DNA from: Bacillota bacterium
GTDB lineage: Bacteria; Bacillota_I; Bacilli_A; RFN20; CAG-826
Direction: 5' to 3'
Assembly: GCA_036788815.1 (NCBI GenBank)
Contig: DAIQMS010000002.1
Location: forward strand, 17,485 to 81,484
Length of the DNA stretch: 64,000 bases
Shown: positions 1 through 64,000 of the stretch, one piece after another
Layout: the number at the start of each line of letters is the position of its first letter
Numbering within the stretch: position 1 is the stretch's first letter
The notes under the pieces: model-generated
What the model was told of the DNA's origin: nothing
Databases searched by the model: none
What the model saw: the letters and a program-made list of their open reading frames with translations, nothing else
Position numbers and translations under genes: made by a program

Positions 1-32
1 TTCTTCGGTTTCCTTTGTAAAATATCTGAATA

Positions 33-1079
33 TTGCCTCGACGAAAGAGGAGGGGATGCTACAATCAAGTCGTGGAAGAAAAAATTACCATCATCTTGAT
101 CGGCGCTTTCGGACATGTTGGGAAAACCTTGATGCCGCTTCTATTGGCCCAAGGGTATGCGGTCCGGGCTTTTGATTTTCGCCTTTCCGAAGAACATTCG
201 ACCAATCCGATGCTTTCATACTATCGCGGCGATGTCTCAAAACCGGAGACAATGGCCTCTCTCTTCAAAGGGTTGGAGCCTCATCGCTTTATCGTCGTTC
301 ATTTAGCCGCCCTCATTGATATCGAAGCGAAGAAACCAACCCCAGCGATGGAGGCGGTCAACGTCCAAGGGGTGAAAAATACCTTTGAGCTGTTTGCAAA
401 GTACAAAGGGTCGCGTTTCCTTTACGTCTCTTCGGTCGATGCCTTCCGGCAAACCCACTCCCTGATCAATGAAGATGCCCCGCTCGTCGAAGATAAGGAT
501 CATGCCGCCGGCTATCCGACCACCAAGGCGGATGCCACGCGCTATATCAAAGACAAACAAGCCGAAGGCTATGATGCGGTCATCGTCTATCCTTCTGGGA
601 TCATCGGCCCGAATGATGAGGGGCACAATCATTTGATCCAATTGCTCCGGGACTATCTTCTCGATAAACTTCCTGGGATCATCCCAAGCGGCTATGACGT
701 GGTGGATGTCCGGGACCTTTCGAATGCGATCGTTGCCCTCTTAAGCAAAAAGACGCTTCGGGATTCTTATCTTCTGAGCGGGCATCAGGTCTCTTTGAAG
801 ACCCTTTTGCTTTGGGCCAAAGAATGGAATCATGGGGAGGGGAAGAAGATCGTGGTCTTCCCGTATTGGGTGGCTTTCTTGGGCCTTCCTTTCGTCAAAA
901 TCTATTGCAAAATCCACCACAAAAAGCCTCTCTATACCACTTTTGCGATCAATGTGGTGAAGCACGCGAACACCTTCAACCGCTCGCGAGCTGGCCTCGA
1001 TCTCAACTACGCGCCCCGGGATCCCAAGAAGAGCGTTTTCGATTCGCTGGATTACCTCCGTCTCAAAGGCGTGGTTTGA
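33..1079 (+). CDS. NAD-dependent epimerase/dehydratase family protein (extended SDR)
   Basis: N-terminal Rossmann motif ILIGAFGHVGKTL. YxxxK-type motif YPTTKADATRY. Length typical of the family. True start is uncertain: the ORF opens with TTG at 33, and an in-frame GTG at 72 lies after an AGGAGGGG SD at 48-55. Confidence 0.65.
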   Translation: MPRRKRRGCYNQVVEEKITIILIGAFGHVGKTLMPLLLAQGYAVRAFDFRLSEEHSTNPMLSYYRGDVSKPETMASLFKGLEPHRFIVVHLAALIDIEAKKPTPAMEAVNVQGVKNTFELFAKYKGSRFLYVSSVDAFRQTHSLINEDAPLVEDKDHAAGYPTTKADATRYIKDKQAEGYDAVIVYPSGIIGPNDEGHNHLIQLLRDYLLDKLPGIIPSGYDVVDVRDLSNAIVALLSKKTLRDSYLLSGHQVSLKTLLLWAKEWNHGEGKKIVVFPYWVAFLGLPFVKIYCKIHHKKPLYTTFAINVVKHANTFNRSRAGLDLNYAPRDPKKSVFDSLDYLRLKGVV

Positions 1080-1122
1080 TTCGTTGTTCCGCCACCCGCG
1101 GCGGAGCAGTAAAATTTAACTG

Positions 1123-2046
1123 ATGAAGAAGGCGCTTCTCTTTTATTTCTCGGGGACGGGCGGAACGGAGCGCTGCGCCCGTCTTTTGAAAGAGCATCTC
1201 GCGGAAGCGGGCTATCAAACGGATACCTACGAAATGGCGTTGCCTCTCAAGCCGATTCCGGATCTTTCAGCGTACGATCTCTTGGGGTTTGGCTACCCGA
1301 TTCATGCCTTTAATGTGCCCCTCACCTTCCTGAGATTCGTGAAGAAAAACATCCCGCATGGGGATAAGCCGTTTTTCATATTCAAGGTTTCGGGGGAGCC
1401 CCTTCATCTCAACGATGCCTCGTCTTTGGCGCTTTATCGGATTTTGAAGCACAAAGGTTACCGTTTCGTCATGGAGAAGCATTTCCTCATGCCTTACAAC
1501 ATCATCTTCCGTTATCCCGATCCGATGGTGAAGGAGATGGCCCTCTATCTCGATGCTTTGACGAAAGGGACGGCCCTTCGCCTGGCTCGGGGAATAAAGG
1601 AGAAGCCCCATTATCCTTTCTTCAAACGCTGCCTTTCGTTTCTTCTCCGGATTGAATGGCTTGCCCCGGCGGTGAATGCCGGATTCGTCCGGGTGGATCA
1701 GAAAAAATGCGTGAACTGCAATCGCTGCATCAAGCAATGCCCGAACCAAGCCGTTTATCGGGATAAGAAAGGCCGGATCCGCCTTTCAAATCATTGCTCG
1801 CTTTGCATGCGCTGCGTGATGAACTGCCCCGCTGATGCCTTCCATTTTGGCTGGCTCAATAACTGGAAAGTCGTGGGGCCTTACCCCTATGACGATCTTT
1901 TATTCAATCCCCAAGTCCCGTGCCGTTACACCCTTCAGAAAAAGAAGGATTATTTCCGCCATTTCACTCGGTATTTCCATGAGCAGGATGCCTTCCTTGA
2001 AGCGGAAGGGATTTCGCTCGAGGCTTCCGACGGAGTTCGTAAATGA
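1123..2046 (+). CDS. flavodoxin-domain / 2x[4Fe-4S] ferredoxin-domain fusion protein (EFR1-like)
   Basis: N-terminal flavodoxin-like motif MKKALLFYFSGTGGTERCA. Two CxxCxxCxxxCP clusters (CVNCNRCIKQCP and CSLCMRCVMNCP). Confidence 0.7.
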   Translation: MKKALLFYFSGTGGTERCARLLKEHLAEAGYQTDTYEMALPLKPIPDLSAYDLLGFGYPIHAFNVPLTFLRFVKKNIPHGDKPFFIFKVSGEPLHLNDASSLALYRILKHKGYRFVMEKHFLMPYNIIFRYPDPMVKEMALYLDALTKGTALRLARGIKEKPHYPFFKRCLSFLLRIEWLAPAVNAGFVRVDQKKCVNCNRCIKQCPNQAVYRDKKGRIRLSNHCSLCMRCVMNCPADAFHFGWLNNWKVVGPYPYDDLLFNPQVPCRYTLQKKKDYFRHFTRYFHEQDAFLEAEGISLEASDGVRK

Positions 2047-2058
2047 GTTTCCGCCTTT

Positions 2059-2075
2059 TTGTACTATAAGCACAA
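2059..2075. promoter_or_regulatory. candidate GntR/FCD operator TTGTACTATAAGCACAA upstream of kduD, overlapping a TATAAG -10-like hexamer
   Basis: Inverted-repeat arms TTGTAC/GCACAA with a 5-bp spacer fit the FadR-subfamily t.GT-N-AC.a architecture. A second copy with identical geometry lies at 13159-13175. Confidence 0.45.
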
Positions 2076-2141
2076 ACATGAGACCCCTTCCTTCAACGGA
2101 AGGGCGAAGATGGTAAAATAACGCCAAGAAGGTTTTCATTT

Positions 2142-2942
2142 ATGGAAATGTCTGATTTTCGTCTTGATGGCAAGGTGGCTTGGGTCACCGGCGCTTCCTA
2201 TGGCATTGGTTTCGCGATCGCGAGCGGTTTCGCCAAAGCGGGCGCCAAGATCATCTTCAATGATTTGAACCCGGAGAAGTGCGAGCTTGGCCGTCAAGCG
2301 TATAAAGCCGCCGGCATCGATGCCTATGGCGACGTTTGCGATGTCACCAAAGAAGAGCAGGTTCAGGAATTCGTGAAAAAGATCATCGAGAAATTCGGCC
2401 ATCTCGACATTCTCGTCAATAACGCCGGCATCATCAAACGCATCCCGATGACCGAAATGGAAGCCAAGGATTTCCGGGCGGTGGTGGATGTCGACCTCGT
2501 TGCCCCGTTCATCGTTTCGAAAGCCGTTATTCCTTATATGATCGAAGAAGGGCATGGCAAGATCATCAATATTTGCTCCATGATGTCGGAACTCGGCCGC
2601 GAGACCGTTTCCGCGTATGCCGCGGCCAAAGGCGGACTTAAGATGCTGACCCGCAACATCTGCTCCGAATATGGTGGCGCCAACATTCAGTGCAATGGCA
2701 TCGGGCCGGGCTACATCGAAACCCCGCAGACCGCGCCGTTACGGGTTCGTCAACCCGATGGCTCGCGCCATCCTTTCGATGCGTTCATCATCTCGAAGAC
2801 TCCGGCGGGTCGCTGGGGCAAGCCTGAGGACCTTCAGGGTCCGGCTGTCTTCCTCGCCTCGGACGCTTCGAACTTCGTGAATGGTCACATCCTCTATGTC
2901 GATGGTGGCATCTTGGCCTACATCGGCAAACAACCGGAATAA
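2142..2942 (+). CDS. kduD: SDR oxidoreductase, gluconate 5-dehydrogenase / 2-dehydro-3-deoxy-D-gluconate 5-dehydrogenase (KduD-like)
   Basis: Motifs VTGASYGIGFAIA, INICSM.SELGR and YAAAKGGLKMLTR match the Gno/IdnO/KduD subfamily closely. Lies at the head of the kdu/kdg operon. Confidence 0.8.
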   Translation: MEMSDFRLDGKVAWVTGASYGIGFAIASGFAKAGAKIIFNDLNPEKCELGRQAYKAAGIDAYGDVCDVTKEEQVQEFVKKIIEKFGHLDILVNNAGIIKRIPMTEMEAKDFRAVVDVDLVAPFIVSKAVIPYMIEEGHGKIINICSMMSELGRETVSAYAAAKGGLKMLTRNICSEYGGANIQCNGIGPGYIETPQTAPLRVRQPDGSRHPFDAFIISKTPAGRWGKPEDLQGPAVFLASDASNFVNGHILYVDGGILAYIGKQPE

Positions 2943-2945
2943 CTC

Positions 2946-3893
2946 ATGAACCAGAAAAAACTCTGCAAAAACCTCTTCCTTGCCGTTCTGGCCTTGCCGT
3001 TTTTGGGCAGTTGCAGCCACAGTGCGGTCGGGGTTTGCTATTGGACGGATCTCGGGACTCATTATGGCAACTACGTTTTCTCGGCCAAAGTCGCTTTGAC
3101 TCAAGGCGCGATCACGGAGGCCACCCTTTCGGAGACCTATCTTCCTGCGGTTTGGGCCCGGGTGGACGCCAATGAGTTTTCCACGAGCACCATCGAGACG
3201 ATTGAAGTCAAAGATGCCTATCTCCTGGATGGGACCCGGGGGACGGTGACGTTCGCCAAACACATTAAAGTCGGCAGCCTTTCGTTCACTGGCACCCTTC
3301 GGGATGAGAGCGTGGATGAAGACACGCCGTATCTGACGCGGGGCGATTACGTCCGCTATCGGTACGATGGTTTAAAAGACACGGACACCGATTCAACCTT
3401 GACCGATCTGAATCGTTATCTGGCTGAGCAAGACACTGGGGTCTATAAACTTGGCGGCCATTGCGGCTGGTATTTCCAGGCCGTGGCTTCCGGCGATATC
3501 CATGCCTATGGTTCGAAAACGGGCAGCACCGATCTTGATGTCGATTACACCTTGGGCTTCCCCGACAAAAAGCCGCTCCGGGAAGATTCGAGCTATTTCA
3601 GCAGCTGGGTTAGCGCGAAAGACGCCCTTTGCACGTACTTGAAGGGCAAAAAATTGAATTACGTCTATTCGGTCACCGATGCCGATGGCAATGTTTTCAA
3701 ATCCCTCAAGATGGCCAGCGACAAAAAGACTTACCTTTACAATCCAGGCTATGCGAATTCGGTCTATTCCGATGACAATTGGGAAACCATCACCGGCTGC
3801 ACGAATGAAGGAATGAGTTTGGATTCGATCAAAGCTTACCTGACGGGCTTCAACGTGGCTTTTGCCTCCGTTGAATATTCGTCTTTGCGATAA
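2946..3893 (+). CDS. lipoprotein of unknown function (inside the uronate operon)
   Basis: Signal peptide with lipobox LPFLGSC. No recognisable catalytic motifs. Confidence 0.65.
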   Translation: MNQKKLCKNLFLAVLALPFLGSCSHSAVGVCYWTDLGTHYGNYVFSAKVALTQGAITEATLSETYLPAVWARVDANEFSTSTIETIEVKDAYLLDGTRGTVTFAKHIKVGSLSFTGTLRDESVDEDTPYLTRGDYVRYRYDGLKDTDTDSTLTDLNRYLAEQDTGVYKLGGHCGWYFQAVASGDIHAYGSKTGSTDLDVDYTLGFPDKKPLREDSSYFSSWVSAKDALCTYLKGKKLNYVYSVTDADGNVFKSLKMASDKKTYLYNPGYANSVYSDDNWETITGCTNEGMSLDSIKAYLTGFNVAFASVEYSSLR

Positions 3894-3968
3894 CGCCGGA
3901 AAGGAGGGCTATGAAATACACGCTTCTCTACCCTTCCTTCAAAACGAAGGCCGTGACTTTTTCCTACG

Positions 3969-4514
3969 ATGACGGCGTTCGCCAAGAAAGAGACGATCGA
4001 AAAGTTTCTCTCCAAACTCCTCAAAACGGCCTATGTCCTCGAGGAGACCCCATCCAATATCTACAAGATCACCTTACCGGGCGGCGTTGCCTCCCAGGCG
4101 ATCCTCGAAGCCTCCTTCCAGGCGGCTTCCGCCGACTTCCAGGGAATGATCAAAGCCTTGATCGTCCCTTGCTTCAAAGAAAGCTTCACCGCCTATCTTC
4201 CCTTCGTGAAAGAAGGACGGATCGCCTACCTCTATGAATTAGGCCGCGACCACCCCGAGATCTACGAGGAGGGGCAGAACCTCATCTCTTCATTCGATGA
4301 GGAAATGCTCTTGACCCTCAAGATCTATATCGAGACCGAACGTTCGCCTTATCTCTCGGCCCTCCGCCTCTACGTTCACCGCAACACGGTGAGCTACCGG
4401 GTGGAACGCTTCGAAGAAAAGAGCGGCATCACCCTCGAGAATTGGGGCAATGCGATGTATGTCTATGAGCTGATCCGAGCCTATGAGAGACTCCATGGCG
4501 GATTCTCTCGCTAA
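3969..4514 (+). CDS. small protein with PucR/CdaR-type C-terminal HTH
   Basis: C-terminal LYVHRNTVSYRVERFEEKSGITL resembles PucR-family HTH_30. A strong-SD ATG at 3911 in another frame opens an ORF that runs into this one (see findings). Confidence 0.5.
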   Translation: MTAFAKKETIEKFLSKLLKTAYVLEETPSNIYKITLPGGVASQAILEASFQAASADFQGMIKALIVPCFKESFTAYLPFVKEGRIAYLYELGRDHPEIYEEGQNLISSFDEEMLLTLKIYIETERSPYLSALRLYVHRNTVSYRVERFEEKSGITLENWGNAMYVYELIRAYERLHGGFSR

Positions 4515-4550
4515 AAATTGCTGATAATACCGAATATCTCGGTAGGAGGA

Positions 4551-5201
4551 ATGCTTATGCAGAAATACGAAATCGTCGAAAAGCTCCTCGATTGCGGCGT
4601 CGTCGCCGTGATCCGGGCGAACGGGATCGAGGAAGCCGAAAAGCTCTCCGATGCTTGCGTGAAAGGCGGCATCAAAGGCCTTGAAGTGACCTTCACCGTC
4701 CCGGGCGCGGAAGATGTGATCGCCAAGCTCGCGAGCGTGAAAGACGCCCCCTATATCGTCGGCGCTGGCACCGTTTTGGATGCCACGACGGCTAGAATCG
4801 CGATTCTCAAAGGCGCGAAATTCATCGTTTCGCCGGCCTTTGACAAAGAAGTCGCCGAGATCTGCAATCTTTATGCGGTGCCTTATATGGCGGGCTGCTT
4901 CACCCTCACCGAAATCATTACGGCGATGAAAGCGGGAGTCGATGTGATCAAAGTCTTCCCGGGCAGCGCGGCTACTCCGGCTTATTTCAAAGCGGTCCAT
5001 GGACCGCTGCCACAAGCGAATCTCATGCCGACCGGCGGCGTCTCTTTGGAGAACGCCAAGGATTGGATCAAAGCAGGCGCGGTGGCGATTGGTACTGGCG
5101 GCGATCTGACCGCTCCGGCCAAGACCGGCGATTATGCCGAAGTGACTCGTCGGGCGAAGGAATTCGTCCGCTTGGTCCACGAAGCGCGGGAGGGCAAATA
5201 A
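4551..5201 (+). CDS. eda: 2-dehydro-3-deoxy-phosphogluconate / 4-hydroxy-2-oxoglutarate aldolase
   Basis: Full-length match to the KDPG aldolase family (GVVAVIRA, LEVTFTVPGA, KVFPG, PTGGV). SD TAGGAGGA precedes ATG 4551. The ORF track start at 4518 lacks an SD. Confidence 0.9.
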   Translation: MLMQKYEIVEKLLDCGVVAVIRANGIEEAEKLSDACVKGGIKGLEVTFTVPGAEDVIAKLASVKDAPYIVGAGTVLDATTARIAILKGAKFIVSPAFDKEVAEICNLYAVPYMAGCFTLTEIITAMKAGVDVIKVFPGSAATPAYFKAVHGPLPQANLMPTGGVSLENAKDWIKAGAVAIGTGGDLTAPAKTGDYAEVTRRAKEFVRLVHEAREGK

Positions 5202-6218
5202 ATGAAATACGCAACGTTAGGCGAGATCATGCTCCGTCTTTCCACGCCCGGCGCGGAAAGATTCGTTCAGGCGCAATCCTTTGACGTGAATTATGGCGGT
5301 GGCGAAGCCAACGTCGCGGTCTCCTTGGCCAATTATGGCTGCGAAGCCGCTTTGATCACGAAGCTTCCGGCGAATGAGATCGGCGACGCCTGCCTCAATT
5401 CGCTCCGGCAGTTCGGCGTCGAAACGAACAAGATCCTCCGCGGTGGCGATCGTCTTGGCATTTATTACCTCGAGAGCGGCGTCAGCATGCGCCCGAGCAA
5501 GGTCATCTATGACCGGGCTCATAGTGCGATCGCTGAAGCCAAAGCCGAGGAATTCGATTTCGAAGCTCTTCTTAAGGATGTGGGCTGGCTTCATATCTCG
5601 GGCATCACTCCCGCGATTTCAAAATTCGCGGCAGAAGTGACCTTAAAAGCCCTCCAAGCCGCCAAAAAGCTTGGGGTGACCACTTCCTTCGATTTGAACT
5701 ATCGGGGCAAGCTTTGGACCAAAGCCGAAGCGCAGGTGTGCCTCATCCCGATGATGAAATACGTCGATTACGTGATCGGGAACGAAGAAGACGCCCAATC
5801 CTGCTTAGGCTTCCAGATGTCGGGCGATGTCACGAGTGGCAAGCTCGATCTTGAAGGCTACAAGCGGATGCTCAAAGAACTCTGCGTGAAATATGGCTTC
5901 AAGGGCGCGGCGACCTCGCTCCGCGAATCCCATAGCGCCAGCGACAATGGCTGGAGCTGCGCGATGGTGGTCGATGGGAAGTTCTATTCCTCGAAGCATT
6001 ACGAGATCCGGATCGTGGACCGCGTTGGCGCGGGCGATTCCTTCTCGGGCGGTCTCATTTACGGGCTGACTCATTACGCGAATCTGCAGTCGGCGATCGA
6101 GTTCGCCGCGGCCGCTTCGGCGCTCAAGCATACGATCCCGGGCGATTTCAACCACGTGTCGGTGAAAGAGGTTGAGACCTTGATGGGCGGCGATGCCTCG
6201 GGCCGGGTCCAGCGTTAG
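5202..6218 (+). CDS. kdgK: 2-dehydro-3-deoxygluconokinase (PfkB family)
   Basis: PfkB sugar-kinase motifs (GGGEANVAVSLA near the N-terminus, GAGDSFSGGLIYGL near the C-terminus). Sits between eda and kduI. Confidence 0.88.
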   Translation: MKYATLGEIMLRLSTPGAERFVQAQSFDVNYGGGEANVAVSLANYGCEAALITKLPANEIGDACLNSLRQFGVETNKILRGGDRLGIYYLESGVSMRPSKVIYDRAHSAIAEAKAEEFDFEALLKDVGWLHISGITPAISKFAAEVTLKALQAAKKLGVTTSFDLNYRGKLWTKAEAQVCLIPMMKYVDYVIGNEEDAQSCLGFQMSGDVTSGKLDLEGYKRMLKELCVKYGFKGAATSLRESHSASDNGWSCAMVVDGKFYSSKHYEIRIVDRVGAGDSFSGGLIYGLTHYANLQSAIEFAAAASALKHTIPGDFNHVSVKEVETLMGGDASGRVQR

Positions 6219-6261
6219 TCTTTAATTTCGTGACGTTTTTCGTTAGAATAATCATCATCTT

Positions 6262-6939
6262 ATGACCAAAGACATCGAAGCTATTTACCAAAAAATCCTG
6301 AACGACATCGTGACGCTCAAGATCCATCCGGGGACCCGCCTTAAAGAGGTTGAGATTTCCGAACGTTTCCATGTTTCGAGGACCCCGATGCGGGATGTCT
6401 TCAAAAAATTGGAAAGTGATAAGCTCTTGGTCATCTATTCCCAATCGGGTAGTTATGTCACCAAGATCGATCTTTCCGGCATCAGCGACATCATGTACCT
6501 CCGCTTCGTGACCGAATGCGAAGTGATGCGCGACGTGATGGACAAAATGACCCCGCATGATATCGAAGTGTTGCGTCACCTGATTTCCTCTTCGAAAGAA
6601 GTGCTGACGGCCGATGGCGGCGAGCGCGATCAGAAAGTCGCGGCTTCGTTCTTCGAGATCGATAACTCTTTCCATCACTACATCTTCGACAAGGATGGCA
6701 AATCCGCCGTCCTTGATCTCCTCAATACGTCGTTCCCGTACTTCAGCCGTTATCGTTTTTTGACCTTCTACCGCGATGAGACCGAGATCTCTGCTCTTCT
6801 CAATGTCCACAATGAAATCGTGGATTGCCTCGAGAAGAAAGACATGCCCCATCTCGAAATGATCATCAAGGAGCATAACTACTCTGGCCTCAACGGCATC
6901 GAGAAAGTCAAAGAGCGTCATCCGGATTACTTCATTTGA
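6262..6939 (+). CDS. GntR-family (FadR/FCD subfamily) transcriptional regulator, probable uronate/KDG regulon repressor
   Basis: N-terminal GntR wHTH ([31 protein letters not shown]) plus a C-terminal FCD-type all-helical domain. Embedded in the operon it is predicted to control. Confidence 0.85.
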
Positions 6940-6952
6940 AAGGAGACTATCT

Positions 6953-7789
6953 ATGATTATGACGACCCGGGACTATTCGTCCCAAGAAGACTATGCCCAT
7001 TACGACACCGCTCGGCTCCGGAAGGAGTATCTGATCGAGGAGCCGTTTGGGAAGGATGAGATCAAACTCGTTTATTCCTATATCGACCGCATCATCGCGG
7101 GCGGGGTGATCCCGCTCAAGAAGAAAGTGGTTTTGGGCGTCGCCCCCGAACTTCGGGCTGAGCACTTCCTTGACCGCCGCGAGATGGGCGTCATCAATAT
7201 CGGCGAGGAAGGCGAAGTCGTCGTCGATGGCAAAGCCTATACCCTCAAGCATTTTGATTGCCTCTATGTCGGACGGGGGACGAAAGAAGTGACATTTGCC
7301 TCAAAAGATCCGCAAAAGCCCGCTAAATTTTACCTGAATTCCGCGCCAGCGCACCGGGCATGCCCGACCAAATTCGTCTCATTGGCCGATGCCGATCATC
7401 GCCATTTGGGCAGCAAGCTTGAATGCAATGAGCGGACCATCAACCGCTATATCATCCCGGGCCGGGTCGAAAGCTGCCAGCTGGAGATGGGCTTGACCCA
7501 TCTTGAGCCGGGAAGCGTTTGGAACACGATGCCGTGCCATACCCATGCGAGACGGATGGAAGTCTATCTCTACTTCGATATGGATTCGGATCAAGCTGTC
7601 TTCCATGTGATGGGGCCGGCCACGGAAACAAGGCACCTTCTCATTCATAACGAGCAGGCGGTCATCTCGCCGAGCTGGAGCATCCATAGCGGTGTCTCCA
7701 CCAAGAACTACACCTTCATTTGGGGCATGTGCGGCGAGAACCAGGATTTCGATGATATGGATAACATCGAAACCAAAGATCTCCGCTGA
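6953..7789 (+). CDS. kduI: 5-dehydro-4-deoxy-D-glucuronate isomerase
   Basis: Near end-to-end similarity to E. coli KduI ([49 protein letters not shown]). 278 aa, as in E. coli KduI. Confidence 0.92.
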
Positions 7790-7796
7790 TTCTGAG

Positions 7797-7840
7797 TTTT
7801 AAAAAGAGGACGTTCCCATCGGGACGCCCTCTTTCTTTTG
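7797..7840. terminator. bidirectional rho-independent terminator between convergent kduI and lipoprotein genes
   Basis: Sequence AAAAAGAGGACGTTCCCatcGGGACGCCCTCTTTCTTTT. A roughly 12-bp stem with one mismatch and one bulge, flanked by an A-run and a T-run. Confidence 0.55.
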
Positions 7841-7849
7841 CCTTAGGAA

Positions 7850-8578
7850 TTAAACGGTTGGAAGAGCAAGAGTTTCTTCGAGGCTTGAGACGGCGAAGGC
7901 CCAATGGACCGTGTAGCCCTTTTGGGTGTAGTCGAAATCGAAACGATCGAGGTAGCCTTCTGCTTTGGAAAGAACCGCGCTGAAGGCGAAATCGGTGACG
8001 TCATTGAGTTTTGAAAGCCCGAAAGCGGCGAGATCGCTTTGAGCGACTTTGGCAGAGAAATGGGCTTCATAGCTTTCAAATACGACTGCCATTGCGCTGA
8101 GTTTAGCGAAGTCATAAGAAAGATGATAGGCCGTCGTTGGCATCGTCACGCCTGCTTCGACGTGGTATTTATTGTCATAGCCTTTCCGATAGACGGCATC
8201 CGCAGTTGAATAGACATCCGTTTCAACCGTAGTGGTATCGGTATTGTCTTCATAGCCTGCCAAGGTGCTCACCCGCGAATAGGTGTGCTCGATTTGGTGG
8301 GTGAGATCAAGGGTTTGGCTTTCGGCGGAAGAGCGATAGACTTCGCTTCCTTTTTTGACAGTTCCGTTCCGGGTGATCTTGAAGCAATCGGTTTTCCTCA
8401 TCAGCGCTTGCTGATAAAACTCGGGGCTAAACGGGGCGATGGAGGAGGAAGCAGCCGAAGTGATCCCTTCGCTTGAAGAGATCGCCGGAGCCGATGAGGC
8501 GCTCGAGGAAGCCGGGGCATTCCTCCCACAGGAGACAAGCGGCAGTAGGGCAAGGATGAAGATGAATTTCTTTTTCAT
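7850..8578 (-). CDS. lipoprotein of unknown function
   Basis: Signal peptide with lipobox LPLVSCG. Ser-rich linker (SSSASSAPAISSSEG). Last gene of the minus-strand lyase operon. Confidence 0.65.
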   Translation of the reverse strand: MKKKFIFILALLPLVSCGRNAPASSSASSAPAISSSEGITSAASSSIAPFSPEFYQQALMRKTDCFKITRNGTVKKGSEVYRSSAESQTLDLTHQIEHTYSRVSTLAGYEDNTDTTTVETDVYSTADAVYRKGYDNKYHVEAGVTMPTTAYHLSYDFAKLSAMAVVFESYEAHFSAKVAQSDLAAFGLSKLNDVTDFAFSAVLSKAEGYLDRFDFDYTQKGYTVHWAFAVSSLEETLALPTV

Positions 8579-8589
8579 GGTGTTGTTCC

Positions 8590-11500
8590 TTAAGCGTCAA
8601 GGCCTCCTCCAATTGCCGAAAGGTCATCAAGGAGTGCAAGATAGGCTTTCTTGCCCTCGGTGAGTTTTTGTAGGGCTTCTGCAGGGATTTTTGCTTTCTC
8701 GGTGTCGGAGAGAACCTGATAGACATCCTCGGCTTTGTAGAGGGGGTAATGGCACTTTTGAATCGAAGCGAGATCGATTTGATCGCTCCAAGCCGTAAAG
8801 GAACTCACTGTGAGTTGGCCTTGAAGATCCGCTAAGCTTCGGAGGCTGAGCGTTGGCTTCTCGGCTGTGGCATCGTAAGCAAAGGTCAAAGAGGTGTCGA
8901 GATCGCGTAGGAAGGTCTGAGTCTCGTAGAACTTCGAAGTATAAACTGCCGGGATCTGAACCGAACGGCCACCAGTGATCGCGTTCTTGATTGGGCTAAT
9001 CGAATCTCCGAGGTCCGAATAATCGTTGTCGAGGTAACTGAGCCCAGAAAGCGAATAAGCAAAGGTCTTGCCCGCTGATCCGGCGGTGGTGGCATCATAG
9101 CCAATCGTCTGACCGAAGTAAGTCGGTTGGGTCATCTCGCGGATCTTAAGGTCGCTATAGACGTTGGTGGCTTTGAGAAAACCGCCGGTCTCGTTACGGC
9201 CTAAGAGGCCTGCAACTTCTTTTTTCGAAGAAAGGACGTCCAAGGAAATCAAGGCGTTGGTGATGTTGAGGTTGGCACCGCTATTTCGCCCGATGAGGCC
9301 AGCGTGAGCTCCACTTTCGGAAATCGTGCCATCGACAATGACGTTGCTCAAGGTAGCCGTCGTTCCCGAAGCTTCGGCACCGGCCAAAAGAAGACCGCAA
9401 TGCTCTGGGCCTGAGACGGCGCTCTTTTCGATGGTCACGTTTTCGAAGAGATTTGTTCCGCCCCGGCAACGCCCAATCACCGTGGCAAAATAGCCATTGC
9501 CGCCTGTGAGGGTACTTTCCTGAGCGATTGAACAATTCGAGAAACGGACATTTTCAATCGTACAACCATAGGAATTGCCGCCTAAAACCGCGACATCATT
9601 GAAACCGGTGATATTGGCGTTTTCGAAGGCGATATTCTTCACGGTTCCGTTGAGATTGAAGAAGATGCCCGTTTTGATTGTGGTGGCGCCATTGGCATTT
9701 GAAATCGAAAGGTTCTTGACCGTGTGGCCTTGGCCATCGAGAACGCCGGTGAAGCTGCGTTGGGTCGTATCGTAATTCCAATAATAAGAAGAGAAATCGA
9801 GGTCGTTCATCAGGCGGAAAGTCGAAGCGAGAGTATCGAGCGAAGAAGACATGTCATAGAACTCTTGGCAGGTCGTGATGTTGACGACGGTGGAAATGCC
9901 TTTGGATGAAACCAGCGAGGAATTGCCGTTCGAATTAGCGATGTAGGCATAAACATCGTATTCGCCTGAATAAGAGATGCTGTCGGTGTCAAGACTGAAA
10001 GAATGGGTGGTGATAGCGCTATTGCCGCTGGTTACGTAGCCGGTTAATGTCGCTCCGCCGGAAAGGATGTCCGCTTCGGTGGGTTCGCTCGAGCCTTTTG
10101 TTAAGACGACATAGTAAAGCGTTCCATCCCCACGGTTCACATTGCCAGTCAAAGTAAGGTACCCATAAGTCGTGGATGTCGTTCCGCTTTTGACGATTCG
10201 GCTCTTGAGATAAGAAGACTTAAACTCGGAAAGGGTGACCGCGGAGTTTGCTTTGGAGAAATAGACGGTTTGGCTGATGGTCTTGCTTTCACCCGTTGAA
10301 ACCAAGGTAAAGACATACTGATAAGTTTGGCTTCCATCTTCCGCCGTGGAAGAGGAAGAAACGATGGTGTAATCGGTGTCTTTGGTTAAAATCGTGGCGG
10401 GAGAGAAACGGTTATGAACCTCGAAGGATGGATTGAGGCCGCTGATCGTTTGTCCCTCTTCGGCGAAAAGGGAAGGTTCGTAGTTCGAGATTGTCCCGAT
10501 TCCTATCGTCCGATTGGGATTCGTTGGGTTGGCTTCCGGAAGGTTGGTCAAAGCGTCGAGTTTGAGGTCAGAAAGATACGTTGTTCCGAATTGGGAGCCC
10601 TTGGCAACGTTGATTCGAATTCCGGTTACATCGCCTTTCGCTCCGCTGGTGACTCCTGAGCCACTCAGATAAGTGGAGGCTCCAGCAGTCATATCAATCC
10701 AGCTCAAAGAGGACCAATCGAAAAGCTTGAAAATCAAACGGCCTGAACTCGGCTTGAAGATAAGGCGGAAGGCCTGCCAAATGCCTTCTTCAGGCGCTTT
10801 TAAGCTGACTGGGACATAGGCTCCTGCTTCGAAATACGAATAGGTTAGCGAAGAAAGGGAGATGCCAGCGACGATGGAGGAAGAGCCGTTCAAGAGCTCG
10901 ATGGCGAGGCCATTGGTTTGCTGAGTGAAAAGGAAAGAGCCCTCGAGAACCGCCTGGTTATTGCTCGAGGCGAGAGCCGAGGATTGAACGTTGGCGCTTC
11001 GAGTATAGGAAAGCGAACTGGCGGTCCGGATGCTTTGGACGGCCAAGGCCTTCTTTGAGATCATGTTATTGATGTTGCCATCGATTTTCTCGACGGGGGT
11101 GGCGTTGCTCATTTCGGCGGAAGAACTTTGCCAGCGGAAATAATTGCTTAGTTCGACTCCGGTTTCGTATTCGCTGAAATCTTCGCTCATGGCCAAAGGT
11201 AAATCCGACTCTTGAGCCGATCCTTTTTTAAGAACAACACCCGCAAAATCCTTGCTCGCGCCGACAGAACCAGAAAGGGTGGCTGTCGCCGTGAGAACGA
11301 AGGATTGATTCGTGTCGCTTCGGGTGACCTTGGCCACATAGCCTGCGGCGCTGTCGGTTGTGACTTTGATGGCGGTGGAATTCGAAGAAGTCCAACTGAT
11401 CTTGGCGCTATATTGTCCCAAATAAGGAAGGCGGAATGAGGAGACGACGTTTTGAAGGTCGACGTTGAGATCGATTAGATTGAGCGCTTCGGCGCATTTG

Positions 11501-11622
11501 CCGTCATTGGCGTCTTCGGCAAGAAGCGCTTGATTTCCAGACGAAACCCCTGCAAAAGTCGCACCGATTCCCCCAATCGCGCATAAAGCCCCTAAAGAGA
11601 GGAAGAGCAATTTCCTTTTCAT
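8590..11622 (-). CDS. large secreted GLUG-motif / parallel beta-helix repeat protein (putative surface polysaccharide-active enzyme or adhesin)
   Basis: Signal peptide MKRKLLFLSLGALCAIGGIGA. Repeated beta-helix-like N-rich rungs (NANITGF, NVRFSNC, NVTIEKS). GLUG-type motifs (AGLIGRNSG, AGLLGRNETGG). Start overlaps the stop of the upstream lyase gene, suggesting translational coupling. Confidence 0.65.
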   Translation of the reverse strand: MKRKLLFLSLGALCAIGGIGATFAGVSSGNQALLAEDANDGKCAEALNLIDLNVDLQNVVSSFRLPYLGQYSAKISWTSSNSTAIKVTTDSAAGYVAKVTRSDTNQSFVLTATATLSGSVGASKDFAGVVLKKGSAQESDLPLAMSEDFSEYETGVELSNYFRWQSSSAEMSNATPVEKIDGNINNMISKKALAVQSIRTASSLSYTRSANVQSSALASSNNQAVLEGSFLFTQQTNGLAIELLNGSSSIVAGISLSSLTYSYFEAGAYVPVSLKAPEEGIWQAFRLIFKPSSGRLIFKLFDWSSLSWIDMTAGASTYLSGSGVTSGAKGDVTGIRINVAKGSQFGTTYLSDLKLDALTNLPEANPTNPNRTIGIGTISNYEPSLFAEEGQTISGLNPSFEVHNRFSPATILTKDTDYTIVSSSSTAEDGSQTYQYVFTLVSTGESKTISQTVYFSKANSAVTLSEFKSSYLKSRIVKSGTTSTTYGYLTLTGNVNRGDGTLYYVVLTKGSSEPTEADILSGGATLTGYVTSGNSAITTHSFSLDTDSISYSGEYDVYAYIANSNGNSSLVSSKGISTVVNITTCQEFYDMSSSLDTLASTFRLMNDLDFSSYYWNYDTTQRSFTGVLDGQGHTVKNLSISNANGATTIKTGIFFNLNGTVKNIAFENANITGFNDVAVLGGNSYGCTIENVRFSNCSIAQESTLTGGNGYFATVIGRCRGGTNLFENVTIEKSAVSGPEHCGLLLAGAEASGTTATLSNVIVDGTISESGAHAGLIGRNSGANLNITNALISLDVLSSKKEVAGLLGRNETGGFLKATNVYSDLKIREMTQPTYFGQTIGYDATTAGSAGKTFAYSLSGLSYLDNDYSDLGDSISPIKNAITGGRSVQIPAVYTSKFYETQTFLRDLDTSLTFAYDATAEKPTLSLRSLADLQGQLTVSSFTAWSDQIDLASIQKCHYPLYKAEDVYQVLSDTEKAKIPAEALQKLTEGKKAYLALLDDLSAIGGGLDA

Positions 11623-11623
11623 G

Positions 11624-13087
11624 TTATTTGTCCTCCCCGTTCAAATGGGCGCCCAAGATGGAGCCATCGGATCCCATTGTGTAGAATGGCGAGGATGTTT
11701 TGACTTTGAGGAAGCCGTGGAGATTAATCGTTCCATCGGCATTCCGGAGGGTGTGGTGGATGTCCACGTGAGTGGAGGCCTCTACGCCACTCGAAGCCAT
11801 TGGTTGTGGGGTGGTTTCGCTTTCAAAAGGATCGCTGATGGTTTGAGAGATCAGCGTGCCTCGGAGGGCATTCTTCGAATAATCGCACTCATCGATCGCC
11901 CCGAACTTAAGCATCGCCAAACCCGAATAGAAGACGGAATACTGAGCGTTTCCTCGATATTGGTCTTTGGAATTTGCCAAAGCGGTTTTTCCAGTGACCG
12001 GGCTCGTCCGATTGCCATCGCAATATGAAAGGACGTTTTTAAAGGTGTTATAAGAGGTAGAGGCATCCCGACAAAGATTGATATTGCCGCATTCCCAATC
12101 CCGAACCGCGTTGTTATAGGATGTGCAATTGGTGAGTGAGATCGTTCCTGGATTGGAATTATCGGTAAAGCCATGAGCCGAGTTATTGAAAGCGATGCAG
12201 TTGATGACTTTATGGGAAACGGGGATGACCTCGCCTCCGAGCTTGAAGCCATTGCCATCGGAATTGGCGGTGCCAATGCCATAGGTGGTCATGCCGTTAT
12301 TGAATGCGACGCAGTTCTGGAGCGTCACCGGTCCGATTGGGCCGCTTTCGGATTTTGCGTAGAGATCCCAGCCATCATCGACATTGTTATAAGAGATGCA
12401 ACCATCGAAAACATTGCCATATCCCGTCGTGAGCTTGCAGGCGAATCCATCCGCATCTTCACCGGTCGGGTCGTGGTTATCATGAGAAGTGCAATGAAGG
12501 ATCAGGTTATTCGTCGGCCATTTATCCAACGTATTATCTGAACTCGAACGCCGACCGAGCTGAAGGCCGGAATCCTGGCAATCATGAATCTCGATGTTCT
12601 CGATGGTGTTGTGGTTGCCACCAATATAGACGCCGTTATCGCCCGCCCCTTTGACTTCAAAATCCTTGGCGTGCCAATACTGGGTGTTGAAACTCAATCC
12701 GCGATTGGCTGAATTGAAGGTCATTCCGGAGAAATCGAAAATGACTTTGGCTTCGGTGCCATCGTCTTTGGTCGCGGGCATGAGCGTCTTCATCTCCGAG
12801 GCACTCGCGGCCGGGAGTAAATCCGTCGTTGAATCAATCTTGATTGGATAGGAATAGGCGTAGGTGCCTTCCATGAGGAAAATCGTTTTGCCCGGATGAA
12901 GCAAAGTGATGGCATAGGCCAAGGTATAGGGGTTCGCTTTCGTCCCCGCCCCATCGGTACCCTTCCCCGTTGGGGAAACATAAAGATCCGATCCTTCATC
13001 GCCCTCGCCTTTGACATTGGCGCCTCCGCAGCTTAAAAGTACGCCAGACATCATCAATACCCATCCGAAATAAAAATGCTTTTTCAT
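11624..13087 (-). CDS. lipoprotein, DUF1565/right-handed beta-helix pectate-lyase-like protein (PL9-like candidate)
   Basis: Lipobox LLSCGG. N-terminal signature LYVSPTGKG.DGAGTKANPYTLAYAITLLHPGKTIFLMEGTY, typical of the DUF1565/PL9 N-terminus. PbH1 rungs (GNHNTIENIEIHDCQDSGL, NCVAFNN, NCIAFNN, NCTSYNN). Start ATG 13087 is preceded by an AAAAGGAAAAG SD. The track start at 13228 is a long upstream extension. Confidence 0.6.
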   Translation of the reverse strand: MKKHFYFGWVLMMSGVLLSCGGANVKGEGDEGSDLYVSPTGKGTDGAGTKANPYTLAYAITLLHPGKTIFLMEGTYAYSYPIKIDSTTDLLPAASASEMKTLMPATKDDGTEAKVIFDFSGMTFNSANRGLSFNTQYWHAKDFEVKGAGDNGVYIGGNHNTIENIEIHDCQDSGLQLGRRSSSDNTLDKWPTNNLILHCTSHDNHDPTGEDADGFACKLTTGYGNVFDGCISYNNVDDGWDLYAKSESGPIGPVTLQNCVAFNNGMTTYGIGTANSDGNGFKLGGEVIPVSHKVINCIAFNNSAHGFTDNSNPGTISLTNCTSYNNAVRDWECGNINLCRDASTSYNTFKNVLSYCDGNRTSPVTGKTALANSKDQYRGNAQYSVFYSGLAMLKFGAIDECDYSKNALRGTLISQTISDPFESETTPQPMASSGVEASTHVDIHHTLRNADGTINLHGFLKVKTSSPFYTMGSDGSILGAHLNGEDK

Positions 13088-13158
13088 CGGTAAAACTTTT
13101 CCTTTTGCGCGTTCAGTATAACACTCGATAAAATGGCTAAAAATCATCCGAAAAACTC

Positions 13159-13175
13159 TTGTGCTGACCGCACAT
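13159..13175. promoter_or_regulatory. candidate GntR/FCD operator TTGTGCTGACCGCACAT in the divergent region between the lyase operon and the Ser-rich lipoprotein gene
   Basis: Inverted-repeat arms TTGTGC/GCACA with a 5-bp spacer. Same geometry as the site at 2059-2075. Confidence 0.45.
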
Positions 13176-13241
13176 ATTTTCCTTGGAAACTTGGTAAGGA
13201 AAAGACCTGAGTTATAGAATGAGCCCAAAGAAGGTTCTTTT

Positions 13242-14441
13242 ATGAAGAAAACAAGTCTTTCGCTTTTGGTTCTTGCCTCGGCTTTGCTCTTGGCTGGCTG
13301 CGGAAAAACGAGTGTGAGTTCTCCGGTGGCTTCCTCGGCGACCCCAGCCTCATCTCAGGCAGCATCCTCTGCGCTGGCGGCGTCCTCGTCGAGCTCTTCT
13401 CCGGCAGTCACCTCTTCAAGTTCGTCTTCCAGTTCCTCGGTGGTCGAGTCTTCGTCTTCCTCTTCTTCGACCGTTCAGGAGCATGATGTGACCGTGAATC
13501 TAGACGTGGCAAAAATGGTCACCGCTTTTTCCGCCCTTACGACAGAACAGTATCACGCCGATAGTAGTGGCAACAAAATCGCGAATCCAGGCATCGAAGT
13601 CAAGGATGACTTCTTCTCGGGTTTTGGCATTGGCGTTGATGCCTCAAAAGGCGTCATTTCCCGTGGCGCAAGCGATGTTGCGACTCTTGACCATCTTATT
13701 CGTTTTACGACGATCGGCGCTGGCTCGATTTACTTAGAGTGCAAATCGGGCACAGGCAAGTCTGTTCGGAACCTTTACCTTGCTGAGAAAGTGGGAGATG
13801 GCTTCAAAGTTCTGAATTGTCAAAAAGAAACGATGAAGGCCAGCGATGCCACCAAGTCCGATACCCTTAAGCCGACCTTCGCTCTTCCGGAAGCGGCGAC
13901 GTATTACGTTTTGACGACCGACAACAGCCAAATTAATAATGTTGCGGTGACCTATGACGAAAACAACGTCAAGGTTGTGACTCCGGATGTCTATGCTCCG
14001 ACCGCCGCTGATCCCTTGATTTTTGATCCGATGGAATATTACCCCATGGCGAGCATTCCTACTGGAACCGCCTTTGGTAGTTTCAGTGTTGTGGGCGCGG
14101 CCTCGTCTCTTGAAATGATGTCGAGCCGCACCATTGGCTCTGAAGCCGGGCCGTGCCATTCGATGGAACTTACTTTGCCGACGACCGATAAAATCTCCTT
14201 CACCACAACGGCGGCGATGACTGTCATGATTTACGCGGAAAGCAACGGCGATGTCGCCGGGAATTGGTCCTGTGTAGATTCGGCAGGAACGGTGGTGACG
14301 ATTGCCTCTCCGAGTTTTGCGACTTCGGATGATGCCAAAAAGAAGCCGGCTGCCGTGACCTTCAACGTTCCCACGGCTGGGACTTATTCGCTTTCGGCCG
14401 ATCAGAAGGCCTTTGTCTTCTATGCTTCGTTAGCTGCCTAA
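13242..14441 (+). CDS. Ser-rich surface lipoprotein of unknown function
   Basis: Lipobox LLLAGCG, followed by a long poly-Ser/Ala linker and then a globular domain. Confidence 0.7.
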   Translation: MKKTSLSLLVLASALLLAGCGKTSVSSPVASSATPASSQAASSALAASSSSSSPAVTSSSSSSSSSVVESSSSSSSTVQEHDVTVNLDVAKMVTAFSALTTEQYHADSSGNKIANPGIEVKDDFFSGFGIGVDASKGVISRGASDVATLDHLIRFTTIGAGSIYLECKSGTGKSVRNLYLAEKVGDGFKVLNCQKETMKASDATKSDTLKPTFALPEAATYYVLTTDNSQINNVAVTYDENNVKVVTPDVYAPTAADPLIFDPMEYYPMASIPTGTAFGSFSVVGAASSLEMMSSRTIGSEAGPCHSMELTLPTTDKISFTTTAAMTVMIYAESNGDVAGNWSCVDSAGTVVTIASPSFATSDDAKKKPAAVTFNVPTAGTYSLSADQKAFVFYASLAA

Positions 14442-14458
14442 TCGTTTCTTTAAAAAAT

Positions 14459-14487
14459 AGCCTTCCTTCTTGAGAAGGCTTTTTTTG
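14459..14487 (+). terminator. rho-independent terminator
   Basis: Stem AGCCTTC/GAAGGCT followed by TTTTTTT, just after the stop at 14441. Confidence 0.7.
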
Positions 14488-14521
14488 GACTTTTTCCCTT
14501 CGCTATGCTTATGATTGTGTC

Positions 14522-15385
14522 GTGAAAAAAATCAGGATCATCGTTCGGAGTTTGGCTTTCATCGGGGTCGTTTTCACCGGTTTTGGCTTTTACTATTACA
14601 GTCATAACGATGATTCCTTGGCCGTCACCCGTTACGATGTGATCTCGGCGAAATACACAGGAACGAAGGACTTTAAAATCATTCAGCTTTCGGATTTCCA
14701 TAATCACTCTTTGAAGTATTCCGGCGAGGATTTGCTGGAGATAATTGCCCAGGAGAACCCCGACGTGATCGTTTCGACGGGGGATTTTATCGACAACCAT
14801 ACCCGCAACTTCTCGATGCTTGATGCGATGGTGGCGAGCTGGGAGAAAAAAGGAATCCCGTTCTATTACGTCGATGGCAACCACGAACGGAAGGCTCCGA
14901 AAGAAATTACGGACAAAGAACACGCGATTTTCGATCGCTGGGGCAAGAATCTCAATCAAAGCAAAATCAATCTTGGGAACGGCATTCAGCTTTATGGGGT
15001 GCGTGATCCGGCGGCCAAAGGCGTCTACGAATGGGCCTATACCGGTTCTTACGAAGGCGATGTCCCTCAGCAATTAGCAACGCTCAAAGACGGTTTTGAC
15101 GCCTCGTCTTATAACATTCTTTTGTGCCATCGGCCGGACCTTTTCCATCTGGCCGAGAAAAACGGTTATGACTTGATGTTTGCCGGCCATACCCATGGTG
15201 GTCAGATCCTCTTGGGCAAATGGGCGGTCGCGGTTTATCCGTGGACCGAATATGTCGCTGGCTCCTACACGAAAGGGAAAAGCCAGCTTCTCGTTTCCCG
15301 CGGTTTGGGCGAATCGTATAACCTCCCAGTTCGGCATAATTGCCGAGCTGAGATTGTGGTTACCACAATAAAAAGCAAGGCTTGA
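14522..15385 (+). CDS. membrane-anchored metallophosphoesterase (calcineurin-like)
   Basis: N-terminal TM helix. Motifs QLSDFH, STGDFID and GNHE. GTG start as given in the track. Confidence 0.75.
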   Translation: MKKIRIIVRSLAFIGVVFTGFGFYYYSHNDDSLAVTRYDVISAKYTGTKDFKIIQLSDFHNHSLKYSGEDLLEIIAQENPDVIVSTGDFIDNHTRNFSMLDAMVASWEKKGIPFYYVDGNHERKAPKEITDKEHAIFDRWGKNLNQSKINLGNGIQLYGVRDPAAKGVYEWAYTGSYEGDVPQQLATLKDGFDASSYNILLCHRPDLFHLAEKNGYDLMFAGHTHGGQILLGKWAVAVYPWTEYVAGSYTKGKSQLLVSRGLGESYNLPVRHNCRAEIVVTTIKSKA

Positions 15386-15410
15386 GGGTCGAAGTTTGCT
15401 ACAATATCTC

Positions 15411-15438
15411 AAGAGCCATAAAGGCTCTTCGGTTTTTT
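15411..15438 (+). terminator. hairpin plus U-tract (terminator and/or 5'-terminal stem-loop of the downstream transcript)
   Basis: Stem AAGAGCC/GGCTCTT with T6, ending 1 nt before ATG 15440. An extended -10-like TGCTACAAT at 15397-15405 lies just upstream. Confidence 0.5.
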
Positions 15439-15439
15439 A

Positions 15440-16957
15440 ATGGACGAAACAACTACCCGGATTCCCGAAGGCGAGAGTCCGAAAAAGAAAAAATCATCGA
15501 AGTACTGGCTGAGCATCTCTGTCGTTTTGGTGATGACCGCCCTCTCTTTGGTGTTCTCACTTTATAACGCCGGCGAAGGCGATATCGCTAAAGGCGGCGC
15601 CTACATTTACGACGCGCTTAAAGGCTGCAATCCTTGGTGGCTTTTGGCAATTGCCCTTCTCGTGATTGCCTCGTATTTCCTCGATGGCATCGTCATTCAG
15701 GTCTTCTGCCGTCTTTATACGCGGCACTACAAATGGCATCAGGGCGTCTCGAACGCGATGATCGGCGCTTTCTATAACGACGTCACCCCAGGCGCCTCGG
15801 GCGGCCAGGTCATGCAGGTCTACACGATGAAGAAGCAGGGGATCGAGATCTCGAACGCCGCTTCGATCATGGTCATGTGGTTCATTCTGTATCAGGTCTC
15901 AATGATTTTCTTCGATATCCTCGCCATCATCTTCGAGTGGGATGCCATCATGGCGATCAAGAGTTTCCAGATTCCGAACTTCTCGCTTTTCGGCTGGGAC
16001 GGAACGATCTCAATGCTGCCGCTTATCATCATCGGATTCGGGTTGAACCTCTCAATCATCGCCTTGCTCTTCCTCATGAGCTATTCCCATAAGTTCCATA
16101 ACTTCATCATGCATTACGGCATCGGCCTTGGCGCCAAGCTTCACCTTGTCAAGAATCCGGACAAGACGAGAGAAAACCTCCGAGTTCAGGTCGAAAATTT
16201 CAAAATCGAGTTGACCCGTCTTCAGGCCAACGTTCCGGTCACCGTTTTGATTTTCTTGCTCTTCTTCGTGATCCAGATCATCCGTACCTCGATTCCATAT
16301 TTCGCTGGCTTGGCCCTCGATGCCTATGGCTATGGCGCGACCTTCGATTTCACTTTGATGATGGATTCCTGCTTCCGAAGCGCCTTCCACCAAATGGTCA
16401 CTGGCCTCTTCCCGTTACCAGGAAGCGCTGGCGTATCCGAGCTTTTCTTCTCGGCGATGTATTCGAATTACTATGTCGAGACCTGCGCGGTCGTCAATGG
16501 GTCGCTCCAGATTATCCGAACTGCCTCCGCGAATATGGCGACCGCCAACATTTTGTGGCGGGTCGCGACCTTCCACTTGGTCGTCGTGGTTTCGGGTTTC
16601 TTTGCCGCTCTTTATCATTCCCGTCCCCACGAGGATTACCATTATGCCAACCGCCAGACCTTCGTCGATCTCCAGCTGGAGACCTTCGAGGAACGAAAAC
16701 TTTCTTCCGATACGCTTTATGAGACCAAACAGCTTTCCCGCAAAGAGATTCAGAAGCGGCTCCAAGGCTTGAATCCGGTGGCCCGCGACCCCGATGCAGT
16801 CGGGGGAGATGGGACCACGCTCGCACCGAAGAAGCCTTCTTTCTTCGCGCCGAAAGAAACCCCGAAGACGCCCGATGCGCCAGTGGTAGATAAAAAGAAA
16901 GGCGATGAGACTCCCATGAAGAAAAAGAAATGGGATTCCATCGATATCGATGACTGA
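15440..16957 (+). CDS. flippase-like (lysylphosphatidylglycerol-synthase TM-domain, UPF0104) membrane protein with disordered C-terminal tail
   Basis: Multi-TM protein with a GASGGQVMQVY motif characteristic of the flippase-like domain. Hydrophilic K/P/E-rich C-terminus. Adjacent to a GT4 gene. Confidence 0.7.
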   Translation: MDETTTRIPEGESPKKKKSSKYWLSISVVLVMTALSLVFSLYNAGEGDIAKGGAYIYDALKGCNPWWLLAIALLVIASYFLDGIVIQVFCRLYTRHYKWHQGVSNAMIGAFYNDVTPGASGGQVMQVYTMKKQGIEISNAASIMVMWFILYQVSMIFFDILAIIFEWDAIMAIKSFQIPNFSLFGWDGTISMLPLIIIGFGLNLSIIALLFLMSYSHKFHNFIMHYGIGLGAKLHLVKNPDKTRENLRVQVENFKIELTRLQANVPVTVLIFLLFFVIQIIRTSIPYFAGLALDAYGYGATFDFTLMMDSCFRSAFHQMVTGLFPLPGSAGVSELFFSAMYSNYYVETCAVVNGSLQIIRTASANMATANILWRVATFHLVVVVSGFFAALYHSRPHEDYHYANRQTFVDLQLETFEERKLSSDTLYETKQLSRKEIQKRLQGLNPVARDPDAVGGDGTTLAPKKPSFFAPKETPKTPDAPVVDKKKGDETPMKKKKWDSIDIDD

Positions 16958-16960
16958 GTT

Positions 16961-18136
16961 ATGAAAGTAGCGATTTTCAGCGACACCTTTCCGCCTGAGA
17001 TCAACGGCGTAGCCACGAGCTCCCGCAATCTTTATCGGACTTTTAAGGCCCATGGTGACTCGGTTTTGGTCGTGGCCACCAATCCTTATAACAACGAATT
17101 GTCTCTCGACGGGGACATCTTGCGCCTCCCTGGGATCGACATGAAGCACCTCTATGATTATCGTTGGGCTTCGGTCTATAACGCCGATGCGATGAAACTC
17201 ATCAAGGAGTTCGCCCCGGAGGTCATTCATATTCAGACCGACGGCGGGGTGGGCCAATTCGGCTTCATCGCCGCCAACATCCTTCACGTGGCGACGGTTT
17301 ACACCTTTCACACGATGATGGAGGATTACACCTATTACGCCACCCACGGTTATTTTGATCGGGCGGCCAAGAGCATCGTTCGCACCTACGTCCGCTATAA
17401 GTCCCGTCGAGCCGACGAATTCATCACCCCGAGCATCAAGATTCAGGAATATATGCGCAACATCGGCGTCGATGCTTATATGAACGTGATTCCGACGGGC
17501 ATCGATTTTGGGGCGTTCAAAAAAGAAAATATCGACCGGGACAAGGTCAAAGCGCTCAAAGCCAAATATGGTTTAGCGCCCGATACCTATGTGATTTTGT
17601 CTTTGGGCCGAGTCGCCAAAGAGAAGTCGATCGACATCTGCCTTGAAGGCTATGCCCAGTTTTTGAAGAACGGGCCCAAAAAGCCGACCAAGTTCGTGGT
17701 TGTCGGTGGGGGACCCGCCCTCAAAGAACTCCAGGAATTGTCGGCCAAACTCGGGATTGCCGATCATGTCGTTTTTGTCGGGCCGGTAAACCCGGATGAC
17801 GTGCCGCTTTATTACGCGTTAGGGGATCTTTTCGTCTCAGCGTCCATCACCGAGACCCAAGGACTCACCTTTATGGAAGCAATGGCTTCCTCGCTCATCC
17901 TCTTGGCCCGTTACGATGAATCGCTCATCGGCACGATCAAAGACGGGGAAGACGGATTCTTTTTCCTCGATGCCTCCGACCTCGCGAAAAAACTTCCTAG
18001 TATTCTCGCCCTGCCGAGTGCTAAATTATCTAGCCTTAAGTCGGCGGCGCTCAAAGCGATTGAGCCCTACTCGCTTGAGAAGTTTTACACGAGGGTGCAC
18101 GAAGTTTATGAACGAGCCATCAAAAAGAATTGGTAA
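16961..18136 (+). CDS. glycosyltransferase family 4 (glycolipid, glucosyl-diacylglycerol-type synthase candidate)
   Basis: N-terminal MKVAIFSDTFPPEINGVA. GT-B fold. C-terminal E-x7-E-type region (TETQGLTFMEAM). Confidence 0.8.
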   Translation: MKVAIFSDTFPPEINGVATSSRNLYRTFKAHGDSVLVVATNPYNNELSLDGDILRLPGIDMKHLYDYRWASVYNADAMKLIKEFAPEVIHIQTDGGVGQFGFIAANILHVATVYTFHTMMEDYTYYATHGYFDRAAKSIVRTYVRYKSRRADEFITPSIKIQEYMRNIGVDAYMNVIPTGIDFGAFKKENIDRDKVKALKAKYGLAPDTYVILSLGRVAKEKSIDICLEGYAQFLKNGPKKPTKFVVVGGGPALKELQELSAKLGIADHVVFVGPVNPDDVPLYYALGDLFVSASITETQGLTFMEAMASSLILLARYDESLIGTIKDGEDGFFFLDASDLAKKLPSILALPSAKLSSLKSAALKAIEPYSLEKFYTRVHEVYERAIKKNW

Positions 18137-18902
18137 ATACAAGATCAGCGCGATCGAACAGAATAAAAAAGGCCAGATGGTCGTTTCTTTCGGCAAGGAA
18201 AAATTGCTTTTGAGTCCCAATGCCTTCACCGAGATGCCGCTTTATGTCGGGAAGGAACTCACCGCCTCTCAATACCGCTCACTCGTTCTTTTCACCAAGC
18301 ACGAAGTCCTCTGGAACTATGCCCTCTCCCTCGCGAGCAAAGGGGCCTATACGAGCCATGATATCCGCGAGAAACTTCGGAAAAAGACCGAAGACGAGGA
18401 CACGATTCGTCAGCTTATTTTCACCTTGAAGCAACAAGGCTTGATCGACGATCGGGCTTTTGCCGAGGAATATAAAGAAGAAAAAGAGAAGCAACTTTAT
18501 GGCCAGAATCGGATCGTTCAGGATCTCCAATTCAAGCACGGGGTTCGGGGCGACATCGTCTCCTCGCTCGTCTTCTCGGAAGAAGAGGCCCACGCCAAAA
18601 AAGCGGCCGAGGCTTTTGAGAAACGCTACGCCCGTTTGCCCCTCGCGAGCAAAAAGCAAAAAGGCAGTCTGGCTTTGATCCGGCGGGGCTTTGACGAACG
18701 AATCGCCAAAGAAGCGGTGGAAGGCTATAGCCAAAACAAGGTTTTGAGCGGAAAAACCCTCCGTGTCCTGTGCGAAAAAACGATAAAAAAGTATCAGGCA
18801 AAGTATAATGGTTACCAGTTGCGCACGAAGACGTTCGCTTACCTCATGAGCAAGGGCTATTCCGTCGATGAGGTGGAGAAGGTTTTGGAGGAATGCTTAT
18901 GA
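18108..18902 (+). CDS. recX: RecX-family regulatory protein
   Basis: N-terminal KISAIEQNKKGQMVVSFG resembles RecX (ITKIE...). Three-repeat helical architecture. The ATG at 18108 overlaps the GT4 stop by 29 nt. The track ORF from 17916 is an out-of-frame upstream extension. Confidence 0.65.
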   Translation: MNEPSKRIGKYKISAIEQNKKGQMVVSFGKEKLLLSPNAFTEMPLYVGKELTASQYRSLVLFTKHEVLWNYALSLASKGAYTSHDIREKLRKKTEDEDTIRQLIFTLKQQGLIDDRAFAEEYKEEKEKQLYGQNRIVQDLQFKHGVRGDIVSSLVFSEEEAHAKKAAEAFEKRYARLPLASKKQKGSLALIRRGFDERIAKEAVEGYSQNKVLSGKTLRVLCEKTIKKYQAKYNGYQLRTKTFAYLMSKGYSVDEVEKVLEECL

Positions 18903-19846
18903 AAACAATCGCCGAACTCAAAGATGGGGATAAGATCAGTTCCCAATTTCTCGTGAATGGCTGCACCAAAGGGGTGACGACCGCCTCGAGGAGCTATTTG
19001 ACCGTCTCGCTTCAGGACGCTACCGGAACGATGGATGCCAAGAAATGGGATATCGGCCCGAAAGACGAAGAAATCTTCGCTCCAGGCAATATCGTGAGCG
19101 TCGAAGCCGAAGTCCTTTCCTATAAAAATGCCTTGCAGATGAAACTCCTTTCGGGCGAGGCGCTCCCGCTTGAAGGCGTCGATTATACCCGTTTCGTCCC
19201 TTCGAGCCCCGTCAGTAAGGAAATCCTGATCAAAAAACTCCAGGATTATCTTGCTTCCTTAAAGAATCCGGACGTCAAAAAGCTCACGGAACACCTCGTG
19301 AAAAAGCATTATGATGCCTATGTCGATTATCCGGCCGCAGTCCGCAATCACCATAACTACGCCTCCGGTCTTCTTTATCATTCACTTTGCATGGCCGATG
19401 ACGCCGAAGCCCTTTGCAAGCTTTATCCGTCTCTTAACCGCGATGTCTTGATCGCCGGCGCGATCATCCACGACATTGGCAAAACCATCGAGCTTTCGGG
19501 CCCGATTGCCACGAAGTTCACCCTCGAAGGCAAACTCCTCGGCCACATCTCGATCATGCAGGCCGAAGTCAAAGAGGCCGCTGATACTTTGGGGATGACG
19601 GGCGAGATCCCGACGATCATGGAACACATGGTTCTTTCCCATCATAACCAGCCCGATTACGGTTCGCCGGTTCCGCCGGAGACCCGCGAGGCCTTGGCCT
19701 TGGCGATGATCGATGATTTCGATGCCAAAATGAACATTCTGGACAAAGCCTATCAAGGCGTTGTGCCCGGCGAGTGGACCCAGAAAGTCTTCACGATCGA
19801 CGACCGCTATTTCTACCTTCCGCTTTATACGAAAGACGCCAAATAA
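18899..19846 (+). CDS. yhaM: 3'-5' exoribonuclease YhaM (OB-fold plus HD domain)
   Basis: N-terminal OB fold and an HD motif (HSLCMADDAEALCKLYPSLNRDVLIAGAIIHDIGK). GGAGG SD lies 7 nt before ATG 18899. Confidence 0.8.
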   Translation: MKTIAELKDGDKISSQFLVNGCTKGVTTASRSYLTVSLQDATGTMDAKKWDIGPKDEEIFAPGNIVSVEAEVLSYKNALQMKLLSGEALPLEGVDYTRFVPSSPVSKEILIKKLQDYLASLKNPDVKKLTEHLVKKHYDAYVDYPAAVRNHHNYASGLLYHSLCMADDAEALCKLYPSLNRDVLIAGAIIHDIGKTIELSGPIATKFTLEGKLLGHISIMQAEVKEAADTLGMTGEIPTIMEHMVLSHHNQPDYGSPVPPETREALALAMIDDFDAKMNILDKAYQGVVPGEWTQKVFTIDDRYFYLPLYTKDAK

Positions 19847-20170
19847 AACCCTTCTCCGAAAAAATTTACAATTGTCACTTTGAGGTCTTTTTTGATACCT
19901 TTGGCAATGAAAACGCCTCTTCTTTTTGTCCAAAAGCCAAAAAGCGGGCGCTTTTCCTTTTCCCACGCCGGGCCGAAGGAAAACCCCTTATGTCGGAAAC
20001 CGGTTCTTTCGGAATGTTTCTGGTCCGAGTCCGATGGCGTGGAAAATCTTCCTTTTTTGCGCGTGAAATCGCTTACTAGCGACTTTTTCCAATAAGTCGA
20101 TTATTGTAGTCATTACCTCTAATGGGGGTATTCTTGAAAGGGGAAGCCGTTTTCTCAAACCACCTTCGCC

Positions 20171-21460
20171 TTGTCTAAAAATCAAAAAAATCGTATGGAT
20201 TTAACGCTTGCCGCCACCATCATCGTCCTCGTCGTCTTGACCTTGGTGATTTTCGCGTTCGTCTTTGTTGTTTTCCGCTCGATTCAAAAGTCGGAGCACA
20301 TCTTGGTCGATCAGGGAAACCGCGATCAGGAAATCATCACGGAGAAAGACAAGCAAAAGAGCAAGGCCTATAAGATCGGCAACCTCTTGACGAACATTCT
20401 TTCGGGCGTGATCGCTGCCTTCGCCATCGCGATGATGGCTTTCGCTCTTTATTTCAAATTCAGCAATAACTTGGCCTTCATCAATGGCCAATCGCAGATG
20501 GTGATTGCCTCCAACTCGATGTCTTATGTCGCCCGTGATGCCCAATATGCGACGAATGGCGGCTATCTTACCGACGCCATGGTGGCTCAGGAATTCAAAC
20601 GCGGCGATATTTTGACCGTCGAAAAGCCCCAGTCTGAGGAAGTTTTCACCACCTTGCAAAAAGACTCTTCGGGCAAATTGATCACCGAGAAAAGCATCTA
20701 TGGCAATGGTTACACCTATGTCCCAGTCCAAAGTGGCGTCCTTTATGAGATCTACGGCTACAACAACGATTACTCGAAGAAGTTGGTGGGCAATTCCTGG
20801 AATTCAGAGACCTCGATCATTATTCACCGGCTGGTTCGGATCTGGGCAGATGGCGACGGGAACATCGTCCTCAATTTCGCGGGGGACGCGGTGGGCGGAC
20901 TCGATGACGTCGATGTCAAACCTTCCGAGTTGGTCGCCCATTATCCGGGAACGTCCAAAATCTCCGGCTTGGGCTATGTCATCCTTTTCTTCCAATCGAT
21001 TTTCGGCGTGTATGCGGTTGCTTCAAGCGTCGTGATGCTCCTTTTCTCGGAACTTTATACCGGCAAGATTCAAAAGGATTACGACGTCCGTTGGGGCCAC
21101 ATCGACCATTCGCGCTTGGTCGTTTATGACCAAATCCAAGCCCAACGCGCCTTGATTCAGGACAAATGGGGCTCGCATCGCGAACTCTTAAAGGAACGGA
21201 AAGAAGCGTTTGAGCAAAAGGCCGCCGAACACCGTGAGGAAGTCAAGCAAGCGGTGGAAGAGCATCGCGAGGAAGTGAAAGCCAAAGTCGAAGAACATCG
21301 CGAGGAAGTGAAGGCTAAAGTGGCGGAGCGCCAGGAAACGGTGGGAGCGAAGCTCAGCCAAAAGAAAGCGGAAGCCGTGGCCAAAGAACCTGCCAAAAAG
21401 AAAGTCTTCGGCAAAAAGGGCATCGTCGTGAAGATCGTGAAATCGGACGACGAGAAATAA
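20171..21460 (+). CDS. SipW/Sec11-type (ER-type) signal peptidase I homolog with extra N-terminal TM region and a C-terminal coiled-coil tandem-repeat tail
   Basis: Catalytic-motif matches to SipW: SNSMS (compare SGSMEP), IIHRLV (compare THRI) and FAGDAVGG (compare KGDNN). A C-terminal TM helix ISGLGYVILFF resembles SipW's PYLGYIIGF. Differences from SipW: two N-terminal TM helices and a roughly 130-aa cytoplasmic tail with three EEHREEVKAKV repeats. The start is a TTG without a convincing SD. An internal ATG about 24 nt downstream would give MDLTLAAT. Confidence 0.5.
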   Translation: MSKNQKNRMDLTLAATIIVLVVLTLVIFAFVFVVFRSIQKSEHILVDQGNRDQEIITEKDKQKSKAYKIGNLLTNILSGVIAAFAIAMMAFALYFKFSNNLAFINGQSQMVIASNSMSYVARDAQYATNGGYLTDAMVAQEFKRGDILTVEKPQSEEVFTTLQKDSSGKLITEKSIYGNGYTYVPVQSGVLYEIYGYNNDYSKKLVGNSWNSETSIIIHRLVRIWADGDGNIVLNFAGDAVGGLDDVDVKPSELVAHYPGTSKISGLGYVILFFQSIFGVYAVASSVVMLLFSELYTGKIQKDYDVRWGHIDHSRLVVYDQIQAQRALIQDKWGSHRELLKERKEAFEQKAAEHREEVKQAVEEHREEVKAKVEEHREEVKAKVAERQETVGAKLSQKKAEAVAKEPAKKKVFGKKGIVVKIVKSDDEK

Positions 21461-21473
21461 GAAGAAGACGATG

Positions 21474-21540
21474 AGGAGCTCCCTTGAGGGCTCCTTTTTC
21501 TTTCGACCCTTAAGGTATTAACGCCGTAGCGGGCGTTTTT
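21474..21540 (+). terminator. tandem rho-independent terminators after the SipW-like gene
   Basis: First: GGAGCTCCC-ttga-GGGCTCC followed by TTTTTCTTT. Second: ACGCC-gtagc-GGGCGT followed by TTTTT. Confidence 0.65.
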
Positions 21541-21912
21541 ATTGGGCGCTAAAAATTTTACAATTGACGCTTGATTGTCAAATTTGATAGTTTAAATTCC
21601 ATTTTTAGGAGCCCCAAGGAGGGGACCTCTTGGTAAATAAATAAAAAAGCAGTGACTTTGAGAAGTGTCGACAAGACCTAATAAAGTGGTGGCTATTTAA
21701 AGATGTTGTTGACTCAGAAAAGTGAGGGTTATCCCCGGTTGTACGATGTCGGAAAGAATTCAGTAAAAACTAGTAATCGTCTGGTTTTCACCTCGTATGA
21801 AAACGCTTCCACGGGCATTTTTCAAAATCCTCGTGTATTGTATTGCTACTCCGATAAGGAGCGCGGTGCAGGAACACCGCGAAGCATTTAATCTGCAGGA
21901 GGATTAAAAAGT

Positions 21913-22515
21913 ATGAAACTCACCAACAAGATCGCTCTCATCTCTGGCCTTGGCTGCTTAGCCTTGGTCGGCACCGGGTTCGCAGCCTGGAGCTACATTG
22001 ACGCATCGAACGTCAGCGGTGGCACAGTCACGGCCGCTGCCGCTGCGACGAAAGTCGTTACGAACAGCGTCACCGGAACCATCTCTTTTAAAGAGGGCAC
22101 GATTTCCGCTTATGTCCTTTTGGATGAAAAAGACGTTAGTTCCGCTGGTGCCATTGAAGGCATCGCTTTCTGGAGCGCGACTGCGACGGGTGACGAAACC
22201 AGCACTAGTGCTACCCTTCCGACGATCACTCCAGTCTTCACGATGAGTGATGGCGCTGCGGTTCCGAGCTATCTCACTTATACGTATACCGTTGCCGTCG
22301 CTGCGACGGACACCAGCAAGGCTTCGCTCAAGGATTACGTTGCGGACTTCAGCACGACCACCGGTGTCGCTTGGACTTCGGGAACGGCGATCACTCTTCC
22401 GACTTTGACTTTCACCCAGAGCGCTGCTCCGCAGAGCAAGGCTGCCTATGATGTCATGGTCGCCGCGCTTGCGAACACCAAGATCACCTTCACCTTCAGC
22501 GCTGCGAACGCCTAA
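21913..22515 (+). CDS. secreted Thr/Ala-rich protein with SipW-cognate-type signal peptide (putative major fibre/matrix subunit)
   Basis: N-terminal ...LALVGTGFAAWSYIDASNV matches the G-x-W/F-A-x-F/Y-x-D pattern that follows the h-region in TasA/CalY-class signal peptides. C-terminal block YDVMVAALANTKITFTFS is shared with the next gene. Confidence 0.55.
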   Translation: MKLTNKIALISGLGCLALVGTGFAAWSYIDASNVSGGTVTAAAAATKVVTNSVTGTISFKEGTISAYVLLDEKDVSSAGAIEGIAFWSATATGDETSTSATLPTITPVFTMSDGAAVPSYLTYTYTVAVAATDTSKASLKDYVADFSTTTGVAWTSGTAITLPTLTFTQSAAPQSKAAYDVMVAALANTKITFTFSAANA

Positions 22516-22525
22516 TTTGGCTTTC

Positions 22526-22571
22526 GGCCCTAAGGTTGTTGTCAAAATTCCATTAGGGCCAGGCCTTTTTT
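22526..22571 (+). terminator. hairpin plus T6 after the first fibre-subunit gene
   Basis: Stem GGCCCTAA...TTAGGGCC with a long loop, then AGGCC TTTTTT. Confidence 0.45.
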
Positions 22572-22805
22572 AAGGTTTGGCCCTTTTGGTTCTCAAATCA
22601 CTTATTTGTCTGACCATTTAGGGAGATCGGTTCCTGGCCGATCTTGCTCGTAGGGAGCTCAGGTGAGGGCTCCCTAAATAGAAAAATGAAGCAAGATCCG
22701 CAAAAAGAACTGATCTCCGATACCCAGCAACTCACTATCTCATAGATCCGAACGAAGGGTCCTTATGAGATTCTTTTTGGTTCAAGGGAAAGGAGCGTAA
22801 CGCTT

Positions 22806-23447
22806 ATGAAAAAACTCAGCAAAACGACGTTGCTCCTTTTGCTCGGCTCTGCCGGTCTCCTCACGGTCGCGGGAGTTTCAGTTGGCTTTGCCGCCTGGAC
22901 GTATACCGACGCCGCTAACGTGGCTCCTTTGACCACCGGCGGAATGGCCAACGCCACTGGCGTGGCCACGACCACGACGACCGTTTCCGGTTCGATCAGC
23001 GTATCTGGTAGTGCCGTTGTCATCATTGATGACACGGGCTATACCACGGCGACGGATGGAACAAAAACGTATACGGCAGTGGCCTTTTGGGCCGATGCCA
23101 AACAAGATTATTCGACCGATTCGAGCAAGATCGTGAAACCGACGATGGCCGCGACGCTGACTTTGACCGATGCCACTGCGACGGTTCCTTCGGGCACCGC
23201 CTTTACTTATGCGATCGCAATCAGCAAGACGGATAGCGCTTTGGGCTATCTCTTGGATTATGTCGAGGATTTCTCAGCGACATCTTTGACTTGGGTCTCA
23301 GGCGTTTCCATCGCCTCGAGCCTTCCGACTTTAACAATCAAAACGACCGCGGTTCCCCAGACGCTTGATCAATACAACACGATGATCGAAGCGCTTGATA
23401 ACACCGTGATTACATTTACCTTCAGCGTGAAAGGACCGACGGCATGA
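22806..23447 (+). CDS. paralogous secreted protein with SipW-cognate-type signal peptide
   Basis: N-terminal ...VAGVSVGFAAWTYTDAANV. Shares FW, DFS.T..W.SG and NT.ITFTFS blocks with 21913-22515. Confidence 0.55.
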   Translation: MKKLSKTTLLLLLGSAGLLTVAGVSVGFAAWTYTDAANVAPLTTGGMANATGVATTTTTVSGSISVSGSAVVIIDDTGYTTATDGTKTYTAVAFWADAKQDYSTDSSKIVKPTMAATLTLTDATATVPSGTAFTYAIAISKTDSALGYLLDYVEDFSATSLTWVSGVSIASSLPTLTIKTTAVPQTLDQYNTMIEALDNTVITFTFSVKGPTA

Positions 23448-24334
23448 AATTCGCTTTCATGAAAAAACTCTTCGCCCACCCGGTTCTTTTGAGCCTGCTT
23501 TCGCTTTCGGTCTGCGCCGCTGGCGCGGGCGTTGGTTATGCGACTTGGGCCTATACTTCCGTCAACGTTGATCCTTCCGCCAATGCTTATAAGAACGGGA
23601 CGGCCACGGCCGGGGCGTTCAATTTTGCCTATGATGTGGCTCCGACCTATCCGGTTGAACCCGAAACGACGAAATCCGGCAATACGGGCGGTTATTACGA
23701 TGCCGATGGCAATGAGATCACCGAAACCTATACGTTTGGCATCAGGACGACGAAAGTCAAGAAAAAGACCTATTACTACATCGAAACGGTTTATCTCCCT
23801 TCTTCCTATACCCAAAGCGATTTGCCCAACTTCATTTTCCCGACCTACGTGACTTATTCGTCTCAGGATGGCGGTTATGTTCCTTCAACGAGCGGCTATG
23901 CCGTTTCCGGAACCTATGATTGGACTTCGAACGCTCACGATAACGCGGATGCGCTCAATATCATCCTTCCGTATTCTTACACCAAGATCGGCACCTATTC
24001 GCTTGCGGGCTTCTATGGCATGACCACGGTGACGATCACCCAAGTGGGCAATACGGCGAAATCCTCCGCCCTCACGATTGGGGCCAATGCGTTCCAGGAC
24101 GATTATGCTTTGACCTACGTTAACCTCTCCTCGAATGTGACGAGCATCGGGAAGAACGCCTTTGTTTGCGGAACGGATTACACCCCGGCGCCGACGGTTT
24201 ATATCACCTTTGACGGGACTTCTGCCGCCTGGGCGAATGTCACGCTTGCCAGCAGTTGGAATGGTGGCCGCTCCATTGTGGTGAGAACCACGGAGAGCGA
24301 TGGCAGCTACGTCTATCACACCTACGGCGCCTGA
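23444..24334 (+). CDS. secreted protein with SipW-cognate-type signal peptide and C-terminal BspA-like leucine-rich-repeat domain (candidate tip or adhesin subunit)
   Basis: N-terminal ...CAAGAGVGYATWAYTSVNV. C-terminal LRR_5-like repeats (TIGANAFQDDYALTYVNLSSNVTSIGKNAFVCG). Start overlaps the preceding stop (ATGA). Confidence 0.55.
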   Translation: MKFAFMKKLFAHPVLLSLLSLSVCAAGAGVGYATWAYTSVNVDPSANAYKNGTATAGAFNFAYDVAPTYPVEPETTKSGNTGGYYDADGNEITETYTFGIRTTKVKKKTYYYIETVYLPSSYTQSDLPNFIFPTYVTYSSQDGGYVPSTSGYAVSGTYDWTSNAHDNADALNIILPYSYTKIGTYSLAGFYGMTTVTITQVGNTAKSSALTIGANAFQDDYALTYVNLSSNVTSIGKNAFVCGTDYTPAPTVYITFDGTSAAWANVTLASSWNGGRSIVVRTTESDGSYVYHTYGA

Positions 24335-24353
24335 GCTCGCGTCTTGGATTCTT

Positions 24354-24379
24354 GGCCGTCCTTCGGGACGGCTTTTCTT
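24354..24379 (+). terminator. rho-independent terminator
   Basis: GGCCGTCC-ttcg-GGACGGC followed by TTTTCTT. Confidence 0.75.
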
Positions 24380-24679
24380 ATTGCAAGAGAAAAGGCATTC
24401 CCCGCTTCCGGATTGGAATGCCTTTGTCGTAGCGTTTTCTCGCCTTGCTCCACCGAACGTGAGCCTCAGGATCCCATCCTCAGCGAGAAACTGCCATACG
24501 AGTCTTTTTTACCCCGAGGGGGAGAGTCATCCTTCGGGGTTTTCGGGAATCGCTTCCCTTTCGTCACCCCTAATATAGCACCGATTTCTAAAAAGGTGTA
24601 AGCGCTTACACCCTTCCGAGGCATGACCCTCCTTTTTCGTCCCGACAGAAGGGGAAAAAGAGCCCTTTTGTAAATTTTG

Positions 24680-24714
24680 TGGTTCTCAGAAAAGAACCAA
24701 TCCTCTCGGATTGG
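24680..24714 (-). terminator. rho-independent terminator of the HIT gene (minus strand)
   Basis: CCAATCC-gaga-GGATTGG, followed on the minus strand by TTCTTTTCT. Confidence 0.6.
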
Positions 24715-24737
24715 CTCTCAAACGTCAAGAAACGGCC

Positions 24738-25154
24738 TTATTTCATCTTTTCGGAGATCGAACGAGCCAGAAGCGGCAAATCCATCTTCGACGTGTCCTG
24801 GGCCTTCATGGTGAGCTGGAAGCCGCCTTCGCCCCCGAGGTAACGCGGAATCACGTGGACGTGGAAGTGGGGGACGCTTTGGCCGGCGCTTTCGCCGACG
24901 TTGGTCAAGATGTTGACGCCTTTGGCACCCAAGACCGCGATCTCGGCTTGGCCGATCCGCTGGGCGACGTCGTAGACTTTGTGCATCAGATCCTTCGGGC
25001 AGGAAAGGAAGCTATCGTAATGCTTCTTTGGCATCACGAGGGTGTGGCCCTTCGTCGTTTGCGAGATGTCGAGGATCGCGAGCACATCGTCATCCTCGTA
25101 GACTTTGACTGAGGGGATCTCCCCATCGATGATTTTGCAGAAGACGTCTTTCAT
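24738..25154 (-). CDS. HIT-family (histidine triad) nucleotide hydrolase
   Basis: HxHxHxx motif VPHFHVHVIP. Typical length (138 aa). Confidence 0.85.
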   Translation of the reverse strand: MKDVFCKIIDGEIPSVKVYEDDDVLAILDISQTTKGHTLVMPKKHYDSFLSCPKDLMHKVYDVAQRIGQAEIAVLGAKGVNILTNVGESAGQSVPHFHVHVIPRYLGGEGGFQLTMKAQDTSKMDLPLLARSISEKMK

Positions 25155-25224
25155 GGTTATTTATCCTCCAAAGTAAGTAAAAGGGGTGGATTTCTCCACC
25201 CCCTCATTATAGCCTCGTTTCGTC

Positions 25225-26985
25225 TCAGTCAAAGAGCGACGGGAACGTGGTCTTGAAGTAGTTGTAGACGTAGGTGTCGTGATAGAGAAGCGCCATCTCG
25301 TTCACGTAGTACTTGTTCGCTTTGTTCTTCCAAGTATCGGTCGAAGAGAGCGAATAGGCAATCTTGCGGGCGACCTGCTCCGCGAAGAAGTGGTCGTTCT
25401 CATGCGAGAGCATGTTGTCGTAATAGGCCGAGGAACCAGTGCCGGTCGAGGTCGAGGTGATTTTGGCGGGTTTGACGGCTTCTTCAACCTTCACGAGATA
25501 CCAGTTGCTGGATGAATCCATATATAAGTAAGGATAAGCAGCGCTGGCTTCGTAGGTGTCCGGAAGCAAGAAGTAATTGCCTTGGACGTAACGGCCATAG
25601 CTCATGGTCATGTTGTCGACATAAGCCCCGTTCGAGAGGTTGTTATCGACATCGTTGGCGACCTGAACCTTGAAGAGGCGGCCCGAGAGAGCGCTCGCGA
25701 GGCTCGAAAGGCCGGCTTTGTCGTACCAACCATGGGTAGTCTTGTCGGCGGCGATGAGAGTCCGGGTCTTCACGGCTAAGCCCGTGTCGACGGTGTAGGC
25801 TCCGCTATTGGTGAAGTCACTCCGAACGGTCGTATCATCGGTGAAGCGGTTGTCGGTCAATTTCTCATACGAGGTGATGATGGTGCCCATCGCAGACTCT
25901 TTGTAGTAGTCGCTGATGGTCCAATCGCCGATCGTGAGAGACTTGAGGGCCGTGGCTTTGTGCCAGCCCGCATCGGTGTAGATCTTCTCCGCAATCGTGT
26001 TTTGAGCGCTCGTGAAGTTCGAGGTCGTGCCTTTGTAGAGATCGCCGAGGAAGGTGAAGCCATAGCTCGTGAAGTCTTTGGCATAAGTGGCATCGCTCAG
26101 GACATCCTTGCAATAGGCGGTCATGAGGTTGCCGACACTGCCGGAATAGGAGGCATTCTCCGCGAGGGAGATGTAATCGACTTTGCGGTAGGCGGTCTGT
26201 TTGATCTGGCCGAAGTTCTCGGTGTAGAGATACTGGGTGGTCAGCTCATTCCGATAGATGTCGGGAAGGACCGCTTGGGCGATGTAGTTCTTGTAGGTGC
26301 CGAAGATGTCTTTGAAATAGGCATCCGTGACATCGGTGGCCGAAGTGCCATTGGCGCCATCGAGCTTGAGCAAGCCGGTCTCGGTGTAGCCTTCGCTTAA
26401 ACGGAAGTTGCCATAGACTTGCTTGTAGGCTTGGTTATAAGGATAAACGGTGCCATTCACCTTGGTGAGGTCGTAGTACGCCGCGGTTTGAGCGTCATAG
26501 AACTTGCTCTCGGCGAATTGGTTGCGGACCTGATAGGACGAATTGGTCACATAACCTAAGAAGGTCGTGCGGATCCGATAGAGGACGTCGAGATAGAAGT
26601 TGACGACCTTGTAGATCGAGTGGCTCGTGCCATCGACATAGGCTGCATACTTATCGGCGAAGGCTTGGAGATCCGCGGTAGCGGTGTTGTCCGCTTCGTA
26701 TTTCTCGACGGCCGCCTTCATCGTGAAGAAGTCGCCATAGATCGATTGCGCGTAGAGATAAAGGACGTTCGAGAGAACCTTGGCGCTATTGGTATCGCCT
26801 TCGGTGATCAAGGCATCATAGATTTTGCCGAGCTCATTGTTGGTGGTGTCAGTGACGTTAAGGATCGGCGCGTTGTAATCGGAAGTCGGAAGTTTGGCTT
26901 CGATGTTATCGCACGAGGCGAGTAAAGCCATCGAGGCTAAAGCCAGCGAGAGAACGCTGACTTTCTTAAATTTACTTAGTGCCAT
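25225..26985 (-). CDS. large lipoprotein of unknown function
   Basis: Lipobox LLASCD after MALSKFKKVSV. AAGGAGGA SD precedes ATG 26985. Tyr/Thr/Asn-rich, no known catalytic motif. The track start at 27060 is an upstream extension. Confidence 0.65.
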   Translation of the reverse strand: MALSKFKKVSVLSLALASMALLASCDNIEAKLPTSDYNAPILNVTDTTNNELGKIYDALITEGDTNSAKVLSNVLYLYAQSIYGDFFTMKAAVEKYEADNTATADLQAFADKYAAYVDGTSHSIYKVVNFYLDVLYRIRTTFLGYVTNSSYQVRNQFAESKFYDAQTAAYYDLTKVNGTVYPYNQAYKQVYGNFRLSEGYTETGLLKLDGANGTSATDVTDAYFKDIFGTYKNYIAQAVLPDIYRNELTTQYLYTENFGQIKQTAYRKVDYISLAENASYSGSVGNLMTAYCKDVLSDATYAKDFTSYGFTFLGDLYKGTTSNFTSAQNTIAEKIYTDAGWHKATALKSLTIGDWTISDYYKESAMGTIITSYEKLTDNRFTDDTTVRSDFTNSGAYTVDTGLAVKTRTLIAADKTTHGWYDKAGLSSLASALSGRLFKVQVANDVDNNLSNGAYVDNMTMSYGRYVQGNYFLLPDTYEASAAYPYLYMDSSSNWYLVKVEEAVKPAKITSTSTGTGSSAYYDNMLSHENDHFFAEQVARKIAYSLSSTDTWKNKANKYYVNEMALLYHDTYVYNYFKTTFPSLFD

Positions 26986-29173
26986 AATAGCAAGCTCCTC
27001 CTTTAGCCCAAAGATCCTTCGTCTTGGTGGTTGAAGCGTATTCCGTGGCGGTGGTCTCACAGAGCAAAGTGCCTAAGGCTGTGTCGGATCCGACGGCTCT
27101 CGCCGCCTCTTGGGCCGCCAAAGTTTCGGCGTAGCTCTTCCAGTTGTCGCTCCAAGTGGTGAAGGCGCTATCGATCGCGGATTGCCGCTTGATGGTCGAA
27201 TAGGTCTTCATCTTGTCGCCTAAAGTCGAATCGTTGAAGGTGATCGAACCATCTTCGACCAACTTCTGGAACTGATAGGTCGAGAGGGCGGAATTGTAGC
27301 CTTTGATCGCCGTCGAGATGTTGCCCGAACGGGTCGTGAGGTCTTCCGAGGTCGGCTTGTTGTAGTCGACGTAGGTCTGGACCGAATCCTTATTGACCGG
27401 ATAGTTGGTGCTATCAGGAAGATAAGTGGTGTAGTACTGGCTCGAAGTGGCGACGTTGTTCGTCTTTGCCTCTTCAGCGGTGGTGTTTTCAACGACTTTG
27501 CCGCTCACATCGGCGTGGAGGCCGAATTCCGAGAGACCGCTCCGCTCAACCACGATGAAGTGGATGCCTTGGTAGCCCGAGCTCGAAACCCGGACGGCTA
27601 AGACGATTTGCTTCTCGCTATTGGTGAGAACGTTTTCGGCTTTGCCATTGTCATCGGTGACGCTGACGACGTTGGTGGTGTCGACTTGGAAGCCAGGTAA
27701 CGAACCATAAAGGGAAGAATAAGCACCTTTATAATATTGTTTTTTAATAACGCCGACGACTGTGCCGTCGCTATTGGTTTGCGTTCCGTGTTGGTCTTTG
27801 ACGGAATCAAGATCGGCACCGACGTTCGAAACCGTCGAGTTCGACATGATGGCGTTCGGAGTGATGACGCAGATGTTGTGCTTATTGAAATACTTGTTGA
27901 AGATGACGTTGCGCGGATAGAAGGCTTCATTGCCTTCGTTGACCGTGTTGCCGTTGACATCTTTGATCGTATCGGCATTGTCGGCCAAAGCGACTGCCGC
28001 GCCGAAGGGGATCTGGCCTAAGCCAGTGGTCTTGATCTCATCATAAACCGTCGAGCCATTCTCAAGCTTCTGGTTGTCATCGACCATGCCGCTCGTGATC
28101 GCGGTGGTGCCGACGTAGGAAGCCGCATCCTTCTTTAAGCCCGGGGCGATCCGATAGGCATTCTTGATGCCGAAGTCGGTTGAAGTCTCACGCTGATTGA
28201 AGAGGGTCTCGTACGCGTAGGAACCTAATTTGAATTCCGGAACGAAGTCCGAGCTCATGACTTTGGTGACGATCGAGGTTTCGCCTTGGTGCGTCGAAGA
28301 AGCCGGGGTGCCCGAATTATCTTCGGAGTATTGCGAAGCGAGATAGCCAAAGGACTGCCGGATCGGTGCTTCGCTGATCGTGGTGGTCCGAGCTTTGGTG
28401 GTGGTATCGACGCTCGAGGCGTAGTTGGCGCCCGCAAGAGCGAAGATCAAACGGGAAAGTTTGGTCGTTTCGCCGCCTTTGCCATCGGTGCTCTCGCCGA
28501 TCTTGTCTTGGGTGAACTCACCGGTTTTGCCCGAGGCGAGTTTAATCAAGATGTGGCGGTAGTGATACGGCATCTGGTCAAGAAGCCAGCCCGCATTGCC
28601 CACGCCCCAATCATTCGAGGACTGCATAATGCTGACGGTCTTGCCGGTGCTATCGGTATAAGAGCCATCTTTCATGGCTTCCAAACCATTGACGGTTGAA
28701 TCACCAGTCGCCCAAGTTTGATAAATGGCGTTCTGGAAATCCGATTTTTCCTCTTCATAGAGGTGGTATTGGTAAAGCTCCGAGACGTTCTTGACGCTGT
28801 GGCTCGTCAAGATCTTCTCGAATTCCGCTTCATAGCTCGAGGTGCTCGAAGCGCTGTTCTTTGCGGTTTGCTTGTCTTTGATGACGTCGCGTTCCGCTAA
28901 GGCTTTGAGATCGGCGAGTTTCGAGGGAAGGCTGTCATAATAATGGCGAACCAAAACCTCATAGACCTTGTCGAATTCGGTTGAAAGCGAACTCGGGGTC
29001 TCCTGATAAGTCTTCAACAAATCGTCGGCTGAGTAGCTGACACGATTGCCGAGCGCATCGGTATACGTGAAAATGCTGCCATTGTTATTGGCCGTCACAA
29101 GATCACAGGCACTGAGTGCTGTGACGCTTGCGAGCATCGCTACGAGTCCGAGGGCACATTTCTTGATCTTCAT
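26972..29173 (-). CDS. large lipoprotein of unknown function (tandem with 25225-26985; the two overlap by 14 nt)
   Basis: Lipobox ALSACD after MKIKKCALGLVAM. AAGGAGGA SD precedes ATG 29173. About 730 aa. Confidence 0.65.
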   Translation of the reverse strand: MKIKKCALGLVAMLASVTALSACDLVTANNNGSIFTYTDALGNRVSYSADDLLKTYQETPSSLSTEFDKVYEVLVRHYYDSLPSKLADLKALAERDVIKDKQTAKNSASSTSSYEAEFEKILTSHSVKNVSELYQYHLYEEEKSDFQNAIYQTWATGDSTVNGLEAMKDGSYTDSTGKTVSIMQSSNDWGVGNAGWLLDQMPYHYRHILIKLASGKTGEFTQDKIGESTDGKGGETTKLSRLIFALAGANYASSVDTTTKARTTTISEAPIRQSFGYLASQYSEDNSGTPASSTHQGETSIVTKVMSSDFVPEFKLGSYAYETLFNQRETSTDFGIKNAYRIAPGLKKDAASYVGTTAITSGMVDDNQKLENGSTVYDEIKTTGLGQIPFGAAVALADNADTIKDVNGNTVNEGNEAFYPRNVIFNKYFNKHNICVITPNAIMSNSTVSNVGADLDSVKDQHGTQTNSDGTVVGVIKKQYYKGAYSSLYGSLPGFQVDTTNVVSVTDDNGKAENVLTNSEKQIVLAVRVSSSGYQGIHFIVVERSGLSEFGLHADVSGKVVENTTAEEAKTNNVATSSQYYTTYLPDSTNYPVNKDSVQTYVDYNKPTSEDLTTRSGNISTAIKGYNSALSTYQFQKLVEDGSITFNDSTLGDKMKTYSTIKRQSAIDSAFTTWSDNWKSYAETLAAQEAARAVGSDTALGTLLCETTATEYASTTKTKDLWAKGGACYYGTK

Positions 29174-29373
29174 ATGCGTGGACTTTGTTCCTCCTTGCAC
29201 AAACATTGCGGGTTAATTCTATTCTCTAAAGAGAATCGGTGCAACAATTAGTTTACGCGCCCTGGCGCGCGTGCGAGCGAACTTTTTAAAAATGAGAAAA
29301 ATTCACTTCATTACCGTATCGTTTGATAGGTCTATCCCGCTGGACTAGAATAAGCGTGCTCTTAGGAGGATTT

Positions 29374-30207
29374 ATGTCGAAACTCAGTATCAAAAATCTC
29401 CACGTTGCCGTCAAAGGGAAGGAAATCCTCCGCGGCGTCGATCTCGAGGTCTCGGAAGGCGAAACGTTAGCGTTATTGGGCCCGAATGGCCATGGCAAAA
29501 GCACTCTTTTGGCCGCGATTATGGGCAATCCTGCCTATCAAGTGACCGAAGGAAGCATCACTTTAGATGATCAGGATGTCTTGGCATTGACGCCAGATAA
29601 ACGGTCATTGGCCGGCTTATTCCTCGCGATGCAATATCCGAGCGAGATCCCGGGTCTTAATTCCGCGGATTTCCTCAAAGCGGCGATGAACGCCCATAGC
29701 GCGAAGCCGTTAAGCTTATTCCAGTTTTATAATGCGCTTCAGAATGCCTATGAATCGATGGGGATTCCCTTCGAGATGAGCAAACGCAATCTCAACGAAG
29801 GCTTCTCCGGCGGCGAGAAAAAACGGAATGAAATGCTCCAAATGAAGCTGCTTAAACCGAAGATCGCGCTCCTCGATGAAATCGATTCGGGCCTCGACGT
29901 GGATGCCATGGGCATCGTCGCCAAGGCGATCGGCGAGGAACAAGCGCGGGGCGCCGGCTTCCTTGTCGTGAGCCATTACGCCCGTCTTTATAATATGATT
30001 AAGCCGACCAGGGCTGCGATTTTGATCAATGGCCGCATCGCCGTGAATGGCGGGGTCGATCTCATCAGCCGCATCGACACGGAAGGCTATGAATGGATCA
30101 AGCGCGAACTCGGCATCGACGTCGAAAAAGAAACCGATGAGAGTATGAATAAAGTCTCGATTGGCGCCTGCGCGACTCGGGTGGCGGTGAACCATGAAGG
30201 AAAATGA
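29374..30207 (+). CDS. sufC: Fe-S cluster assembly ATPase SufC
   Basis: Walker A GPNGHGKST. ABC signature SGGEKKRNE. AGGAGGA SD precedes the ATG. Confidence 0.9.
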   Translation: MSKLSIKNLHVAVKGKEILRGVDLEVSEGETLALLGPNGHGKSTLLAAIMGNPAYQVTEGSITLDDQDVLALTPDKRSLAGLFLAMQYPSEIPGLNSADFLKAAMNAHSAKPLSLFQFYNALQNAYESMGIPFEMSKRNLNEGFSGGEKKRNEMLQMKLLKPKIALLDEIDSGLDVDAMGIVAKAIGEEQARGAGFLVVSHYARLYNMIKPTRAAILINGRIAVNGGVDLISRIDTEGYEWIKRELGIDVEKETDESMNKVSIGACATRVAVNHEGK

Positions 30208-30907
30208 GACGTTAGATCAAAACATCACGTTGGTGGATGAGGAGATCCTCGAGACGCTTTCGTATCACGTCCCCGCGGGTGGCTCGCTCCATCTTTCGCT
30301 GGCTTCTTTCACGAACCTCAAGAACACGACGATCACCGTCGAAGTCGAAGAAGGCGGCCATTTCGAAGGGGCGTTTGCCGACTTTTCGCGTTCGAAATAC
30401 ACCTTTACTCTCAACGTTCACCTCAAAGGCAAGGCTTCCCAATGCGATTGGCACCTCGCTTCGATCGGGGCCAAAGACGATGAGAAGCGTTATGACACTT
30501 CGGTCTACCATGAAAGCCCAGAATCGATGGGCCTGATGTCGAACTATGGCATTGCCGAAGATACCAGCAAATTGATTTTCGCCGGCGTCTCTGAAATCCA
30601 AAAAGGCGCCAAGAAAACCCATACAAGACAAGTCGCCAAAGTCATCGTCTTCGATCCGAAGGCCGATGCTTTGGCCTCGCCGATCCTCAAGATCGGAGAA
30701 AATGATGTCGAAGCGAGCCACGCGGCGGTGGTGGGACGGCTCTCGGAAGAGCATTTGTTCTATCTCGAAAGCCGCGGAGTCGATGAGGCGATGGCCAAAC
30801 GGCTGATCACCTTAGGCTATCTGAAGCCGATCGAAGGTTATTATTCGGATGCGAAAATCGCCCAAAGAATTGACGATGCTATCGAAGGAGGTATCTCTCA
30901 TGATTGA
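30194..30907 (+). CDS. sufD: Fe-S cluster assembly protein SufD (short form)
   Basis: C-terminal SufBD-domain motifs (EASHAAVVGRLSEEHLFYLESRGVDEAMAKRLI). Confidence 0.8.
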   Translation: MKENETLDQNITLVDEEILETLSYHVPAGGSLHLSLASFTNLKNTTITVEVEEGGHFEGAFADFSRSKYTFTLNVHLKGKASQCDWHLASIGAKDDEKRYDTSVYHESPESMGLMSNYGIAEDTSKLIFAGVSEIQKGAKKTHTRQVAKVIVFDPKADALASPILKIGENDVEASHAAVVGRLSEEHLFYLESRGVDEAMAKRLITLGYLKPIEGYYSDAKIAQRIDDAIEGGISHD

Positions 30908-32132
30908 CCCGTATAAGATCCGCGAAGATTTCCCGATGTACCGCAACCACATCACGATGCAGGGAAAACCGCTTGTTTGGCTCGATAACGCCTCAACGAC
31001 GTTCAAGCCCGATTGCGTGCTTTCCGCCGTGGAGGAGTATTACACGCATGAAACCTCGAATTCCCATCGCGGGGATTACGATCTTTGCTTTAATGTTGAC
31101 GAGAAGATTCTGGATACCCGAAAACTGATTGGGCAATTCCTAAATTGCAAGCCGATCGAAGTCGTTTTCACCTCAGGCACGACCAACTCGATCAACCTCG
31201 TCGCTTTTGGCTATGGCGTCAAATACCTCACCAAGGATGACGAAATCCTTTTGACCCAAGCCGAACACGCCTCGAACGTCCTTCCTTGGTTCAAGGTCAG
31301 CGAGATGACCGGCGCCAAAATCAAATACATCCCGCTCGATAAAGATGGCCGTCTCACGGTCGAAAATCTCCGCAAAACCATCACCAAACACACCAAAATC
31401 GTCGCGGTGGCCCAAGTCACGAACGTCCTCGGCTACATCGCTCCGATCAAAGAGCTCGCCAAAGTCGCCCATGAATTCGGGGCGCTCCTCGTCTGCGATG
31501 GCGCCCAGTCCGTTCCGCACATGAAGATTGATGTTCAGGATCTCGATGTGGACTTCCTTTCCTTCAGCGGCCACAAACTCTGCGGCCCGACCGGGATCGG
31601 CGTCCTTTATGGCAAGTTCGATCTTCTTTGCAAGATGGAGCCGTTTATGACCGGAGGCGGCATGAATGCCAAATTCGATATGTGCGGCGACGCCCAATAT
31701 CTCGAACCGCCGCTCCGCTTCGAAGCCGGCACCCAGAATATCGAAGGCATCTTTGGCCTTAATGCCGCCATTCGCTATTTGATGGGCATTGGGATGGACA
31801 ACATCAACGCCTACGAAGAAAGCCTCAAAAAATACGCGATTCAGGAGCTCGAAAAAACGGGCAACGTCATTCTTTATAACCCGAAGTCCGAAGCCGGGAT
31901 CGTCACCTTTAATATTAAGGATGTCTTCGCCCAAGATGCGGCGACTTTCCTCAATTCGCGCGGCATCGCTTGCCGAAGTGGCCAACATTGCGCCAAGATT
32001 CTGATCGATTATCTGGGCGTGGTGGCGACCGTGCGCGCCTCGTTCTATTTCTATACGACGAAAGAAGATATTGATGCCTTGGTCGATGCGGTCAAGCACG
32101 GAAAGGAGTTCCTCAATGCCTACTTCAATTGA
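30900..32132 (+). CDS. sufS: cysteine desulfurase SufS
   Basis: Class-V aminotransferase. PLP-lysine context SFSGHKLCGPTGIGVL. Catalytic Cys context GQHCA. Confidence 0.9.
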   Translation: MIDPYKIREDFPMYRNHITMQGKPLVWLDNASTTFKPDCVLSAVEEYYTHETSNSHRGDYDLCFNVDEKILDTRKLIGQFLNCKPIEVVFTSGTTNSINLVAFGYGVKYLTKDDEILLTQAEHASNVLPWFKVSEMTGAKIKYIPLDKDGRLTVENLRKTITKHTKIVAVAQVTNVLGYIAPIKELAKVAHEFGALLVCDGAQSVPHMKIDVQDLDVDFLSFSGHKLCGPTGIGVLYGKFDLLCKMEPFMTGGGMNAKFDMCGDAQYLEPPLRFEAGTQNIEGIFGLNAAIRYLMGIGMDNINAYEESLKKYAIQELEKTGNVILYNPKSEAGIVTFNIKDVFAQDAATFLNSRGIACRSGQHCAKILIDYLGVVATVRASFYFYTTKEDIDALVDAVKHGKEFLNAYFN

Positions 32133-32562
32133 ATTAACCCCTGAGCTGATGCGGGAGATCATCATGGATCACTACCAGAACCCCCGCCATAAAGGAAAAC
32201 CCGCCGATCCGAAGGGTTATCTTTCGCTTCATGCCTCCTCGACGAACTGCATCGATGATTTCGATGTTTATTTGTTGGGTAAAGATGGCAAAGTCGTCGA
32301 TGCCAAGTGGGAGGGGATCGCCTGCACGATCTCGAGTGCGAGCACCGATATCCTTTGCGATCGGGTGATCGATCAGGATTACGCCACCGCGAAGAAAACG
32401 ATCGAAGCCTATCTCGCGATGATCGAAGAAAAACCTTATGACGCCTCGCTCCTTGATGAAGCGATCGTCTTCATGAACACCGGCAAGCAAGCCGCCCGAA
32501 TCCATTGCGCGACCATGGGCTGGACCGCGATGAAGGAACTCCTCGAGAAAGAGGAGAAGTAA
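32116..32562 (+). CDS. sufU: Fe-S cluster scaffold / sulfur acceptor SufU
   Basis: NifU/IscU-like with three Cys contexts ([19 protein letters not shown]). Confidence 0.85.
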
Positions 32563-32563
32563 C

Positions 32564-33961
32564 ATGGCGGACACCAAGTTCCTCGACCAAGAATACAAGT
32601 ACGGTTTCAAGACCGATGCCAAGGTTCTTTTCACGACGGGCAAAGGCCTCAATGCGGATATTGTCCGCGCGATTTCCGAGCATAAGCGTGAGCCGGAATG
32701 GATGACCGAATACCGCCTTAAAGCCTTGGCCTTATTCGAGAAGATGCCCCTTCCCGCCTATGGACCGGATCTCCGCTTCTTGGATTTCCCTTCCTATACC
32801 TATTACACGCAGGTTGCCAAAGGCGAAGAGCAGAATTGGAACGAAGTTCCCACCGCCGTCAAAGACACTTTCTCGCGTTTAGGAATCCCCGAAGCGGAAC
32901 AGAAGTACCTTTCGGGCGTCACGACCCAATACGAAAGCGAAGTCGTCTATCACAACATGCTCGATGAGGTCCAAAAGAAGGGCGTCATCTTCCTTTCGAC
33001 CGATATGGCGCTTCAGACCTGCCCCGAGCTCATGAAGAAATACTTCGGAACCGTCGTCCCGAGCGCCGACAACAAATTCGCGGCCCTCAATTCGGCCGTC
33101 TGGAGCGGCGGCTCGTTCATCTACGTCCCGAAAGGCGTTCATTTGGAGAAGCCGCTTCAATCCTATTTCCGGATCAATAACGAGAAAACGGGCCAGTTCG
33201 AACGGACCCTCATCATCGTCGACGAAGGCGCGGACATCCATTACGTCGAAGGCTGCACCGCCCCGATTTATTCGAAAGAATCTTTACACGCGGCCGTGGT
33301 GGAGATCGTGGTGCTCAAAGGCGCGCATTGCCGTTACACGACTGTCCAAAACTGGAGCAACAACATCGTGAACCTCGTGACCCAGAGAGCTCTCGTCGAA
33401 GAAGACGGGCTCATGGAATGGGTCGATGGCAATATCGGCAGCATGCGGAATATGAAATATCCGGCCTGCATCCTCAAGGGCGATAATGCCAAAGGCTCGG
33501 TCATCTCGATCGCGGTCGGCGGCAAGAACCAGTTCCAGGATAACGGGGCCCGAATGATCCATATCGGCAAGAACACCTCGTCGACCATCATTTCGAAGTC
33601 AATCTGCAAAAACGGGGGCACTGCGAACTACCGCGGCACCGTCCGGATTCTTCCGGGGGCCGAAAATGCCCACGCCCATGTCGAATGCGATACCTTGATC
33701 CTCGACGATCAGTCGCGGAGCGACACGTTACCGAAGAATGAGATTCGCAACAATTCGTCTTATATCGAGCACGAAGCGACCGTCAGCAAGATCAACGAAG
33801 AGCAGCTCTTCTACTTGATGTCGCGCGGCCTTACCGAAGCGCAGGCGACCCAGATGATCGTCATGGGCTTCATCGAACCGTTCTCGAAAGAGCTGCCGAT
33901 GGAATATGCGGTCGAGCTTAATCAACTGATCAAACTTGATATGTCGGACGCGATCGGATAG
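32564..33961 (+). CDS. sufB: Fe-S cluster assembly protein SufB
   Basis: Full-length SufB similarity. C-terminal [25 protein letters not shown] motif. Confidence 0.9.
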
Positions 33962-33969
33962 GGTTTTGC

Positions 33970-35841
33970 ATGGATTTTGATGTCATTGTCGTCGGCGGTG
34001 GCCACGCCGGAGTCGAGGCCGCTTGTGCTGCAGCCCATTTAGGGATGCGGACGCTTTTGTGCACCTTGAATATTCACATGATGGCCAACACACCCTGCAA
34101 TCCCCATATCGGCGGAAGCGCCAAGGGAATCGTGGTCCGGGAGATCGATGCTTTAGGGGGCATGATGGGCATCGCGGCCGATCACCATCCGCTTCAGATC
34201 AAAATGCTTAATACCGGCAAAGGCCCTGGTGTTCAATGCCTCCGGGCCCAAGTCGATAAAAAGGGCTATCCGGCCTATATGCAAAGCTTGGTCCTTGCCA
34301 CCCCGAACCTCACGGTGAAGGAATGCCAGGTCAAACGGCTGCTTTATGATGAGAAGAAAGTCTTTGGCGTTGTGACGGATAAAGGCGAGGAGATCACTTC
34401 GAAGGCGACGATCATCACGACCGGCACCTATATGGAGAGCACGATCATCTCGGGCGAAGACGTCCATCCGGGCGGACCGGATGGCGAGCCTTCAAGCCAA
34501 GGCTTATCGGGTTGCCTCAAAGAAATGGGACTCGATATTTTCCGGCTCAAGACGGGAACGCCGCCCCGGATCAAAAAGGAATCGATCGATTTCTCGAAAG
34601 CCGAGATCCAACCCGGCCAAGATGGCGAACTTGCCTTCTCTTTCACAACCACGAAATTCACTCCGCTCAAAGACCAGCTTCCGTGCTGGCTTATTTACAC
34701 CTCCCCGGAGACCCTCAAGATCATTCGGGATAACCTCGATAAATCCGCGATTTTCAATGGCGTGATCAAAGGCGTGGGGCCCCGGTATTGCCCGGCGATC
34801 GAATCGAAGGTCGTGCGCTTTGCGGATAAGCCGCGCCATCAGCTTTTCCTAGAGCCGGAATTCGAGTTTGGGGATTCGATTTACCTTCAGGGCTTTTCGA
34901 CGGGGATGCCGCATGAGATCCAAGAGAAGATGGTCCATTCGCTCCCTGGCCTTGAGCACGCCGAGATTCTGAAGTGGTCCTACGAGATCGAGTATGATGC
35001 GATCCGGCCGCTCCAATTCGATGCGTCTTTGCGGGTCAAGAAATACGAAGGCCTCTATGGGGCTGGTCAAATCTGCGGCACCTCGGGTTACGAGGAAGCG
35101 GCAGGATTGGGCTTAATGGCGGGCATCAACGCCTCACGCTGGATCAAAGGTTTGGAACCTCTTATCCTCCGGCGCGATGAATCCTATATCGGGGTTATGA
35201 TTGATGATTTGGTGACCAAAGGCGCGGACGAACCGTACCGTCTTATGTCCTCTCGGGCCGAATACCGCTTGCTTTTACGCCACGATAACGCCGACCTCCG
35301 CCTTACGAAGCATGGGCACGATATCGGACTTATTTCCGATGAGCGTTATCAGGCTTTCTTAAACAAATATCAAAAGATCGCCGAAGCGATCGACATCCTT
35401 GCAAAAACGAATGTCTCGCGCAAGGACAAGATCAACGCCTATCTTCTTTCGAAGGGCTATAGCGACACCGATGAAGGCCACAAAGGCCTCGATCTTTTGA
35501 AGCGGCCCGGCCTCGATTATCGGGAAATCGCCGCTTGCATGCCAGAACTCGATTCGTACGTCTTCGATGATGCCTCGGTCCTTTGCCTTGAGACCAAGGT
35601 GAAATACGAAGGCTACATCCAAAAAGAACTCCACGAAGCCCAGGAAAACGCCAAACTCGAAGATCTGAAACTTCCCGTTGGCGTGGACTATAGCAAGGTC
35701 GAAGGCTTAAGATTGGAAGCGCGGCAGAAGCTCAATGCGGTCGAGCCGCGGACGATTGGCCAGGCGAGCCGCATCAGCGGTGTCAATCCGGCCGATGTGT
35801 CGATCCTGATTCTGACCTTAAGAAAGAAGGGCCTCTTATGA
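33970..35841 (+). CDS. mnmG: tRNA uridine-5-carboxymethylaminomethyl synthesis enzyme MnmG (GidA)
   Basis: FAD motif FDVIVVGGGHAGVEA. Full-length family similarity. Confidence 0.95.
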   Translation: MDFDVIVVGGGHAGVEAACAAAHLGMRTLLCTLNIHMMANTPCNPHIGGSAKGIVVREIDALGGMMGIAADHHPLQIKMLNTGKGPGVQCLRAQVDKKGYPAYMQSLVLATPNLTVKECQVKRLLYDEKKVFGVVTDKGEEITSKATIITTGTYMESTIISGEDVHPGGPDGEPSSQGLSGCLKEMGLDIFRLKTGTPPRIKKESIDFSKAEIQPGQDGELAFSFTTTKFTPLKDQLPCWLIYTSPETLKIIRDNLDKSAIFNGVIKGVGPRYCPAIESKVVRFADKPRHQLFLEPEFEFGDSIYLQGFSTGMPHEIQEKMVHSLPGLEHAEILKWSYEIEYDAIRPLQFDASLRVKKYEGLYGAGQICGTSGYEEAAGLGLMAGINASRWIKGLEPLILRRDESYIGVMIDDLVTKGADEPYRLMSSRAEYRLLLRHDNADLRLTKHGHDIGLISDERYQAFLNKYQKIAEAIDILAKTNVSRKDKINAYLLSKGYSDTDEGHKGLDLLKRPGLDYREIAACMPELDSYVFDDASVLCLETKVKYEGYIQKELHEAQENAKLEDLKLPVGVDYSKVEGLRLEARQKLNAVEPRTIGQASRISGVNPADVSILILTLRKKGLL

Positions 35842-36533
35842 CCTATAGCGAAATGCAGCTTGCCTTGGGCGATAAAATCAAATTGACGGATGCCCAGATT
35901 GCTCAACTCACCAAATACGCCGCTCTCTTAAAGGAGTGGAACGAAAAGATGAACCTCACCTCGATCGTCGAGGAGAACGAAGTCATCGAAAAGCACTTCT
36001 TCGATTGCTTGATCCCCGCCAAAGTCCTTCCGCTCGAGGGCAAAGCCTGCGCGGATTTGGGGACGGGCGCTGGTTTTCCCGGCCTCGTTTGGGCGATCGC
36101 TTTCCCCACTTGCCAAATGACCTTAGTCGAGGCAACCACCAAGAAATGCACTTTCTTAGCCGAAGTGGTCAAACAGCTTGATCTCAAGAACGTCCGGATC
36201 CTCAATCACCGGGCCGAAGAGCTCAATAACAAGAATCAGTTCGATGTCGTGGTGGCCCGCGCTTTGGCGCCGCTCCCGATTTTGCTCGAACTTGCGATCC
36301 CGCTTCTCAAAGTTCATGGCACTTTCTTGGCCATGAAGAGTGCTAAAGGTCGCGAAGAGCTCGCCCAAAGCAAGAATGCGCTCGATGTCTTGGGTGCCAA
36401 ACTCCAGGATGTGCAGGAGGAGAATCTCCCGAATGAGGAAGGCCTCCGCCTCAATATGATGTTCGAAAAGACAAAGCCGACCGAGCATAAATACCCGCGC
36501 AAGTGGGCCGATATCGAGAAGAAGCCGCTCTGA
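35838..36533 (+). CDS. rsmG: 16S rRNA (guanine527-N7)-methyltransferase RsmG (GidB)
   Basis: SAM motif DLGTGAGFPG. Positioned after mnmG. Confidence 0.9.
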   Translation: MTYSEMQLALGDKIKLTDAQIAQLTKYAALLKEWNEKMNLTSIVEENEVIEKHFFDCLIPAKVLPLEGKACADLGTGAGFPGLVWAIAFPTCQMTLVEATTKKCTFLAEVVKQLDLKNVRILNHRAEELNNKNQFDVVVARALAPLPILLELAIPLLKVHGTFLAMKSAKGREELAQSKNALDVLGAKLQDVQEENLPNEEGLRLNMMFEKTKPTEHKYPRKWADIEKKPL

Positions 36534-36607
36534 TCCGTCTCCGTTTTTCCTTCACGCCGACGCGTGAAACCTTTTCATTACTGTTCCACGAGGTATAAAA
36601 TCAATCC

Positions 36608-37375
36608 ATGTGCCGCATCATCAGCATCGCCAATCAGAAAGGCGGAGTCGGCAAGACGACGACCGCCATCAACTTAAGCGCCGCCCTCGCTCACTTCGGG
36701 AAGGAAGTCCTTTTGGTGGACTTCGACGCCCAAGGAAATGCCGGACGGGGCCTCGGGGTCGATGTGACCTCGCTTCGGAGCACGATCTACGACGCGGTGA
36801 TTCATCAGGCGAATATCAATAGCCTCATTACACCCACGAGCGTGCCGCACCTTTCCTTGATTCCCTCCAATCTCAAATTGGCGGCCTTGGATTCCTATGT
36901 CCAATCCCAAGGCGCTTCCGCCCCGTTCTTTTTGCTCAAAGAAACCCTGAAATCCCTGCAAAAGCCCTTCGATTACATCATTATCGATTGCCCGCCATCC
37001 TTGGGATTACTCAATATCAACGCCCTCGTGGCCTCGAATGAAGTCATCGTTCCGGTCCAGTGCGAATACTTCGCGATGGAAGCGGTGGCGGCGATCCTTT
37101 CGTCCATCACCAAGATCCAAAACGACTACAACCCCGATCTCAAGATCGAAGGCTTCTTGCTCACGATGTACGATCCGAGGACTTCGCTCGATACCGAAGT
37201 GGCTCAGCAAGTCCGGAAGCTTTTTAAGGAAAACACCTTCGTCACCTCGATTCCACGGAACGTTTCGATCCCGGAAAGCTCCGCCCGCGGGGAGCCGGTC
37301 ACCACCTGGCGGCCATCGGCCCAAGGAAGTTTGGCCTATTTCGCTTTAGCCCGCGAGGTCATGGACCATGAGTAA
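36608..37375 (+). CDS. parA: chromosome partitioning ATPase ParA/Soj
   Basis: Deviant Walker A ANQKGGVGKTTT. Confidence 0.9.
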   Translation: MCRIISIANQKGGVGKTTTAINLSAALAHFGKEVLLVDFDAQGNAGRGLGVDVTSLRSTIYDAVIHQANINSLITPTSVPHLSLIPSNLKLAALDSYVQSQGASAPFFLLKETLKSLQKPFDYIIIDCPPSLGLLNINALVASNEVIVPVQCEYFAMEAVAAILSSITKIQNDYNPDLKIEGFLLTMYDPRTSLDTEVAQQVRKLFKENTFVTSIPRNVSIPESSARGEPVTTWRPSAQGSLAYFALAREVMDHE

Positions 37376-38204
37376 GAAAAGCGGATCGCTCTCACCGAGC
37401 CTTCAGGAACTCCTCAAGAAATTCTCGAAAAACGATGTCATCGAGGAGATGGAGAAGGAGTATCAGTCGGTCGCGGCTAAGAAGATCCCGCTCTCTCTTA
37501 TTGACGACAATTCCTATTTCCGCCGGGTTCAGATCCCGGAAGACGCCATCAAAGCGATGGGCAAAGGCATTGAGGAAAAAGGCCTTTGGAATCCGCTTCT
37601 CGTCCGGCCAAGCGGCTCCCATTACGAACTCGTTTTAGGCCGCAAACGCTACTATGGCGCCAAAGCGGCCGCTCTTTCCGAAGTTCCCTGCGTGATCAAA
37701 GAGGTCAGCGATGAGGAAATGCTTCTCATGCTCCTCGCCGATACCCGGGACCAGCGGGAAGGCAACGTCGTCGAAATGGCGATCGTTTATGAGGAACTTT
37801 CGTCGCATTTCGCCTATTCGCAAGCCACCTTGGCCAATCTTTCGCACCAATCCCGGAGCCAGGTGACCAACACGATGCGGATCCTCCATCTCCCGGATCA
37901 TATCGTCGAGGAAATCTCACTCGGGCAACTCTCCTATGGCCACGCCAAAGCGATCGCTTCCCTAAGCGAAGAAGAGATCGAGGAAGTCGTCCATTTGATT
38001 CATGAAGAAGGCCTTTCGGTTCGGGAGACCGAGGAACTCGCCAAGCAATATTCGCGGGTGCCGTCGCTGGTTCCCTCCGAAGGGGAGTCGCTTAAAAAAG
38101 AGTATGCGTGTGCGAATGTCGCGATCAAGAAGTCGTCCGTCACGTTTAGCTTCGCTAAGGAGGAGGAGAAGGAAGCATTCATCGCTTCGCTCCTAAAGAA
38201 ATAA
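37368..38204 (+). CDS. parB: ParB/Spo0J-family partition protein
   Basis: ParB box (LVLGRKRYYGAKAA) and HTH region. Follows parA. Confidence 0.85.
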   Translation: MSKKSGSLSPSLQELLKKFSKNDVIEEMEKEYQSVAAKKIPLSLIDDNSYFRRVQIPEDAIKAMGKGIEEKGLWNPLLVRPSGSHYELVLGRKRYYGAKAAALSEVPCVIKEVSDEEMLLMLLADTRDQREGNVVEMAIVYEELSSHFAYSQATLANLSHQSRSQVTNTMRILHLPDHIVEEISLGQLSYGHAKAIASLSEEEIEEVVHLIHEEGLSVRETEELAKQYSRVPSLVPSEGESLKKEYACANVAIKKSSVTFSFAKEEEKEAFIASLLKK

Positions 38205-38206
38205 CT

Positions 38207-39265
38207 ATGGCCCGATTCGTCAATGAGCTCTTTTCGATCCAAATCGATCCGCCAAGAGGCGTCTCGAACGCTTTCTGCGTGACCTATTCCCTCTATGAAG
38301 GTGGGCTCTTCACCGTCCGGACTTCCCGGCCTTACGCCGAAGAAGCCGAAAGCCAAGAGGCCCAAGCCTTCTATGCCAAAGACCCGAAGGATCTCCTCAA
38401 GATCCAAGCTTTCATCGCCGAGTGGCGGAATCCGCTTAAAGACATCCCGACGGCGACCGGGGTGAATGAGGCGGGGCTTTCGAGCTTCAACCTCGTTTTC
38501 GAAGGCAAAGAGATCTACGGAAGCTACGTCTATCATGATCTCGAAGAAGCCAGAGCCACAGGCAAATTCAATAAAAATGAGCTCAAGATGATCGACTGGA
38601 ACAACCGGATCGTCAAGATGCTCGAAGGTTTTTTCGTGCTGGTCAAATCCCTCAATTCAAGTTTGCTTCAAGCCGTCCCGAAAGCCCCGGAACTCAATGA
38701 TCTTCGCCCTGCGCCGCGTTATCTCATGAGCCTCGTTTTGGGCGATCCGGAATGCCATTTGGAGCATCCTTCGACTTTTGAGGAATGCATCAAGGCAGCC
38801 GCCCATAAAGCGTTTGAGGGCGAAGAAGCCCTCGATGGCAAGAGCTTCAATGAAGTCTATATGGCGATTAAGGTCAACGCCTTACCGCTTCTTGAAAAAG
38901 CCGCCTCGCTTTCGGATTTTGATAAGGCCCATTCGGCTTTCGTCCATACCTTGATGGAGAAGAGCTTCGCGAAGCTTGATTATGCCCGAGCCGCTTACTG
39001 GCTCGACCTCACTTATGTCTATGCGCTTCTCAGCAAATCTTTGATCCGCTCGGAGCTCCTCGTGAGCTATCTCCACGCCCCGGTCTCGCCGAAAGACCTT
39101 GCCGAAGAAAACGGCGGGACGGATGAAGCGGCCTATCTTTTCTTCCAAGACGAAGGACGGAAGGAATTCGGCCTTCTTCATATCAGCCCGGCTTACTTCT
39201 ATCTCGAGGGCGTTTTCGCCAAAGCCCATCCGGAACCCTCGTCTTCTTCGCCTCATCAGGCTTGA
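38207..39265 (+). CDS. hypothetical protein
   Basis: Coherent 352-aa ORF abutting parB, with no recognisable motifs. Confidence 0.45.
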   Translation: MARFVNELFSIQIDPPRGVSNAFCVTYSLYEGGLFTVRTSRPYAEEAESQEAQAFYAKDPKDLLKIQAFIAEWRNPLKDIPTATGVNEAGLSSFNLVFEGKEIYGSYVYHDLEEARATGKFNKNELKMIDWNNRIVKMLEGFFVLVKSLNSSLLQAVPKAPELNDLRPAPRYLMSLVLGDPECHLEHPSTFEECIKAAAHKAFEGEEALDGKSFNEVYMAIKVNALPLLEKAASLSDFDKAHSAFVHTLMEKSFAKLDYARAAYWLDLTYVYALLSKSLIRSELLVSYLHAPVSPKDLAEENGGTDEAAYLFFQDEGRKEFGLLHISPAYFYLEGVFAKAHPEPSSSSPHQA

Positions 39266-39391
39266 TTTACTTTTTCCTTACAAGAAGCAATCCCCGCGGT
39301 TTTTGCAGGGATTTTCTTTGCGATAAGGCCTTTTCATATCCCCGGATAAGTCACGGGAGTTGCAGTAGGGGAGAAAACCACTATAATAGAC

Positions 39392-39512
39392 TCAGCTTCA
39401 GGGCGACGATAATTACGTCGACTGGCGGTAAAGCCCGCGAGCTTATCAATGGATAAGCATGATTCGGTGAAATTCCGATGCCAACGGTAAAGTCCGGATG
39501 TGAGAAGTGGCA
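39392..39512 (+). promoter_or_regulatory. FMN riboswitch (RFN element) controlling ribU
   Basis: Conserved RFN blocks: CTTCAGGGCG, ACTGGCGGTAAAGCCCGCGAGC, GATTCGGTGAAATTCCGATGCCAACGGTAAAGTCCGGATG and GAGAAG closing P1. Confidence 0.85.
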
Positions 39513-39523
39513 CAGATAACGTG

Positions 39524-39554
39524 TGTCCCCCGAAGTAGAAACGGGGGATTTTTC
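39524..39554 (+). terminator. riboswitch expression-platform hairpin (terminator/sequestrator)
   Basis: TCCCCCG-aagtagaaa-CGGGGGA followed by TTTTT. The 3' arm contains the only SD-like GGGGGA ahead of ribU ATG 39562. Confidence 0.7.
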
Positions 39555-39561
39555 ATACCTT

Positions 39562-40269
39562 ATGGACGTCACGAACTGGTTGGTGCTTGCCGCTGCGCTT
39601 ATTTGGGTGGTCGTCGCGACCCTCTTCTATGGGAAGAATCGGCCCGACCATCATTTTGATTGGGTCCGCTTCATTTCGCGGGTGGCGATTTTCGGCGCGA
39701 TTTCGACGATTCTCTATATCGTTCCGGTCTTCCAGATTCAGGTGCCTTTCGCACCCGAATTCCTCAAACTCCATTTCGATGAGATCCCGGCTTTCATTGC
39801 CGGATATGCCTACGGGCCCTGGACGGCCGTGGCGGTCCTTTTCATCAAATCCGTCATCAAACTTCCGATGACGTCGACCCTTGGCGTCGGCGAGCTCTGC
39901 GATTTCCTTTATTCGAGCGCCTTCATCATTCCGGCGGCCTTGATCTATAAAAAGCATCGCCATCTCAAAGGGGTGGCATGGGGCTTTGTGGTTGGGACGA
40001 TCCTCCAGCTCATCGTGTCGTCCGTGATGAATGCCTGGGTGATGCTGCCTTTCTATGTCATGGTTTATTCGGGGCTGACGATGGATATCCTTTTAAAGAT
40101 GTGCCAAGCGGTCAATCCGTCGATCAAGAATCTCACGTGGGACTATATCCTTTATATCAATTTGCCCTTCAACGTCCTCAAAGACGGGATCGTCCTCGTC
40201 GTGACCTTCGTGGTCTATCGGAGCATCCACAAAATCCTTCATTTCGATCGGGCGCCCGAAAAAGCTTGA
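39562..40269 (+). CDS. ribU: ECF transporter S component, riboflavin-specific (RibU-like)
   Basis: Six-TM S-component-like protein directly downstream of the FMN riboswitch. The track start GTG 39523 lies inside the terminator hairpin and is rejected. Confidence 0.75.
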   Translation: MDVTNWLVLAAALIWVVVATLFYGKNRPDHHFDWVRFISRVAIFGAISTILYIVPVFQIQVPFAPEFLKLHFDEIPAFIAGYAYGPWTAVAVLFIKSVIKLPMTSTLGVGELCDFLYSSAFIIPAALIYKKHRHLKGVAWGFVVGTILQLIVSSVMNAWVMLPFYVMVYSGLTMDILLKMCQAVNPSIKNLTWDYILYINLPFNVLKDGIVLVVTFVVYRSIHKILHFDRAPEKA

Positions 40270-40283
40270 TCGGGGTTCGTTCC

Positions 40284-40318
40284 ACGAAAAAAGCCGCAGT
40301 GATGCGGCTTTTCTTTTC
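40284..40318. terminator. bidirectional terminator between ribU (+) and ferredoxin (-)
   Basis: AAAAAAGCCGCA-gtga-TGCGGCTTTTCTTTTC. Confidence 0.7.
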
Positions 40319-40343
40319 GTATAAAGAAGATCGAAGACGAGGA

Positions 40344-40535
40344 TTACTTATCTTCGCCGATCGCGCCGACCGGGCAGGAATCCATCGCGCCTTGAACCGC
40401 AACCTCATCGGTCACCGGACCAGCGGTAGCCTGAGCTTTGCCGTCATCTCCGAACTCGAAGACTGACGGGACGGTGGAGACGCAAAGACCGCAGCCGATG
40501 CAAAGATCCTTGTTGACTTTGACTTTCTTGGCCAT
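40344..40535 (-). CDS. 4Fe-4S single-cluster ferredoxin
   Basis: MAKKVKVNKDLCIGCGLCV ... CPVGAI. GGAGGAAAATTT SD precedes ATG 40535. Confidence 0.8.
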   Translation of the reverse strand: MAKKVKVNKDLCIGCGLCVSTVPSVFEFGDDGKAQATAGPVTDEVAVQGAMDSCPVGAIGEDK

Positions 40536-40663
40536 AAATTTTCCTCCAATTTGGCAACACACGGATTATAGGTTATTTAGGGTCATTTATCAACTAAGGT
40601 GTTTCTTTTCGAACGAAGCCTTCGCTTTGGTTTTTCTTTCAGTGTAGAATAACCTCGGTCAGC

Positions 40664-40972
40664 ATGAAAAGTCGCATTCAGAAATACAAACACTACCGGG
40701 ACAGAATCGCCCGGACGCCCGAGAATAAATTCCCGGCCCGCAAAACCGTGATTCGGAGCCAGACTCATGCCGATAAGGAAGCCCTTGCCCAAACGAGCAA
40801 AGTGACCTCTGCCGTGGCCTATCCGAGCGTGCCTCTTAAAAAGAAGACGGCTACCCCCTATGGCGAATATTCGAAGAAACAGCGGACTTGGCTCCTCGTC
40901 AAAAGCGTGAGCTTCGTCCTGGTTGTCGCGGCGTTCGTTTGTCTTTATTTCTTCTGGGTCAAAGCGAGGTAA
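40664..40972 (+). CDS. small basic protein with C-terminal TM anchor (hypothetical)
   Basis: ORF with a K/R-rich N-terminus and a C-terminal hydrophobic helix LLVKSVSFVLVVAAFVCLYFFWV. Confidence 0.35.
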   Translation: MKSRIQKYKHYRDRIARTPENKFPARKTVIRSQTHADKEALAQTSKVTSAVAYPSVPLKKKTATPYGEYSKKQRTWLLVKSVSFVLVVAAFVCLYFFWVKAR

Positions 40973-40980
40973 GGAACATC

Positions 40981-41667
40981 ATGGAAGAGAAAATCATCTC
41001 CGTTGCGATCGATGGCCCGGCGGCCGCTGGGAAAAGCACCGTCGCCAAAAAGGTCGCCCAAATCCTTGGCTTTACCTATATTGATACCGGAGCGATGTAT
41101 CGGGCCGTCACCCATGCGGTGATCGCTAAAGGCCTCGATCCGAAATCCGAAGAGCAATCCGTCACCCTCCTTCCGGGGATGACGATCGATCTCAAAGAAG
41201 ATGGCCGGGTTCTCTGCAATGGCGAAGACGTGACCAAAGTCATCCGTGAGCCGTTGGTTTCTGGTAATGTCAGCTATATCGCCGCGATGAAGCCGATCCG
41301 GCTCGCCCTCGTCGACATGCAGCGGGCGATGGCTTCCCAAAAGAGCGTCGTCATGGATGGCCGCGATATCGGCACGTATGTCTTGCCGAACGCCCAAGTG
41401 AAGATTTATCAAATCGCCTCGGTCGAGACCCGAGCGGTGCGCCGCTACGAGGAAAACCTCGAAAAGGGCATCAATACGACTCTCAAGGACGTCGAGAATG
41501 ACGTCCGCAACCGCGACTATATCGATTCGAACCGTGCCTTCGCCCCGCTCAAGCCCGCCCCCGATAGCGTCTTGATCGATACGTCCTTCATGTCGGTGGA
41601 CCAAGCGGTGGACGCGGTCCTGAAAGTCGTCCACGATAAAACAGGCATTGAAATCCCATGTCACTAG
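40981..41667 (+). CDS. cmk: cytidylate kinase
   Basis: P-loop ISVAIDGPAAAGKSTVAK. Full-length Cmk similarity. Confidence 0.9.
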   Translation: MEEKIISVAIDGPAAAGKSTVAKKVAQILGFTYIDTGAMYRAVTHAVIAKGLDPKSEEQSVTLLPGMTIDLKEDGRVLCNGEDVTKVIREPLVSGNVSYIAAMKPIRLALVDMQRAMASQKSVVMDGRDIGTYVLPNAQVKIYQIASVETRAVRRYEENLEKGINTTLKDVENDVRNRDYIDSNRAFAPLKPAPDSVLIDTSFMSVDQAVDAVLKVVHDKTGIEIPCH

Positions 41668-42965
41668 GTCTTGTCGCTCTGGTCGGTGAGCCCTCTTCGG
41701 GCAAAAGCACCCTCTTCAACCGCATCGTCGGGGAGCGTAAATCCATCGTCGAAGAAACTCCGGGCATCACCCGCGATCGTCTTTATGCGCGCGCCAATTG
41801 GCTCACCAAAGACTTCACGATCGTCGATACCGGCGGCATCCAAATCAAGGATGTTCCTTTCCAAACCGAGATTCGGGCTCAGGTCCAAATCGCGGTCGAG
41901 CAAGCCGATCTCATCGTTTTCGTCGTCGATGGCAAAAAAGGCCTGACCGGCGATGATCGGCTCGTTGCCAAAATGCTCTTCCAAAGCGGGAAGAAAGTTC
42001 TTTTGGCCGTCAATAAGATCGACAATATCAACGAAATCGGCAATGAGGCCGAATTCTATAAGCTCGGTTTCGGCGATCCCTTCGTCGTGAGCGGAGCCCA
42101 TGGCATTGGCATCGGCGATTTGCTCGACGCCATTATTAAGTCCCTTCCGGAGAAACCCATTACGGAATATCCGGACAGCATCGCTTTCTCGCTCATCGGT
42201 CGGCCGAATGTCGGCAAATCGTCTTTGGCCAATCGGCTTTTAGGCGAGAAACGCAACATCGTTTCCAATATCGCGGGAACCACTCGCGATGCGGTCGATA
42301 CTCCCTTCACTCGGGATGGCCGGAACTACGTCGTGATTGATACCGCCGGACTCGTGAAGCGCGGCATGATCTTCGAAGCGGTCGATAAATACGCGGCGTT
42401 ACGCGCCCTTTCGGCGATCGAGCGAAGCGAAGTCTGCCTTTTGCTCATCGATGGCTCGACCGGCATTTTGGAGCAAGACAAGCATGTGGTTGGCTATGCG
42501 ATGGAAGAAAAGAAAGCCATCGTGATTTTGGTCAATAAGTGGGATCTTGGGAAAGCCAAGAAGTTCGACAAGCAAAAATTCATCGACGATATTCATAACC
42601 AGTTCAAGTTCCTCGATTACGCCCCGATCCTTTTCATCAGCGCGGAGACGGGGGAGGGGGTCGACAAGATCCTGCCCGCGATCACCGAGGCTTATGATGG
42701 CTATAACCGCCGGATTCCGACCAACGTCCTTAATAAGGTTATTATGGATGCCCAGGATATGAACCCGACCCCGGACTTCAACCATGGCCGGCTCAAGATT
42801 CTTTTCGCCAATCAGGTTTCCATCAAACCGCCGACCTTCGTCCTCTTTTGCAATGATCCGAAAACCGCCCATTTCTCCTATACCCGTTACCTCGAGAACT
42901 GCTTAAGGAACTCTTTCGACTTCGCCGGAACCCCGATTTCGATCATTTATCGGGAACGGAAATAA
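41658..42965 (+). CDS. der: ribosome-associated GTPase Der (EngA), tandem GTPase domains
   Basis: Two G-domains (GEPSSGKST and GRPNVGKSS) plus a KH-like C-terminus. Confidence 0.9.
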   Translation: MSLGLVALVGEPSSGKSTLFNRIVGERKSIVEETPGITRDRLYARANWLTKDFTIVDTGGIQIKDVPFQTEIRAQVQIAVEQADLIVFVVDGKKGLTGDDRLVAKMLFQSGKKVLLAVNKIDNINEIGNEAEFYKLGFGDPFVVSGAHGIGIGDLLDAIIKSLPEKPITEYPDSIAFSLIGRPNVGKSSLANRLLGEKRNIVSNIAGTTRDAVDTPFTRDGRNYVVIDTAGLVKRGMIFEAVDKYAALRALSAIERSEVCLLLIDGSTGILEQDKHVVGYAMEEKKAIVILVNKWDLGKAKKFDKQKFIDDIHNQFKFLDYAPILFISAETGEGVDKILPAITEAYDGYNRRIPTNVLNKVIMDAQDMNPTPDFNHGRLKILFANQVSIKPPTFVLFCNDPKTAHFSYTRYLENCLRNSFDFAGTPISIIYRERK

Positions 42966-43308
42966 GGTTCACTTGGGCTTTTGAATTGTAAAATTTGTTC
43001 TTAATATTTCGCCCAATCAGTGACTATCTCTAGTCATTGTAAGGAATTTGTTTTCGTTGAAAAAGAAAACTGAAACGAATCAAAAAGAGGCCCAAAAATG
43101 CCCAAAAAGTGAGGAAAAACCTCATCTTTTGCCCGAAAATGCTCTGAAAGCGCTTTCTTATTTTTGAGCGGTCGCTAGCCGAAATTCGAAAATAAAAAAG
43201 AATAAAGCCCGATAAAATCTATACACTCCGACATCCTAAAGGTCTTGTAAAGCGTTTTTCGGGGTGCTAGTTTATAGATAACCAATTTAGCAAAGGAGGA
43301 TTAAATCC

Positions 43309-43581
43309 ATGAACAAAGCTGAATTAGTCGAGAAAGTTGCTGCTCAGGCCGAACTCTCGAAGAGAGATGCTGAGGCCGCTGTTGATGCCGTCTTCGAGGT
43401 CATCGAAGCCAGCTTAGTGAAGGGCGAAGAAGTCAAGCTTTCGGGCTTTGGCATTTTTGCCAAGAAGAAGAGAGCCGCTCGTGAAGGAACCAATCCGGCC
43501 ACGCAGCAGAAGATCTCGATCCCGGCCAGCGCTACGGTCGCCTTCAAGGTTTCCAAAGCCCTCAAAGAGAAGCTTAACTAA
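43309..43581 (+). CDS. hup: DNA-binding protein HU
   Basis: MNKAELVEKVA ... GFGIFAKKKRAAREGTNPATQQKI. 90 aa. Confidence 0.92.
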   Translation: MNKAELVEKVAAQAELSKRDAEAAVDAVFEVIEASLVKGEEVKLSGFGIFAKKKRAAREGTNPATQQKISIPASATVAFKVSKALKEKLN

Positions 43582-43617
43582 TTTAAGTTTCGCTTTCTGA
43601 AATCCCATTCGGATTAT

Positions 43618-43647
43618 AAGGATGAGCCTCTGGCCCATCCTTTTTTT
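43618..43647 (+). terminator. rho-independent terminator after hup
   Basis: AGGATGAGCC-tct-GGCCCATCC followed by TTTTTTT. Confidence 0.7.
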
Positions 43648-43698
43648 CAACAAAACGCGCTCCTTAATCCTTAATAAGGATGAAAGGGGGAGCCCTCG

Positions 43699-44592
43699 AT
43701 GAAAAAATCCGCGATTATTCTTCTCGCTTCTTTAGCCTTAAGCGCCTTGGCGTCCTGCAAAGTCACCTCGACGAGCGACGCCCTGGTCTTGAGCGCGATC
43801 GATGGCCTTTCGTTACCGACTTATACCCTCAAAGATGGCGTCTATACTTTTCCCTTAAGCGGCTCTTCGAAAGAAGGGGTCAAACTCTCGGGCAGCCTCA
43901 AAGAAGGCTCGATCGTGATCGATCCCGGCAGTCTTTCGGATAACAAATCCTTTGAGATCGATCTTTCGAATGTCAGCATTTCCTCCTCGAGTGCCTATCC
44001 GATTTATTACGGAAGCAAAGCCTCGAAGCTGATCGTCAAAGCGGTGGATGGCACGACGAATAGCCTCACCTATTCCGGAAATGAAGACAAAGGCGCCGCC
44101 CTTTATAGCGAGAATAATCTCGAAATCGAAGGCAACGGGTCCCTTTCTTTGGCCACGACCAAAGCGGGCCATGGCGCCCGGGGCGACGATTTGGTTTTGC
44201 TCGATGCGCCGAGCCTTTCTTTGTCCGCGATCCATGATGGCTTTCATGGGAAAACCTTCACAGCCTCCTCGTTTTCGGGGAGCGCAGCGATAGCGAATTC
44301 TGGCTCGGAGGCTTTTGATATCTGCGATAACGACGAGACGGGAACTGTCTGTAAGGGCGCGATCACCTTTGGCGCCTCGACGGGCCAGTTCACGATCGGA
44401 CAATGCGTCGATGTTTTCGAAGCGGATAATTCCTTCTCGATTCCCTCGGGCGTGAGCATCGTGGCCGAGAAATGCTCGTCCGATCCGGTGACCAATCTCA
44501 ACGCCAACGCCATTAACGTGGCGGTTGAAGGAACTTTCAAGGTCAACGGGGCTGCTTTAACGAGTTATTCGGTGGCCACGAAGGCCTCGTAA
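43699..44592 (+). CDS. lipoprotein of unknown function
   Basis: Lipobox LALSALASCK. Gly/Ser-rich beta-type sequence. Confidence 0.65.
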   Translation: MKKSAIILLASLALSALASCKVTSTSDALVLSAIDGLSLPTYTLKDGVYTFPLSGSSKEGVKLSGSLKEGSIVIDPGSLSDNKSFEIDLSNVSISSSSAYPIYYGSKASKLIVKAVDGTTNSLTYSGNEDKGAALYSENNLEIEGNGSLSLATTKAGHGARGDDLVLLDAPSLSLSAIHDGFHGKTFTASSFSGSAAIANSGSEAFDICDNDETGTVCKGAITFGASTGQFTIGQCVDVFEADNSFSIPSGVSIVAEKCSSDPVTNLNANAINVAVEGTFKVNGAALTSYSVATKAS

Positions 44593-44627
44593 TTTCGCTC
44601 GGGTTCGCTTGTGTTAAACTTTAAAGG

Positions 44628-45245
44628 ATGAAAGATCCTGTTTTTGATTCGCTTCAAAAGCTCTATCGCGCCGCAGGTTATTCCCTCTATATCGTCGGGG
44701 GGACGGCCCGCGATCTTCTTTTGGGCCGCGATTTTTCCGATCGGGACTACGTGACGGATGCGACCCCCGAGGAAGAGAAAGCGTTTCTTAAGGACGCCAA
44801 TTACGCCTTTGAGCGTTTTGGCTCCGTCAAGATGACTTATGAGGGCCAGGAAATCGATGTGACGACCCTTAGAAAAGAAGAGGATTATCGGGATTTCCGC
44901 CATCCGGGCAAAGTTATTTTCGTTCAAGACCCCCAAGAGGATTATTCCCGGCGCGACTTCACGATCAACGCTCTTTATCTCACCTCCGACTATTCCGTTT
45001 TGGATTATTGTGGGGGCCAGCAGGATCTTAAAAATAAGATCATCCGTTTCATCGGTGATCCCGCCCGACGGGTTCAAGAAGATCCTTTACGAATTCTCCG
45101 GGCTGAGCGTTTCGCCAAGACGCTTTCATTCACCATCGAAGAGAAAACCCAACAAGCCATCGATGAATATCGGCCTCTTTTGGCCCGCCTCAATCCCGAG
45201 AAAGTGAAAGAAGAGGAGCTTAAACTCCGAAAAAGGATAAAATAG
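44628..45245 (+). CDS. nucleotidyltransferase (poly(A) polymerase / CCA-adding enzyme head-domain protein, short 205-aa form)
   Basis: Head-domain motif LYIVGGTARDLLLGRDFSDRDYVT plus RDFTINALY. Lacks the usual C-terminal HD/body domains. Confidence 0.6.
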   Translation: MKDPVFDSLQKLYRAAGYSLYIVGGTARDLLLGRDFSDRDYVTDATPEEEKAFLKDANYAFERFGSVKMTYEGQEIDVTTLRKEEDYRDFRHPGKVIFVQDPQEDYSRRDFTINALYLTSDYSVLDYCGGQQDLKNKIIRFIGDPARRVQEDPLRILRAERFAKTLSFTIEEKTQQAIDEYRPLLARLNPEKVKEEELKLRKRIK

Positions 45246-45249
45246 ACCC

Positions 45250-45915
45250 ATGCCCAAGAACCCCCTTTATAGCGCGGTGAGCTTCCGCTACGCGCTCCTC
45301 GACTCCTACAAAAAGCTCAATCTTACGGAACAGGAGCTGGTCGTGATTCTCATGATCGACCATCTTTTGGAGCAGGGGAACACCTTGGTGACGGCGGATC
45401 TTCTTTCGATGAAAATGAACTACGCGGTCAAGGATATCGATAAGACGATGGTGGGACTTTTGAACCGGGGATTATTAAGCTATGACACCTCGGATAAGAC
45501 GATGCGGACCTCGCTCGATCCTTTGAAGAATCAGGTCTATCAGGCCTTTCAGCAAAGCGTCGAACGCCAACAACTCACCCTCATGAGCAAAGACAAGGCC
45601 GATCGCCTCTCGCAGCTCGTCGCGTTTTTCGAAGGCAAACTCTGCCGCTCGCTCTCGCCGCTTGAATCCCAAACGATGGGGGATTGGCTCGAAGCCGGCT
45701 ATTCGGATGAAGAGATCCAAGACGCCCTTTTGGATGCGCTCAAAGAGAAAAAGAAGACAATCCGCGCCGTCGATAAGATCCTCCGGGCGAAGCGGAGAGA
45801 CGAAGACATCGCCAAAGAAGGCGCGAGCGCGGTGAGCGATACCTGGGACAAAGACATTGAGAAGACAATGGAGATCGCCAAGACGATGTGGGGGAACGAT
45901 GACGGAAAAAAGTGA
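45250..45915 (+). CDS. dnaD: DnaD-domain replication initiation / membrane attachment protein
   Basis: Helical DnaD-like protein immediately upstream of nth, as in the B. subtilis dnaD-nth arrangement. Motif-level similarity only. Confidence 0.6.
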   Translation: MPKNPLYSAVSFRYALLDSYKKLNLTEQELVVILMIDHLLEQGNTLVTADLLSMKMNYAVKDIDKTMVGLLNRGLLSYDTSDKTMRTSLDPLKNQVYQAFQQSVERQQLTLMSKDKADRLSQLVAFFEGKLCRSLSPLESQTMGDWLEAGYSDEEIQDALLDALKEKKKTIRAVDKILRAKRRDEDIAKEGASAVSDTWDKDIEKTMEIAKTMWGNDDGKK

Positions 45916-46546
45916 GGCGGTCCTCGCGCATCTCCACGCCGATTACGCGGACGCCAAGTGCACCCTCGATTTCCATAATGCCTTCGAATGCCTCGTCGCG
46001 ATTTCCTTGAGCGCTCAGACCACCGATGAATCGGTCAATAAAGCCACCCCGGCTCTTTTTCGTGATTTCCCCACCCCGGCAAAGATGGCGGAAGCCCCAA
46101 TTCCCGCGATTGAGAAAGATATCCAATCCTTGGGTCTATTTCACAATAAGGCCAAGCATTTGAAGGCTTTAAGTGGGGATTTGCAGGGGAAATTCGGTGG
46201 AGTGGTGCCGCTTGATTTTGAGACGCTGACCTCGCTTTCTGGCGTTGGGACGAAGACGGCGGGCGTCTTCCTTCTCGAGATGGCAGCCCGTCCCGCGATT
46301 CCAGTCGATACCCACATTCATCGGATTTCTGATCGGCTTGGCTACTCCAAAGAAAAAGACGAACCGCTCGAGGTCGAAAAGAAACTCGAGAAGGCTTTCC
46401 CGAAAGAAGAATGGATTTTCCTTCATCACGCCCTCATCGCCTTCGGGCGGAAACAGTGCCACGCCAAAAACCCGGAATGCGAATCCTGCCCTTTGAAAGC
46501 GTATTGCTCTTATTTCAAGAAGTGCTCGTCGATCAAAGGCAAATAG
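45899..46546 (+). CDS. nth: endonuclease III
   Basis: HhH-GPD motif LSGVGTKTAGVFL. Active-site context DTHIHRI. C-terminal 4Fe-4S cluster C-x6-C-x2-C-x5-C. Confidence 0.9.
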   Translation: MTEKSEAVLAHLHADYADAKCTLDFHNAFECLVAISLSAQTTDESVNKATPALFRDFPTPAKMAEAPIPAIEKDIQSLGLFHNKAKHLKALSGDLQGKFGGVVPLDFETLTSLSGVGTKTAGVFLLEMAARPAIPVDTHIHRISDRLGYSKEKDEPLEVEKKLEKAFPKEEWIFLHHALIAFGRKQCHAKNPECESCPLKAYCSYFKKCSSIKGK

Positions 46547-47094
46547 TCGTAACGGGGCCGATAGCCTTCTTTGACTAAATAGCCATGGGCTTTGATTTCT
46601 TCGACCGGAATCGACTTCCGGGGCTTTTGCTCATAGAAATCGCAGACGTATTGGGCATCGAGGAGATAGGTTTCGTTTAAGGCATAGAGATTGATGATGA
46701 AGAAAGCGAGCCCACCCATCTTCTTGATGGCGCGCAAGTGGGTGACTTGCTGCGGAGCGATGTTATTGAGCGGGAACGAGGTTTTGCTCCGGCTCGATTT
46801 GGCTTCCATATCGAGGTAGTGGCCTTTGTAGACGCCGTTATAGTCGGTGGTGGATTGGCATTGGAAAAAGGCTTGGGTGATCCGGGCACCATGCGAATAA
46901 TCGACCTTCACGACGTTGATCGGGGTCGGCCGCTTATAAATGAGCGCCAACCCTTTTTCAAGGTAGTAGGCGTTCGTTTCGTTGATGTCTTCCTCGAAGC
47001 CCATGCCACGGTTGGCGGCGCTTTCGAGATGACGTTTCTGAGCTTTGATCGGATGGCCGCAGGGCTTGATGCCACCGGGGTAATTCACATTCAT
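46510..47094 (-). CDS. recU: Holliday junction resolvase RecU
   Basis: NRGMGFEEDINETNAYYL, YKRPTPINVVKVDY and STTDYNGVYKGHYLDMEAK align with B. subtilis RecU. Confidence 0.85.
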   Translation of the reverse strand: MNVNYPGGIKPCGHPIKAQKRHLESAANRGMGFEEDINETNAYYLEKGLALIYKRPTPINVVKVDYSHGARITQAFFQCQSTTDYNGVYKGHYLDMEAKSSRSKTSFPLNNIAPQQVTHLRAIKKMGGLAFFIINLYALNETYLLDAQYVCDFYEQKPRKSIPVEEIKAHGYLVKEGYRPRYDYLPLIDEHFLK

Positions 47095-47825
47095 TTGAGG
47101 GCGTCCTCAATCGCTTTGTCCCAATCGGAAGGGGTGACGGCTTTGCCGCTATTGAGCTCGCAAATGACTTTGCTCACCGGCGAGGCCATGTGGTGGACGT
47201 GGGACAGGGTCTTCTTATATTCCCGGGCGACGATCTCAGGTTTGGCCAAGAAGGCTTTATAAAGGTCGAGGAGGTTATAGGCATCGACCAAGGCATCATG
47301 GGCTTTGCCTTCAAACGGCACATCGAACACTTTCAGATAGTTGGTGAGCGAAAGAGGATTCGAGTTCGGGTCCTGGATGTATTGCTGAAGGAATAAGGAG
47401 AAATCAAAGTCATATTTGTTGATGATGTGGGCGATTTCGGGATCGGCATCGAAATTATTGAGGACCGATTGGTTCACGATCCGAAGGTCGTGATTGCCAA
47501 AAGTGACAAACATCGCTTTGCCCCAATACTTGCCGACGTACTTCTTGAACTGCTGAAGCACGTAAGGGAAAGGCTGGCCCTTTTCTTCGAGGGTTCGCTG
47601 GGTGATTCCCGTCATCTTGATCACGATCCCGCCGATCGGATGGTGGGCTTTGACGTAGCTTTGAAAAGGCGGAAAGACTTTCTTGACCGTGAGGTCTTCG
47701 TTGAGAAGAGCCGCATAGGCCCCGATCTCGATCATCTCGTGCGAGAGTTGAGTTCCTTCCAAATCCACAAAGACCAAGACTCGGCGGTCTTTGATGATCT
47801 TTTCTAGCGCTTTCATCCTTTGCAT
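47091..47825 (-). CDS. DEDDh 3'-5' exonuclease (KapD-like)
   Basis: Exo I motif VFVDLEGTQ...EMIEIGA. Exo III motif HDALVDAYN. The start is ATG 47825 or 47816. The track ORF extends upstream to 48107 through non-coding sequence. Confidence 0.7.
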   Translation of the reverse strand: MQRMKALEKIIKDRRVLVFVDLEGTQLSHEMIEIGAYAALLNEDLTVKKVFPPFQSYVKAHHPIGGIVIKMTGITQRTLEEKGQPFPYVLQQFKKYVGKYWGKAMFVTFGNHDLRIVNQSVLNNFDADPEIAHIINKYDFDFSLFLQQYIQDPNSNPLSLTNYLKVFDVPFEGKAHDALVDAYNLLDLYKAFLAKPEIVAREYKKTLSHVHHMASPVSKVICELNSGKAVTPSDWDKAIEDALK

Positions 47826-47997
47826 TTTACCACTTTGCCCACGAAAGGAGGCCTTGGAGTTGCCCCTAAAGTCGCTTTTTAGGAAAATCCTTGGCAAAAC
47901 CCCATTCTTTTTGTGGGCAAAAACTTCGAAAAGAAAAGTGCGTTTGCGGTTGAAGAAACACCCCCTCTTCAATATAATTGAAGGGCCTGAAAAACCT

Positions 47998-48411
47998 ATG
48001 GAACTGAAACTCGATCTCAACGCAAAGAAAATCCTGGACCAAAAGTTCACGAAGGACGTCAAAGGGTACAACCCCGAAGAAGTCGACGCCTTCCTGGATC
48101 GGATCATCCAAGACTATCTGGCGTTCAGCCAGTACCAGAAGCAATCAGGTGCTTATGTCGAAGGCCTTGAAGACAAGATCGCCGCTCTCCAAAACGAGAA
48201 GCAGTCCTGCCTTGAAGAGCGAGACGGAGCCGTCGATGCGAAGAAGAAGCTGGAGCTCGAGAATGCTTCCCTCAAGAACAAACTTGGCGGGATTAAGCCC
48301 TCGGATAAACCGACCGCCGAAAACATCCAATACATCTCCAGAATCAATCAGCTCGAAGACTTCCTCTACGGAATCGGTTACGATCCTCGTACTTTGAAAA
48401 AGCTTTCGTGA
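47998..48411 (+). CDS. gpsB: cell-cycle protein GpsB (DivIVA-domain)
   Basis: N-terminal DivIVA domain ILDQKFTKDVKGYNPEEVDAFLDRI plus coiled coil. Followed by rnpB, as in B. subtilis. Confidence 0.85.
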   Translation: MELKLDLNAKKILDQKFTKDVKGYNPEEVDAFLDRIIQDYLAFSQYQKQSGAYVEGLEDKIAALQNEKQSCLEERDGAVDAKKKLELENASLKNKLGGIKPSDKPTAENIQYISRINQLEDFLYGIGYDPRTLKKLS

Positions 48412-48753
48412 ATGAATTCCGACCCGGGCGACTGCTGCCTTCGGGTAGAGGAAAGTCCATGCTCGCACAGTCTGTGATGACTGTAGCGATTGCGCCAGCT
48501 GAATCAATAAGGCTGGGTAGGCAGGAGTGCCTAACGGAGGAGGAATATCCCACGTGGATAGGAATCCGTAACGTGCCACAGAGACGAGCTTCTTAGCAAT
48601 AAGAAGATGCAACGCGGCAAGCCCCACAAGCGAGAAACCCAAATTTGGTAGGGGAAGAAGAGGAGTCCAAGTCGAAGATGACTCTTCCAGGGAAACCTGA
48701 GATTAATTATCGCCCTCGACAGAACATGGCTTACAAGGTCGGATACTCATTTG
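48412..48753 (+). ncRNA. rnpB: RNase P RNA, bacterial type B
   Basis: Universal blocks AGAGGAAAGTCCATGCTCGCAC, GTGCCACAG and ACGCGGCAAGCC..AGCGAGAAACCCAAATTTGGTAGGGGAA. ACATGGCTTACAAGGTCGGATACTCATT closes P1 against the 5' end AATGAATTCCGACC. Confidence 0.85.
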
Positions 48754-48772
48754 AATTTTTGGAGAAGAGCGC

Positions 48773-49408
48773 ATGAACATCCCAAACAAGATCACCTTAT
48801 CCCGGATTGTTATCGTCCTCGCGATGCTCATCGCGCTTTTCGTTTTGGATATTGTCTACTGGGCGGATCCCTTCACCGTTCCCTTTCTTGGGAAGTCGGG
48901 GATTAACCTCATTGATCTCATCATTTGCATTGTCTTCGTCTTAGGCGCCCTCACCGATAAGCTCGATGGGAGTTTGGCCCGGAAGTGGAACCAAGTCACC
49001 GATTTGGGCAAGTTCCTCGATCCGATCGCCGATAAGCTTCTGGTCGATTCTTTATTGATCTATCTCTGCATCCCCCATTTCGGCATCAGTTTGACCACGC
49101 CAGTCTTTCTATGGTGCGTCCTCATCATGATCATTCGCGATATCGTGGTGGATGCCCTCCGCCTCATCGCCGTCAAAAATGGCAAAGTGTTGGCCGCGAA
49201 TGTCTTCGGCAAACTCAAGACCGTTCTTCAGATGGTCGCGATCCCCGTCGTGCTTCTTGGCGGCTGGCCCTTCACCTATTTCGATGCGAGCTGGACCTTC
49301 TATCGGATTTCGGATATCCTCGTTTATCTCGCCACCTTCGCCTCCTTCTTTAGCGGCGCTTTCTATCTTGTGCAAAACCGGTCGGTTTTCCTTGATGGCA
49401 CCAAATGA
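48773..49408 (+). CDS. pgsA: CDP-diacylglycerol--glycerol-3-phosphate 3-phosphatidyltransferase
   Basis: CDP-alcohol phosphatidyltransferase motif DKLDGSLAR ... DPIADK. Confidence 0.9.
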   Translation: MNIPNKITLSRIVIVLAMLIALFVLDIVYWADPFTVPFLGKSGINLIDLIICIVFVLGALTDKLDGSLARKWNQVTDLGKFLDPIADKLLVDSLLIYLCIPHFGISLTTPVFLWCVLIMIIRDIVVDALRLIAVKNGKVLAANVFGKLKTVLQMVAIPVVLLGGWPFTYFDASWTFYRISDILVYLATFASFFSGAFYLVQNRSVFLDGTK

Positions 49409-49893
49409 TCGATAACGATTTGGCCAAGGACGTCCTTGAGTCCTTTGTGAAGAAGGGCTGGAGCTTGGGCTCGGTTGAATCCTTGACGGGCGGGCTCTTC
49501 TCAAGCACGATCTGCTCGATCCCTGGCGCCTCGCGCGTTTATAAAGGATCGATCATCTCCTACGCGAATGAGGTCAAAGAGAATTTGGCCCACGTGAAAG
49601 ACGAGACAATCAGAACCTATGGCGTCGTTTCGAAAGAAGTGGCCGAAGAAATGGCGTTAGGGGGCCTTGAGGCCCTAAACGTGAACGTCGCCGTCTCCTT
49701 CACGGGGAACGCGGGACCGACCGCCGAGCCCGGGGAAGCCCCGGTGGGCGAAGTCGACATGGCGATTGCGTTAAAACTCCCTCACGAAGAAGCCAAAGTC
49801 GTTTCTTACCAAAAAGTCTTCATGGGAAGCCGAAATTCGATTCGCGAGAGTTCGGTTAATGCGATGCTAAGGTTGCTCCAAGATGTAAAATGA
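49405..49893 (+). CDS. cinA: CinA C-terminal-domain protein (nicotinamide-nucleotide amidase PncC-like)
   Basis: GSVESLTGGLFSSTIC and GVVSKEVAEEMALG motifs. Located upstream of recA. Confidence 0.8.
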   Translation: MIDNDLAKDVLESFVKKGWSLGSVESLTGGLFSSTICSIPGASRVYKGSIISYANEVKENLAHVKDETIRTYGVVSKEVAEEMALGGLEALNVNVAVSFTGNAGPTAEPGEAPVGEVDMAIALKLPHEEAKVVSYQKVFMGSRNSIRESSVNAMLRLLQDVK

Positions 49894-49944
49894 GGGGCAC
49901 AAAGTCCGAAAAGATGTCTATGGATATATAGGAGGTCCATGAAA

Positions 49945-51024
49945 ATGGCCGATAAAGTTGAAGATAACAAAGCGAAGGAAGCCGCGCTCGAGGACGCAAT
50001 CAAGTCCATCGAAAAGGCTTATGGCAAAGGCGCCGTCATGCGGATGGGCGAACACGCCCATGTCGATGTCGATGTGATCCCGTCGGGATCTTTACTGCTC
50101 GATCAAGCATTGGGCGTGGGAGGTTTCCCGAGAGGCCGTATCGTCGAAGTCTATGGTCCTGAATCCTCAGGCAAAACCACTTTGGCGCTCCACGCGGTCG
50201 CCGAAGCGCAGAAGAAGGGCGGCCGGGCCGCCTATGTCGATGCCGAACACGCGATCGATCCGGAGTATGCCGCGAAATTGGGCGTCGATATCGACGAGCT
50301 GATTCTCTCGCAGCCGGATTCGGGCGAACAAGCGCTCGAGATCGTGGAGATGTTAGCCCAATCGGGCGCGATCGACGTGATCGTGGTCGATTCGGTGGCC
50401 GCGCTCGTTCCGCAAGCCGAACTCGACGGCGTGATGGAAGACAATCAGGTTGGCTTACAGGCCCGTTTGATGTCGAAGGCGATGCGAAAACTCGCCGGCA
50501 TTTTGGCGAAGACGAACTGCTTGGTGATCTTCATCAACCAGCTCCGCGAAAAGGTTGGCGTCATGTATGGCAACCCCGAGACGACGACCGGTGGCAGAGC
50601 CCTCAAGTTCTACGCCACGATTCGTCTCGATCTTCGGAGAGCCGATGCGATTAAAAACGGTTCAGAGATCATCGGCAACTCGGTGAAGATCAAAGTCGTG
50701 AAGAATAAGGTCGCGCCGCCGTTCAAGACCTGCGTGGTTGATCTCCTTTATGGCCATGGCTTTGCCAAAGATGGCGAAATCGTCGATCTCGGCGTCGAGA
50801 ATGGCTTAGTTCAGAAGACTGGCAACTGGTACATGATCTCCGGCGAGAAGATCGGCAATGGCCGCGATGCGGCGAAAGCCTACATGGACAGCCATCCGGA
50901 GGTCGCCAATGACCTCGAAGCCAAACTGAGAGCAATCCTCAAAGGCGCTCCGGCGAAGGCGGATGAGGATGGCGTCGTCGCCGATGCTCCGGGAGCGACT
51001 CCCGCTGCGACGGACGACAAATAA
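49945..51024 (+). CDS. recA: recombinase RecA
   Basis: Walker [10 protein letters not shown]. Full-length RecA similarity. GGAGG SD lies 9 nt before ATG 49945. Confidence 0.95.
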
Positions 51025-51033
51025 TGGAACGAC

Positions 51034-51063
51034 GGCCCCGAGTTCGCTCGGGGCTTTCTTTTG
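51034..51063 (+). terminator. rho-independent terminator after recA
   Basis: GCCCCGAG-ttcg-CTCGGGGC followed by TTTCTTTT. Confidence 0.8.
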
Positions 51064-51351
51064 GCCTAAATTTGGAATTATCCTTGGCAAAACCCCATCC
51101 TTTTTTCGGGGGATTTTTGGAGGGAAAAAAGAAAGGGCAGGCCCAAAGCGCGCTTTCCCTATTTTTGATAGCGCTTCCCTTCCGACCTTGCTACAATAGT
51201 GACGTACCGAAAGGTACTTACCACCCATAGATTGCGTTTGGGTTCTCGTAATCGGGTTCACCCCGTTAAGATAAACACATCAGTCAATCCTATTTTTCGT
51301 GTGAGGTGGAGTAGCGCTTTTTTCGGATGAACATAAAGGAGTAGTTTCAGT

Positions 51352-52914
51352 ATGGAATGGTGGATTGGCCTGATCATTGGCATCGTAGCTCTTTTGCTTG
51401 GAATTGGCGGCACTGTCTTGGTTTTTAAGCTCGTTCCGGCGATGAAGAACAAGAATGCCGACAAACAGGCGAAATTGATTATTCGTGACGCCGAGATCAA
51501 GGCGGAACGGATCACGAAGAATGCCGAACTTGACGCGAAGCAAGCCGCTTTCGAAGCTAAGCAGAACGCTCAGAACGAAATCCGGCAGATGAAGCAGGAG
51601 ATTCAAGGTGAGCAGGCGAAGCTCGATTTGCGGGAGCAGACGATCGATGCCCGCGACAATACCCTTCTTCAAAAGGAAAACGCCCTCGATCAGAAGAACG
51701 ACGCGTTGACGGCGAAGATCGCCGAAACCGACAAGAAGAGCCAAGACCTCGATGCCAAGATCAATAGCATCTTGACCGAACTCGAGAAAGTCTCCGGCAT
51801 GTCCGTCAAGGAAGCCCACGACGAGATTCTCTCCCGCGTCGAGAATAAGATGGCGGGCGAAATCGCCGCCTATATCAAGAACCAGGAAGACGAAGCCCGG
51901 GACACCGCAGAGAACAAAGCCCGCGATTTGCTCTCGCTCGCTTGCGATAAGTACGCGCAGGAAGTCACGACCGAACGCACGGTCGCGGTCATTCCGCTTC
52001 CTTCGGATGAGCTTAAGGGCCGCATCATCGGCCGCGAAGGACGCAACATCCGCGTTTTGGAACAGACCTTGGGCGTCGACCTGGTGATCGACGATACCCC
52101 GGAAGTCATCACGGTGAGTTGCTTCGATCCGATCCGCCGCGAAATCGCGCGCCGGACGATGGAAGCCCTCGTCAAAGATGGCCGAATCCAGCCGGGCCGC
52201 ATCGAAGAAGTGGCTGCTAAGATGAAAGCCAACGTCGACACCGAAACCCAGAAGGCCGGCGAAGAAGCCTGCCTCAAACTCGGGCTTCCGCGCATCAGCA
52301 AAGAACTCTGCGGCTACTTGGGCAAACTCAAATACCGCACTTCGTTTGGCCAGAACGCTTTGGACCACTCGGTCGAAGTCGCCTACCTCACCGGCATCAT
52401 GGCCGCGGAATTGGGCCTCGATCAGAACTTGGCCCGGAGAGCGGGCTTGCTCCACGATATCGGCAAAGCGGTGGACTTCGAGCAAGAAGGCTCCCACGTT
52501 CAACTCGGCGCCGAACTCGCCCGCAAGTACAACGAGCCGGATGTCGTCATCAACTCGATTGAGTCGCACCACGGCGACGTCGAGGCGAAGAGCGTTATCG
52601 CTCACCTCGTCCAAGCCGCTGATACGCTCTCGGCCGCCCGTCCAGGCGCCCGCAGCGAGACCTTGGAGACCTATGTGAAACGCATTGGCCAGCTCGAGGA
52701 GATCGCCCGGGGCTTCGAAGGCGTCCAGCAAGCCTATGCCATGCAAGCGGGCCGCGAGGTTCGCGTGATGGTCATTCCGGACAAAGTCAGCGATGCCGAT
52801 GCCGTCAAGATGGCGCAGGAAATGCGCGAGAAGATCGAATCGACCATGACCTATCCGGGCACGATCAAAGTGTCCGTCATCCGTGAGTATCGAGCCGTTG
52901 AGACCGCGAAGTAA
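51352..52914 (+). CDS. rny: ribonuclease Y
   Basis: N-terminal TM helix, coiled coil, KH domain (GRIIGREGRNIR) and HD domain (LLHDIGKA). Confidence 0.95.
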   Translation: MEWWIGLIIGIVALLLGIGGTVLVFKLVPAMKNKNADKQAKLIIRDAEIKAERITKNAELDAKQAAFEAKQNAQNEIRQMKQEIQGEQAKLDLREQTIDARDNTLLQKENALDQKNDALTAKIAETDKKSQDLDAKINSILTELEKVSGMSVKEAHDEILSRVENKMAGEIAAYIKNQEDEARDTAENKARDLLSLACDKYAQEVTTERTVAVIPLPSDELKGRIIGREGRNIRVLEQTLGVDLVIDDTPEVITVSCFDPIRREIARRTMEALVKDGRIQPGRIEEVAAKMKANVDTETQKAGEEACLKLGLPRISKELCGYLGKLKYRTSFGQNALDHSVEVAYLTGIMAAELGLDQNLARRAGLLHDIGKAVDFEQEGSHVQLGAELARKYNEPDVVINSIESHHGDVEAKSVIAHLVQAADTLSAARPGARSETLETYVKRIGQLEEIARGFEGVQQAYAMQAGREVRVMVIPDKVSDADAVKMAQEMREKIESTMTYPGTIKVSVIREYRAVETAK

Positions 52915-52925
52915 AAGGAGCGATT

Positions 52926-53717
52926 GTGCGAATTCTCTTCTATGGGGATATCGTCGGGAAGGTGGGCCGCATTGCGGTCCATCTTTCTTTGCCGAGACTT
53001 GTCGAGAAATACGATGTCGACTTTGTGATCGCCAATGGCGAGAACGCTTCGCATGGCAAAGGCCTCACCGAATCCCATTACCGTTATCTCATTGATTCCG
53101 GGGTCGATTGCATCACTTTGGGGAACCATTGGCACAGCAAACAAGAAGTCGATGATTATCTCGATGATGCCGATGACCTCGTCCGGCCGCTCAACATCCT
53201 GAACTATCACCATGGTTCCGGGAGCGCCTCCTATGGCGTCGATGGCGTCGAAGTGAGAGTCACGAATGTGCTTGGCGTCTTCGCGATGGAAGAAACCGTC
53301 CGTTCGCCCTTCGAGGCGATGGACGAGCTTCTCAAAGCCGAGGATCACCCGGCGATCCATATCGTCGACTACCACGCCGATTCGACCTCCGAGAAAGCCA
53401 TTTTCGGCTATGTCTATGATGGCAAGGTGTCCGCGGTTTTAGGGACCCACACCCATGTCCAGACCGCCGATGCGAAAATCCTTCCGAATGGCACCGCCTT
53501 CATGAGCGATGTCGGCATGTGCGGGGATCCGACCGGCGTGATTGGCTTTGAAAAGAACTCCGTCATCGATAAAATCGTGTATGGGCATAAAGGCGCTTTC
53601 GGCCTCGATGACCATGCCCCGATGATGGTGAATGCGATTCTCATGGATTTTGACGAGACGACGGGGCATTGCCTGAAAGTCACCCCGATCAACGAGATTG
53701 TCGAAGAAGGGAAATAA
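52926..53717 (+). CDS. ymdB: 2',3'-cyclic-nucleotide 2'-phosphodiesterase YmdB (TIGR00282 metallophosphoesterase)
   Basis: MRILFYGDIVGKVGR and GNHWHSK motifs. GTG start after an AAAGGAG SD. Follows rny, as in B. subtilis. Confidence 0.88.
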   Translation: MRILFYGDIVGKVGRIAVHLSLPRLVEKYDVDFVIANGENASHGKGLTESHYRYLIDSGVDCITLGNHWHSKQEVDDYLDDADDLVRPLNILNYHHGSGSASYGVDGVEVRVTNVLGVFAMEETVRSPFEAMDELLKAEDHPAIHIVDYHADSTSEKAIFGYVYDGKVSAVLGTHTHVQTADAKILPNGTAFMSDVGMCGDPTGVIGFEKNSVIDKIVYGHKGAFGLDDHAPMMVNAILMDFDETTGHCLKVTPINEIVEEGK

Positions 53718-53721
53718 AGAA

Positions 53722-55461
53722 ATGAGCTCTTGCGAAATCAAATCCTTGCCGAGCCAAAAAGACGCCGCCAAGCGGAGCGAAGTCACGCCCCGGCTCATTT
53801 CCTCGAACGTCGTTCCCCCGGCTTTAAAAGCGTTTGCCCAAGGCAAAACCTATTCGATCCGGACCTATGGCTGCCAAGCCAATATCCGCGATGAAGAGAT
53901 CTTCGCCGGCTATTTGGAACGGGCCGGCTTCACGAAAGCCGCGTCCTTTGAGGAAGCGAATCTCGTCTTGATCAACACCTGTGCCGTCCGCGAGAACGCC
54001 GAAGAGAAAATCTATGGCGAAATCGGGCTTTGCAAGGCCCGGAAAGAAGCCGATCCGGATTTCCTTCTTGTCTTAGCGGGTTGCGTGATGGGCGAAAACG
54101 GCGTGGCCGAGAAGCTCATGAGCACCTATCCCTATATCTCGCTCATCATCGGCACCCACGATGTCGCGAATATTCTGACGCTTCTCGATGAGGTCGTCCG
54201 GAGACGGAAGGCGATCGTCGACGTCCGCAGTTTCGCGGGCGAAGTGGTGGAGTCGCTCCCTTCGGTCCGGCTTTCGCCTTTTGAGGCCTTCGTGAATATT
54301 TCCTATGGCTGCGATAAGTTCTGCACCTATTGCATCGTGCCTTATACCCGGGGGCGGGAAAGAAGCCGCTACGCCAAAGACATCCTCAAAGAGTGCGAGG
54401 ATTTGGTGAAGCATGGCTACAAAGAAATCACCTTATTGGGCCAAAACGTCAATAGCTATGGCCTCGACCTCAAAGACGGAACCACCTTTGCCTTGCTCCT
54501 CGAAGAAGTGGCAAAGTTAGGGGTTCCACGGCTCCGCTTTCTGACCTCTTATCCTTCGCAATTCACCGATGAGATGATCGAGGTCATGGCCCAATACCCA
54601 AACATCGTTCCTTGGCTTCATTTCCCCGTTCAGTCGGGGAGCACCTCTTGCCTCAAGCGGATGGGGCGCCGCTACACGAGAGAAGGTTATCTTGCCCTCG
54701 TGAAGAAGTTACGGGAGGCGATGCCTAATATCGCGATCACGACCGATATCATCGTCGGCTTCCCCGGCGAGACGGAAGAAGAATTCGCCGATACGTTATC
54801 CTTGGCGGAAGAAGTCCATTACAGCGCTGCCTTCACCTTTATCTATTCGCCGCGGGTGGGGACCCCTGCCGCAGCGATGGTTCAGGTGCCTGACGAAGTG
54901 AAACACGAGCGATTCGACCGGCTCAAGACCGTGATCGAGAAAACGACTTCCGAGCATTCGCTTTCGATGGTCGGGAAGACCTTTGAAGTGCTCGTCGAAG
55001 GACCCTCGAAACGGAATGACGAAGTGCTTTCGGGCTACGCCACGAATGGCAAACTGATCAATTTCAAAGGTCCGGCCTATCTCACGGGCTGCCTCGTTCC
55101 CGTCAAAGTCACGATGAGCCATACCTATTCGCTTTTGGGCGAGTTAGTCGGGGATCCGATTCTTTTGAAAGCCAAAGACGTCGCGTTCCTCATGAGCAAA
55201 GATCCGCTCCTCAAAGAATATCTTTCGCTCGATGAGGCGATCCGGAACGATCCGACGATCAAAGCGCTTGGCGAAGGTCTCGTGAAGAGCAAAAAAGCCA
55301 TGGCGCTCGATATGATGGATAAAGTCAAATATGCCGCCGATAAAAAAGAATACGAAACGATTTTGACGAAGATTCAAACGAACCCGCTTCTCCAGAATCG
55401 GGAAGCGCTCCTGGACCAAGTCGAGGAAAGCCTGCTTGAGGTGAGGGACGCCCTCAAATGA
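53722..55461 (+). CDS. miaB: tRNA-i6A37 methylthiotransferase MiaB fused to a C-terminal YmcA/RicA (YlbF-family)-like domain
   Basis: UPF0004, radical-SAM (CDKFCTYCIVPYTRGRE) and TRAM domains, followed by a roughly 130-aa helical extension (LKEYLSLDEAIRNDPTIKALGEG...KEYETILTKIQTNP). Its character matches the separate ymcA gene that follows miaB (ymcB) in B. subtilis. Confidence 0.8.
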   Translation: MSSCEIKSLPSQKDAAKRSEVTPRLISSNVVPPALKAFAQGKTYSIRTYGCQANIRDEEIFAGYLERAGFTKAASFEEANLVLINTCAVRENAEEKIYGEIGLCKARKEADPDFLLVLAGCVMGENGVAEKLMSTYPYISLIIGTHDVANILTLLDEVVRRRKAIVDVRSFAGEVVESLPSVRLSPFEAFVNISYGCDKFCTYCIVPYTRGRERSRYAKDILKECEDLVKHGYKEITLLGQNVNSYGLDLKDGTTFALLLEEVAKLGVPRLRFLTSYPSQFTDEMIEVMAQYPNIVPWLHFPVQSGSTSCLKRMGRRYTREGYLALVKKLREAMPNIAITTDIIVGFPGETEEEFADTLSLAEEVHYSAAFTFIYSPRVGTPAAAMVQVPDEVKHERFDRLKTVIEKTTSEHSLSMVGKTFEVLVEGPSKRNDEVLSGYATNGKLINFKGPAYLTGCLVPVKVTMSHTYSLLGELVGDPILLKAKDVAFLMSKDPLLKEYLSLDEAIRNDPTIKALGEGLVKSKKAMALDMMDKVKYAADKKEYETILTKIQTNPLLQNREALLDQVEESLLEVRDALK

Positions 55462-56336
55462 TCCTTGTTTTGACCGGGGCCACCGGAAGCGGCAAAAGCG
55501 AATTGGCGATCTCCTTGGCCAAAGACCTTGATGGCGAAATCATCAATGCCGATGCCTTTCAGGTTTACCAAGAACTCACGGTCGCGACCGCCGCTCCCAC
55601 CGAAGAAATGAAGAAAGAGGTACCCCATCATCTCTATGCTTTCGTGCCGCTTACGAAAGGCTACGATATCGCCCATTATCAAAAGGATTGCCGAAAAGCG
55701 ATCGCCGAGGTTCAAAGTCATGGCAAGCTTCCGATCCTCGTCGGTGGCAGTGGGCTTTATATCCGAAGCGCCCTCTACGATTACGACCTTTCTCTCGATA
55801 CCTCGAAAGTGGATATGAGCCCCTACGAAGGGTTAAATGATGGGGATTTGCACAGGAAATTGGAAGAACTCGACCCTATAGAAGCTCAAAAGATCAGTCC
55901 CAATAACCGGAGGCGGGTCCTCCGCGACATCCAGATTTGCTTGGCCGGCGGGGAAAGCAAAACCGCCCTTTTAGCCAAGCAAAGCCATCAGCCGATCTAT
56001 CCGGTTCGTTTCTATGAGCTCGACAAGGAACGGGAGACGCTTTACGCCCATGCCGAAGAAAGAGTGGAGACGATGTTCGCCTCGGGCCTTTTGGAAGAAA
56101 CGGTGCCCCTCATCGAGAAATATGGCCGGAAGGCGATGGCCTTCAAAGCGATCGGGGTGAAGGAACTCTTCCCGTATCTCGATAAGCAAGCGAGCCTTGA
56201 GGAAACGAAAGCCCTCATCAAAACCAACACGCGGCATTATATTAAGAATCAGTACACCTGGTTCCGGCATCAGTTTTCGCTCGTCTCGGTCTCATCGAAG
56301 GAGGATATCGAAAAGGATTATGCGCACTATCGATGA
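55458..56336 (+). CDS. miaA: tRNA dimethylallyltransferase
   Basis: P-loop LTGATGSGKS. Full-length MiaA similarity. Confidence 0.9.
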   Translation: MILVLTGATGSGKSELAISLAKDLDGEIINADAFQVYQELTVATAAPTEEMKKEVPHHLYAFVPLTKGYDIAHYQKDCRKAIAEVQSHGKLPILVGGSGLYIRSALYDYDLSLDTSKVDMSPYEGLNDGDLHRKLEELDPIEAQKISPNNRRRVLRDIQICLAGGESKTALLAKQSHQPIYPVRFYELDKERETLYAHAEERVETMFASGLLEETVPLIEKYGRKAMAFKAIGVKELFPYLDKQASLEETKALIKTNTRHYIKNQYTWFRHQFSLVSVSSKEDIEKDYAHYR

Positions 56337-57015
56337 TCGAAGCGCCCTCCTTTTGGGGAAGGAGAACGTCGCGCTCCTCAAGAATAAGAAAGTCGCCATC
56401 TTCGGCCTCGGGGGCGTCGGAGGGACCTGCTTTGAAGCGCTCGTCCGCTCGGGCGTGGGCCATATTTACGCGATCGACCGCGATGTGGTGGATGAGTCGA
56501 ATCTCAACCGCCAGATCCTTTACCTCGCTTCGGATGTCGGGGCAAAGAAAGCCGGGGTGGCCTTCTTAAGGGCCAAAAGCATCCGGCTCGACGTCGAAGT
56601 GCTTCCGGAATGCTATTCGGTGAGCGCGGAGTCGTTCAAGGAGCACGATTACTCCTCTTGCGACTGTCTGATCGATGCGATGGACGACATCCCCGCGAAG
56701 ATTGCCCTCATCTCTTATGCCTTAGCCCACGATATCCCGTTTTTCATTTCGCTCGGGATGGGCAACCGGCTCGATCCGAGCCAAGTCACCCTTTGCCGGC
56801 TCGATAAAACGGAAGGCGATCCGTTAGCGAAGAAACTCCGAAATGAGCTCCGGAAACAGGGGATTGACCTCAAAAAAATCACCGGCGTCCTTTCCGAAGA
56901 ACTGCCGCTGGTCCGGGGGCAAAAGCCCGCTTCGCTTATGATGGTGCCTTCGGAAGCGGGCCTCCTTTTGGCCTCGAGCGCACTAAAAATTCTTTTAAAT
57001 AACCCCTCGAAGTAA
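56320..57015 (+). CDS. tcdA: tRNA threonylcarbamoyladenosine dehydratase (ThiF/MoeB-family, TcdA/CsdL-like)
   Basis: Rossmann motif VAIFGLGGVGG and ESNLNRQ motif. ATG 56320 overlaps the miaA end by 17 nt. The track ORF from 56197 is an out-of-frame extension. Confidence 0.75.
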   Translation: MRTIDDRSALLLGKENVALLKNKKVAIFGLGGVGGTCFEALVRSGVGHIYAIDRDVVDESNLNRQILYLASDVGAKKAGVAFLRAKSIRLDVEVLPECYSVSAESFKEHDYSSCDCLIDAMDDIPAKIALISYALAHDIPFFISLGMGNRLDPSQVTLCRLDKTEGDPLAKKLRNELRKQGIDLKKITGVLSEELPLVRGQKPASLMMVPSEAGLLLASSALKILLNNPSK

Positions 57016-57063
57016 TATCCTAAATCGGTAAAGAAACAGCATTGTTTTTGGAGGAAGTTTTCC

Positions 57064-58680
57064 ATGAGTCTTTTAAAAATAAACGAAATCGCCGCTAACG
57101 CGGGGATTCCAAGCGAGTATGTGATTCCTTATGGCTTCTACAAAGCCAAGATCGATACCGCGATCAACGAGAAGTTGGTCAATAAGCCGGATGGCAAATT
57201 GGTCCTCGTGACTGCAATCACCCCGACCAAGGCCGGCGAAGGGAAAACCACGACCTCGATCGCCCTTACCGAAGGCTTTGGCAAAATCGGCCAGAAGGCC
57301 CTTCTTTGCTTACGAGAACCGGCGCTCGGCCCGGTCTTTGGCATCAAAGGCGGCGCGACCGGCGGCGGTCTCGCTTCCGTGGCGCCCTCCGAAGACATCA
57401 ACCTCCATTTCACGGGGGATATGCACGCGCTCACGAGCTCGATCAATTTGATTTCGGCCGTGATCGATAACTCGATTTATCAAGGCAATCCCTTGAACAT
57501 CGATCCGAACCGGATCGTCTGGAAACGGGCGATGGACATGAATGACCGCGCCCTTCGCGAGATCACAGTGGCCCAAGGCGCCAAAAATGGCGTCGTCCGC
57601 CAAGATGGTTTCGTGATCACCGTCGCGAGCGAGATGATGGCGATTATGTGCTTGGCCAAGGACGAGGAGGATTTCCACGCCCGGCTTTGCAAGATCATCG
57701 TCGCCTATGACAAAGAAGGCAAACCGGTGACGGTCAAAGACCTGAGATGCACCCATGCGGTCATGAAGCTCATGAAAGAAGCGCTCAAGCCGAACTTGGT
57801 CCAGACCCTCGAGAACAATCCGGTCTTGATCCATGGCGGGCCCTTTGCCAATATCGCCCATGGCTGCAATAGCTTAATCGCGACCAAGATGGCCCTCAAG
57901 TTAGCCCCGATCGTGGTCACCGAGGCGGGTTTTGCCGCGGATTTAGGCGCCGAGAAGTTCCTCGATATCGCTTCCCGCGAAGGTGGGCTCCATCCGGATC
58001 TTGCCGTCATGGTGGCTACGATCCGCGCCCTGAAGATGCACGGCGGCGAGGCATTTGAGAACCTCAAGACCGAGGATGTCGATGCCCTTTCGAAAGGCAT
58101 GGATAACCTTGAAACCCATTTGGAGAACATCAAGAAGTTCGGTTTGCCCGTCATCGTGGCGATCAACCACTTCGAGAGCGATTCGCCAAAGGAGATCGCT
58201 TATTTGGAGAAATGGTGCGATGAGCATCATTACGAATACGCGTTCCTCGATGGCTTCCTCAAAGGCGGCGATGGCTCGATCGATCTCGCCAAGAAAGTCG
58301 TCGAGATCCTCAAGAACGTCCCGAGCAATTACCATCCGATCTATGATCTTCATAAGCCGATCAAGAGCAAAATCGAGACGATCGCCAAAGAAATCTATCG
58401 GGCGGGCCAAGTCGTTTATGAGCCAAAAGCCCTCGAGCAGATCGAAACCTATGAGAAGATGGGCTTCTCCGATGCCTATGTCTGCATGGCAAAGACCCCG
58501 CAGTCCCTCACCGATGATCCGAAAGTGCTGGGGGCGCCGAAAGGCTTCACCATCACGATCCGGGAGGTCAATCTCTCGGCGGGCGCGAACTTCGTCGTTC
58601 CGCTCACGGGTGCGATTATGACGATGCCTGGCCTTCCGAAGATCCCGGCCGCCGTCCTCATGGAGGATAAGCCTTGGTAG
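57064..58680 (+). CDS. fhs: formate--tetrahydrofolate ligase
   Basis: PTKAGEGKTTTSIAL P-loop. Full-length FTHFS similarity. Confidence 0.9.
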   Translation: MSLLKINEIAANAGIPSEYVIPYGFYKAKIDTAINEKLVNKPDGKLVLVTAITPTKAGEGKTTTSIALTEGFGKIGQKALLCLREPALGPVFGIKGGATGGGLASVAPSEDINLHFTGDMHALTSSINLISAVIDNSIYQGNPLNIDPNRIVWKRAMDMNDRALREITVAQGAKNGVVRQDGFVITVASEMMAIMCLAKDEEDFHARLCKIIVAYDKEGKPVTVKDLRCTHAVMKLMKEALKPNLVQTLENNPVLIHGGPFANIAHGCNSLIATKMALKLAPIVVTEAGFAADLGAEKFLDIASREGGLHPDLAVMVATIRALKMHGGEAFENLKTEDVDALSKGMDNLETHLENIKKFGLPVIVAINHFESDSPKEIAYLEKWCDEHHYEYAFLDGFLKGGDGSIDLAKKVVEILKNVPSNYHPIYDLHKPIKSKIETIAKEIYRAGQVVYEPKALEQIETYEKMGFSDAYVCMAKTPQSLTDDPKVLGAPKGFTITIREVNLSAGANFVVPLTGAIMTMPGLPKIPAAVLMEDKPW

Positions 58681-58712
58681 TCCCCACCTACGCCCTCTAT
58701 GACGAAGTGGAG

Positions 58713-58901
58713 ATGAAAAAAGAACATCCGTGTTCTTTCCACAGTCGTCTCTTCCAGATCGTCCGGGTGGGCGCCGACATCAAAATTCGCTGTCTTGGCT
58801 GCGGAAATCTCCTCTTGTTGGACCGCGATGCCTTCAACACAAAAGTGAAGCGCGTGGTGGCCCATCATGAAGGTCCCTTGAAAGTCGAGGGGCACAAATG
58901 A
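58713..58901 (+). CDS. small zinc-ribbon protein (hypothetical)
   Basis: Two Cys pairs in a 62-aa protein (Cys8 within PCSFHS; CLGCG). GGAG SD precedes ATG 58713. Confidence 0.4.
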   Translation: MKKEHPCSFHSRLFQIVRVGADIKIRCLGCGNLLLLDRDAFNTKVKRVVAHHEGPLKVEGHK

Positions 58902-58914
58902 GCAAAAACCCTCT

Positions 58915-61008
58915 ATGGATATATGGAGGGTTTTTCTTATTTACAGCATTATTAACCTTGGCAAAAGCTTCTCGTCGCCATCCGGAACGTCCTGGGCTCT
59001 TCGAGGGATTTCGCTCGAACTCCCCTCAAAAGGCCTCATTGCGATCACCGGCGCTTCGGGAAGCGGCAAGAGCACTTTGCTCAATTGTCTCTCGCTTTTG
59101 ACGAAACCGAGCGAAGGGGAAATCCGCTTCCTCAATGAGCGGATCGATTCCTATTCGGAGGAGAAGAAAGAAGACTACCGCGCCTACGAGTGCGCGTTCA
59201 TCTATCAGCATTTCAATTTGCTTGAAGAAAAGACGGCGTTCGAGAACGTCGAACTCCCGCTTCTTCTCCGTGGGGAGGGGGAAAAAGACGCCGCTCTTGC
59301 CGCCCACGTCCTCTTTAAGAACTTCCATCTAGAAGACCTTGAAAAGAAGAAGGCCCGGCTTCTTTCGGGCGGGGAGAAACAAAGGGTTGCGATCTTGCGG
59401 GCCTTGATTGGGAAGCCGAAAACCATCTTCGCCGACGAGCCGACCGGGGCGCTCGATAAAGCCAACGAGGAATTGGTGATGGACACCCTTAAGAAGATTG
59501 CGAGGGACACCTTGGTGCTCCTGGTGAGCCACAATGAGCGGCTGGTCGCTTTATATGCCGAGCGGGAAATTGTCTTGGCGAATGGGAAGCTCCTTTCGGA
59601 CACGCCCTCAAAGAAAGAGAGCGACCCCCCGAACCTCAAGGAATCGCGAGGAAAATCCAGAGGCTGGCTCTTCGCTCTCCTCCGGGAGAACTACCATGCG
59701 GATGGTTTCAAAAACGCCCTGTCCTTCATCTCAGCCTTCCTTTGCTACGTCGCCCTCATCGGCACCTTTGGTTTCTACGCGGGGAGCCACAGCTTGATCG
59801 AGAAAGAGAAGCGGGCGTCGCTTCAGTATCTTCAGGCCTCTTTCGCCAAAACCACGACCTACCCGATCGAGGGCTCGCCCCTCAAACTGAGCGAATCCTC
59901 CCGGCCCGAAGAAAAGGAAGCGGAAGAAGCGCTAGGCTCGCTTCCAGGCCTCCATATCGAGCCGGACTATTCCTATTTCTTCCCCGCCTCGATGGCGTAT
60001 TCCTTCGAAGGCAAAGAAAAGGAGCCGGCCAGCTTCTTGCCCGTTTATGATCTTAGCCTCTCCACCCGGAAGACTTCCTTCTTGAAGTCGGGAGTTCTTC
60101 CCCGAGGGAACGCTTTCGAAGAAGTGCTCGTGAACGAGGAGTTCGCCGCTCTCTTCCCCGAGGATATCCTTGGCAAAAGGCTCACGGTTTTGAAATCCGT
60201 GAGTGTCTCTTCTCTAGGTGCTTTCGATGAGGTGAGCTTCTCTTTCTCGTTCGTGATCAAAGGGATCGTCTCCGAATTCTCCTTCCTCAATTCGCCCAAG
60301 GTCTATTACTCCTATCCTGCCCTCGCCTATGAATTAAGCGAGGTGAAACTCGATTCGATCTCGAAGGCGGAGAAACACGAGGTCGATTGCGCCTCCTTCG
60401 TCCTCGAAAGCGATGGCCATTCGCCCTATAGCGCCTACGATTTCCTCGTCTTCGCCGATGATGAGAACGCGGCCGACCGCCTCAAAAGGAAGGCAGTGGC
60501 CTTAAGCGAGGCCTCTTCCACTTATTCGATCACATCGAACGCCTTTTCGCTCGAGAGCGCCTTCACAAGTCTGACCGAGGCTTTCTCACTCAGCTTGGTT
60601 CCCTTCCTCATCATTGGCTTCCTTGGGGTGAGTTTCATCATCGGCTCCTTGGCCTATTCCTCCTTTTTGGAACGGAAGAAGGAGATGGCGATTCTCCTTT
60701 CTCTTGGGGCCAGGGGCAAAGATGTCCGTTTCCTCTCTTTGGCCCCGAGCGTCTTTACATCATTTAGTGCCGCGGTTGCCGCTTTGGCGTTCGCGCTCCC
60801 CTTAGAACGTTATGGCTCGCTTTTCCTCGAGAAGAAAGCGGGGGTGGCGAATCTCCTTTCGATTCCCTTGGGGAGCTATTTCGGGATTCCGGGATTTCTT
60901 TTCTTGGCTCTCGGTTTCATCAGCCTTCTCCTCCCGCTCCTCGGGGCGGGCATCCCTCTTCGCCACGCCTCCCACAATGAGCTTTCGGAGGAGCTCCGCG
61001 ACGAATGA
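58915..61008 (+). CDS. MacB-type fused ABC transporter ATPase / FtsX-like permease (subunit 1)
   Basis: Walker A GASGSGKST. Signature LSGGEKQRV. Walker B IFADEPTG. Then TM1, an extracytoplasmic domain of about 260 aa and three C-terminal TMs (FtsX fold). The start codon is uncertain. Confidence 0.75.
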   Translation: MDIWRVFLIYSIINLGKSFSSPSGTSWALRGISLELPSKGLIAITGASGSGKSTLLNCLSLLTKPSEGEIRFLNERIDSYSEEKKEDYRAYECAFIYQHFNLLEEKTAFENVELPLLLRGEGEKDAALAAHVLFKNFHLEDLEKKKARLLSGGEKQRVAILRALIGKPKTIFADEPTGALDKANEELVMDTLKKIARDTLVLLVSHNERLVALYAEREIVLANGKLLSDTPSKKESDPPNLKESRGKSRGWLFALLRENYHADGFKNALSFISAFLCYVALIGTFGFYAGSHSLIEKEKRASLQYLQASFAKTTTYPIEGSPLKLSESSRPEEKEAEEALGSLPGLHIEPDYSYFFPASMAYSFEGKEKEPASFLPVYDLSLSTRKTSFLKSGVLPRGNAFEEVLVNEEFAALFPEDILGKRLTVLKSVSVSSLGAFDEVSFSFSFVIKGIVSEFSFLNSPKVYYSYPALAYELSEVKLDSISKAEKHEVDCASFVLESDGHSPYSAYDFLVFADDENAADRLKRKAVALSEASSTYSITSNAFSLESAFTSLTEAFSLSLVPFLIIGFLGVSFIIGSLAYSSFLERKKEMAILLSLGARGKDVRFLSLAPSVFTSFSAAVAALAFALPLERYGSLFLEKKAGVANLLSIPLGSYFGIPGFLFLALGFISLLLPLLGAGIPLRHASHNELSEELRDE

Positions 61009-63803
61009 AGGGCTTAGAGGCGCGTCACTTAGGAAAACGCTTCGGGGAGCAGGTGATCTTTTCCGATGTGACGCTGAGTTTTGAGAAGACGGGGCTCTAT
61101 GCGATTGTCGGGGATTCCGGCAGCGGCAAGAGCACGTTCCTCGATCTCGTTTCGGGGATCGACGTGGCCTACACTGGCGAACTCGTGACGCTAGGGAGTT
61201 TGCTCAAAGACCGGAATGAGGACGCCCGTTCCCGCTTCCGGCTTTCCCATGTGGGTTATCTCCGCCAAGGGAGCGACCTCTTGGAGCTCGAAAGCGCCTT
61301 GGCCAACGTCCTTTTGCCTCTTGAGGCTTCGTCGAGTCTTCCCAAGCGGCTCGCTAAACGGAAAGCGCTCGATCTCCTTTCCTTTGTGAATTTGAAGGAG
61401 AAAGCGAGCCAGAAAGCCAACACCCTCTCGGGCGGGGAAAGGCAAAGGGTCGCGCTTGCCCGAGCCTTGGTGAATGATCCGGAGATCCTTTTGGCCGATG
61501 AGCCGACCGGGGCGCTCGACCCGGAGAATGCCAAGCTGATCTATGGCTATCTTCATGAGCTTTCCAAGAAGCGCCTCGTGATTGTCGTGTCGCACGATTT
61601 GACGAGGAGCAGCCACTATGCCGATCATGTTCTTGCCCTCAAAGACGGGGCCTTCCTTCAAGCGGATCAACCTCCCTTGCTCGAAGGTGGGAACGGGTCG
61701 ATTCCGACCCTTCATAGCCCCAAGGAAAAAGGGACGAACCATCCGCCTTTTTCGCTCTGGCTTCAGCACGGGCTCCATCTTCTCAAAGCCAAAAAGAAAC
61801 GGAGTCTCCTTTCGTTTTCGATCCTTTCTTTCTCGCTTCTCTCACTCGGCTTATCGCTCTACGTCAGCCGCGATCTTTCGGCGAACCTTTCCTCGGCCTT
61901 CACCTCGCTCACCGGCGAAGGGGTGGTCGTGATGGAGAAGGCGGAACGGGGCGAAGCCACCTTCGGGAGAGTCATTTCCGAAAGCGAGGAGAACGTGGAG
62001 AAGATCGCCCTCAAGCATCCGAAATGGATCCAAGACTACGGGGTTAGTTACCTCGCGCCGTTTGAGAGCTATTTTCCCGATGCGAATGAGGCGATCGTCG
62101 ATGGAGATTATTCCTCGGTTGTCATTCCTTCTTTTGGGATAAGGACCTGCGCGGATTTCCTTTGGCTCGATCTTGAGACGGAGCGGGACTTCTATCCCGA
62201 ATGCCCGCCGTTCCTCGAAGAGGATCAGATCGTGGTGGGGCTTCCTTATTCTTCGATGGCCTCAATTTGCCTGGCGCTCCATATTCGGCGGAGCTACGAG
62301 ACCTTAGGCCAATATCTTTCCAAGAAGAGCCTCGCGTTCCGGCTCGAAGTCGCCAACGCGAGCTGGGCTTATGAAGACGAGCAGCTTCTTTCGATCGTGG
62401 CGGTGACCCCAAGCGAAGTGCCTACTCTCTTCCATTACGATCATCGCTGGAGCCGTTACCTCCTCGAAGAGAAGATGCGTTTTCCTTCCTCCGATGAGCC
62501 TGACCATTCGAAGCCATGGATCCTCCAAAAGGTCTTCTATCTCGAACCAAGGAGCACGCCCTACGAGTTCATGAAGGAAGTGAGGAAGGACGAGACCCTT
62601 TCGCCCTATGTTTTTGAACGAGCCTCTTACGAGTATGAGCAAACCCATTGCGTCTTGGGAAGAATGAGCGAGCTCAAGCGGTTCTATGTCTTTTTGGCCG
62701 ATAAGCATTCTTTAGCGCCTTCCCTCATTAGTGAAGTGTCCTCCGATCGGCGTTTTTCCTCGTTTTCACTCTGCGCCGAAGGGAGTTACGAATCCTATCC
62801 CGAAGCCCTCGCCAGCGGCTTCAGCCATCCGTTCTTTCTGAGCGCCAGCGAGAGTAGCGCGAACGCTTTGATCGATGCCTTATCCGTTTCGCCATTGAGT
62901 CAGGCTTTGGTGGAACCGACTCTCCCCAAAGACGCCGTCGAAGGCTCCTATCTCAAACCTCTTTCCTCCGCCCTCTCTTTTTCGAGCGATTTTTCCGCTT
63001 TGAAGAGCGGTCGGCGTCCCGTGGGCGAAGAAGAAGTCGTTCTCTCAACTCATTTAGCGGAGAAGTGGGGCCACCCCCAAGTGGTCTATGGGGCGGGCTT
63101 CGTCTCGAGCAAGGAGGTCGGCGAGAATCTCGAAAGGGATTACCGCGGCTTTGAGCTCAAGGTGGTGGGGACGGCGAGTTCCGAGAACGATGTCCTCTAC
63201 GCCGAAAGCTATTGGCCGATCGATTTCTACCGCGACGTCTTGGGTTTGAGCGCTTTTTCTTTGGAGCCGGACAAACTTCTTCTTAACCTCAAGGACCCTT
63301 CCAAGAGCCAGGAGGTGATCTCCGCTTTGGGCGCCAAATACCCCGCTTACCATTTCGTCGATCCTTCCTTGAGCGTCAAAGATTCCCTCTCGGGTGTGAT
63401 TTCTTCGATCGATCTTCTCCTCAGGATTGCGAGTGGCCTCACGCTTTCGATTTCTGCCTTCCTCCTTTTCACAGTCGCTTTATTGACCTCGCTCGAAAAT
63501 CGAAATGAAGGCAAGATGCTCTACGTCCTGGGCATCCCGCGCGAAGCGGTGGCAGAGTCCTATGGGGCGACCTTGTCCCTCCTGACGGGAGGCGCGGCTT
63601 TACTTGCCCTCATCGAGCTTTTCTTCGCCGAGTATTTCTTCGATCGGGCGATTCAGTCGAACTTCGGTTCCAGCCGGGCCTTCGCTTTCGATCTTTTGCC
63701 CTTCGGGGCGATGGCTCTCGCCGGGCTCGTGGGCCTCTTCTTGGCCTATTTTCTCCTCCGGGGTTGGGTTTATCGACGAGATTTCTCCCGAGAAGGTCGC
63801 TAG
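61005..63803 (+). CDS. MacB-type fused ABC transporter ATPase / FtsX-like permease (subunit 2) with a roughly 500-aa extracytoplasmic domain
   Basis: Walker A GDSGSGKST. Signature LSGGERQRV. LLADEPTG. Start overlaps the upstream stop (ATGA). Three C-terminal TMs. Confidence 0.75.
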   Translation: MKGLEARHLGKRFGEQVIFSDVTLSFEKTGLYAIVGDSGSGKSTFLDLVSGIDVAYTGELVTLGSLLKDRNEDARSRFRLSHVGYLRQGSDLLELESALANVLLPLEASSSLPKRLAKRKALDLLSFVNLKEKASQKANTLSGGERQRVALARALVNDPEILLADEPTGALDPENAKLIYGYLHELSKKRLVIVVSHDLTRSSHYADHVLALKDGAFLQADQPPLLEGGNGSIPTLHSPKEKGTNHPPFSLWLQHGLHLLKAKKKRSLLSFSILSFSLLSLGLSLYVSRDLSANLSSAFTSLTGEGVVVMEKAERGEATFGRVISESEENVEKIALKHPKWIQDYGVSYLAPFESYFPDANEAIVDGDYSSVVIPSFGIRTCADFLWLDLETERDFYPECPPFLEEDQIVVGLPYSSMASICLALHIRRSYETLGQYLSKKSLAFRLEVANASWAYEDEQLLSIVAVTPSEVPTLFHYDHRWSRYLLEEKMRFPSSDEPDHSKPWILQKVFYLEPRSTPYEFMKEVRKDETLSPYVFERASYEYEQTHCVLGRMSELKRFYVFLADKHSLAPSLISEVSSDRRFSSFSLCAEGSYESYPEALASGFSHPFFLSASESSANALIDALSVSPLSQALVEPTLPKDAVEGSYLKPLSSALSFSSDFSALKSGRRPVGEEEVVLSTHLAEKWGHPQVVYGAGFVSSKEVGENLERDYRGFELKVVGTASSENDVLYAESYWPIDFYRDVLGLSAFSLEPDKLLLNLKDPSKSQEVISALGAKYPAYHFVDPSLSVKDSLSGVISSIDLLLRIASGLTLSISAFLLFTVALLTSLENRNEGKMLYVLGIPREAVAESYGATLSLLTGGAALLALIELFFAEYFFDRAIQSNFGSSRAFAFDLLPFGAMALAGLVGLFLAYFLLRGWVYRRDFSREGR

Positions 63804-63825
63804 GGATGGCCTTTTTGAGAAACTC

Positions 63826-63852
63826 AGCGTTTTTTGTTAACGCTTTTTCTTT
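63826..63852 (+). terminator. rho-independent terminator after the ABC pair
   Basis: AGCGTT-ttttgtt-AACGCT followed by TTTTCTTT. Confidence 0.6.
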
Positions 63853-63924
63853 GGTGGGTGTATAGTAATCCGCGGTTGGTTAGTGTCGTGTAGATACGAA
63901 CGAACTAGAAAGGTTAGATACTCC

Positions 63925-64000
63925 ATGAAGGGAACAGTTAAGATGTTCAACAAGGAGAAGGGTTACGGCTTCATCCACGGTGATGATGGCGTTGACTACT
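63925..64000 (+). CDS. cold-shock protein (CspA family), 5' partial at window end
   Basis: MKGTVKMFNKEKGYGFIHGDDGVDY matches the Csp RNP1 region. Truncated by the window edge. Confidence 0.7.
   Translation, partial: MKGTVKMFNKEKGYGFIHGDDGVDY

Follow-up and report, generated by a model that had tools for sequence, protein, structure and literature searches.

A conserved 17-bp inverted repeat before pectin-degradation genes in an uncultured member of the Bacilli, and a small PucR-type protein as its candidate binder

Described regulators of the PucR and GntR families

Characterised PucR-type regulators are mostly activators; among them, the target of PutR is a 17-bp inverted repeat, and that of GabR lies immediately upstream of the −35 element (PMC7652997). 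PutR/PrcR, the activator of putBCP in Bacillus subtilis, binds this repeat upstream of the promoter and carries an HTH_30 domain (PMC7652997), as does the 181-aa protein referred to here as mini-PucR. PutR is, however, full-length, with N-terminal PucR, GGDEF-like, and HTH domains, whereas mini-PucR comprises an alpha/beta domain of about 100 aa and the HTH, and the substrate is proline in the former and presumably pectin products at the locus described here. CdaR/SdaR of E. coli, a PucR-family protein that activates the catabolism of acid sugars (glucarate/galactarate), has no known binding site (PMC7652997). Among NCBIfam models it is the best, though weak, match to the mini-PucR HTH, with the similarity confined to that domain, and it differs in being 385 aa long with a diacid-recognition domain.

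The closest solved structures, the C-terminal fragment of MabR (Rv2242; 9f80) and BAD_0249 (3onq), appear to have the same layout of GGDEF-like alpha/beta domain and HTH_30, but share only 15–19% identity with mini-PucR at a TM of about 0.4. The MabR fragment, consisting of the GGDEF-like and HTH domains, binds DNA on its own and dimerises with its recognition helices about 34 Å, or one DNA turn, apart (PMC11617747), a distance that fits adjacent major grooves. MabR differs in having an extra globin-like N-domain, in being actinobacterial, and in controlling fatty-acid synthesis.

The GntR/FCD regulator encoded at the same locus belongs to the FadR subfamily (e.g., B. subtilis GntR, UxuR/ExuR type), and its homologues have CTTGTATACAAG over core promoters. 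FadR-type operators are short t.GT..AC.a palindromes with the GT and AC cores 0–4 nt apart. Compared with CTTGTATACAAG, the 17-mer described below has arms 7 bp further apart, lies upstream of promoters, and co-occurs with a true GntR box. Its position may resemble that of class I activator sites such as those of CRP at −61.5 and −71.5: the dyad is centred close to −59 or −70 from predicted starts, with helical phase kept and a weak −35, although CRP is of another protein family, its sites have a spacer of 6 rather than 5 nt, and the promoters considered here are predicted.

The dyad and the predicted promoters behind it

The window, which is the whole 64-kb stretch of DNA that was analysed, contains two convergent operons and a divergent lipoprotein gene (Table 1). 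Profile searches upheld most gene calls of the first-pass annotation (eda, kdgK, GntR with FCD, KduI, the PL9-like lyase, and an HTH gene now assignable to the PucR-type HTH_30); that of a GLUG domain in the 1010-aa protein, in which the domain search found aBig_2 only, was not confirmed. The first gene of the plus-strand operon encodes a short-chain dehydrogenase that passes PRK07097, “gluconate 5-dehydrogenase” (482.8 bits, cutoff 369), and fails the KduD equivalog TIGR01832 (227 bits, cutoff 339), and its KduD role is suggested by gene context. The lyase belongs to PL9 (PF22842, 33.5 bits, cutoff 25.2), an assignment of family and not of exact activity, as the NCBIfam PelX and PelN equivalogs score far under cutoff. 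Lipoboxes are found in all four lipoproteins, and at least 12 lineages have the Ser-rich lipoprotein gene divergent from PL9. The single bidirectional hairpin placed by the first-pass annotation at the end of both operons was confirmed, with free energies of −22.9 and −23.1 kcal/mol and z-scores of −3.5 and −3.9 on the two strands. Downstream of the 315-aa lipoprotein gene, 21 of 28 residues of an out-of-frame remnant are identical to the N-terminus of a Polysacc_deac_1 gene, which follows the lipoprotein gene in the related locus L129; this scar shows that the plus-strand operon of the window arose when two ancestral operons were fused.

Table 1. Coordinates of features in the window, with strand and supporting remarks.
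Feature	Position	Strand	Remarks
17-bp dyad, site 1	2059..2075	.	conserved GCACAA arm towards kduD promoter; homologous sites precede kduD in relatives
Predicted extended −10 TGGTAAAAT, kduD unit	2111..2119	+	read from sequence; 38 nt downstream of site 1
KduD-like short-chain dehydrogenase	2142..2942	+	Pfam adh_short_C2
315-aa lipoprotein	2946..3893	+	lipobox LGSC; next after kduD in L129, L131, L132 too
Deletion scar: first 28 codons of polysaccharide deacetylase gene	3911..3994	+	out of frame, overlaps pucR-like ORF
181-aa mini-PucR regulator, proposed dyad binder	3969..4514	+	alpha/beta, putatively GGDEF-like domain and HTH_30
KDPG/KHG aldolase (eda)	4518..5201	+	profile matches
2-keto-3-deoxygluconate kinase (kdgK), PfkB family	5202..6218	+	profile matches
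GntR/FCD regulator	6262..6939	+	Pfam GntR and FCD; predicted operator CTTGTATACAAG
KduI, 5-dehydro-4-deoxy-D-glucuronate isomerase	6953..7789	+	NF002091, 428.9 bits (cutoff 250)
Bidirectional intrinsic terminator hairpin	7803..7834	.	between convergent operons; U-tracts both strands
242-aa lipoprotein, final gene of lyase operon	7850..8578	-	syntenic in L001, L002, L063, L068, L080-L086
1010-aa secreted protein	8590..11622	-	aBig_2 sole domain found; always after PL9
PL9-like pectate lyase lipoprotein	11624..13087	-	Pfam Pel9A-like_beta_helix and Beta_helix
Predicted extended −10 TGTTATACT, lyase operon	13115..13123	-	38 nt from site 2
17-bp dyad, site 2	13159..13175	.	symmetric between two divergent promoters
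Predicted promoter TTGGTA-18-TAGAAT, Ser-rich lipoprotein gene	13191..13220	+	−10 sits 39 nt from site 2
399-aa Ser-rich lipoprotein	13242..14441	+	divergent from lyase operon

Site 1 (TTGTACTATAAGCACAA; TTGTAC-TATAA-GCACAA) and site 2 (TTGTGCTGACCGCACAT; TTGTGC-TGACC-GCACAT) lie where they were first reported, have one arm and spacer layout, and are copies of one conserved dyad. They are the sole matches to TTGTRC-N5-GCACAW or TGTRC-N5-GYACA in the 64 kb, and both are intergenic; frequent occurrence in coding sequence, which the first-pass annotation had named as grounds for doubt, was looked for within the 64 kb, and no coding match was found. Shuffled sequences gave an expectation of 0.00–0.02 matches against the two observed, a statistic inflated by the post hoc choice of pattern, and when 2–3 mismatches were allowed the number of matches in the window was at chance level.

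Homologous loci in relatives (L-numbers) were used for phylogenetic footprinting. In 16 non-redundant lineages a consensus of wTGTGC-N5-GCACAA stands before PL9-lyase operons, and in five it stands before kduD, the kduD sites of relatives being those of L001, L129, L131, and L132. Over these 16 PL9 and five kduD promoters the arms hold 1.1–2.1 bits of information and the spacer, whose 5 nt are free to vary, 0.1–0.4. An unbiased 6-mer census returned GCACAA and TTGTAT at the top (11/16 each). As the arms are conserved between genomes whose synonymous sites are saturated (dS > 1), a chance origin of the dyad is excluded, and sequence comparison shows that the two inverted repeats are real, evolutionarily conserved cis-elements before pectin-degradation genes. 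So far the dyad is known from pectin/uronate promoters only, namely those of kduD, PL9, the lipoprotein gene, and, in L129, one MalK gene. In the distant loci L003–L036 no intergenic 17-mer (≤2 mismatches) occurs within 10 kb of gntR, so the link is visible only at kduD and PL9 promoters. A perfect 17-mer at L050:19642 is a piece of a long terminator stem.

The predicted promoters stand at fixed distances from the dyad. The TATAAG within site 1, first read as a −10 hexamer, is not conserved (TGGAAG in L001, CACAAG in L129); what L001 and L129 keep is the extended −10 downstream of it, in the form TGGTAAAAT or TGATAAAAT, and the dyad gap of 38–40 nt is found also in L131 and L132. The intergenic alignment A3 has just two conserved blocks, one of them the extended −10 of the lyase operon; TGn-TAtACT is present in 12 of 13 lineages. 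For all three promoters of the window the dyad lies 38–39 nt from the −10; across lineages the arm-to-−10 distance is 38–40 nt in ten and 49–50 nt in three, two classes between which helical phase is kept. In 12 of 13 lineages the best −35 match reaches at most 3/6, and the −10 is TGn-extended in the same proportion. Relative to predicted starts, dyad centres fall at −58.5 to −60.5 (10 lineages) or −69.5 to −70.5 (three lineages), so the dyad would occupy an activator position, upstream of the core promoters and without overlap. The common dyad supports the earlier proposal of one pectin/uronate regulon that takes in the kduD–kduI unit, the lyase operon, and the Ser-rich lipoprotein gene divergent from it, and with a site 2 promoter region common to the latter two, between which the dyad is symmetric.

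Candidate proteins for the dyad

Mini-PucR has a clear HTH_30 domain (PF13556, E = 1.4e-11, 44.4 bits, cutoff 27), and PF07905, the N-terminal PucR purine-catabolism regulatory domain, was not detected in this protein of 181–190 aa. The window copy aligns as about nine N-terminal residues shorter than its 190-aa orthologues, one of which was named “sugar diacid utilization regulator” by JGI. Its AF2 model (pLDDT 87.7) contains an alpha/beta domain. Profile and Foldseek searches both place 3onq and 9f80 as the best PDB matches; the profile match covers the HTH, the middle domain is without a Pfam match, and Foldseek TM to these GGDEF-like and HTH fragments is only 0.38–0.44. The gene is under purifying selection (dN/dS 0.09–0.22), and the HTH signature LSALRLYVHRNTVSYR is nearly invariant among orthologues. 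The PutR site, TTGTGG-N5-CCACAA, would match the dyad at five of six arm positions and in spacer length. In the cluster the PucR-like gene is the sole regulator gene besides gntR, and it is co-conserved with the cluster; the two always co-occur, and no genome context tells them apart. By elimination and by family analogy, the binder of the 17-mer is probably mini-PucR rather than GntR. The truncated PucR-like gene of L001 (below), the missing N-terminal residues of the window copy, and the lack of 17-mers near gntR in L003–L036 speak against this reading.

The first-pass annotation had the embedded GntR/FCD regulator repress both units through the 17-mer, and saw in the repeat the t.GT...AC.a core of the FadR subfamily; in such a model uronate-derived effectors would release the repressor. 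The regulator itself is a typical member, with an N-terminal GntR winged HTH and a C-terminal FCD domain (PF00392, 52.3 bits; PF07729, 40.2 bits; both over cutoff), its gene lies inside the operon, and the dyad arms start with TTGT and end with ACAA, as GntR-box half-sites do. Moreover, although the window lineage has no canonical box in reach (CTTGTATACAAG-type boxes are absent from the window), purifying selection acts on its gntR, which means that the protein must bind something. Against this, a CTTGTATACAAG palindrome stands just upstream of the homologues' own genes or operons and follows gntR across phyla; in 20 of 26 distant loci, TTGTATACAA lies upstream of gntR at a distance of 400 bp or less. 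In the Bacilli clade the box precedes eda or pucR, and boxes without a 17-mer precede eda, pucR, or gntR; loci that have gntR without pucR have boxes and lack the 17-mer. The invariant recognition helix of GntR, and its wing, are the same in lineages with and without boxes. Box and 17-mer also occur side by side at fixed offsets in single promoters (L063, L083-L089, L093, L094, L131, and L132), so they are two different sites. The relatives' boxes overlap the −35, −10, or +1 of kduD and PL9 promoters (the −35 of the Ser-rich lipoprotein gene falls where L063 has its box), whereas the dyad is upstream of core promoters. GT and AC are 9 nt apart in TTGTGC-N5-GCACAA, with half-site centres 11 bp apart, versus 2 nt in the clade's box TTGTATACAA, a 7-bp shift beyond one rigid dimer. 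In spacing, in tracking of gntR, and in overlap with core promoters at predicted starts, the 17-mer does not behave as a FadR-type operator. From sequence comparison, the predicted GntR recognition sequence TTGTATACAA is a motif distinct from the 17-mer that has been lost at these promoters in this genome, and GntR binding of the dyad is decidedly unlikely.

It is also rather unlikely that the dyad is bound by a dimer encoded elsewhere (e.g., a CRP/FNR-, Rex-, or TnrA-like protein with TGT...ACA half-sites) while the PucR-like protein has another target. The TGTGc-N5-gCACA arms do resemble the half-sites of CRP (TGTGA-N6-TCACA) and Rex (TTGTGA-N6-TCACAA), gene context does not single out PucR as the binder, and in L001 both dyads persist beside a PucR-like gene reduced to a 68-aa HTH-only ORF. 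The spacer is nevertheless 5 and not 6 nt, position 6 is C and not A in 12 of 16 sites, the dyad is known from pectin/uronate promoters only, and its mere two copies in the 64-kb window favour a local over a global regulator. We regard as very improbable indeed that the repeats are chance likenesses, small RNA hairpins, or terminator-like insulators. Site 2, with a 5-bp stem and a T-rich tail behind it, scores as terminator-like on both strands and folds more stably than shuffled sequence (z about −4), and the L050 17-mer belongs to a terminator stem; site 1, however, does not fold (z = −0.04), an Rfam search of the repeats gave no match, and the arms stay invariant and do not covary, with the spacer free. 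Neither site is at a gene end, the genes flanking site 2 diverge, and the distance to the −10 is fixed.

A proposed model of pectin control and its meaning

We see about an even chance that the dyad is an upstream activator site for pectin/unsaturated-uronate genes in a clade of uncultured Bacilli that is read by mini-PucR, with GntR as a separate repressor. Sequence comparison establishes the motif, its conservation, its constant distance from the −10 elements, and its difference from the GntR box; both the activation and the identity of the protein are inferred. A dimer on the dyad would insert its two recognition helices into neighbouring major grooves. With the dyad centred about 59 bp, or in certain relatives about 70 bp, upstream of the predicted start, it would aid RNA polymerase at promoters with a TGn-extended −10 but a poor −35. 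Site 1 would serve the kduD unit, while the single dyad at site 2 may serve the promoters of both the lyase operon and the Ser-rich lipoprotein gene. Mini-PucR, with its putative GGDEF-like sensor and HTH_30, presumably senses a pectin breakdown product, and GntR/FCD would be a second regulator that represses at CTTGTATACAAG over core promoters in relatives. In the window lineage the GntR boxes at the kduD and PL9 promoters would have eroded, and the deletion that joined the kduD operon to pucR-eda-kdgK-gntR-kduI would let the dyad also drive the gene of its own activator. More tentatively, and at somewhat less than an even chance, an undescribed mini-PucR of ~190 aa without the PucR N-domain may be the pectin-responsive activator of a Bacilli-wide regulon in which one dyad serves two divergent promoters, with repressor boxes lost and the activator autoregulated in this lineage.

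Taken as a whole, the regulon reconstruction is sound, if ordinary, and corrects the regulator; plausible but wrong assignments of regulator to site spread easily into regulon databases. It provides a testable regulatory map of pectin breakdown in an uncultured Bacilli clade of the gut and anaerobic digesters, with two cis-elements, two regulators, and defined promoters. If the link to mini-PucR holds, the PucR family, in which very few sites are known, would gain a binding motif and a physiological role for one of its small branches, so far uncharacterised. The lineage of the window would then be a clear natural case of repressor operators being lost while an activator site is kept, and of a change from joint control by activator and repressor to positive autoregulation only.

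Conservation of the 17-mer

Both copies of the inverted repeat wTGTGC-N5-GCACAA (the dyad) lie where the first-pass annotation had placed them, site 1 on the kduD side and site 2 on the side of the PL9 lyase gene. They are the only matches in the 64-kb window to the operator pattern proposed there, and also to the looser TGTRC-N5-GYACA, and both are intergenic. At two to three mismatches, the number of dyad matches in the window was at chance level. Since the pattern was taken from these very sites, the shuffle statistic is inflated, and comparative evidence was relied on instead. Gene content mostly agrees with the earlier description, except that the 1010-aa secreted protein has no detectable GLUG domain, and the bidirectional terminator was confirmed, with U-tracts on both strands.

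Features of the pectin locus in the window (gaps are measured from the dyad)
Feature	Position	Strand	Detail
Site 1	2059-2075		TTGTACTATAAGCACAA
Hairpin between site 1 and the -10	2084-2103		CCCTTCC-TTCAAC-GGAAGGG
Predicted -10 for site 1	2111-2119		TGGTAAAAT; gap 38 nt
Plus-strand genes, in order		plus	KduD-like SDR, lipoprotein, PucR-type HTH_30, eda, kdgK, GntR/FCD regulator, kduI
Deletion scar	3911-3994		ORF start reads MKYTLLYPSFKTKAVTFSYDDGVRQER
Terminator hairpin	7803-7834	both	about -23 kcal/mol on either strand
Minus-strand genes		minus	242-aa lipoprotein, 1010-aa secreted protein, PL9-like lyase lipoprotein
Predicted -10 for site 2, lyase side	13123-13115	minus	TGTTATACT; gap 38 nt
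Site 2	13159-13175		TTGTGCTGACCGCACAT; spacer TGACC
Predicted -10 for site 2, other side	13215-13220		TAGAAT; gap 39 nt
Ser-rich lipoprotein gene			divergent from lyase operon

Orthologues of the window's GntR protein form a graded series from 99% to about 40% identity, are found in uncultured Bacilli MAGs within a conserved cluster ([ABC-type transporter]-GH28-pucR-like-eda-kdgK-gntR-kduI), and have an invariant GntR-domain recognition helix and wing throughout. Further promoter regions were drawn from PL9 and KduD orthologues. Two of the related loci, L001 and L002 (GntR identity to the window's of 91% and 86%, respectively), belong to one MAG (CTOTU1930) and cover the same region in syntenic form, each closing with the PL9 operon and then a metallophosphoesterase gene; this bin probably mixes two related species.

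Upstream of PL9, the arms of the dyad are retained and the spacers vary (GCGTG in L002, TCATA in L001, TTATA in L063, GGTAA in L068). When four PL9 intergenic regions were aligned, the only conserved blocks were the dyad and the extended -10 of the lyase strand. An unbiased 6-mer census of 16 non-redundant lineages (PL9 identity 51-82%) ranked GCACAA and TTGTAT highest, each present in 11/16 regions; the maximal count for any 6-mer in shuffled regions averages 7.8. In an anchored matrix, wTGTGC and GCACAA carry 1.1-2.1 bits per position, whereas the 5-nt spacer carries 0.1-0.4 bits, and perfect palindromic dyads occur in L083 and L091. The kduD-upstream dyad is present in L001, L129, L131, and L132. 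Synonymous sites are saturated between these genomes (dS>1), and the conservation of the dyad is thus selective.

Several other occurrences were observed. The dyads of L001 persist with altered arms: before kduD the distal arm is TTGTGG, and the arm adjoining the PL9 promoter is ACACAA. An extra dyad, TTGTGCCTATCGCATAA, is found at L129 7271-7287, about 35 nt upstream of TGGTTTAAT, in the gap preceding a MalK-type ATPase gene and a MatE/GH88 gene, and may mark an additional regulon member. In L133, where the kduD homologue has a different gene context, its upstream region (~3930-3950) contains ATGTGT-N9-GCACAT, with dyad-like arms, a 9-nt spacer, and no GntR box. The perfect 17-mer found at L050:19642 belongs to a long terminator stem and is unrelated, and the recurrent ATGTGGTAAATCCACAA falls within an ABC ATPase gene, where its recurrence reflects coding conservation. 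A de novo search of all intergenic DNA for perfect 6-N4/5/6-6 palindromes was too noisy to show any further motif.

Position of the dyad relative to promoters

A TGn-extended -10 follows the end of the promoter-proximal arm at 38-40 nt in ten lineages; in three others the gap is one helical turn longer (49-50 nt). In 12 of the 13 promoters, no -35 hexamer matches more than three of six positions. With starts assumed to lie 7 nt past the -10, the dyad centre is at about -59 (or -70) relative to these predicted starts, and two divergent promoters flank site 2 symmetrically. As far as predicted starts allow, this placement is that of an upstream activator site rather than a repressor operator. 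Site 1 contains a -10-like TATAAG hexamer; it is not conserved among relatives and was rejected as the -10.

The 17-mers were also considered as an RNA element or terminator, which was rejected upon folding and an Rfam search of the region that matched no family. The small hairpin next to site 1 is kept in L001, not in L129, L131, or L132, and, to judge by this distribution, is probably not functional on its own.

The GntR box and candidate binders of the dyad

The first-pass annotation had proposed that the embedded GntR(FCD) protein represses both pectin operons through the 17-mers. In eda-kdgK-gntR loci devoid of a pucR-like gene (L004, L006, L024, L028-L032), a separate palindrome, CTTGTATACAAG (the GntR box), is found just upstream of eda and the 17-mer is absent. 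Of 26 distant loci (Lachnospiraceae, Paenibacillus, and others), 20 have the box in the 400 bp preceding the gntR homologue, against a background rate of 0.14 per kb; it also precedes pucR or eda at the internal promoters of L003, L007, and L009. Scans of L003-L036 for the 17-mer with up to two mismatches within 10 kb of gntR, and for the looser TTGT-N9-ACAA, yielded chance matches in coding regions only. At the kduD and PL9 promoters of relatives, box and 17-mer are adjacent at fixed offsets. In L063, L084-L089, and L094, one box is found 15-16 nt past the distal arm, within the -35/spacer region of the promoter of the lipoprotein gene; another directly follows the PL9 -10 (L083-L086, L093), and others cover the -35/-10 of kduD (L131, L132). 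Their co-presence at fixed offsets identifies them as two motifs, with the box in repressor positions. A further intergenic palindrome, TCTTGCATGTGnGCAAGA, recurs in pucR-less Bacilli loci (L029 1629, L030 4829, L031 1629) and may be a variant GntR-type box. A literature search for TTGTATACAA together with GntR returned no match.

The GntR box is absent from the entire window at up to one mismatch, and weaker matches are fewer than expected by chance. At the location of the L063 box, TTGGTA alone remains in the window, now serving as a -35. The window's GntR protein has the same DNA-reading residues as that of L063 and is under purifying selection (dN/dS 0.12-0.21); it presumably acts at sites beyond the window.

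The sole other regulator gene in the cluster encodes the small PucR-type protein. This gene is conserved together with the cluster, evolves under purifying selection, and encodes a nearly invariant HTH signature. The AF2 model of the protein (pLDDT 87.7) consists of an alpha/beta domain and an HTH_30 domain, the nearest solved structures being the GGDEF-like+HTH fragments 3onq and MabR 9f80. The site of PutR, a PucR-type regulator, reads TTGTGG-N5-CCACAA. PucR-type regulators characterised so far are mostly activators, the PutR site being a 17-bp inverted repeat and GabR binding just upstream of the -35 (PMC7652997). The C-terminal fragment of MabR binds DNA and forms dimers whose recognition helices are spaced by one DNA turn (PMC11617747), which fits dyad half-sites 11 bp apart. 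On these grounds, including family analogy, we lean slightly towards the PucR-like protein as the dyad binder. L001 keeps its dyads even though its pucR-like gene is cut to a 68-aa HTH-only ORF (L001 4942-5148); this locus, which is the nearest relative sharing the kduD-first layout, also has a shortened lipoprotein gene. A search for genomes with one regulator but not the other returned few PucR-like homologues, all adjoining gntR; because the two genes always occur together there, context cannot separate the two candidates.

History of the locus and a proposed dual-control model

The genes that come after kduD and a 315-aa lipoprotein gene in L129, L131, and L132 encode a polysaccharide deacetylase, a GDSL esterase, a MalK-type ATPase, and a MatE/GH88 protein. 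The last corresponds to a called gene of ~840 aa (L129 8488-, L131 8403-) that matches Pfam MatE (efflux/transport) as well as GH88 (unsaturated glucuronyl hydrolase), and is either an odd fusion or two genes joined by the gene caller. In the window, positions 3911-3994 correspond to the first 28 deacetylase codons (21/28 identical), running out of frame into a pucR-like ORF that lacks about 9 N-terminal codons. This remnant and the shortened ORF show the plus-strand "operon" to be two ancestral operons fused by a deletion. The scar marks the loss of the genes for the deacetylase, the GDSL esterase, MalK, and GH88; the transporter/GH28 genes were probably lost with them.

L002 (2652-6151) has an unusual transporter module, also seen in L064, L068, L071, and L072, in which four small membrane proteins (about 180-215 aa, without Pfam match) flank a MalK-like ABC ATPase; ABC permeases and a 740-814-aa protein without Pfam match lie upstream, and GH28 lies downstream. 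A GC-rich conserved hairpin (L002 2596-2626, L064 2139-2169, L068 2686-2716) separates the 740-814-aa gene from the first of the small membrane-protein genes within an apparent single long operon and may act in processing, stabilisation, or attenuation.

The idea of a pectin regulon is supported. Repression by GntR through the 17-mer is not, given that the GntR box is distinct, tracks gntR, and co-occurs with the dyad, and that the dyad lies upstream of core promoters. The clade is better described by a dual-control model, in which an upstream activator dyad would be combined with GntR boxes over the core promoters. Of this pair, the window retains the dyad only, and through the fusion the gene of the candidate activator now follows a dyad to which its product may bind.

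What the first reader, a model, noticed from the sequence alone, without database searches (positions are those of the whole stretch)
19861..21589. Shared upstream motif AAA(A)TTTTACAATTG ... TTGATA in front of both the SipW-like gene and the first cognate-substrate gene
The sequence AAAATTTACAATTGTCAC (19861-19878) and AAAAATTTTACAATTGAC (21551-21568) are near-identical. In both, a TTGATA hexamer follows exactly 21 nt after TTTACA (19892-19897 and 21584-21589). Each lies in the 5' region of an independent transcription unit of the same putative system, downstream of a terminator. A third, reverse-oriented copy (rc of 42981-42997: AAATTTTACAATTC) sits after der. The 21-nt spacing is too long for a standard sigma-A -35/-10 pair. 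This points to an alternative sigma factor or a dedicated activator or repressor site co-regulating the peptidase and its substrate genes.
Basis: seen in the sequence. Interest (0 to 1): 0.55.

Follow-up and report, generated by a model that had tools for sequence, protein, structure and literature searches.

The report
Conserved upstream DNA box beside cre-controlled promoters
The repeated sequence is real and conserved in related uncultured bacteria, but it is most likely a binding site for an unknown regulator at the far edge of sugar-regulated (cre) control regions, including ones unrelated to the peptidase, and not a special promoter for the peptidase and its substrates.

Summary
AAAATTTACAATTG (19861-19874) and AAATTTTACAATTG (21553-21566) exist, each with TTGATA 21 nt after TTTACA, and a reverse copy lies at 42983-42996.

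The core, AAAWTTTACAAWK, is conserved at the same positions in related metagenomic lineages:
- yhaM-sip spacer: 3 lineages
- sip-sub1 spacer: 2 lineages
- der-hbs spacer: 3 lineages, reversed

A variant, AAATTTACAAAG, sits 57-58 nt upstream of a cre palindrome at the promoter of an unannotated small RNA in 6 lineages. Three of these lack the peptidase cassette.

TTGATA is not conserved, and no copy has a -10 element 16-18 nt downstream. The reading as a bipartite alternative-sigma promoter dedicated to this system is therefore not supported.

What the peptidase and substrate genes do share is a proximal promoter 190-235 nt further downstream: a cre palindrome, exactly 24 nt, then TATTGTA.

All five window copies of the box are intergenic, and four of them share their spacer with one of the window's four intergenic cre sites.

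Best reading: an orientation-independent operator for an unidentified regulator, acting alongside catabolite control. This is inferred, not shown. Interest is modest.

The parts
19861..19874 (+). Box copy 1 (AAAATTTACAATTG). It starts 15 nt after the yhaM stop codon and lies 192 nt upstream of the cre of the peptidase gene.
   Evidence: TTTACAATTG is invariant at the orthologous place in L011 and L013. It is absent after yhaM in the lineages that lack the cassette.
21553..21566 (+). Box copy 2 (AAATTTTACAATTG). It follows the two terminators after the peptidase gene and lies 234 nt upstream of the cre of sub1.
   Evidence: L011 has TTTTACAATTC at its equivalent spacer, 11360.
42983..42996 (-). 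Box copy 3 (AAATTTTACAATTC on the minus strand), 18 nt after the der stop codon. It is in reverse orientation relative to the downstream HU gene and lies 152 nt from a cre.
   Evidence: AATTGTAAAATTT is invariant in three lineages whose spacers are only 68-73% identical overall.
24665..24678 (-). Box copy 4 (AAAATTTACAAAAG on the minus strand), between the HIT-gene terminator and the promoter of a small-RNA gene, 57 nt upstream of its cre.
   Evidence: AAATTTACAAAG (or AAATTTTACAATTG) is conserved in 6 lineages with a gap of 57-58 nt, while the sequence in between is not conserved.
14..22 (-). Box copy 5 (TTTTACAAA on the minus strand), about 35-40 nt upstream of the likely start of an epimerase-family gene. 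There is no cre in its spacer.
19892..19897 (+). It is not a conserved partner element.
21584..21589 (+). In this species it can also be read as part of an extended -10, TGATAGTTT, 18 nt after TTGACG (21564-21569).
   Evidence: It is not conserved in L011.
20064..20077 (+). cre-type palindrome (TGAAATCGCTTACT) of the proximal promoter of the peptidase gene.
20102..20108 (+). TATTGTA, the putative -10 of the peptidase gene, exactly 24 nt after the cre.
   Evidence: The spacing is the same in win, L011 and L013.
21798..21811 (+). cre-type palindrome (TGAAAACGCTTCCA) of the proximal promoter of sub1.
21836..21842 (+). TATTGTA, the putative -10 of sub1, exactly 24 nt after the cre.
24597..24610 (.). 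Perfect cre palindrome TGTAAGCGCTTACA overlapping the -35 of the small-RNA promoter. The -10, TATATT, is at 24572-24577 on the minus strand.
43145..43158 (+). cre-type palindrome (TGAAAGCGCTTTCT) in the der-hbs spacer.
   Evidence: It is conserved in L029 and L031.
20195..21460 (+).
   Evidence: Ser-x-Ser-Met, His-Arg and Gly-Asp motifs are invariant. The best fold match is SEC11 of the human signal peptidase complex. There is no HMM hit.
21913..22515 (+). sub1, the first putative substrate gene. Its N-terminus carries GFAAWSY.
   Evidence: Its paralogue is at 22806-23447 and its homologue is in L013.

Best explanation
The box, consensus AAAWTTTACAAWK, is a conserved double-stranded DNA element that works in either orientation. 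It is most likely the binding site of an unidentified sequence-specific regulator. It sits at the upstream edge of long regulatory spacers whose core promoters carry a cre (CcpA-type) palindrome.

In front of the peptidase gene and of sub1, transcription most likely starts 190-235 nt downstream of the box. The promoter there has a cre, exactly 24 nt, then TATTGTA, with no recognisable -35. The box would add a second input, activating or repressing, on top of catabolite control.

The same box serves the HU gene, a small-RNA gene and an epimerase-led gene cluster, so it belongs to a wider regulon and not to the peptidase system alone.

Shown here: the sequence, its conservation, its restriction to intergenic DNA, its co-occurrence with cre, and its independence of orientation. 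Inferred: that a protein binds it, and what that binding does.
For: 1. Phylogenetic footprints in four independent contexts:
- yhaM-sip in 3 lineages
- sip-sub1 in 2 lineages
- HIT to small RNA in 6 lineages, with the flanks fully diverged and a constant 57-58 nt gap to cre
- der-hbs in 3 lineages with spacers 68-73% identical

2. In 17 aligned copies (15 checked in register; mis-anchored L023, corrected) the seven core bases TTTACAA never vary, and the 5' flank is A-rich. By contrast, the -10 hexamers of this genome's recognisable promoters differ from one another (TATAAT, TACAAT, TAGTTT, TATATT, TATTGT).

3. All 5 window copies lie in the roughly 7% of the window that is intergenic. Four of the 5 share their spacer with one of the only 4 intergenic cre sites. 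Fisher's exact test gives p = 3e-4, or about 1e-3 when the edge copy is counted.

4. The box is reversed in front of hbs and the epimerase gene, which argues against a directional promoter element.

5. After yhaM the box is present only where the peptidase cassette is present.
Against: - No protein has been identified.
- The motif is asymmetric, whereas most bacterial regulators bind repeats.
- The distance to the core promoter ranges from about 57 to 234 nt with no helical phasing.
- The box contains -10-like hexamers on both strands (TACAAT and TAAAAT/TAAATT), so promoter activity cannot be excluded.
- Only about 73 kb of this genome, plus short stretches from relatives, could be searched, so the regulon and the link to cre rest on few cases.
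- One copy has no cre nearby.
Confidence: 0.45

Rival explanations
1. The box is itself a weak housekeeping-sigma promoter that lacks a -35. Its -10 would be TACAAT on the box strand, or TAAAAT/TAAATT on the other strand. It would produce long-leader transcripts, with the downstream cre acting as a roadblock, or it would produce antisense transcripts into the 3' end of the upstream gene.
For: TACAAT is used as a -10 elsewhere in the window (TGCTACAAT near 51190). In front of hbs and the epimerase gene, the TAAAAT reading points toward the gene, and for the epimerase gene it is the only promoter-like element within about 60 nt of the ribosome-binding site. 13 of 15 copies give TAAAWT on the complementary strand.
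Against: - No copy has a -35 or a correctly spaced TG extension.
- Five of the six small-RNA copies read TACAAA, which lacks the critical last T.
- The whole 11-13-mer is conserved, not just the T-A...T positions.
- With one fixed orientation of the 13-mer, three of the five contexts would fire into the upstream gene.
- The 5' stem-loops that vary in sequence between lineages while each can still pair lie just downstream of the proximal TATTGTA.
Confidence: 0.2
2. In this species only, the box adjoins a housekeeping-sigma promoter. The arrangement would be TTGTCA or TTGACG (overlapping the 3' end of the box), 18 nt, then TGaTACCTT or TGaTAGTTT. The reader's TTGATA would then be the TG extension plus the start of a -10, and the 21-nt spacing would come from pairing the wrong hexamers.
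For:: both copies have the same geometry. The consensus scan flags TTGACG-16-GATAGT at 21564-21591. TAGTTT with a TG extension is also the likely -10 of hbs P1 (43268-43273).
Against: This arrangement is not conserved. L011 and L013 have GCTGCT and GACCAG where the -10 should be. TACCTT in copy 1 is a poor -10. The reading explains neither the conservation of the box nor the hbs and small-RNA copies.
Confidence: 0.1
3. One reading: TTTACA and TTGATA, 21 nt apart, are the two recognition elements of an alternative sigma factor or of a dedicated regulator that co-controls only the peptidase and its substrates.
For: Both window copies have the identical 21-nt spacing. TTGA persists 21-23 nt after the box in the three yhaM-sip orthologues.
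Against: - The hexamer itself is not conserved (TTGAGC, TTGACC).
- It is missing at that spacing in the L011 sip-sub1 copy (TTGACG at +16) and in all hbs and small-RNA copies.
- The box also occurs at unrelated genes and in lineages without the cassette.
Confidence: 0.03
4. The box is a half-site or degenerate operator for a CopY/BlaI/MecI-type winged-helix repressor. The Lactococcus CopR operators read GTTTACAATTGTAAAC.
For: Copy 1 (ATTTACAATTGTCACT) fits the 16-nt family consensus RNYKACANNTGTMRNY. TTTACAATTG is identical to the left half plus centre of the L. lactis copB and yahC operators (PMC7253601).
Against: The TGT of the second half-site is missing in 14 of 15 copies, and that paper shows the full TACANNTGTA is necessary for binding. 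There is no copper-export or beta-lactamase context. About 0.3 chance matches to the consensus are expected in a window of this size (own estimate).
Confidence: 0.07
5. The box acts at the RNA level or belongs to transcription termination or insulation at the 3' end of the upstream gene. It would then be a 3'-UTR element or a roadblock site that shields the regulated promoters from read-through.
For: Every copy lies within roughly 15-95 nt of the end of the upstream gene. In win, L011 and L013 the yhaM copy precedes a weak hairpin plus a T-run. The L013 HIT copy directly precedes a terminator hairpin.
Against: Several copies lie beyond strong terminators and so would not be transcribed. The orientation relative to the upstream gene is reversed at der. 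Other gene ends in the window lack the box.
Confidence: 0.07
6. The two copies are a relic of duplication with no function. One ancestral upstream region would have been copied in front of both genes.
For: The proximal promoters of sip and sub1 also resemble each other between the cre and TATTGTA, which fits a duplicated control region.
Against: The box is retained across lineages whose encoded proteins are only 38-59% identical, while the flanking spacer sequence has diverged. Independent copies are conserved at hbs and at the small-RNA gene.
Confidence: 0.05

Closest known systems
cre (catabolite-responsive element) and CcpA control in Bacillota, consensus TGWAANCGNTNWCA
   Same: The box accompanies cre palindromes in four spacers. 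Its core, TTTACAA (TTGTAAA on the other strand), resembles the outer half of the perfect cre TGTAAGCGCTTACA found in the same regions.
   Different: The box lacks the central CG and the second half-site, and has at least 4 mismatches to the consensus. It is not itself a cre. It lies 57-234 nt away from the real cre.
Control region of tapA-sipW-tasA in Bacillus subtilis, which carries SinR, AbrB and RemA sites upstream of the promoter (from general knowledge)
   Same: A long upstream region with distal regulator sites lies in front of an operon that combines an ER-type signal peptidase with its secreted substrates.
   Different: No SinR-type GTTCTYT repeats were seen at the box. The peptidase and substrates here are on separate transcription units and have no HMM-level similarity to SipW or TasA. 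The box also serves unrelated genes.
A promoter upstream (UP) element followed by a -35 hexamer
   Same: An A-tract immediately followed by TTTACA looks like a proximal UP subsite plus a near-consensus -35.
   Different: No -10 lies 16-18 nt downstream in any of the 15 copies, and the box also occurs reversed.
CopR/CopY/BlaI 'cop box', TACANNTGTA or RNYKACANNTGTMRNY (PMC7253601)
   Same: TTTACAATTG equals the left half plus centre of the Lactococcus CopR operators, and copy 1 fits the 16-nt consensus.
   Different: Only one half-site is conserved, and the genomic context is unrelated to copper or beta-lactams.

Membership tests
Housekeeping-sigma (sigma-70/sigma-A) promoter | A -35-like and a -10-like hexamer separated by 16-18 nt | tested here: not met
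   TTTACA and TTGATA are 21 nt apart. No TAnnnT lies 16-18 nt after TTTACA in any of 15 copies.
Alternative-sigma bipartite promoter | Both elements conserved at fixed spacing in orthologues and across the regulon | tested here: not met
   The first element is conserved. The second is TTGATA, TTGAGC or TTGACC, or absent, and its spacing varies between 16, 21 and 23 nt.
Alternative-sigma bipartite promoter | Transcription start a few nt downstream of the second element, dependent on that sigma factor | not testable with these tools
   This needs 5'-end mapping. No expression data were available.
cre / CcpA operator | A 14-nt palindrome TGWAANCGNTNWCA with a central CG | tested here: not met
   The box has at least 4 mismatches and no CG. 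By contrast, the neighbouring sites at 20064, 21798, 24597 and 43145 match with 0-1 mismatch.
CopY/BlaI/MecI operator | The inverted repeat TACANNTGTA within RNYKACANNTGTMRNY | tested here: not met
   Met by copy 1 only. The other 14 copies lack the TGT half.
CopY/BlaI/MecI operator | A cognate repressor gene and a copper-export or beta-lactamase target next to the site | tested here: inconclusive
   The genes flanking the five box-bearing spacers, and the gene calls in the related loci, show no copper-export, beta-lactamase or BlaI/CopY-type gene. The window's other genes were not scanned, and the rest of the genome was not available.
CodY box | AATTTTCWGAAAATT with few mismatches | tested here: not met
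   The best manual alignment gives 7 of 15 positions, using the sequences.
ER/archaeal-type signal peptidase (SipW-like, S26B), for the 421-aa protein | Catalytic Ser (S-x-S-M) and His (H-R) boxes plus a G-D box | tested here: met
   S106, S108, M109, H211, R212, G230 and D231 are invariant in 7 homologues.
ER/archaeal-type signal peptidase (SipW-like, S26B), for the 421-aa protein | A match to the family's profile models | tested here: not met
   No Pfam, NCBIfam or PDB-profile hit to any peptidase.
ER/archaeal-type signal peptidase (SipW-like, S26B), for the 421-aa protein | The fold of the catalytic domain | tested here: inconclusive
   The AlphaFold model has a mean pLDDT of 65. The top PDB matches are SEC11A and SEC11C (7p2p_A, 7p2q_A) with probability 0.97-0.99, but E = 0.012-0.028 and TM = 0.53 on the target.

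The most novel reading that the evidence does not exclude
The box and the cre together form a two-site control module not described before in an uncultured Bacilli lineage. An unknown regulator bound to AAAWTTTACAAWK would cooperate with, or oppose, the cre-binding protein. Together they would set expression of a mobile cassette of peptidase and secreted proteins, of the nucleoid protein HU and of a conserved small RNA. The cre-N24-TATTGTA promoters lack a -35, so they would be activated, not repressed, from a cre centred near -43.
Probability: 0.2. Interest if true: 0.5.

Novelty: new member of a known kind. Interest (0 to 1): 0.3.

Why it matters
If a regulator does bind the box, it defines a small regulon in a poorly known, uncultured group of Bacilli. 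That regulon would link catabolite control to three things: a divergent ER-type signal peptidase cassette, HU, and an unannotated small RNA.

The practical result is a correction. The peptidase and its substrate genes are tied together by a shared cre-N24-TATTGTA promoter, not by an unusual sigma-factor promoter. The box is also not specific to that system.

The finding gives clear targets for 5'-end mapping and DNA pull-down, but it does not bear on a long-standing open question.

Tried and rejected
- Rfam scans of the whole window and of 19700-22100 and 24300-24760 found no riboswitch or leader at the box or in the two leaders. The only hit there was a sub-threshold L20-leader match, E = 0.12.
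- Protein-based retrieval of related loci with the peptidase alignment failed in both genome contigs and metagenome contigs. A DNA pattern for the small-RNA promoter (cre plus GCTATATT) worked instead.
- P0002 and the YhaM protein could not be looked up by exact sequence. The right-hand extension of the window gave almost no new sequence.
- I compared the box by eye with published consensus sites for CodY, Rex, WalR, PhoP, TnrA/GlnR, DnaA, IHF, SinR, sigma-B/D/H/E/W and sigma-54, and with the Bacteroidetes -7 element. None fitted across the copies. These comparisons rest on my recollection of the consensus sequences, not on a tool.
- Helical phasing between box and cre: the gaps of 57, 72, 148-152, 176, 192, 223, 227 and 234 nt show no common phase.
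- Two full-text searches for the motif returned only the CopY operator paper as relevant.
- Homologues P0005-P0008 were not used, because their contigs (about 1.6 kb) are too short to include the upstream region.
Full report
**Observation**

AAAATTTACAATTG lies at 19861-19874 and AAATTTTACAATTG at 21553-21566, each followed by TTGATA exactly 21 nt after TTTACA. A reverse copy, AAATTTTACAATTC, lies at 42983-42996.

The repeat is more than chance:
- The 33-nt pattern allowing 3 mismatches finds only these two places, against none in 100 shuffles.
- TTTACAATT occurs 3 times against 0.31 expected.
- The best local alignment between the two upstream regions is this 39-nt stretch. It scores 31, against 19 +/- 2.7 for shuffles.

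Copy 1 is not behind a terminator. It begins 15 nt after the stop codon of the upstream gene, a YhaM-type exoribonuclease. Copy 2 does follow two terminators.

**Genes involved**

The gene at 20195-21460 encodes a 421-aa membrane protein with only nine detectable homologues. It has no Pfam, NCBIfam or PDB-profile match to a peptidase.

Its homologues do keep the Ser-x-Ser-Met, His-Arg and Gly-Asp boxes typical of ER/archaeal-type signal peptidases. A moderate-confidence model (pLDDT 65) finds SEC11 of the human signal peptidase complex as its best PDB match (probability 0.99, E = 0.012). 'SipW-like' is therefore reasonable but not firmly established.

sub1 (21913-22515) and sub2 (22806-23447) are paralogues. 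Both share an N-terminal GFAAW(S/T)Y motif, which also appears, as GYATWAY, in the next gene.

**Related loci**

Exact-protein look-ups and two DNA-pattern scans gave syntenic loci from several lineages:
- The same species (L001-L010).
- L011, whose peptidase is 59% identical.
- L013, 38% identical, where a sub1 homologue precedes the peptidase.
- Three lineages (L016/L021, L018/L028, L023) in which yhaM is followed directly by a terminator and a convergent small-RNA gene. These have no peptidase cassette.

**Conservation of the box**

- TTTACAATTG is invariant just after yhaM in the window, L011 and L013.
- L011 has TTTTACAATTC between its peptidase gene and sub1.
- L013 has a second copy in the same spacer.
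- After yhaM the box is present only where the cassette is present.
- A variant, AAATTTACAAAG (AAATTTTACAATTG in L013), lies 57-58 nt upstream of a perfect palindrome, TGTAAGCGCTTACA, at the promoter of the small-RNA gene. This holds in six lineages, although the sequence in between is completely diverged.
- The reverse copy after der is invariant (AATTGTAAAATTT) in three lineages whose der-hbs spacers are only 68-73% identical.
- A fifth window copy (14-22, minus strand) lies about 35-40 nt before the likely start of an epimerase-family gene.

Aligning the copies gives AAAWTTTACAAWK, with TTTACAA unvarying.

**The TTGATA partner**

TTGATA is not conserved. At the orthologous place L011 has TTGAGC and L013 has TTGACC, 2 nt further on. 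The L011 sip-sub1 copy has TTGACG only 16 nt after TTTACA. The hbs and small-RNA copies have nothing comparable.

No copy has a TAnnnT hexamer 16-18 nt after TTTACA. The genome otherwise uses ordinary promoters:
- TTGCAG-16-TATAAT before the FMN riboswitch
- TGCTACAAT near 51190
- TTGTAA-17-TAGTTT with a TG extension before hbs

That arrangement is not conserved either.

**What the two genes really share**

A search for the cre consensus TGWAANCGNTNWCA gives 13 strand-matches at 9 distinct sites, against 2.8 expected. Four of the 9 sites are intergenic, at 20064, 21798, 24597 and 43145.

The same perfect palindrome sits at promoters of LacI-family and other genes in unrelated Bacillota, so it is a canonical cre.

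In all five cassette promoters the cre is followed by exactly 24 non-conserved nt and then TATTGTA (TATTCTA in L013). These are sip and sub1 in the window and in L011, and the sub gene in L013 (the L011 sip promoter was read by hand). There is no -35 hexamer. The short leaders that follow can each form stem-loops whose sequences differ between lineages.

This is the best candidate for the shared core promoter, with the cre centred near -43. The distal box lies 176-234 nt upstream of it.

**Association with cre**

All five box copies in the window are intergenic, although spacers make up about 7% of the window. Among 18 spacers, the four with a cre are exactly the four with a box (Fisher p = 3e-4). 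The fifth copy, at the window edge, has no cre in its spacer, which weakens the p-value to about 1e-3. L011 and L013 show the same pairing.

**Interpretation**

Several features fit a binding site for a sequence-specific protein better than a promoter element:
- an invariant 7-nt core within an 11-13-nt motif
- conservation in four unrelated contexts
- occurrence in either orientation
- variable distance to the core promoters

That a protein binds the box, and what it does, is inference.

The main rival is a weak promoter without a -35, because the box contains TACAAT on one strand and TAAAAT/TAAATT on the other. For hbs and the epimerase gene, the TAAAAT reading points toward the gene. Against this rival:
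- Five of the six small-RNA copies read TACAAA.
- The whole motif is conserved, not just the key -10 positions.
- With one fixed orientation, three of the five contexts would fire into the upstream gene.

Copy 1 alone fits the CopY/CopR operator consensus, and TTTACAATTG equals half of the Lactococcus CopR operator (PMC7253601). The second half-site is missing in the other copies, so this remains only a lead.

**Verdict**

It is wrong on the bipartite structure, on the alternative sigma factor, and on the box being specific to the peptidase system.

The element is an unassigned member of a familiar class, conserved upstream regulator sites. It is of modest interest.

Noticed in passing
window 24383-24566 (minus strand); L011/L022, L013, L016, L018, L023: An unannotated small-RNA gene of about 190 nt lies between the LRR gene and the HIT gene. 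It has a promoter (a perfect cre overlapping the -35, then TGCTATATT), a terminator, and base changes that keep stems paired across six lineages. Nothing in Rfam matches it, even at E <= 10. It folds better than shuffled sequence (z = -2.8).
   Followed up: partly
window 20064-20108 and 21798-21842; L011 9907-9951 and 11590-11634; L013 9289-9333: A promoter architecture of cre, exactly 24 nt, then TATTGTA, with no -35, is shared by the peptidase and substrate genes in three lineages. A cre centred near -43 at a promoter without a -35 hints at activation and not repression.
   Followed up: partly
window 19847-24380 compared with L016, L018, L021, L023, L028: The whole peptidase and substrate cassette (sip, sub1, sub2 and the LRR protein) is present in some lineages and absent in close relatives. 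In those relatives yhaM directly abuts the small-RNA gene, so the cassette is an insertion or deletion unit.
   Followed up: partly
window 21913-24334: Three consecutive proteins share an N-terminal hydrophobic segment that ends in G(F/Y)A(A/T)W(S/T/A)Y. This could be the recognition or cleavage motif for the peptidase. No NCBIfam or Pfam family matches sub1 or sub2.
   Followed up: no
window 20195-21460: The peptidase-like protein carries a long C-terminal helix (residues about 269-364) with repeated EEHREEVKAKV units, followed by a conserved KKVFGKKGxxVKIVKSDD tail. This is unusual for a signal peptidase.
   Followed up: no
window 42966-43308: The der-hbs spacer has several blocks conserved in three lineages besides the box: a cre at 43145, GAAAAACCTCATCTTTTGCCC, and a proximal promoter TTGTAA-17-TAGTTT (43245-43273). 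This suggests complex control of the HU gene.
   Followed up: partly
window 19907-19919: ATGAAAACGCCTC, 35 nt after box copy 1, is nearly identical to the left half of the sub1 cre (ATGAAAACGCTTC at 21797-21809). AATGAAAA is also present at the matching place in L013.
   Followed up: no
window 51150-51351: A TGCTACAAT promoter is followed by a leader of about 150 nt in front of the RNase Y gene (51352-52914). No Rfam family matches it.
   Followed up: no
window about 2946-5200 compared with L039, L040, L041: Strains of the same species differ by a block of several kb after the short-chain dehydrogenase gene. The block includes polysaccharide deacetylase, GDSL lipase, an ABC ATPase and GH88-type genes. 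It is present in L039 and absent in L040 and L041, so this is a strain-variable region. Its exact extent in the window was not aligned.
   Followed up: no

Follow-up and report, generated by a model that had tools for sequence, protein, structure and literature searches.

The locus raises two questions: whether P1, a divergent membrane protein, is a signal peptidase, and whether the three proteins encoded downstream of it, P2, P3 and P4, are its dedicated substrates. The window, that is, the whole stretch of DNA analysed, is 64,000 nucleotides (64 kb) long. All four open reading frames of the first-pass annotation are retained, with the start of P1 corrected to ATG 20195. The P1 frame reaches back to a TTG at 20171, yielding the 429-aa reading (20171–21460), and all P1 homologues start at ATG 20195 (Met9, 'MDL...'), yielding 421 aa. 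Residue numbers follow the 429-aa numbering throughout. The features of P1 are as follows.

20195..21460, +, P1, predicted SipW/Sec11-type (ER-type) signal peptidase with three TM helices, 421 aa when counted from the conserved ATG
20198..20275, +, TM1 (aa ~10–35), extra N-terminal helix, N-terminus predicted outside (hydropathy, charge counts, AF2 helix)
20276..20374, +, predicted cytoplasmic loop (aa 36–68) with the family motif G49-x-x-D52-x-E-I; 8 K/R
20375..20458, +, TM2 (aa ~69–96), counterpart of the Sec11/SipW N-terminal anchor (hydropathy; AF2 helix 65–97)
20459..20965, +, predicted extracytoplasmic catalytic domain (aa 97–265; conservation, SEC11A alignment)
20516–20518, 20825–20827, 20885–20887 and 20903–20905, +, putative catalytic codons (checked) of Ser116, His219, Asp239 and Asp245
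20966..21055, +, TM3 (aa ~266–295), C-terminal anchor as in SipW (hydropathy; conserved GY.ILFF.S.FG.Y)
21056..21457, +, predicted cytoplasmic charged helical tail (aa 296–429, 134 aa; charge counts, long AF2 helix)
21473..21496, +, terminator-like hairpin after P1

P1 and the ER-type signal peptidases

P1 alone has no Pfam or NCBIfam match at E≤1, let alone above the curated cut-offs, the S24/S26, TIGR02228 and SipW models included, and no match among the PDB sequences. Since these direct tests were negative, we relied on a fold search, transitive profiles and a profile alignment with human SEC11A. The fold search supports the S24/S26 peptidase fold. An exhaustive HMMER search with the TM2–domain–TM3 profile of the P1 family yielded 687 representatives (clusters at 50% identity) at E≤1e-3 and 244 at E≤1e-10. 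This large signal peptidase clade is so far seen only in metagenome-assembled Bacilli and Bacillota, and its most divergent members are annotated as hypothetical because the standard Pfam and NCBIfam models do not detect them. In a sample of 66 family members, including P1 and its close relatives, the NF046067 SipW model matches 58 (best 3e-22) and TIGR02228 matches 56 (best 4e-24).

The Ser-His dyad defines the ER-type signal peptidases (PMC10269814), and the general base of P1 appears to be the His of the H-R motif, as opposed to the Lys of P-type enzymes. The motifs S114-x-S116-M117, G145-D146, H219-R220 and G238-D239 are invariant in eight homologues; S116, M117, H219, R220, G238 and D239 are invariant in all 66 sampled members, and D245 is present in 58. 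Aligned by hhalign, the large-family profile and SEC11A match with 97% probability (E 1e-10); the profile of the close family (A1, eight sequences) gives only 9%. The large-family alignment pairs S116/H219/D239/D245 of P1 with S56/H96/D116/D122 of SEC11A, the neighbouring residues being matched as well (S116-M117 with S56-M57, H219-R220 with H96-R97). The D239–D245 spacing (+6) equals that of D116 and D122, the latter being a member of the catalytic triad in the human SPC structure. Judged from these alignments, P1 is a predicted, very divergent ER-type (MEROPS S26B, Sec11/SipW-like) signal peptidase whose homology to the family models is transitive. Thus the Sec11/SipW type proposed in the first-pass annotation stands by the fold search, the transitive profiles and the SEC11A alignment, and the direct matches to S26, Sec11 and TIGR02228 models that it called for are not seen.

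The hydropathy plot of P1 features three hydrophobic segments, at about residues 10–35, 69–96 and 266–295. Counted from Met9, the N-terminus contains no Lys or Arg, the TM1–TM2 loop contains eight, and the tail 32. Hydropathy, the positive-inside rule and the conserved Met9 start together predict an N-out protein with three TM helices, the catalytic domain outside and the tail inside. Two TM helices ahead of the catalytic domain had earlier been seen as a topology problem, with either TM1 cleaved or the domain facing inward; this was an artefact of the TTG start and vanishes from Met9. The extended N-terminal part is a family property, at least 95 residues preceding the catalytic Ser in 66 of 66 sampled members, and in the loop motif G49 is conserved in 60 of 66 and D52 in 64 of 66. 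The catalytic domain carries two insertions. The tail (32 K/R, 27 D/E) contains 11-residue repeats EEHREEVKAKV at aa 363 and 374, a conserved end KKVFGKKG.VVKIVKSDD and a weak Apolipoprotein match.

The secreted proteins and their export signal

The remaining part of the block is organised as follows.

21497..21912, +, P2 leader/promoter region, with islands conserved in the orthologous spacer of locus L001 and a strong RBS (GCAGGAGGA)
21913..22515, +, P2, monocistronic, small secreted subunit (200 aa) with a predicted β-sandwich (ORF; 37 homologues; AF2 model)
21913–21984, +, P2 signal, aa 1–24, predicted cleavage GFA↓AW (signal conservation)
22555..22584, +, strong terminator-like hairpin after P2, 13-bp stem
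22806..23447, +, P3, small subunit paralogous to P2, 213 aa; signal aa 1–29 (22806–22892), predicted GFA↓AW
23444..24334, +, P4, 296 aa; signal aa 1–33 (23444–23542), predicted GYA↓TW
23939–24166, +, BspA-type LRR_5 domain of P4, aa 166–241
24354..24373, +, terminator-like hairpin closing the four-gene block

In agreement with the first-pass annotation, P2 and P3 are separated by 290 bp bearing the terminator-like hairpin at 22555–22584, the stop of P3 and the start of P4 overlap in ATGA (23444–23447), the paralogous P2 and P3, 42% identical, both carry a C-terminal ITFTFS, and P4 contains a BspA-type LRR domain, its LRR_5 match (32.1 bits against the cut-off of 27.7, E 1.2e-7) spanning residues 166–241. 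The likeness of P4 to the small subunits is limited to the signal and motif region.

The pLDDT values of the two AF2 models are moderate (68 and 72). In the model of P2, residues 1–51 are disordered and residues 55–200 form a generic β-sandwich, so that a disordered segment (aa 25–54) lies between the predicted cleavage site and the sandwich. The model has neither sequence nor fold similarity to the TasA/camelysin (Peptidase_M73) jellyroll; hence the expected dissimilarity of the substrates to this fold held for P2. The homologue alignment contains no conserved Lys in the mature small subunits, and a search of P2–P4 for cell-anchoring elements found no LPXTG, lipobox or C-terminal TM helix.

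Two other classes of surface subunits were considered and rejected. Sortase-dependent pilins do not fit, as the C-termini (...ITFTFSAANA, ...FSVKGPTA, ...YHTYGA) lack LPXTG and the block has no sortase gene. Nor do type IV pilins: the hydrophobic segment lies ahead of the motif, Glu5 is absent, and there are no prepilin peptidase or ATPase genes nearby.

All three proteins begin with a signal followed by a common block, GFAAWSYID in P2, GFAAWTYTD in P3 and GYATWAYTS in P4. This recurrence is beyond chance, because in a six-frame regular-expression search of the window the pattern occurred nowhere but at these N-termini and in one minus-strand match at 29708, in an unrelated frame. The pairwise identity of the small proteins is 71% in residues 1–28, 20% in residues 29–54 and 31% in residues 55–200, and synonymous changes exceed non-synonymous ones in the signal region. 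By these measures the signal, their best-conserved part, appears to be under selection.

The block had been taken for the hallmark of SipW-cognate signals. However, the N-termini of P2, P3, P4 and the L003 protein gave no match to TIGR04088 (cut-off 19 bits) at E≤10, whereas the TasA control scored 41.6 bits. The signal therefore forms a distinct look-alike class, though resembling GGTWA↓AF of TasA. The site combines small −3 and −1 residues with aromatic side chains at its P2 and P2′ positions, G-F-A↓A-W here against T-W-A↓A-F in TasA. Processing of TasA takes place at GGTWA↓AF, for which SipW serves as the dedicated enzyme, LepB being hindered by aromatic residues at P2 and P2′ (PMC10269814). 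In the small subunits the cleavage region is preceded by a conserved MKLTNKIALISGLGCLALVG. We predict a new class of export signals with the cleavage region G-(F/Y)-A↓(A/T/S)-(W/Y)-x-(F/Y).

Association of the genes and alternative readings

The peptidase gene adjoins genes for motif-bearing proteins in 19 of 19 informative loci, at 27–55% GC, and the pairing is found both from the peptidase side (L001, L003, L014, L029, L030) and from the substrate side. The comparison bears out the earlier suggestion that P2, P3 and P4 are cognate to P1. The small secreted proteins, a new family with a predicted β-sandwich, are always beside the peptidase in the loci examined, often together with BspA-type LRR adhesins; LRR_5 domains are found also in the P4 orthologues or LRR partners of L001, L005, L011 and L012. 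Related loci come from a reindeer rumen MAG and from other metagenome samples. The conserved adjacency suggests that P1 and P2–P4 form a dedicated SipW-type peptidase–substrate module, whose probable product is a fibre or adhesin display on the surface of uncultured Bacilli, fibre assembly being the part that we infer.

In most loci examined the block occupies a conserved housekeeping slot, between yhaM (an HD-domain gene) and hit. This would be expected if P1 were the general, perhaps the only, type I signal peptidase of reduced-genome, lipoprotein-rich Bacilli, and its neighbours merely the most abundant clients. However, the adjacency is kept in L014, L029 and L030 despite the loss of the slot or a very different GC content, and L014 holds two peptidase paralogues within one cluster. 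The exported proteins of the window are mostly lipoproteins, a 1010-aa non-lipoprotein (8590–11622) has a related ...ATFA↓G site, and no LepB-like motif was found within the 64 kb, all of which suits a general enzyme; yet such an enzyme would leave the contrast in identity between the signal and the rest of the small proteins without explanation, and the known SipW enzymes have dedicated rather than general roles (PMC7395162). On balance, we consider a general role unlikely.

Less probable still is that the conserved N-terminal segment stays uncleaved as a signal anchor, with F/W/Y at the membrane interface, P2–P4 being a tethered coat or adhesins and P1 only shedding them or acting elsewhere: the invariant G-x-A↓A with small residues at −3 and −1 suits a type I cleavage site and closely mirrors the proven SipW site of TasA, and the catalytic residues of the adjoining peptidase are invariant. 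SipA/LepA of Streptococcus pyogenes has none of the catalytic residues and acts for pili that are built by sortase; a similar non-catalytic, peptidase-like assembly chaperone is a very improbable role for P1, as P1 keeps the Ser, His and Asp aligned to the SEC11A catalytic residues (Ser116, His219 and Asp239 in 66/66 and Asp245 in 58/66 members) and the block has neither a sortase gene nor an LPXTG substrate.

Proposed mechanism and known systems

The joint explanation that we favour, and consider likely, is that P1 is a catalytically competent Ser-His-Asp enzyme dedicated to P2–P4 and releasing what are predicted to be assembling surface subunits. P1 would sit in the membrane with its three-residue N-terminus and its catalytic domain outside, the TM1–TM2 hairpin lying between the two and TM3 leading to the charged helical tail inside. 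Sec would export P2, P3 and P4, and cleavage behind G-(F/Y)-A would give a mature N-terminus A/T-W-x-Y; the aromatic P2 and P2′ positions may act as in TasA, where they make a poor substrate for LepB-type enzymes, dependent on SipW. P1 may read the whole signal peptide: the acidic motif of its cytoplasmic loop would recognise Lys2 and Lys6, the extra TM hairpin the Gly-rich h-region, and the active site the c-region. The released N-terminal segment would then let the Ig-like P2 and P3 form a surface fibre or matrix. P2, with its own promoter, strong RBS and own terminator, would be the abundant subunit, and the LRR protein P4, combining the shared N-terminal segment with an adhesin domain, a minor or tip component. 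TasA polymerises via its N-terminal strand, residues 28–38, directly after the SipW site (PMC9674648), and C. perfringens SipW is needed for both secretion and polymerisation of the BsaA system (PMC7395162).

A bolder version can be put forward only tentatively, as possible but not probable. The locus would represent a widespread, undescribed, sortase-independent system of fibre or adhesin display, in which the hairpin and acidic loop of P1 read the entire signal, the hairpin acting in cis like the eukaryotic accessory subunits, the A-W-x-Y strand polymerises the new Ig-like family, and BspA-type LRR adhesins with the donor segment alone cap or decorate the polymer. If the proteins do assemble in the manner of TasA and BsaA, SipW-dependent surface fibres would have a third structural solution, one by which poorly known bacteria of the rumen, the gut and digesters would likely attach to hosts or particles. 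The whole signal peptide and the extra TM hairpin are conserved together, which makes the pair a tractable model for membrane recognition of signal peptides by ER-type peptidases.

Sec11 of the S26B family (human SEC11A/C) is anchored by a single N-terminal TM helix and acts together with accessory subunits. Unlike eukaryotic and archaeal Sec11, P1 brings three TM helices itself, is not accompanied by accessory genes in the block and presumably has a dedicated rather than general role. P2 has no detected fold similarity to the archaeal TasA-like bundling pili (AbpA) or other donor-strand filaments, with which its putative assembly would be compared.

The B. subtilis tapA-sipW-tasA and B. cereus sipW-tasA-calY clusters likewise place an ER-type Ser-His peptidase beside a few dedicated substrates (PMC10269814, PMC9674648). 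These clusters also share a cleavage site with small −3 and −1 positions and aromatic P2 and P2′ (GGTWA↓AF in TasA, GTGFA↓AW here), the absence of a sortase, and a major subunit with an accessory protein similar in the N-terminal segment only, the roles being putative in our case. However, P1 is not recognised by the SipW and TIGR02228 models, and the signals of P2–P4 fail TIGR04088. Compared with these systems, P1 adds the N-terminal TM helix, the conserved loop motif, the two insertions in the catalytic domain and the 134-aa cytoplasmic tail, while the substrates, instead of TasA/camelysin jellyrolls, are predicted generic β-sandwiches of about 150 residues and an LRR_5 protein.

The TasA-like BsaA of C. 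perfringens forms intermolecular isopeptide bonds (PMC11580942), whereas the mature small subunits here have no conserved Lys. The sipW-bsaABCRSD cluster includes a two-component system, as does L014, but the block in the window has none. On the other hand, the gene order is alike, with sipW first, followed by the major subunit, a terminator and accessory secreted proteins (PMC7395162).

The gene block and its conservation

ORF calling returned the four frames described in the first-pass annotation:

P1, predicted SipW/Sec11-type peptidase: 429-aa reading from TTG at 20171; likely product 421 aa from ATG at 20195
21913-22515: P2, small secreted subunit
22806-23447: P3, small secreted subunit
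23444-24334: P4, secreted LRR protein (Pfam LRR_5)

P2 and P3 are indeed paralogs (42% identity, ITFTFS at both C-termini), and the LRR domain attributed to P4 matches LRR_5 with 32.1 bits against the cut-off of 27.7. The terminator expected between P2 and P3 was found as a hairpin with a 13-bp stem in a spacer of 290 bp, and the suggested coupling of P3 and P4 is reflected in the ATGA overlap of their ORFs. Terminator-like hairpins are also seen 3' of P1 and of P4. Given the terminators, the 290-bp spacer and the overlap, the predicted transcription units are P1, then P2, then P3-P4.

The putative major-subunit gene, P2, is preceded by a strong RBS and a spacer of 452 bp. In the related metagenome locus L001, the peptidase orthologue is 59% identical and the four-gene block is kept. 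Alignment of the spacers (window 21497-21912; L001 9252-9703) features conserved islands, namely ATAAAAAAGCAnTGACTTT, AGAAAAGTGA, TGAAAACGCTT and GTATTGTAT, plus the RBS. This conservation suggests a dedicated promoter for P2 and a regulated leader; an Rfam search of the spacer matched no family.

Small proteins with the N-terminal motif (G-(F/Y)-A-x-W-x-Y in the window) directly adjoin a three-TM SipW-like peptidase in 19 of 19 loci with usable flank, the window counted. The genomic pairing of the peptidase with special-signal proteins is obligate. The loci were reached from the peptidase (L001, L003, L014, L029, L030) or from a substrate (L005, L008/L013, L010, L011, L017, L019, L020, L021, L024-L028). 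L003 has a 38% identical peptidase and one subunit upstream, and the GC content of distant members is 34% (L014), 52% (L029) and 27% (L030). LRR_5 or LRR-like proteins with the shared motif come next in L001, L005, L008/L013, L011 and L028; L012 has three motif-bearing LRR proteins too but, being truncated upstream of the subunit gene, stays outside the 19. The cluster at 2529-9102 of L014 combines two peptidase paralogues and three small subunits with a two-component system of the LytTR type, echoing the C. perfringens sipW-bsaABCRSD operon. L029 (1787-6092 of a Bacillota contig) has four tandem subunit genes, then the peptidase.

In closer relatives the block lies between yhaM and hit. Since this slot is kept, the block is core; a mobile island is rejected by the conserved housekeeping synteny. 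A scan of the genome-contig collection with the P1 alignment gave no match, and one with the A2 alignment hit just one GTDB genome, a reindeer rumen MAG from the uncultured Bacilli. The organism labels obtained are "Bacilli bacterium", "Bacillota bacterium" and the reindeer rumen MAG only; the peptidase clade is a large one, so far confined to uncultured Bacilli. One alternative is that P1 is the sole, housekeeping signal peptidase. No LepB-type motif was found by regular expression in the 64-kb window, a search that covers the window alone. We consider this reading unlikely.

The signal class and the putative substrates

In the window, the G-(F/Y)-A-x-W-x-Y block is confined to the N-termini of P2, P3 and P4, barring one match on the minus strand at 29708 in an unrelated frame, and this six-frame scan rules out chance recurrence. 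The signal peptide, MKLTNKIALISGLGCLALVGTGFA↓AW.Y, is the most conserved part of the small-subunit family: pairwise identity is 71% at residues 1-28, 20% at 29-54 and 31% in the domain. G22, A24 and A25 are invariant, position 23 is F or Y, and position 26 is W or Y. Synonymous changes outnumber non-synonymous ones in the signal codons (for example, 15 to 5), which rules out conservation at the DNA level; hence selection acts on the signal peptide itself, and the whole signal is under strong purifying selection.

The predicted cut after G-F-A fits the -3/-1 rule and has aromatic P2 and P2' residues, GFA↓AW mirroring the TasA site GGTWA↓AF. At the TasA site, these aromatic residues were shown to impede LepB, SipW being the dedicated enzyme (PMC10269814). 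That the signals of P2-P4 are uncleaved anchors, with regulated shedding, is more doubtful still than a housekeeping role of P1. The assignment of the signals to TIGR04088 failed, while the TasA control passed (41.6 bits); hence they form a separate class outside that model. A measure of drift within the class is seen in L029 (1787-6092), where the motifs are shifted to GFAGWVIA, GFAAFVVS and GMAAFITS. With the small subunits, P4 and the LRR proteins encoded at other loci have only the signal/motif region in common; they also share a second short element, G-x-W-x-(F/Y), about 20 residues after the motif.

Searching a set of 5.8 billion proteins gave 37 relatives for the small-subunit family, which has no domain annotation, and Pfam/NCBIfam HMM tests of the three substrates yielded nothing relevant except LRR_5 in P4. 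The P2 model (pLDDT 72) is disordered through residue 54, followed by a seven-strand β-sandwich with one helix. Neither Foldseek of this model against PDB nor the family profile against PDB sequences produced a match, which for P2 supports the earlier view that the fold is not TasA-like; the modelled fold is neutral on the fibre question. Type IV pilin and sortase pilin readings were rejected, as was a lipoprotein reading, Cys15 of P2 being outside any lipobox and missing from P3.

A further protein of the window, of 1010 aa (8590-11622, minus strand), is a secreted non-lipoprotein with an aBig_2 domain; its signal ends in …GGIGATFA↓GVSS, with Phe at P2, and it may be another client of P1.

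The peptidase

The HMM tests proposed for P1 gave no S24, S26, TIGR02228 or SipW match at E<=1 in Pfam and NCBIfam. The P1-family profile found no relative among PDB sequences, only apolipoprotein-like noise from the tail, and the profile of the close-family alignment (eight sequences) matched SEC11A with 9% probability, too weak alone. A word-indexed search returned only nine relatives, badly under-reporting the family, and an exhaustive HMMER search was needed: with the TM2-domain-TM3 profile it recovered 687 cluster representatives at E<=1e-3, of which 244 remain at E<=1e-10. In a diverse sample of 66 (P1 and close relatives counted), the model NF046067, "signal peptidase I SipW", hits 58 members and TIGR02228 hits 56; the profile of the sample matches human SEC11A with 97% probability (E 1e-10).

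In the alignment to SEC11A, whose sequence was checked against 7p2p_A, S116-M117 of P1 (numbered here by the 429-aa reading) correspond to S56-M57, H219-R220 to H96-R97, G238-D239 to G115-D116, and D245 to D122. All 66 members keep S116, M117, H219, R220, G238 and D239, and 58 keep D245. Family size, transitive matches and aligned catalytic residues agree with the initial call; since these residues are invariant and align to SEC11A, P1 is predicted to be a very divergent ER-type (Ser-His) peptidase with an intact catalytic site, and a SipA-like non-catalytic chaperone is very improbable. What keeps this peptidase below the curated models is probably a pair of insertions in the catalytic domain.

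Hydropathy features three TM segments (about 10-35, 69-96 and 266-295). All homologues begin at the ATG equivalent to 20195 ("MDL/MEL..."), and the P1 N-terminus from Met9, MDL, is free of Lys and Arg, while the TM1-TM2 loop has eight such residues and the tail 32. By the positive-inside rule, the N-terminus and the catalytic domain are predicted to face outward, and the TM1-TM2 loop and the tail inward. The topology problem raised earlier is absent, being an artefact of reading P1 from TTG and not from Met9. TM2 and TM3 correspond to the anchor pair of SipW, and TM1 is an addition. The N-terminal extension is a family trait: at least 95 residues precede the catalytic Ser in 66 of 66 members (median 107). 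Two cytoplasmic parts can be located:

20315-20335: loop motif G-x-x-D-x-E-I, P1 residues 49-55
21056-21457: tail, P1 residues 296-429

G49 of the loop motif is kept in 60 and D52 in 64 of the 66 members; the motif has no known function. The tail varies across the family. In P1 it contains apolipoprotein-like 11-residue amphipathic repeats, with EEHREEVKAKV in two exact copies; its end, KKVFGKKG.VVKIVKSDD, is common to close homologues and absent from shorter members. In the wider family (proteins P0117, P0121, P0124) it is replaced by two to three repeats of an unannotated domain of about 110 residues (…SWKRESFRKG…TLNVYLAL.P…SDR…), which in L014 (6935-7534) forms a separate 199-aa gene directly 3' of the peptidase.

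Proposed mechanism and other features of the window

The observation is confirmed, and its main interpretation stands once two points are amended: the signals lie outside TIGR04088, and the topology problem is gone. The active site of P1 is predicted to lie outside the cell, where P1 would cut the substrates after G-(F/Y)-A. In the proposed recognition, the acidic loop would engage the lysines of the n-region, the TM1/TM2 hairpin the h-region, and the active site the aromatic residues at P2 and P2'. Once released, the N-terminal segment might drive P2 and P3 to assemble into a surface polymer, which P4 might join via the shared segment. This step is proposed by analogy. The TasA donor strand is formed by residues 28-38, immediately past the SipW site, and TapA has only the N-terminal segment in common with TasA (PMC9674648). 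In C. perfringens, polymerisation is SipW-dependent, and the gene logic of sipW-bsaABCRSD matches this block (PMC7395162). The principle of a SipW-type peptidase with dedicated matrix or fibre substrates is already known; what is new, and uncurated, is the architecture of the peptidase, the signal class and the families of substrates.

Lipoproteins whose lipoboxes are of the classic kind (…GSC, …VSC, …LSCG, …AGCG, …ASC, …SAC) make up an unusually large part of the exported proteins of the window, several being large and Ser-rich, without a Pfam domain:

starts at 2946, 13242 and 43699, plus strand: lipoprotein ORFs
7850-8578, 11624-13228, 25225-27060 and 26972-29206, minus strand: lipoprotein ORFs

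An FMN riboswitch (39390-39513, 81 bits) precedes the ECF-transporter S-component gene at 39523-40269. The RNase P RNA (48420-48738, 226 bits) is of class B, hence the organism belongs to the Bacillota.
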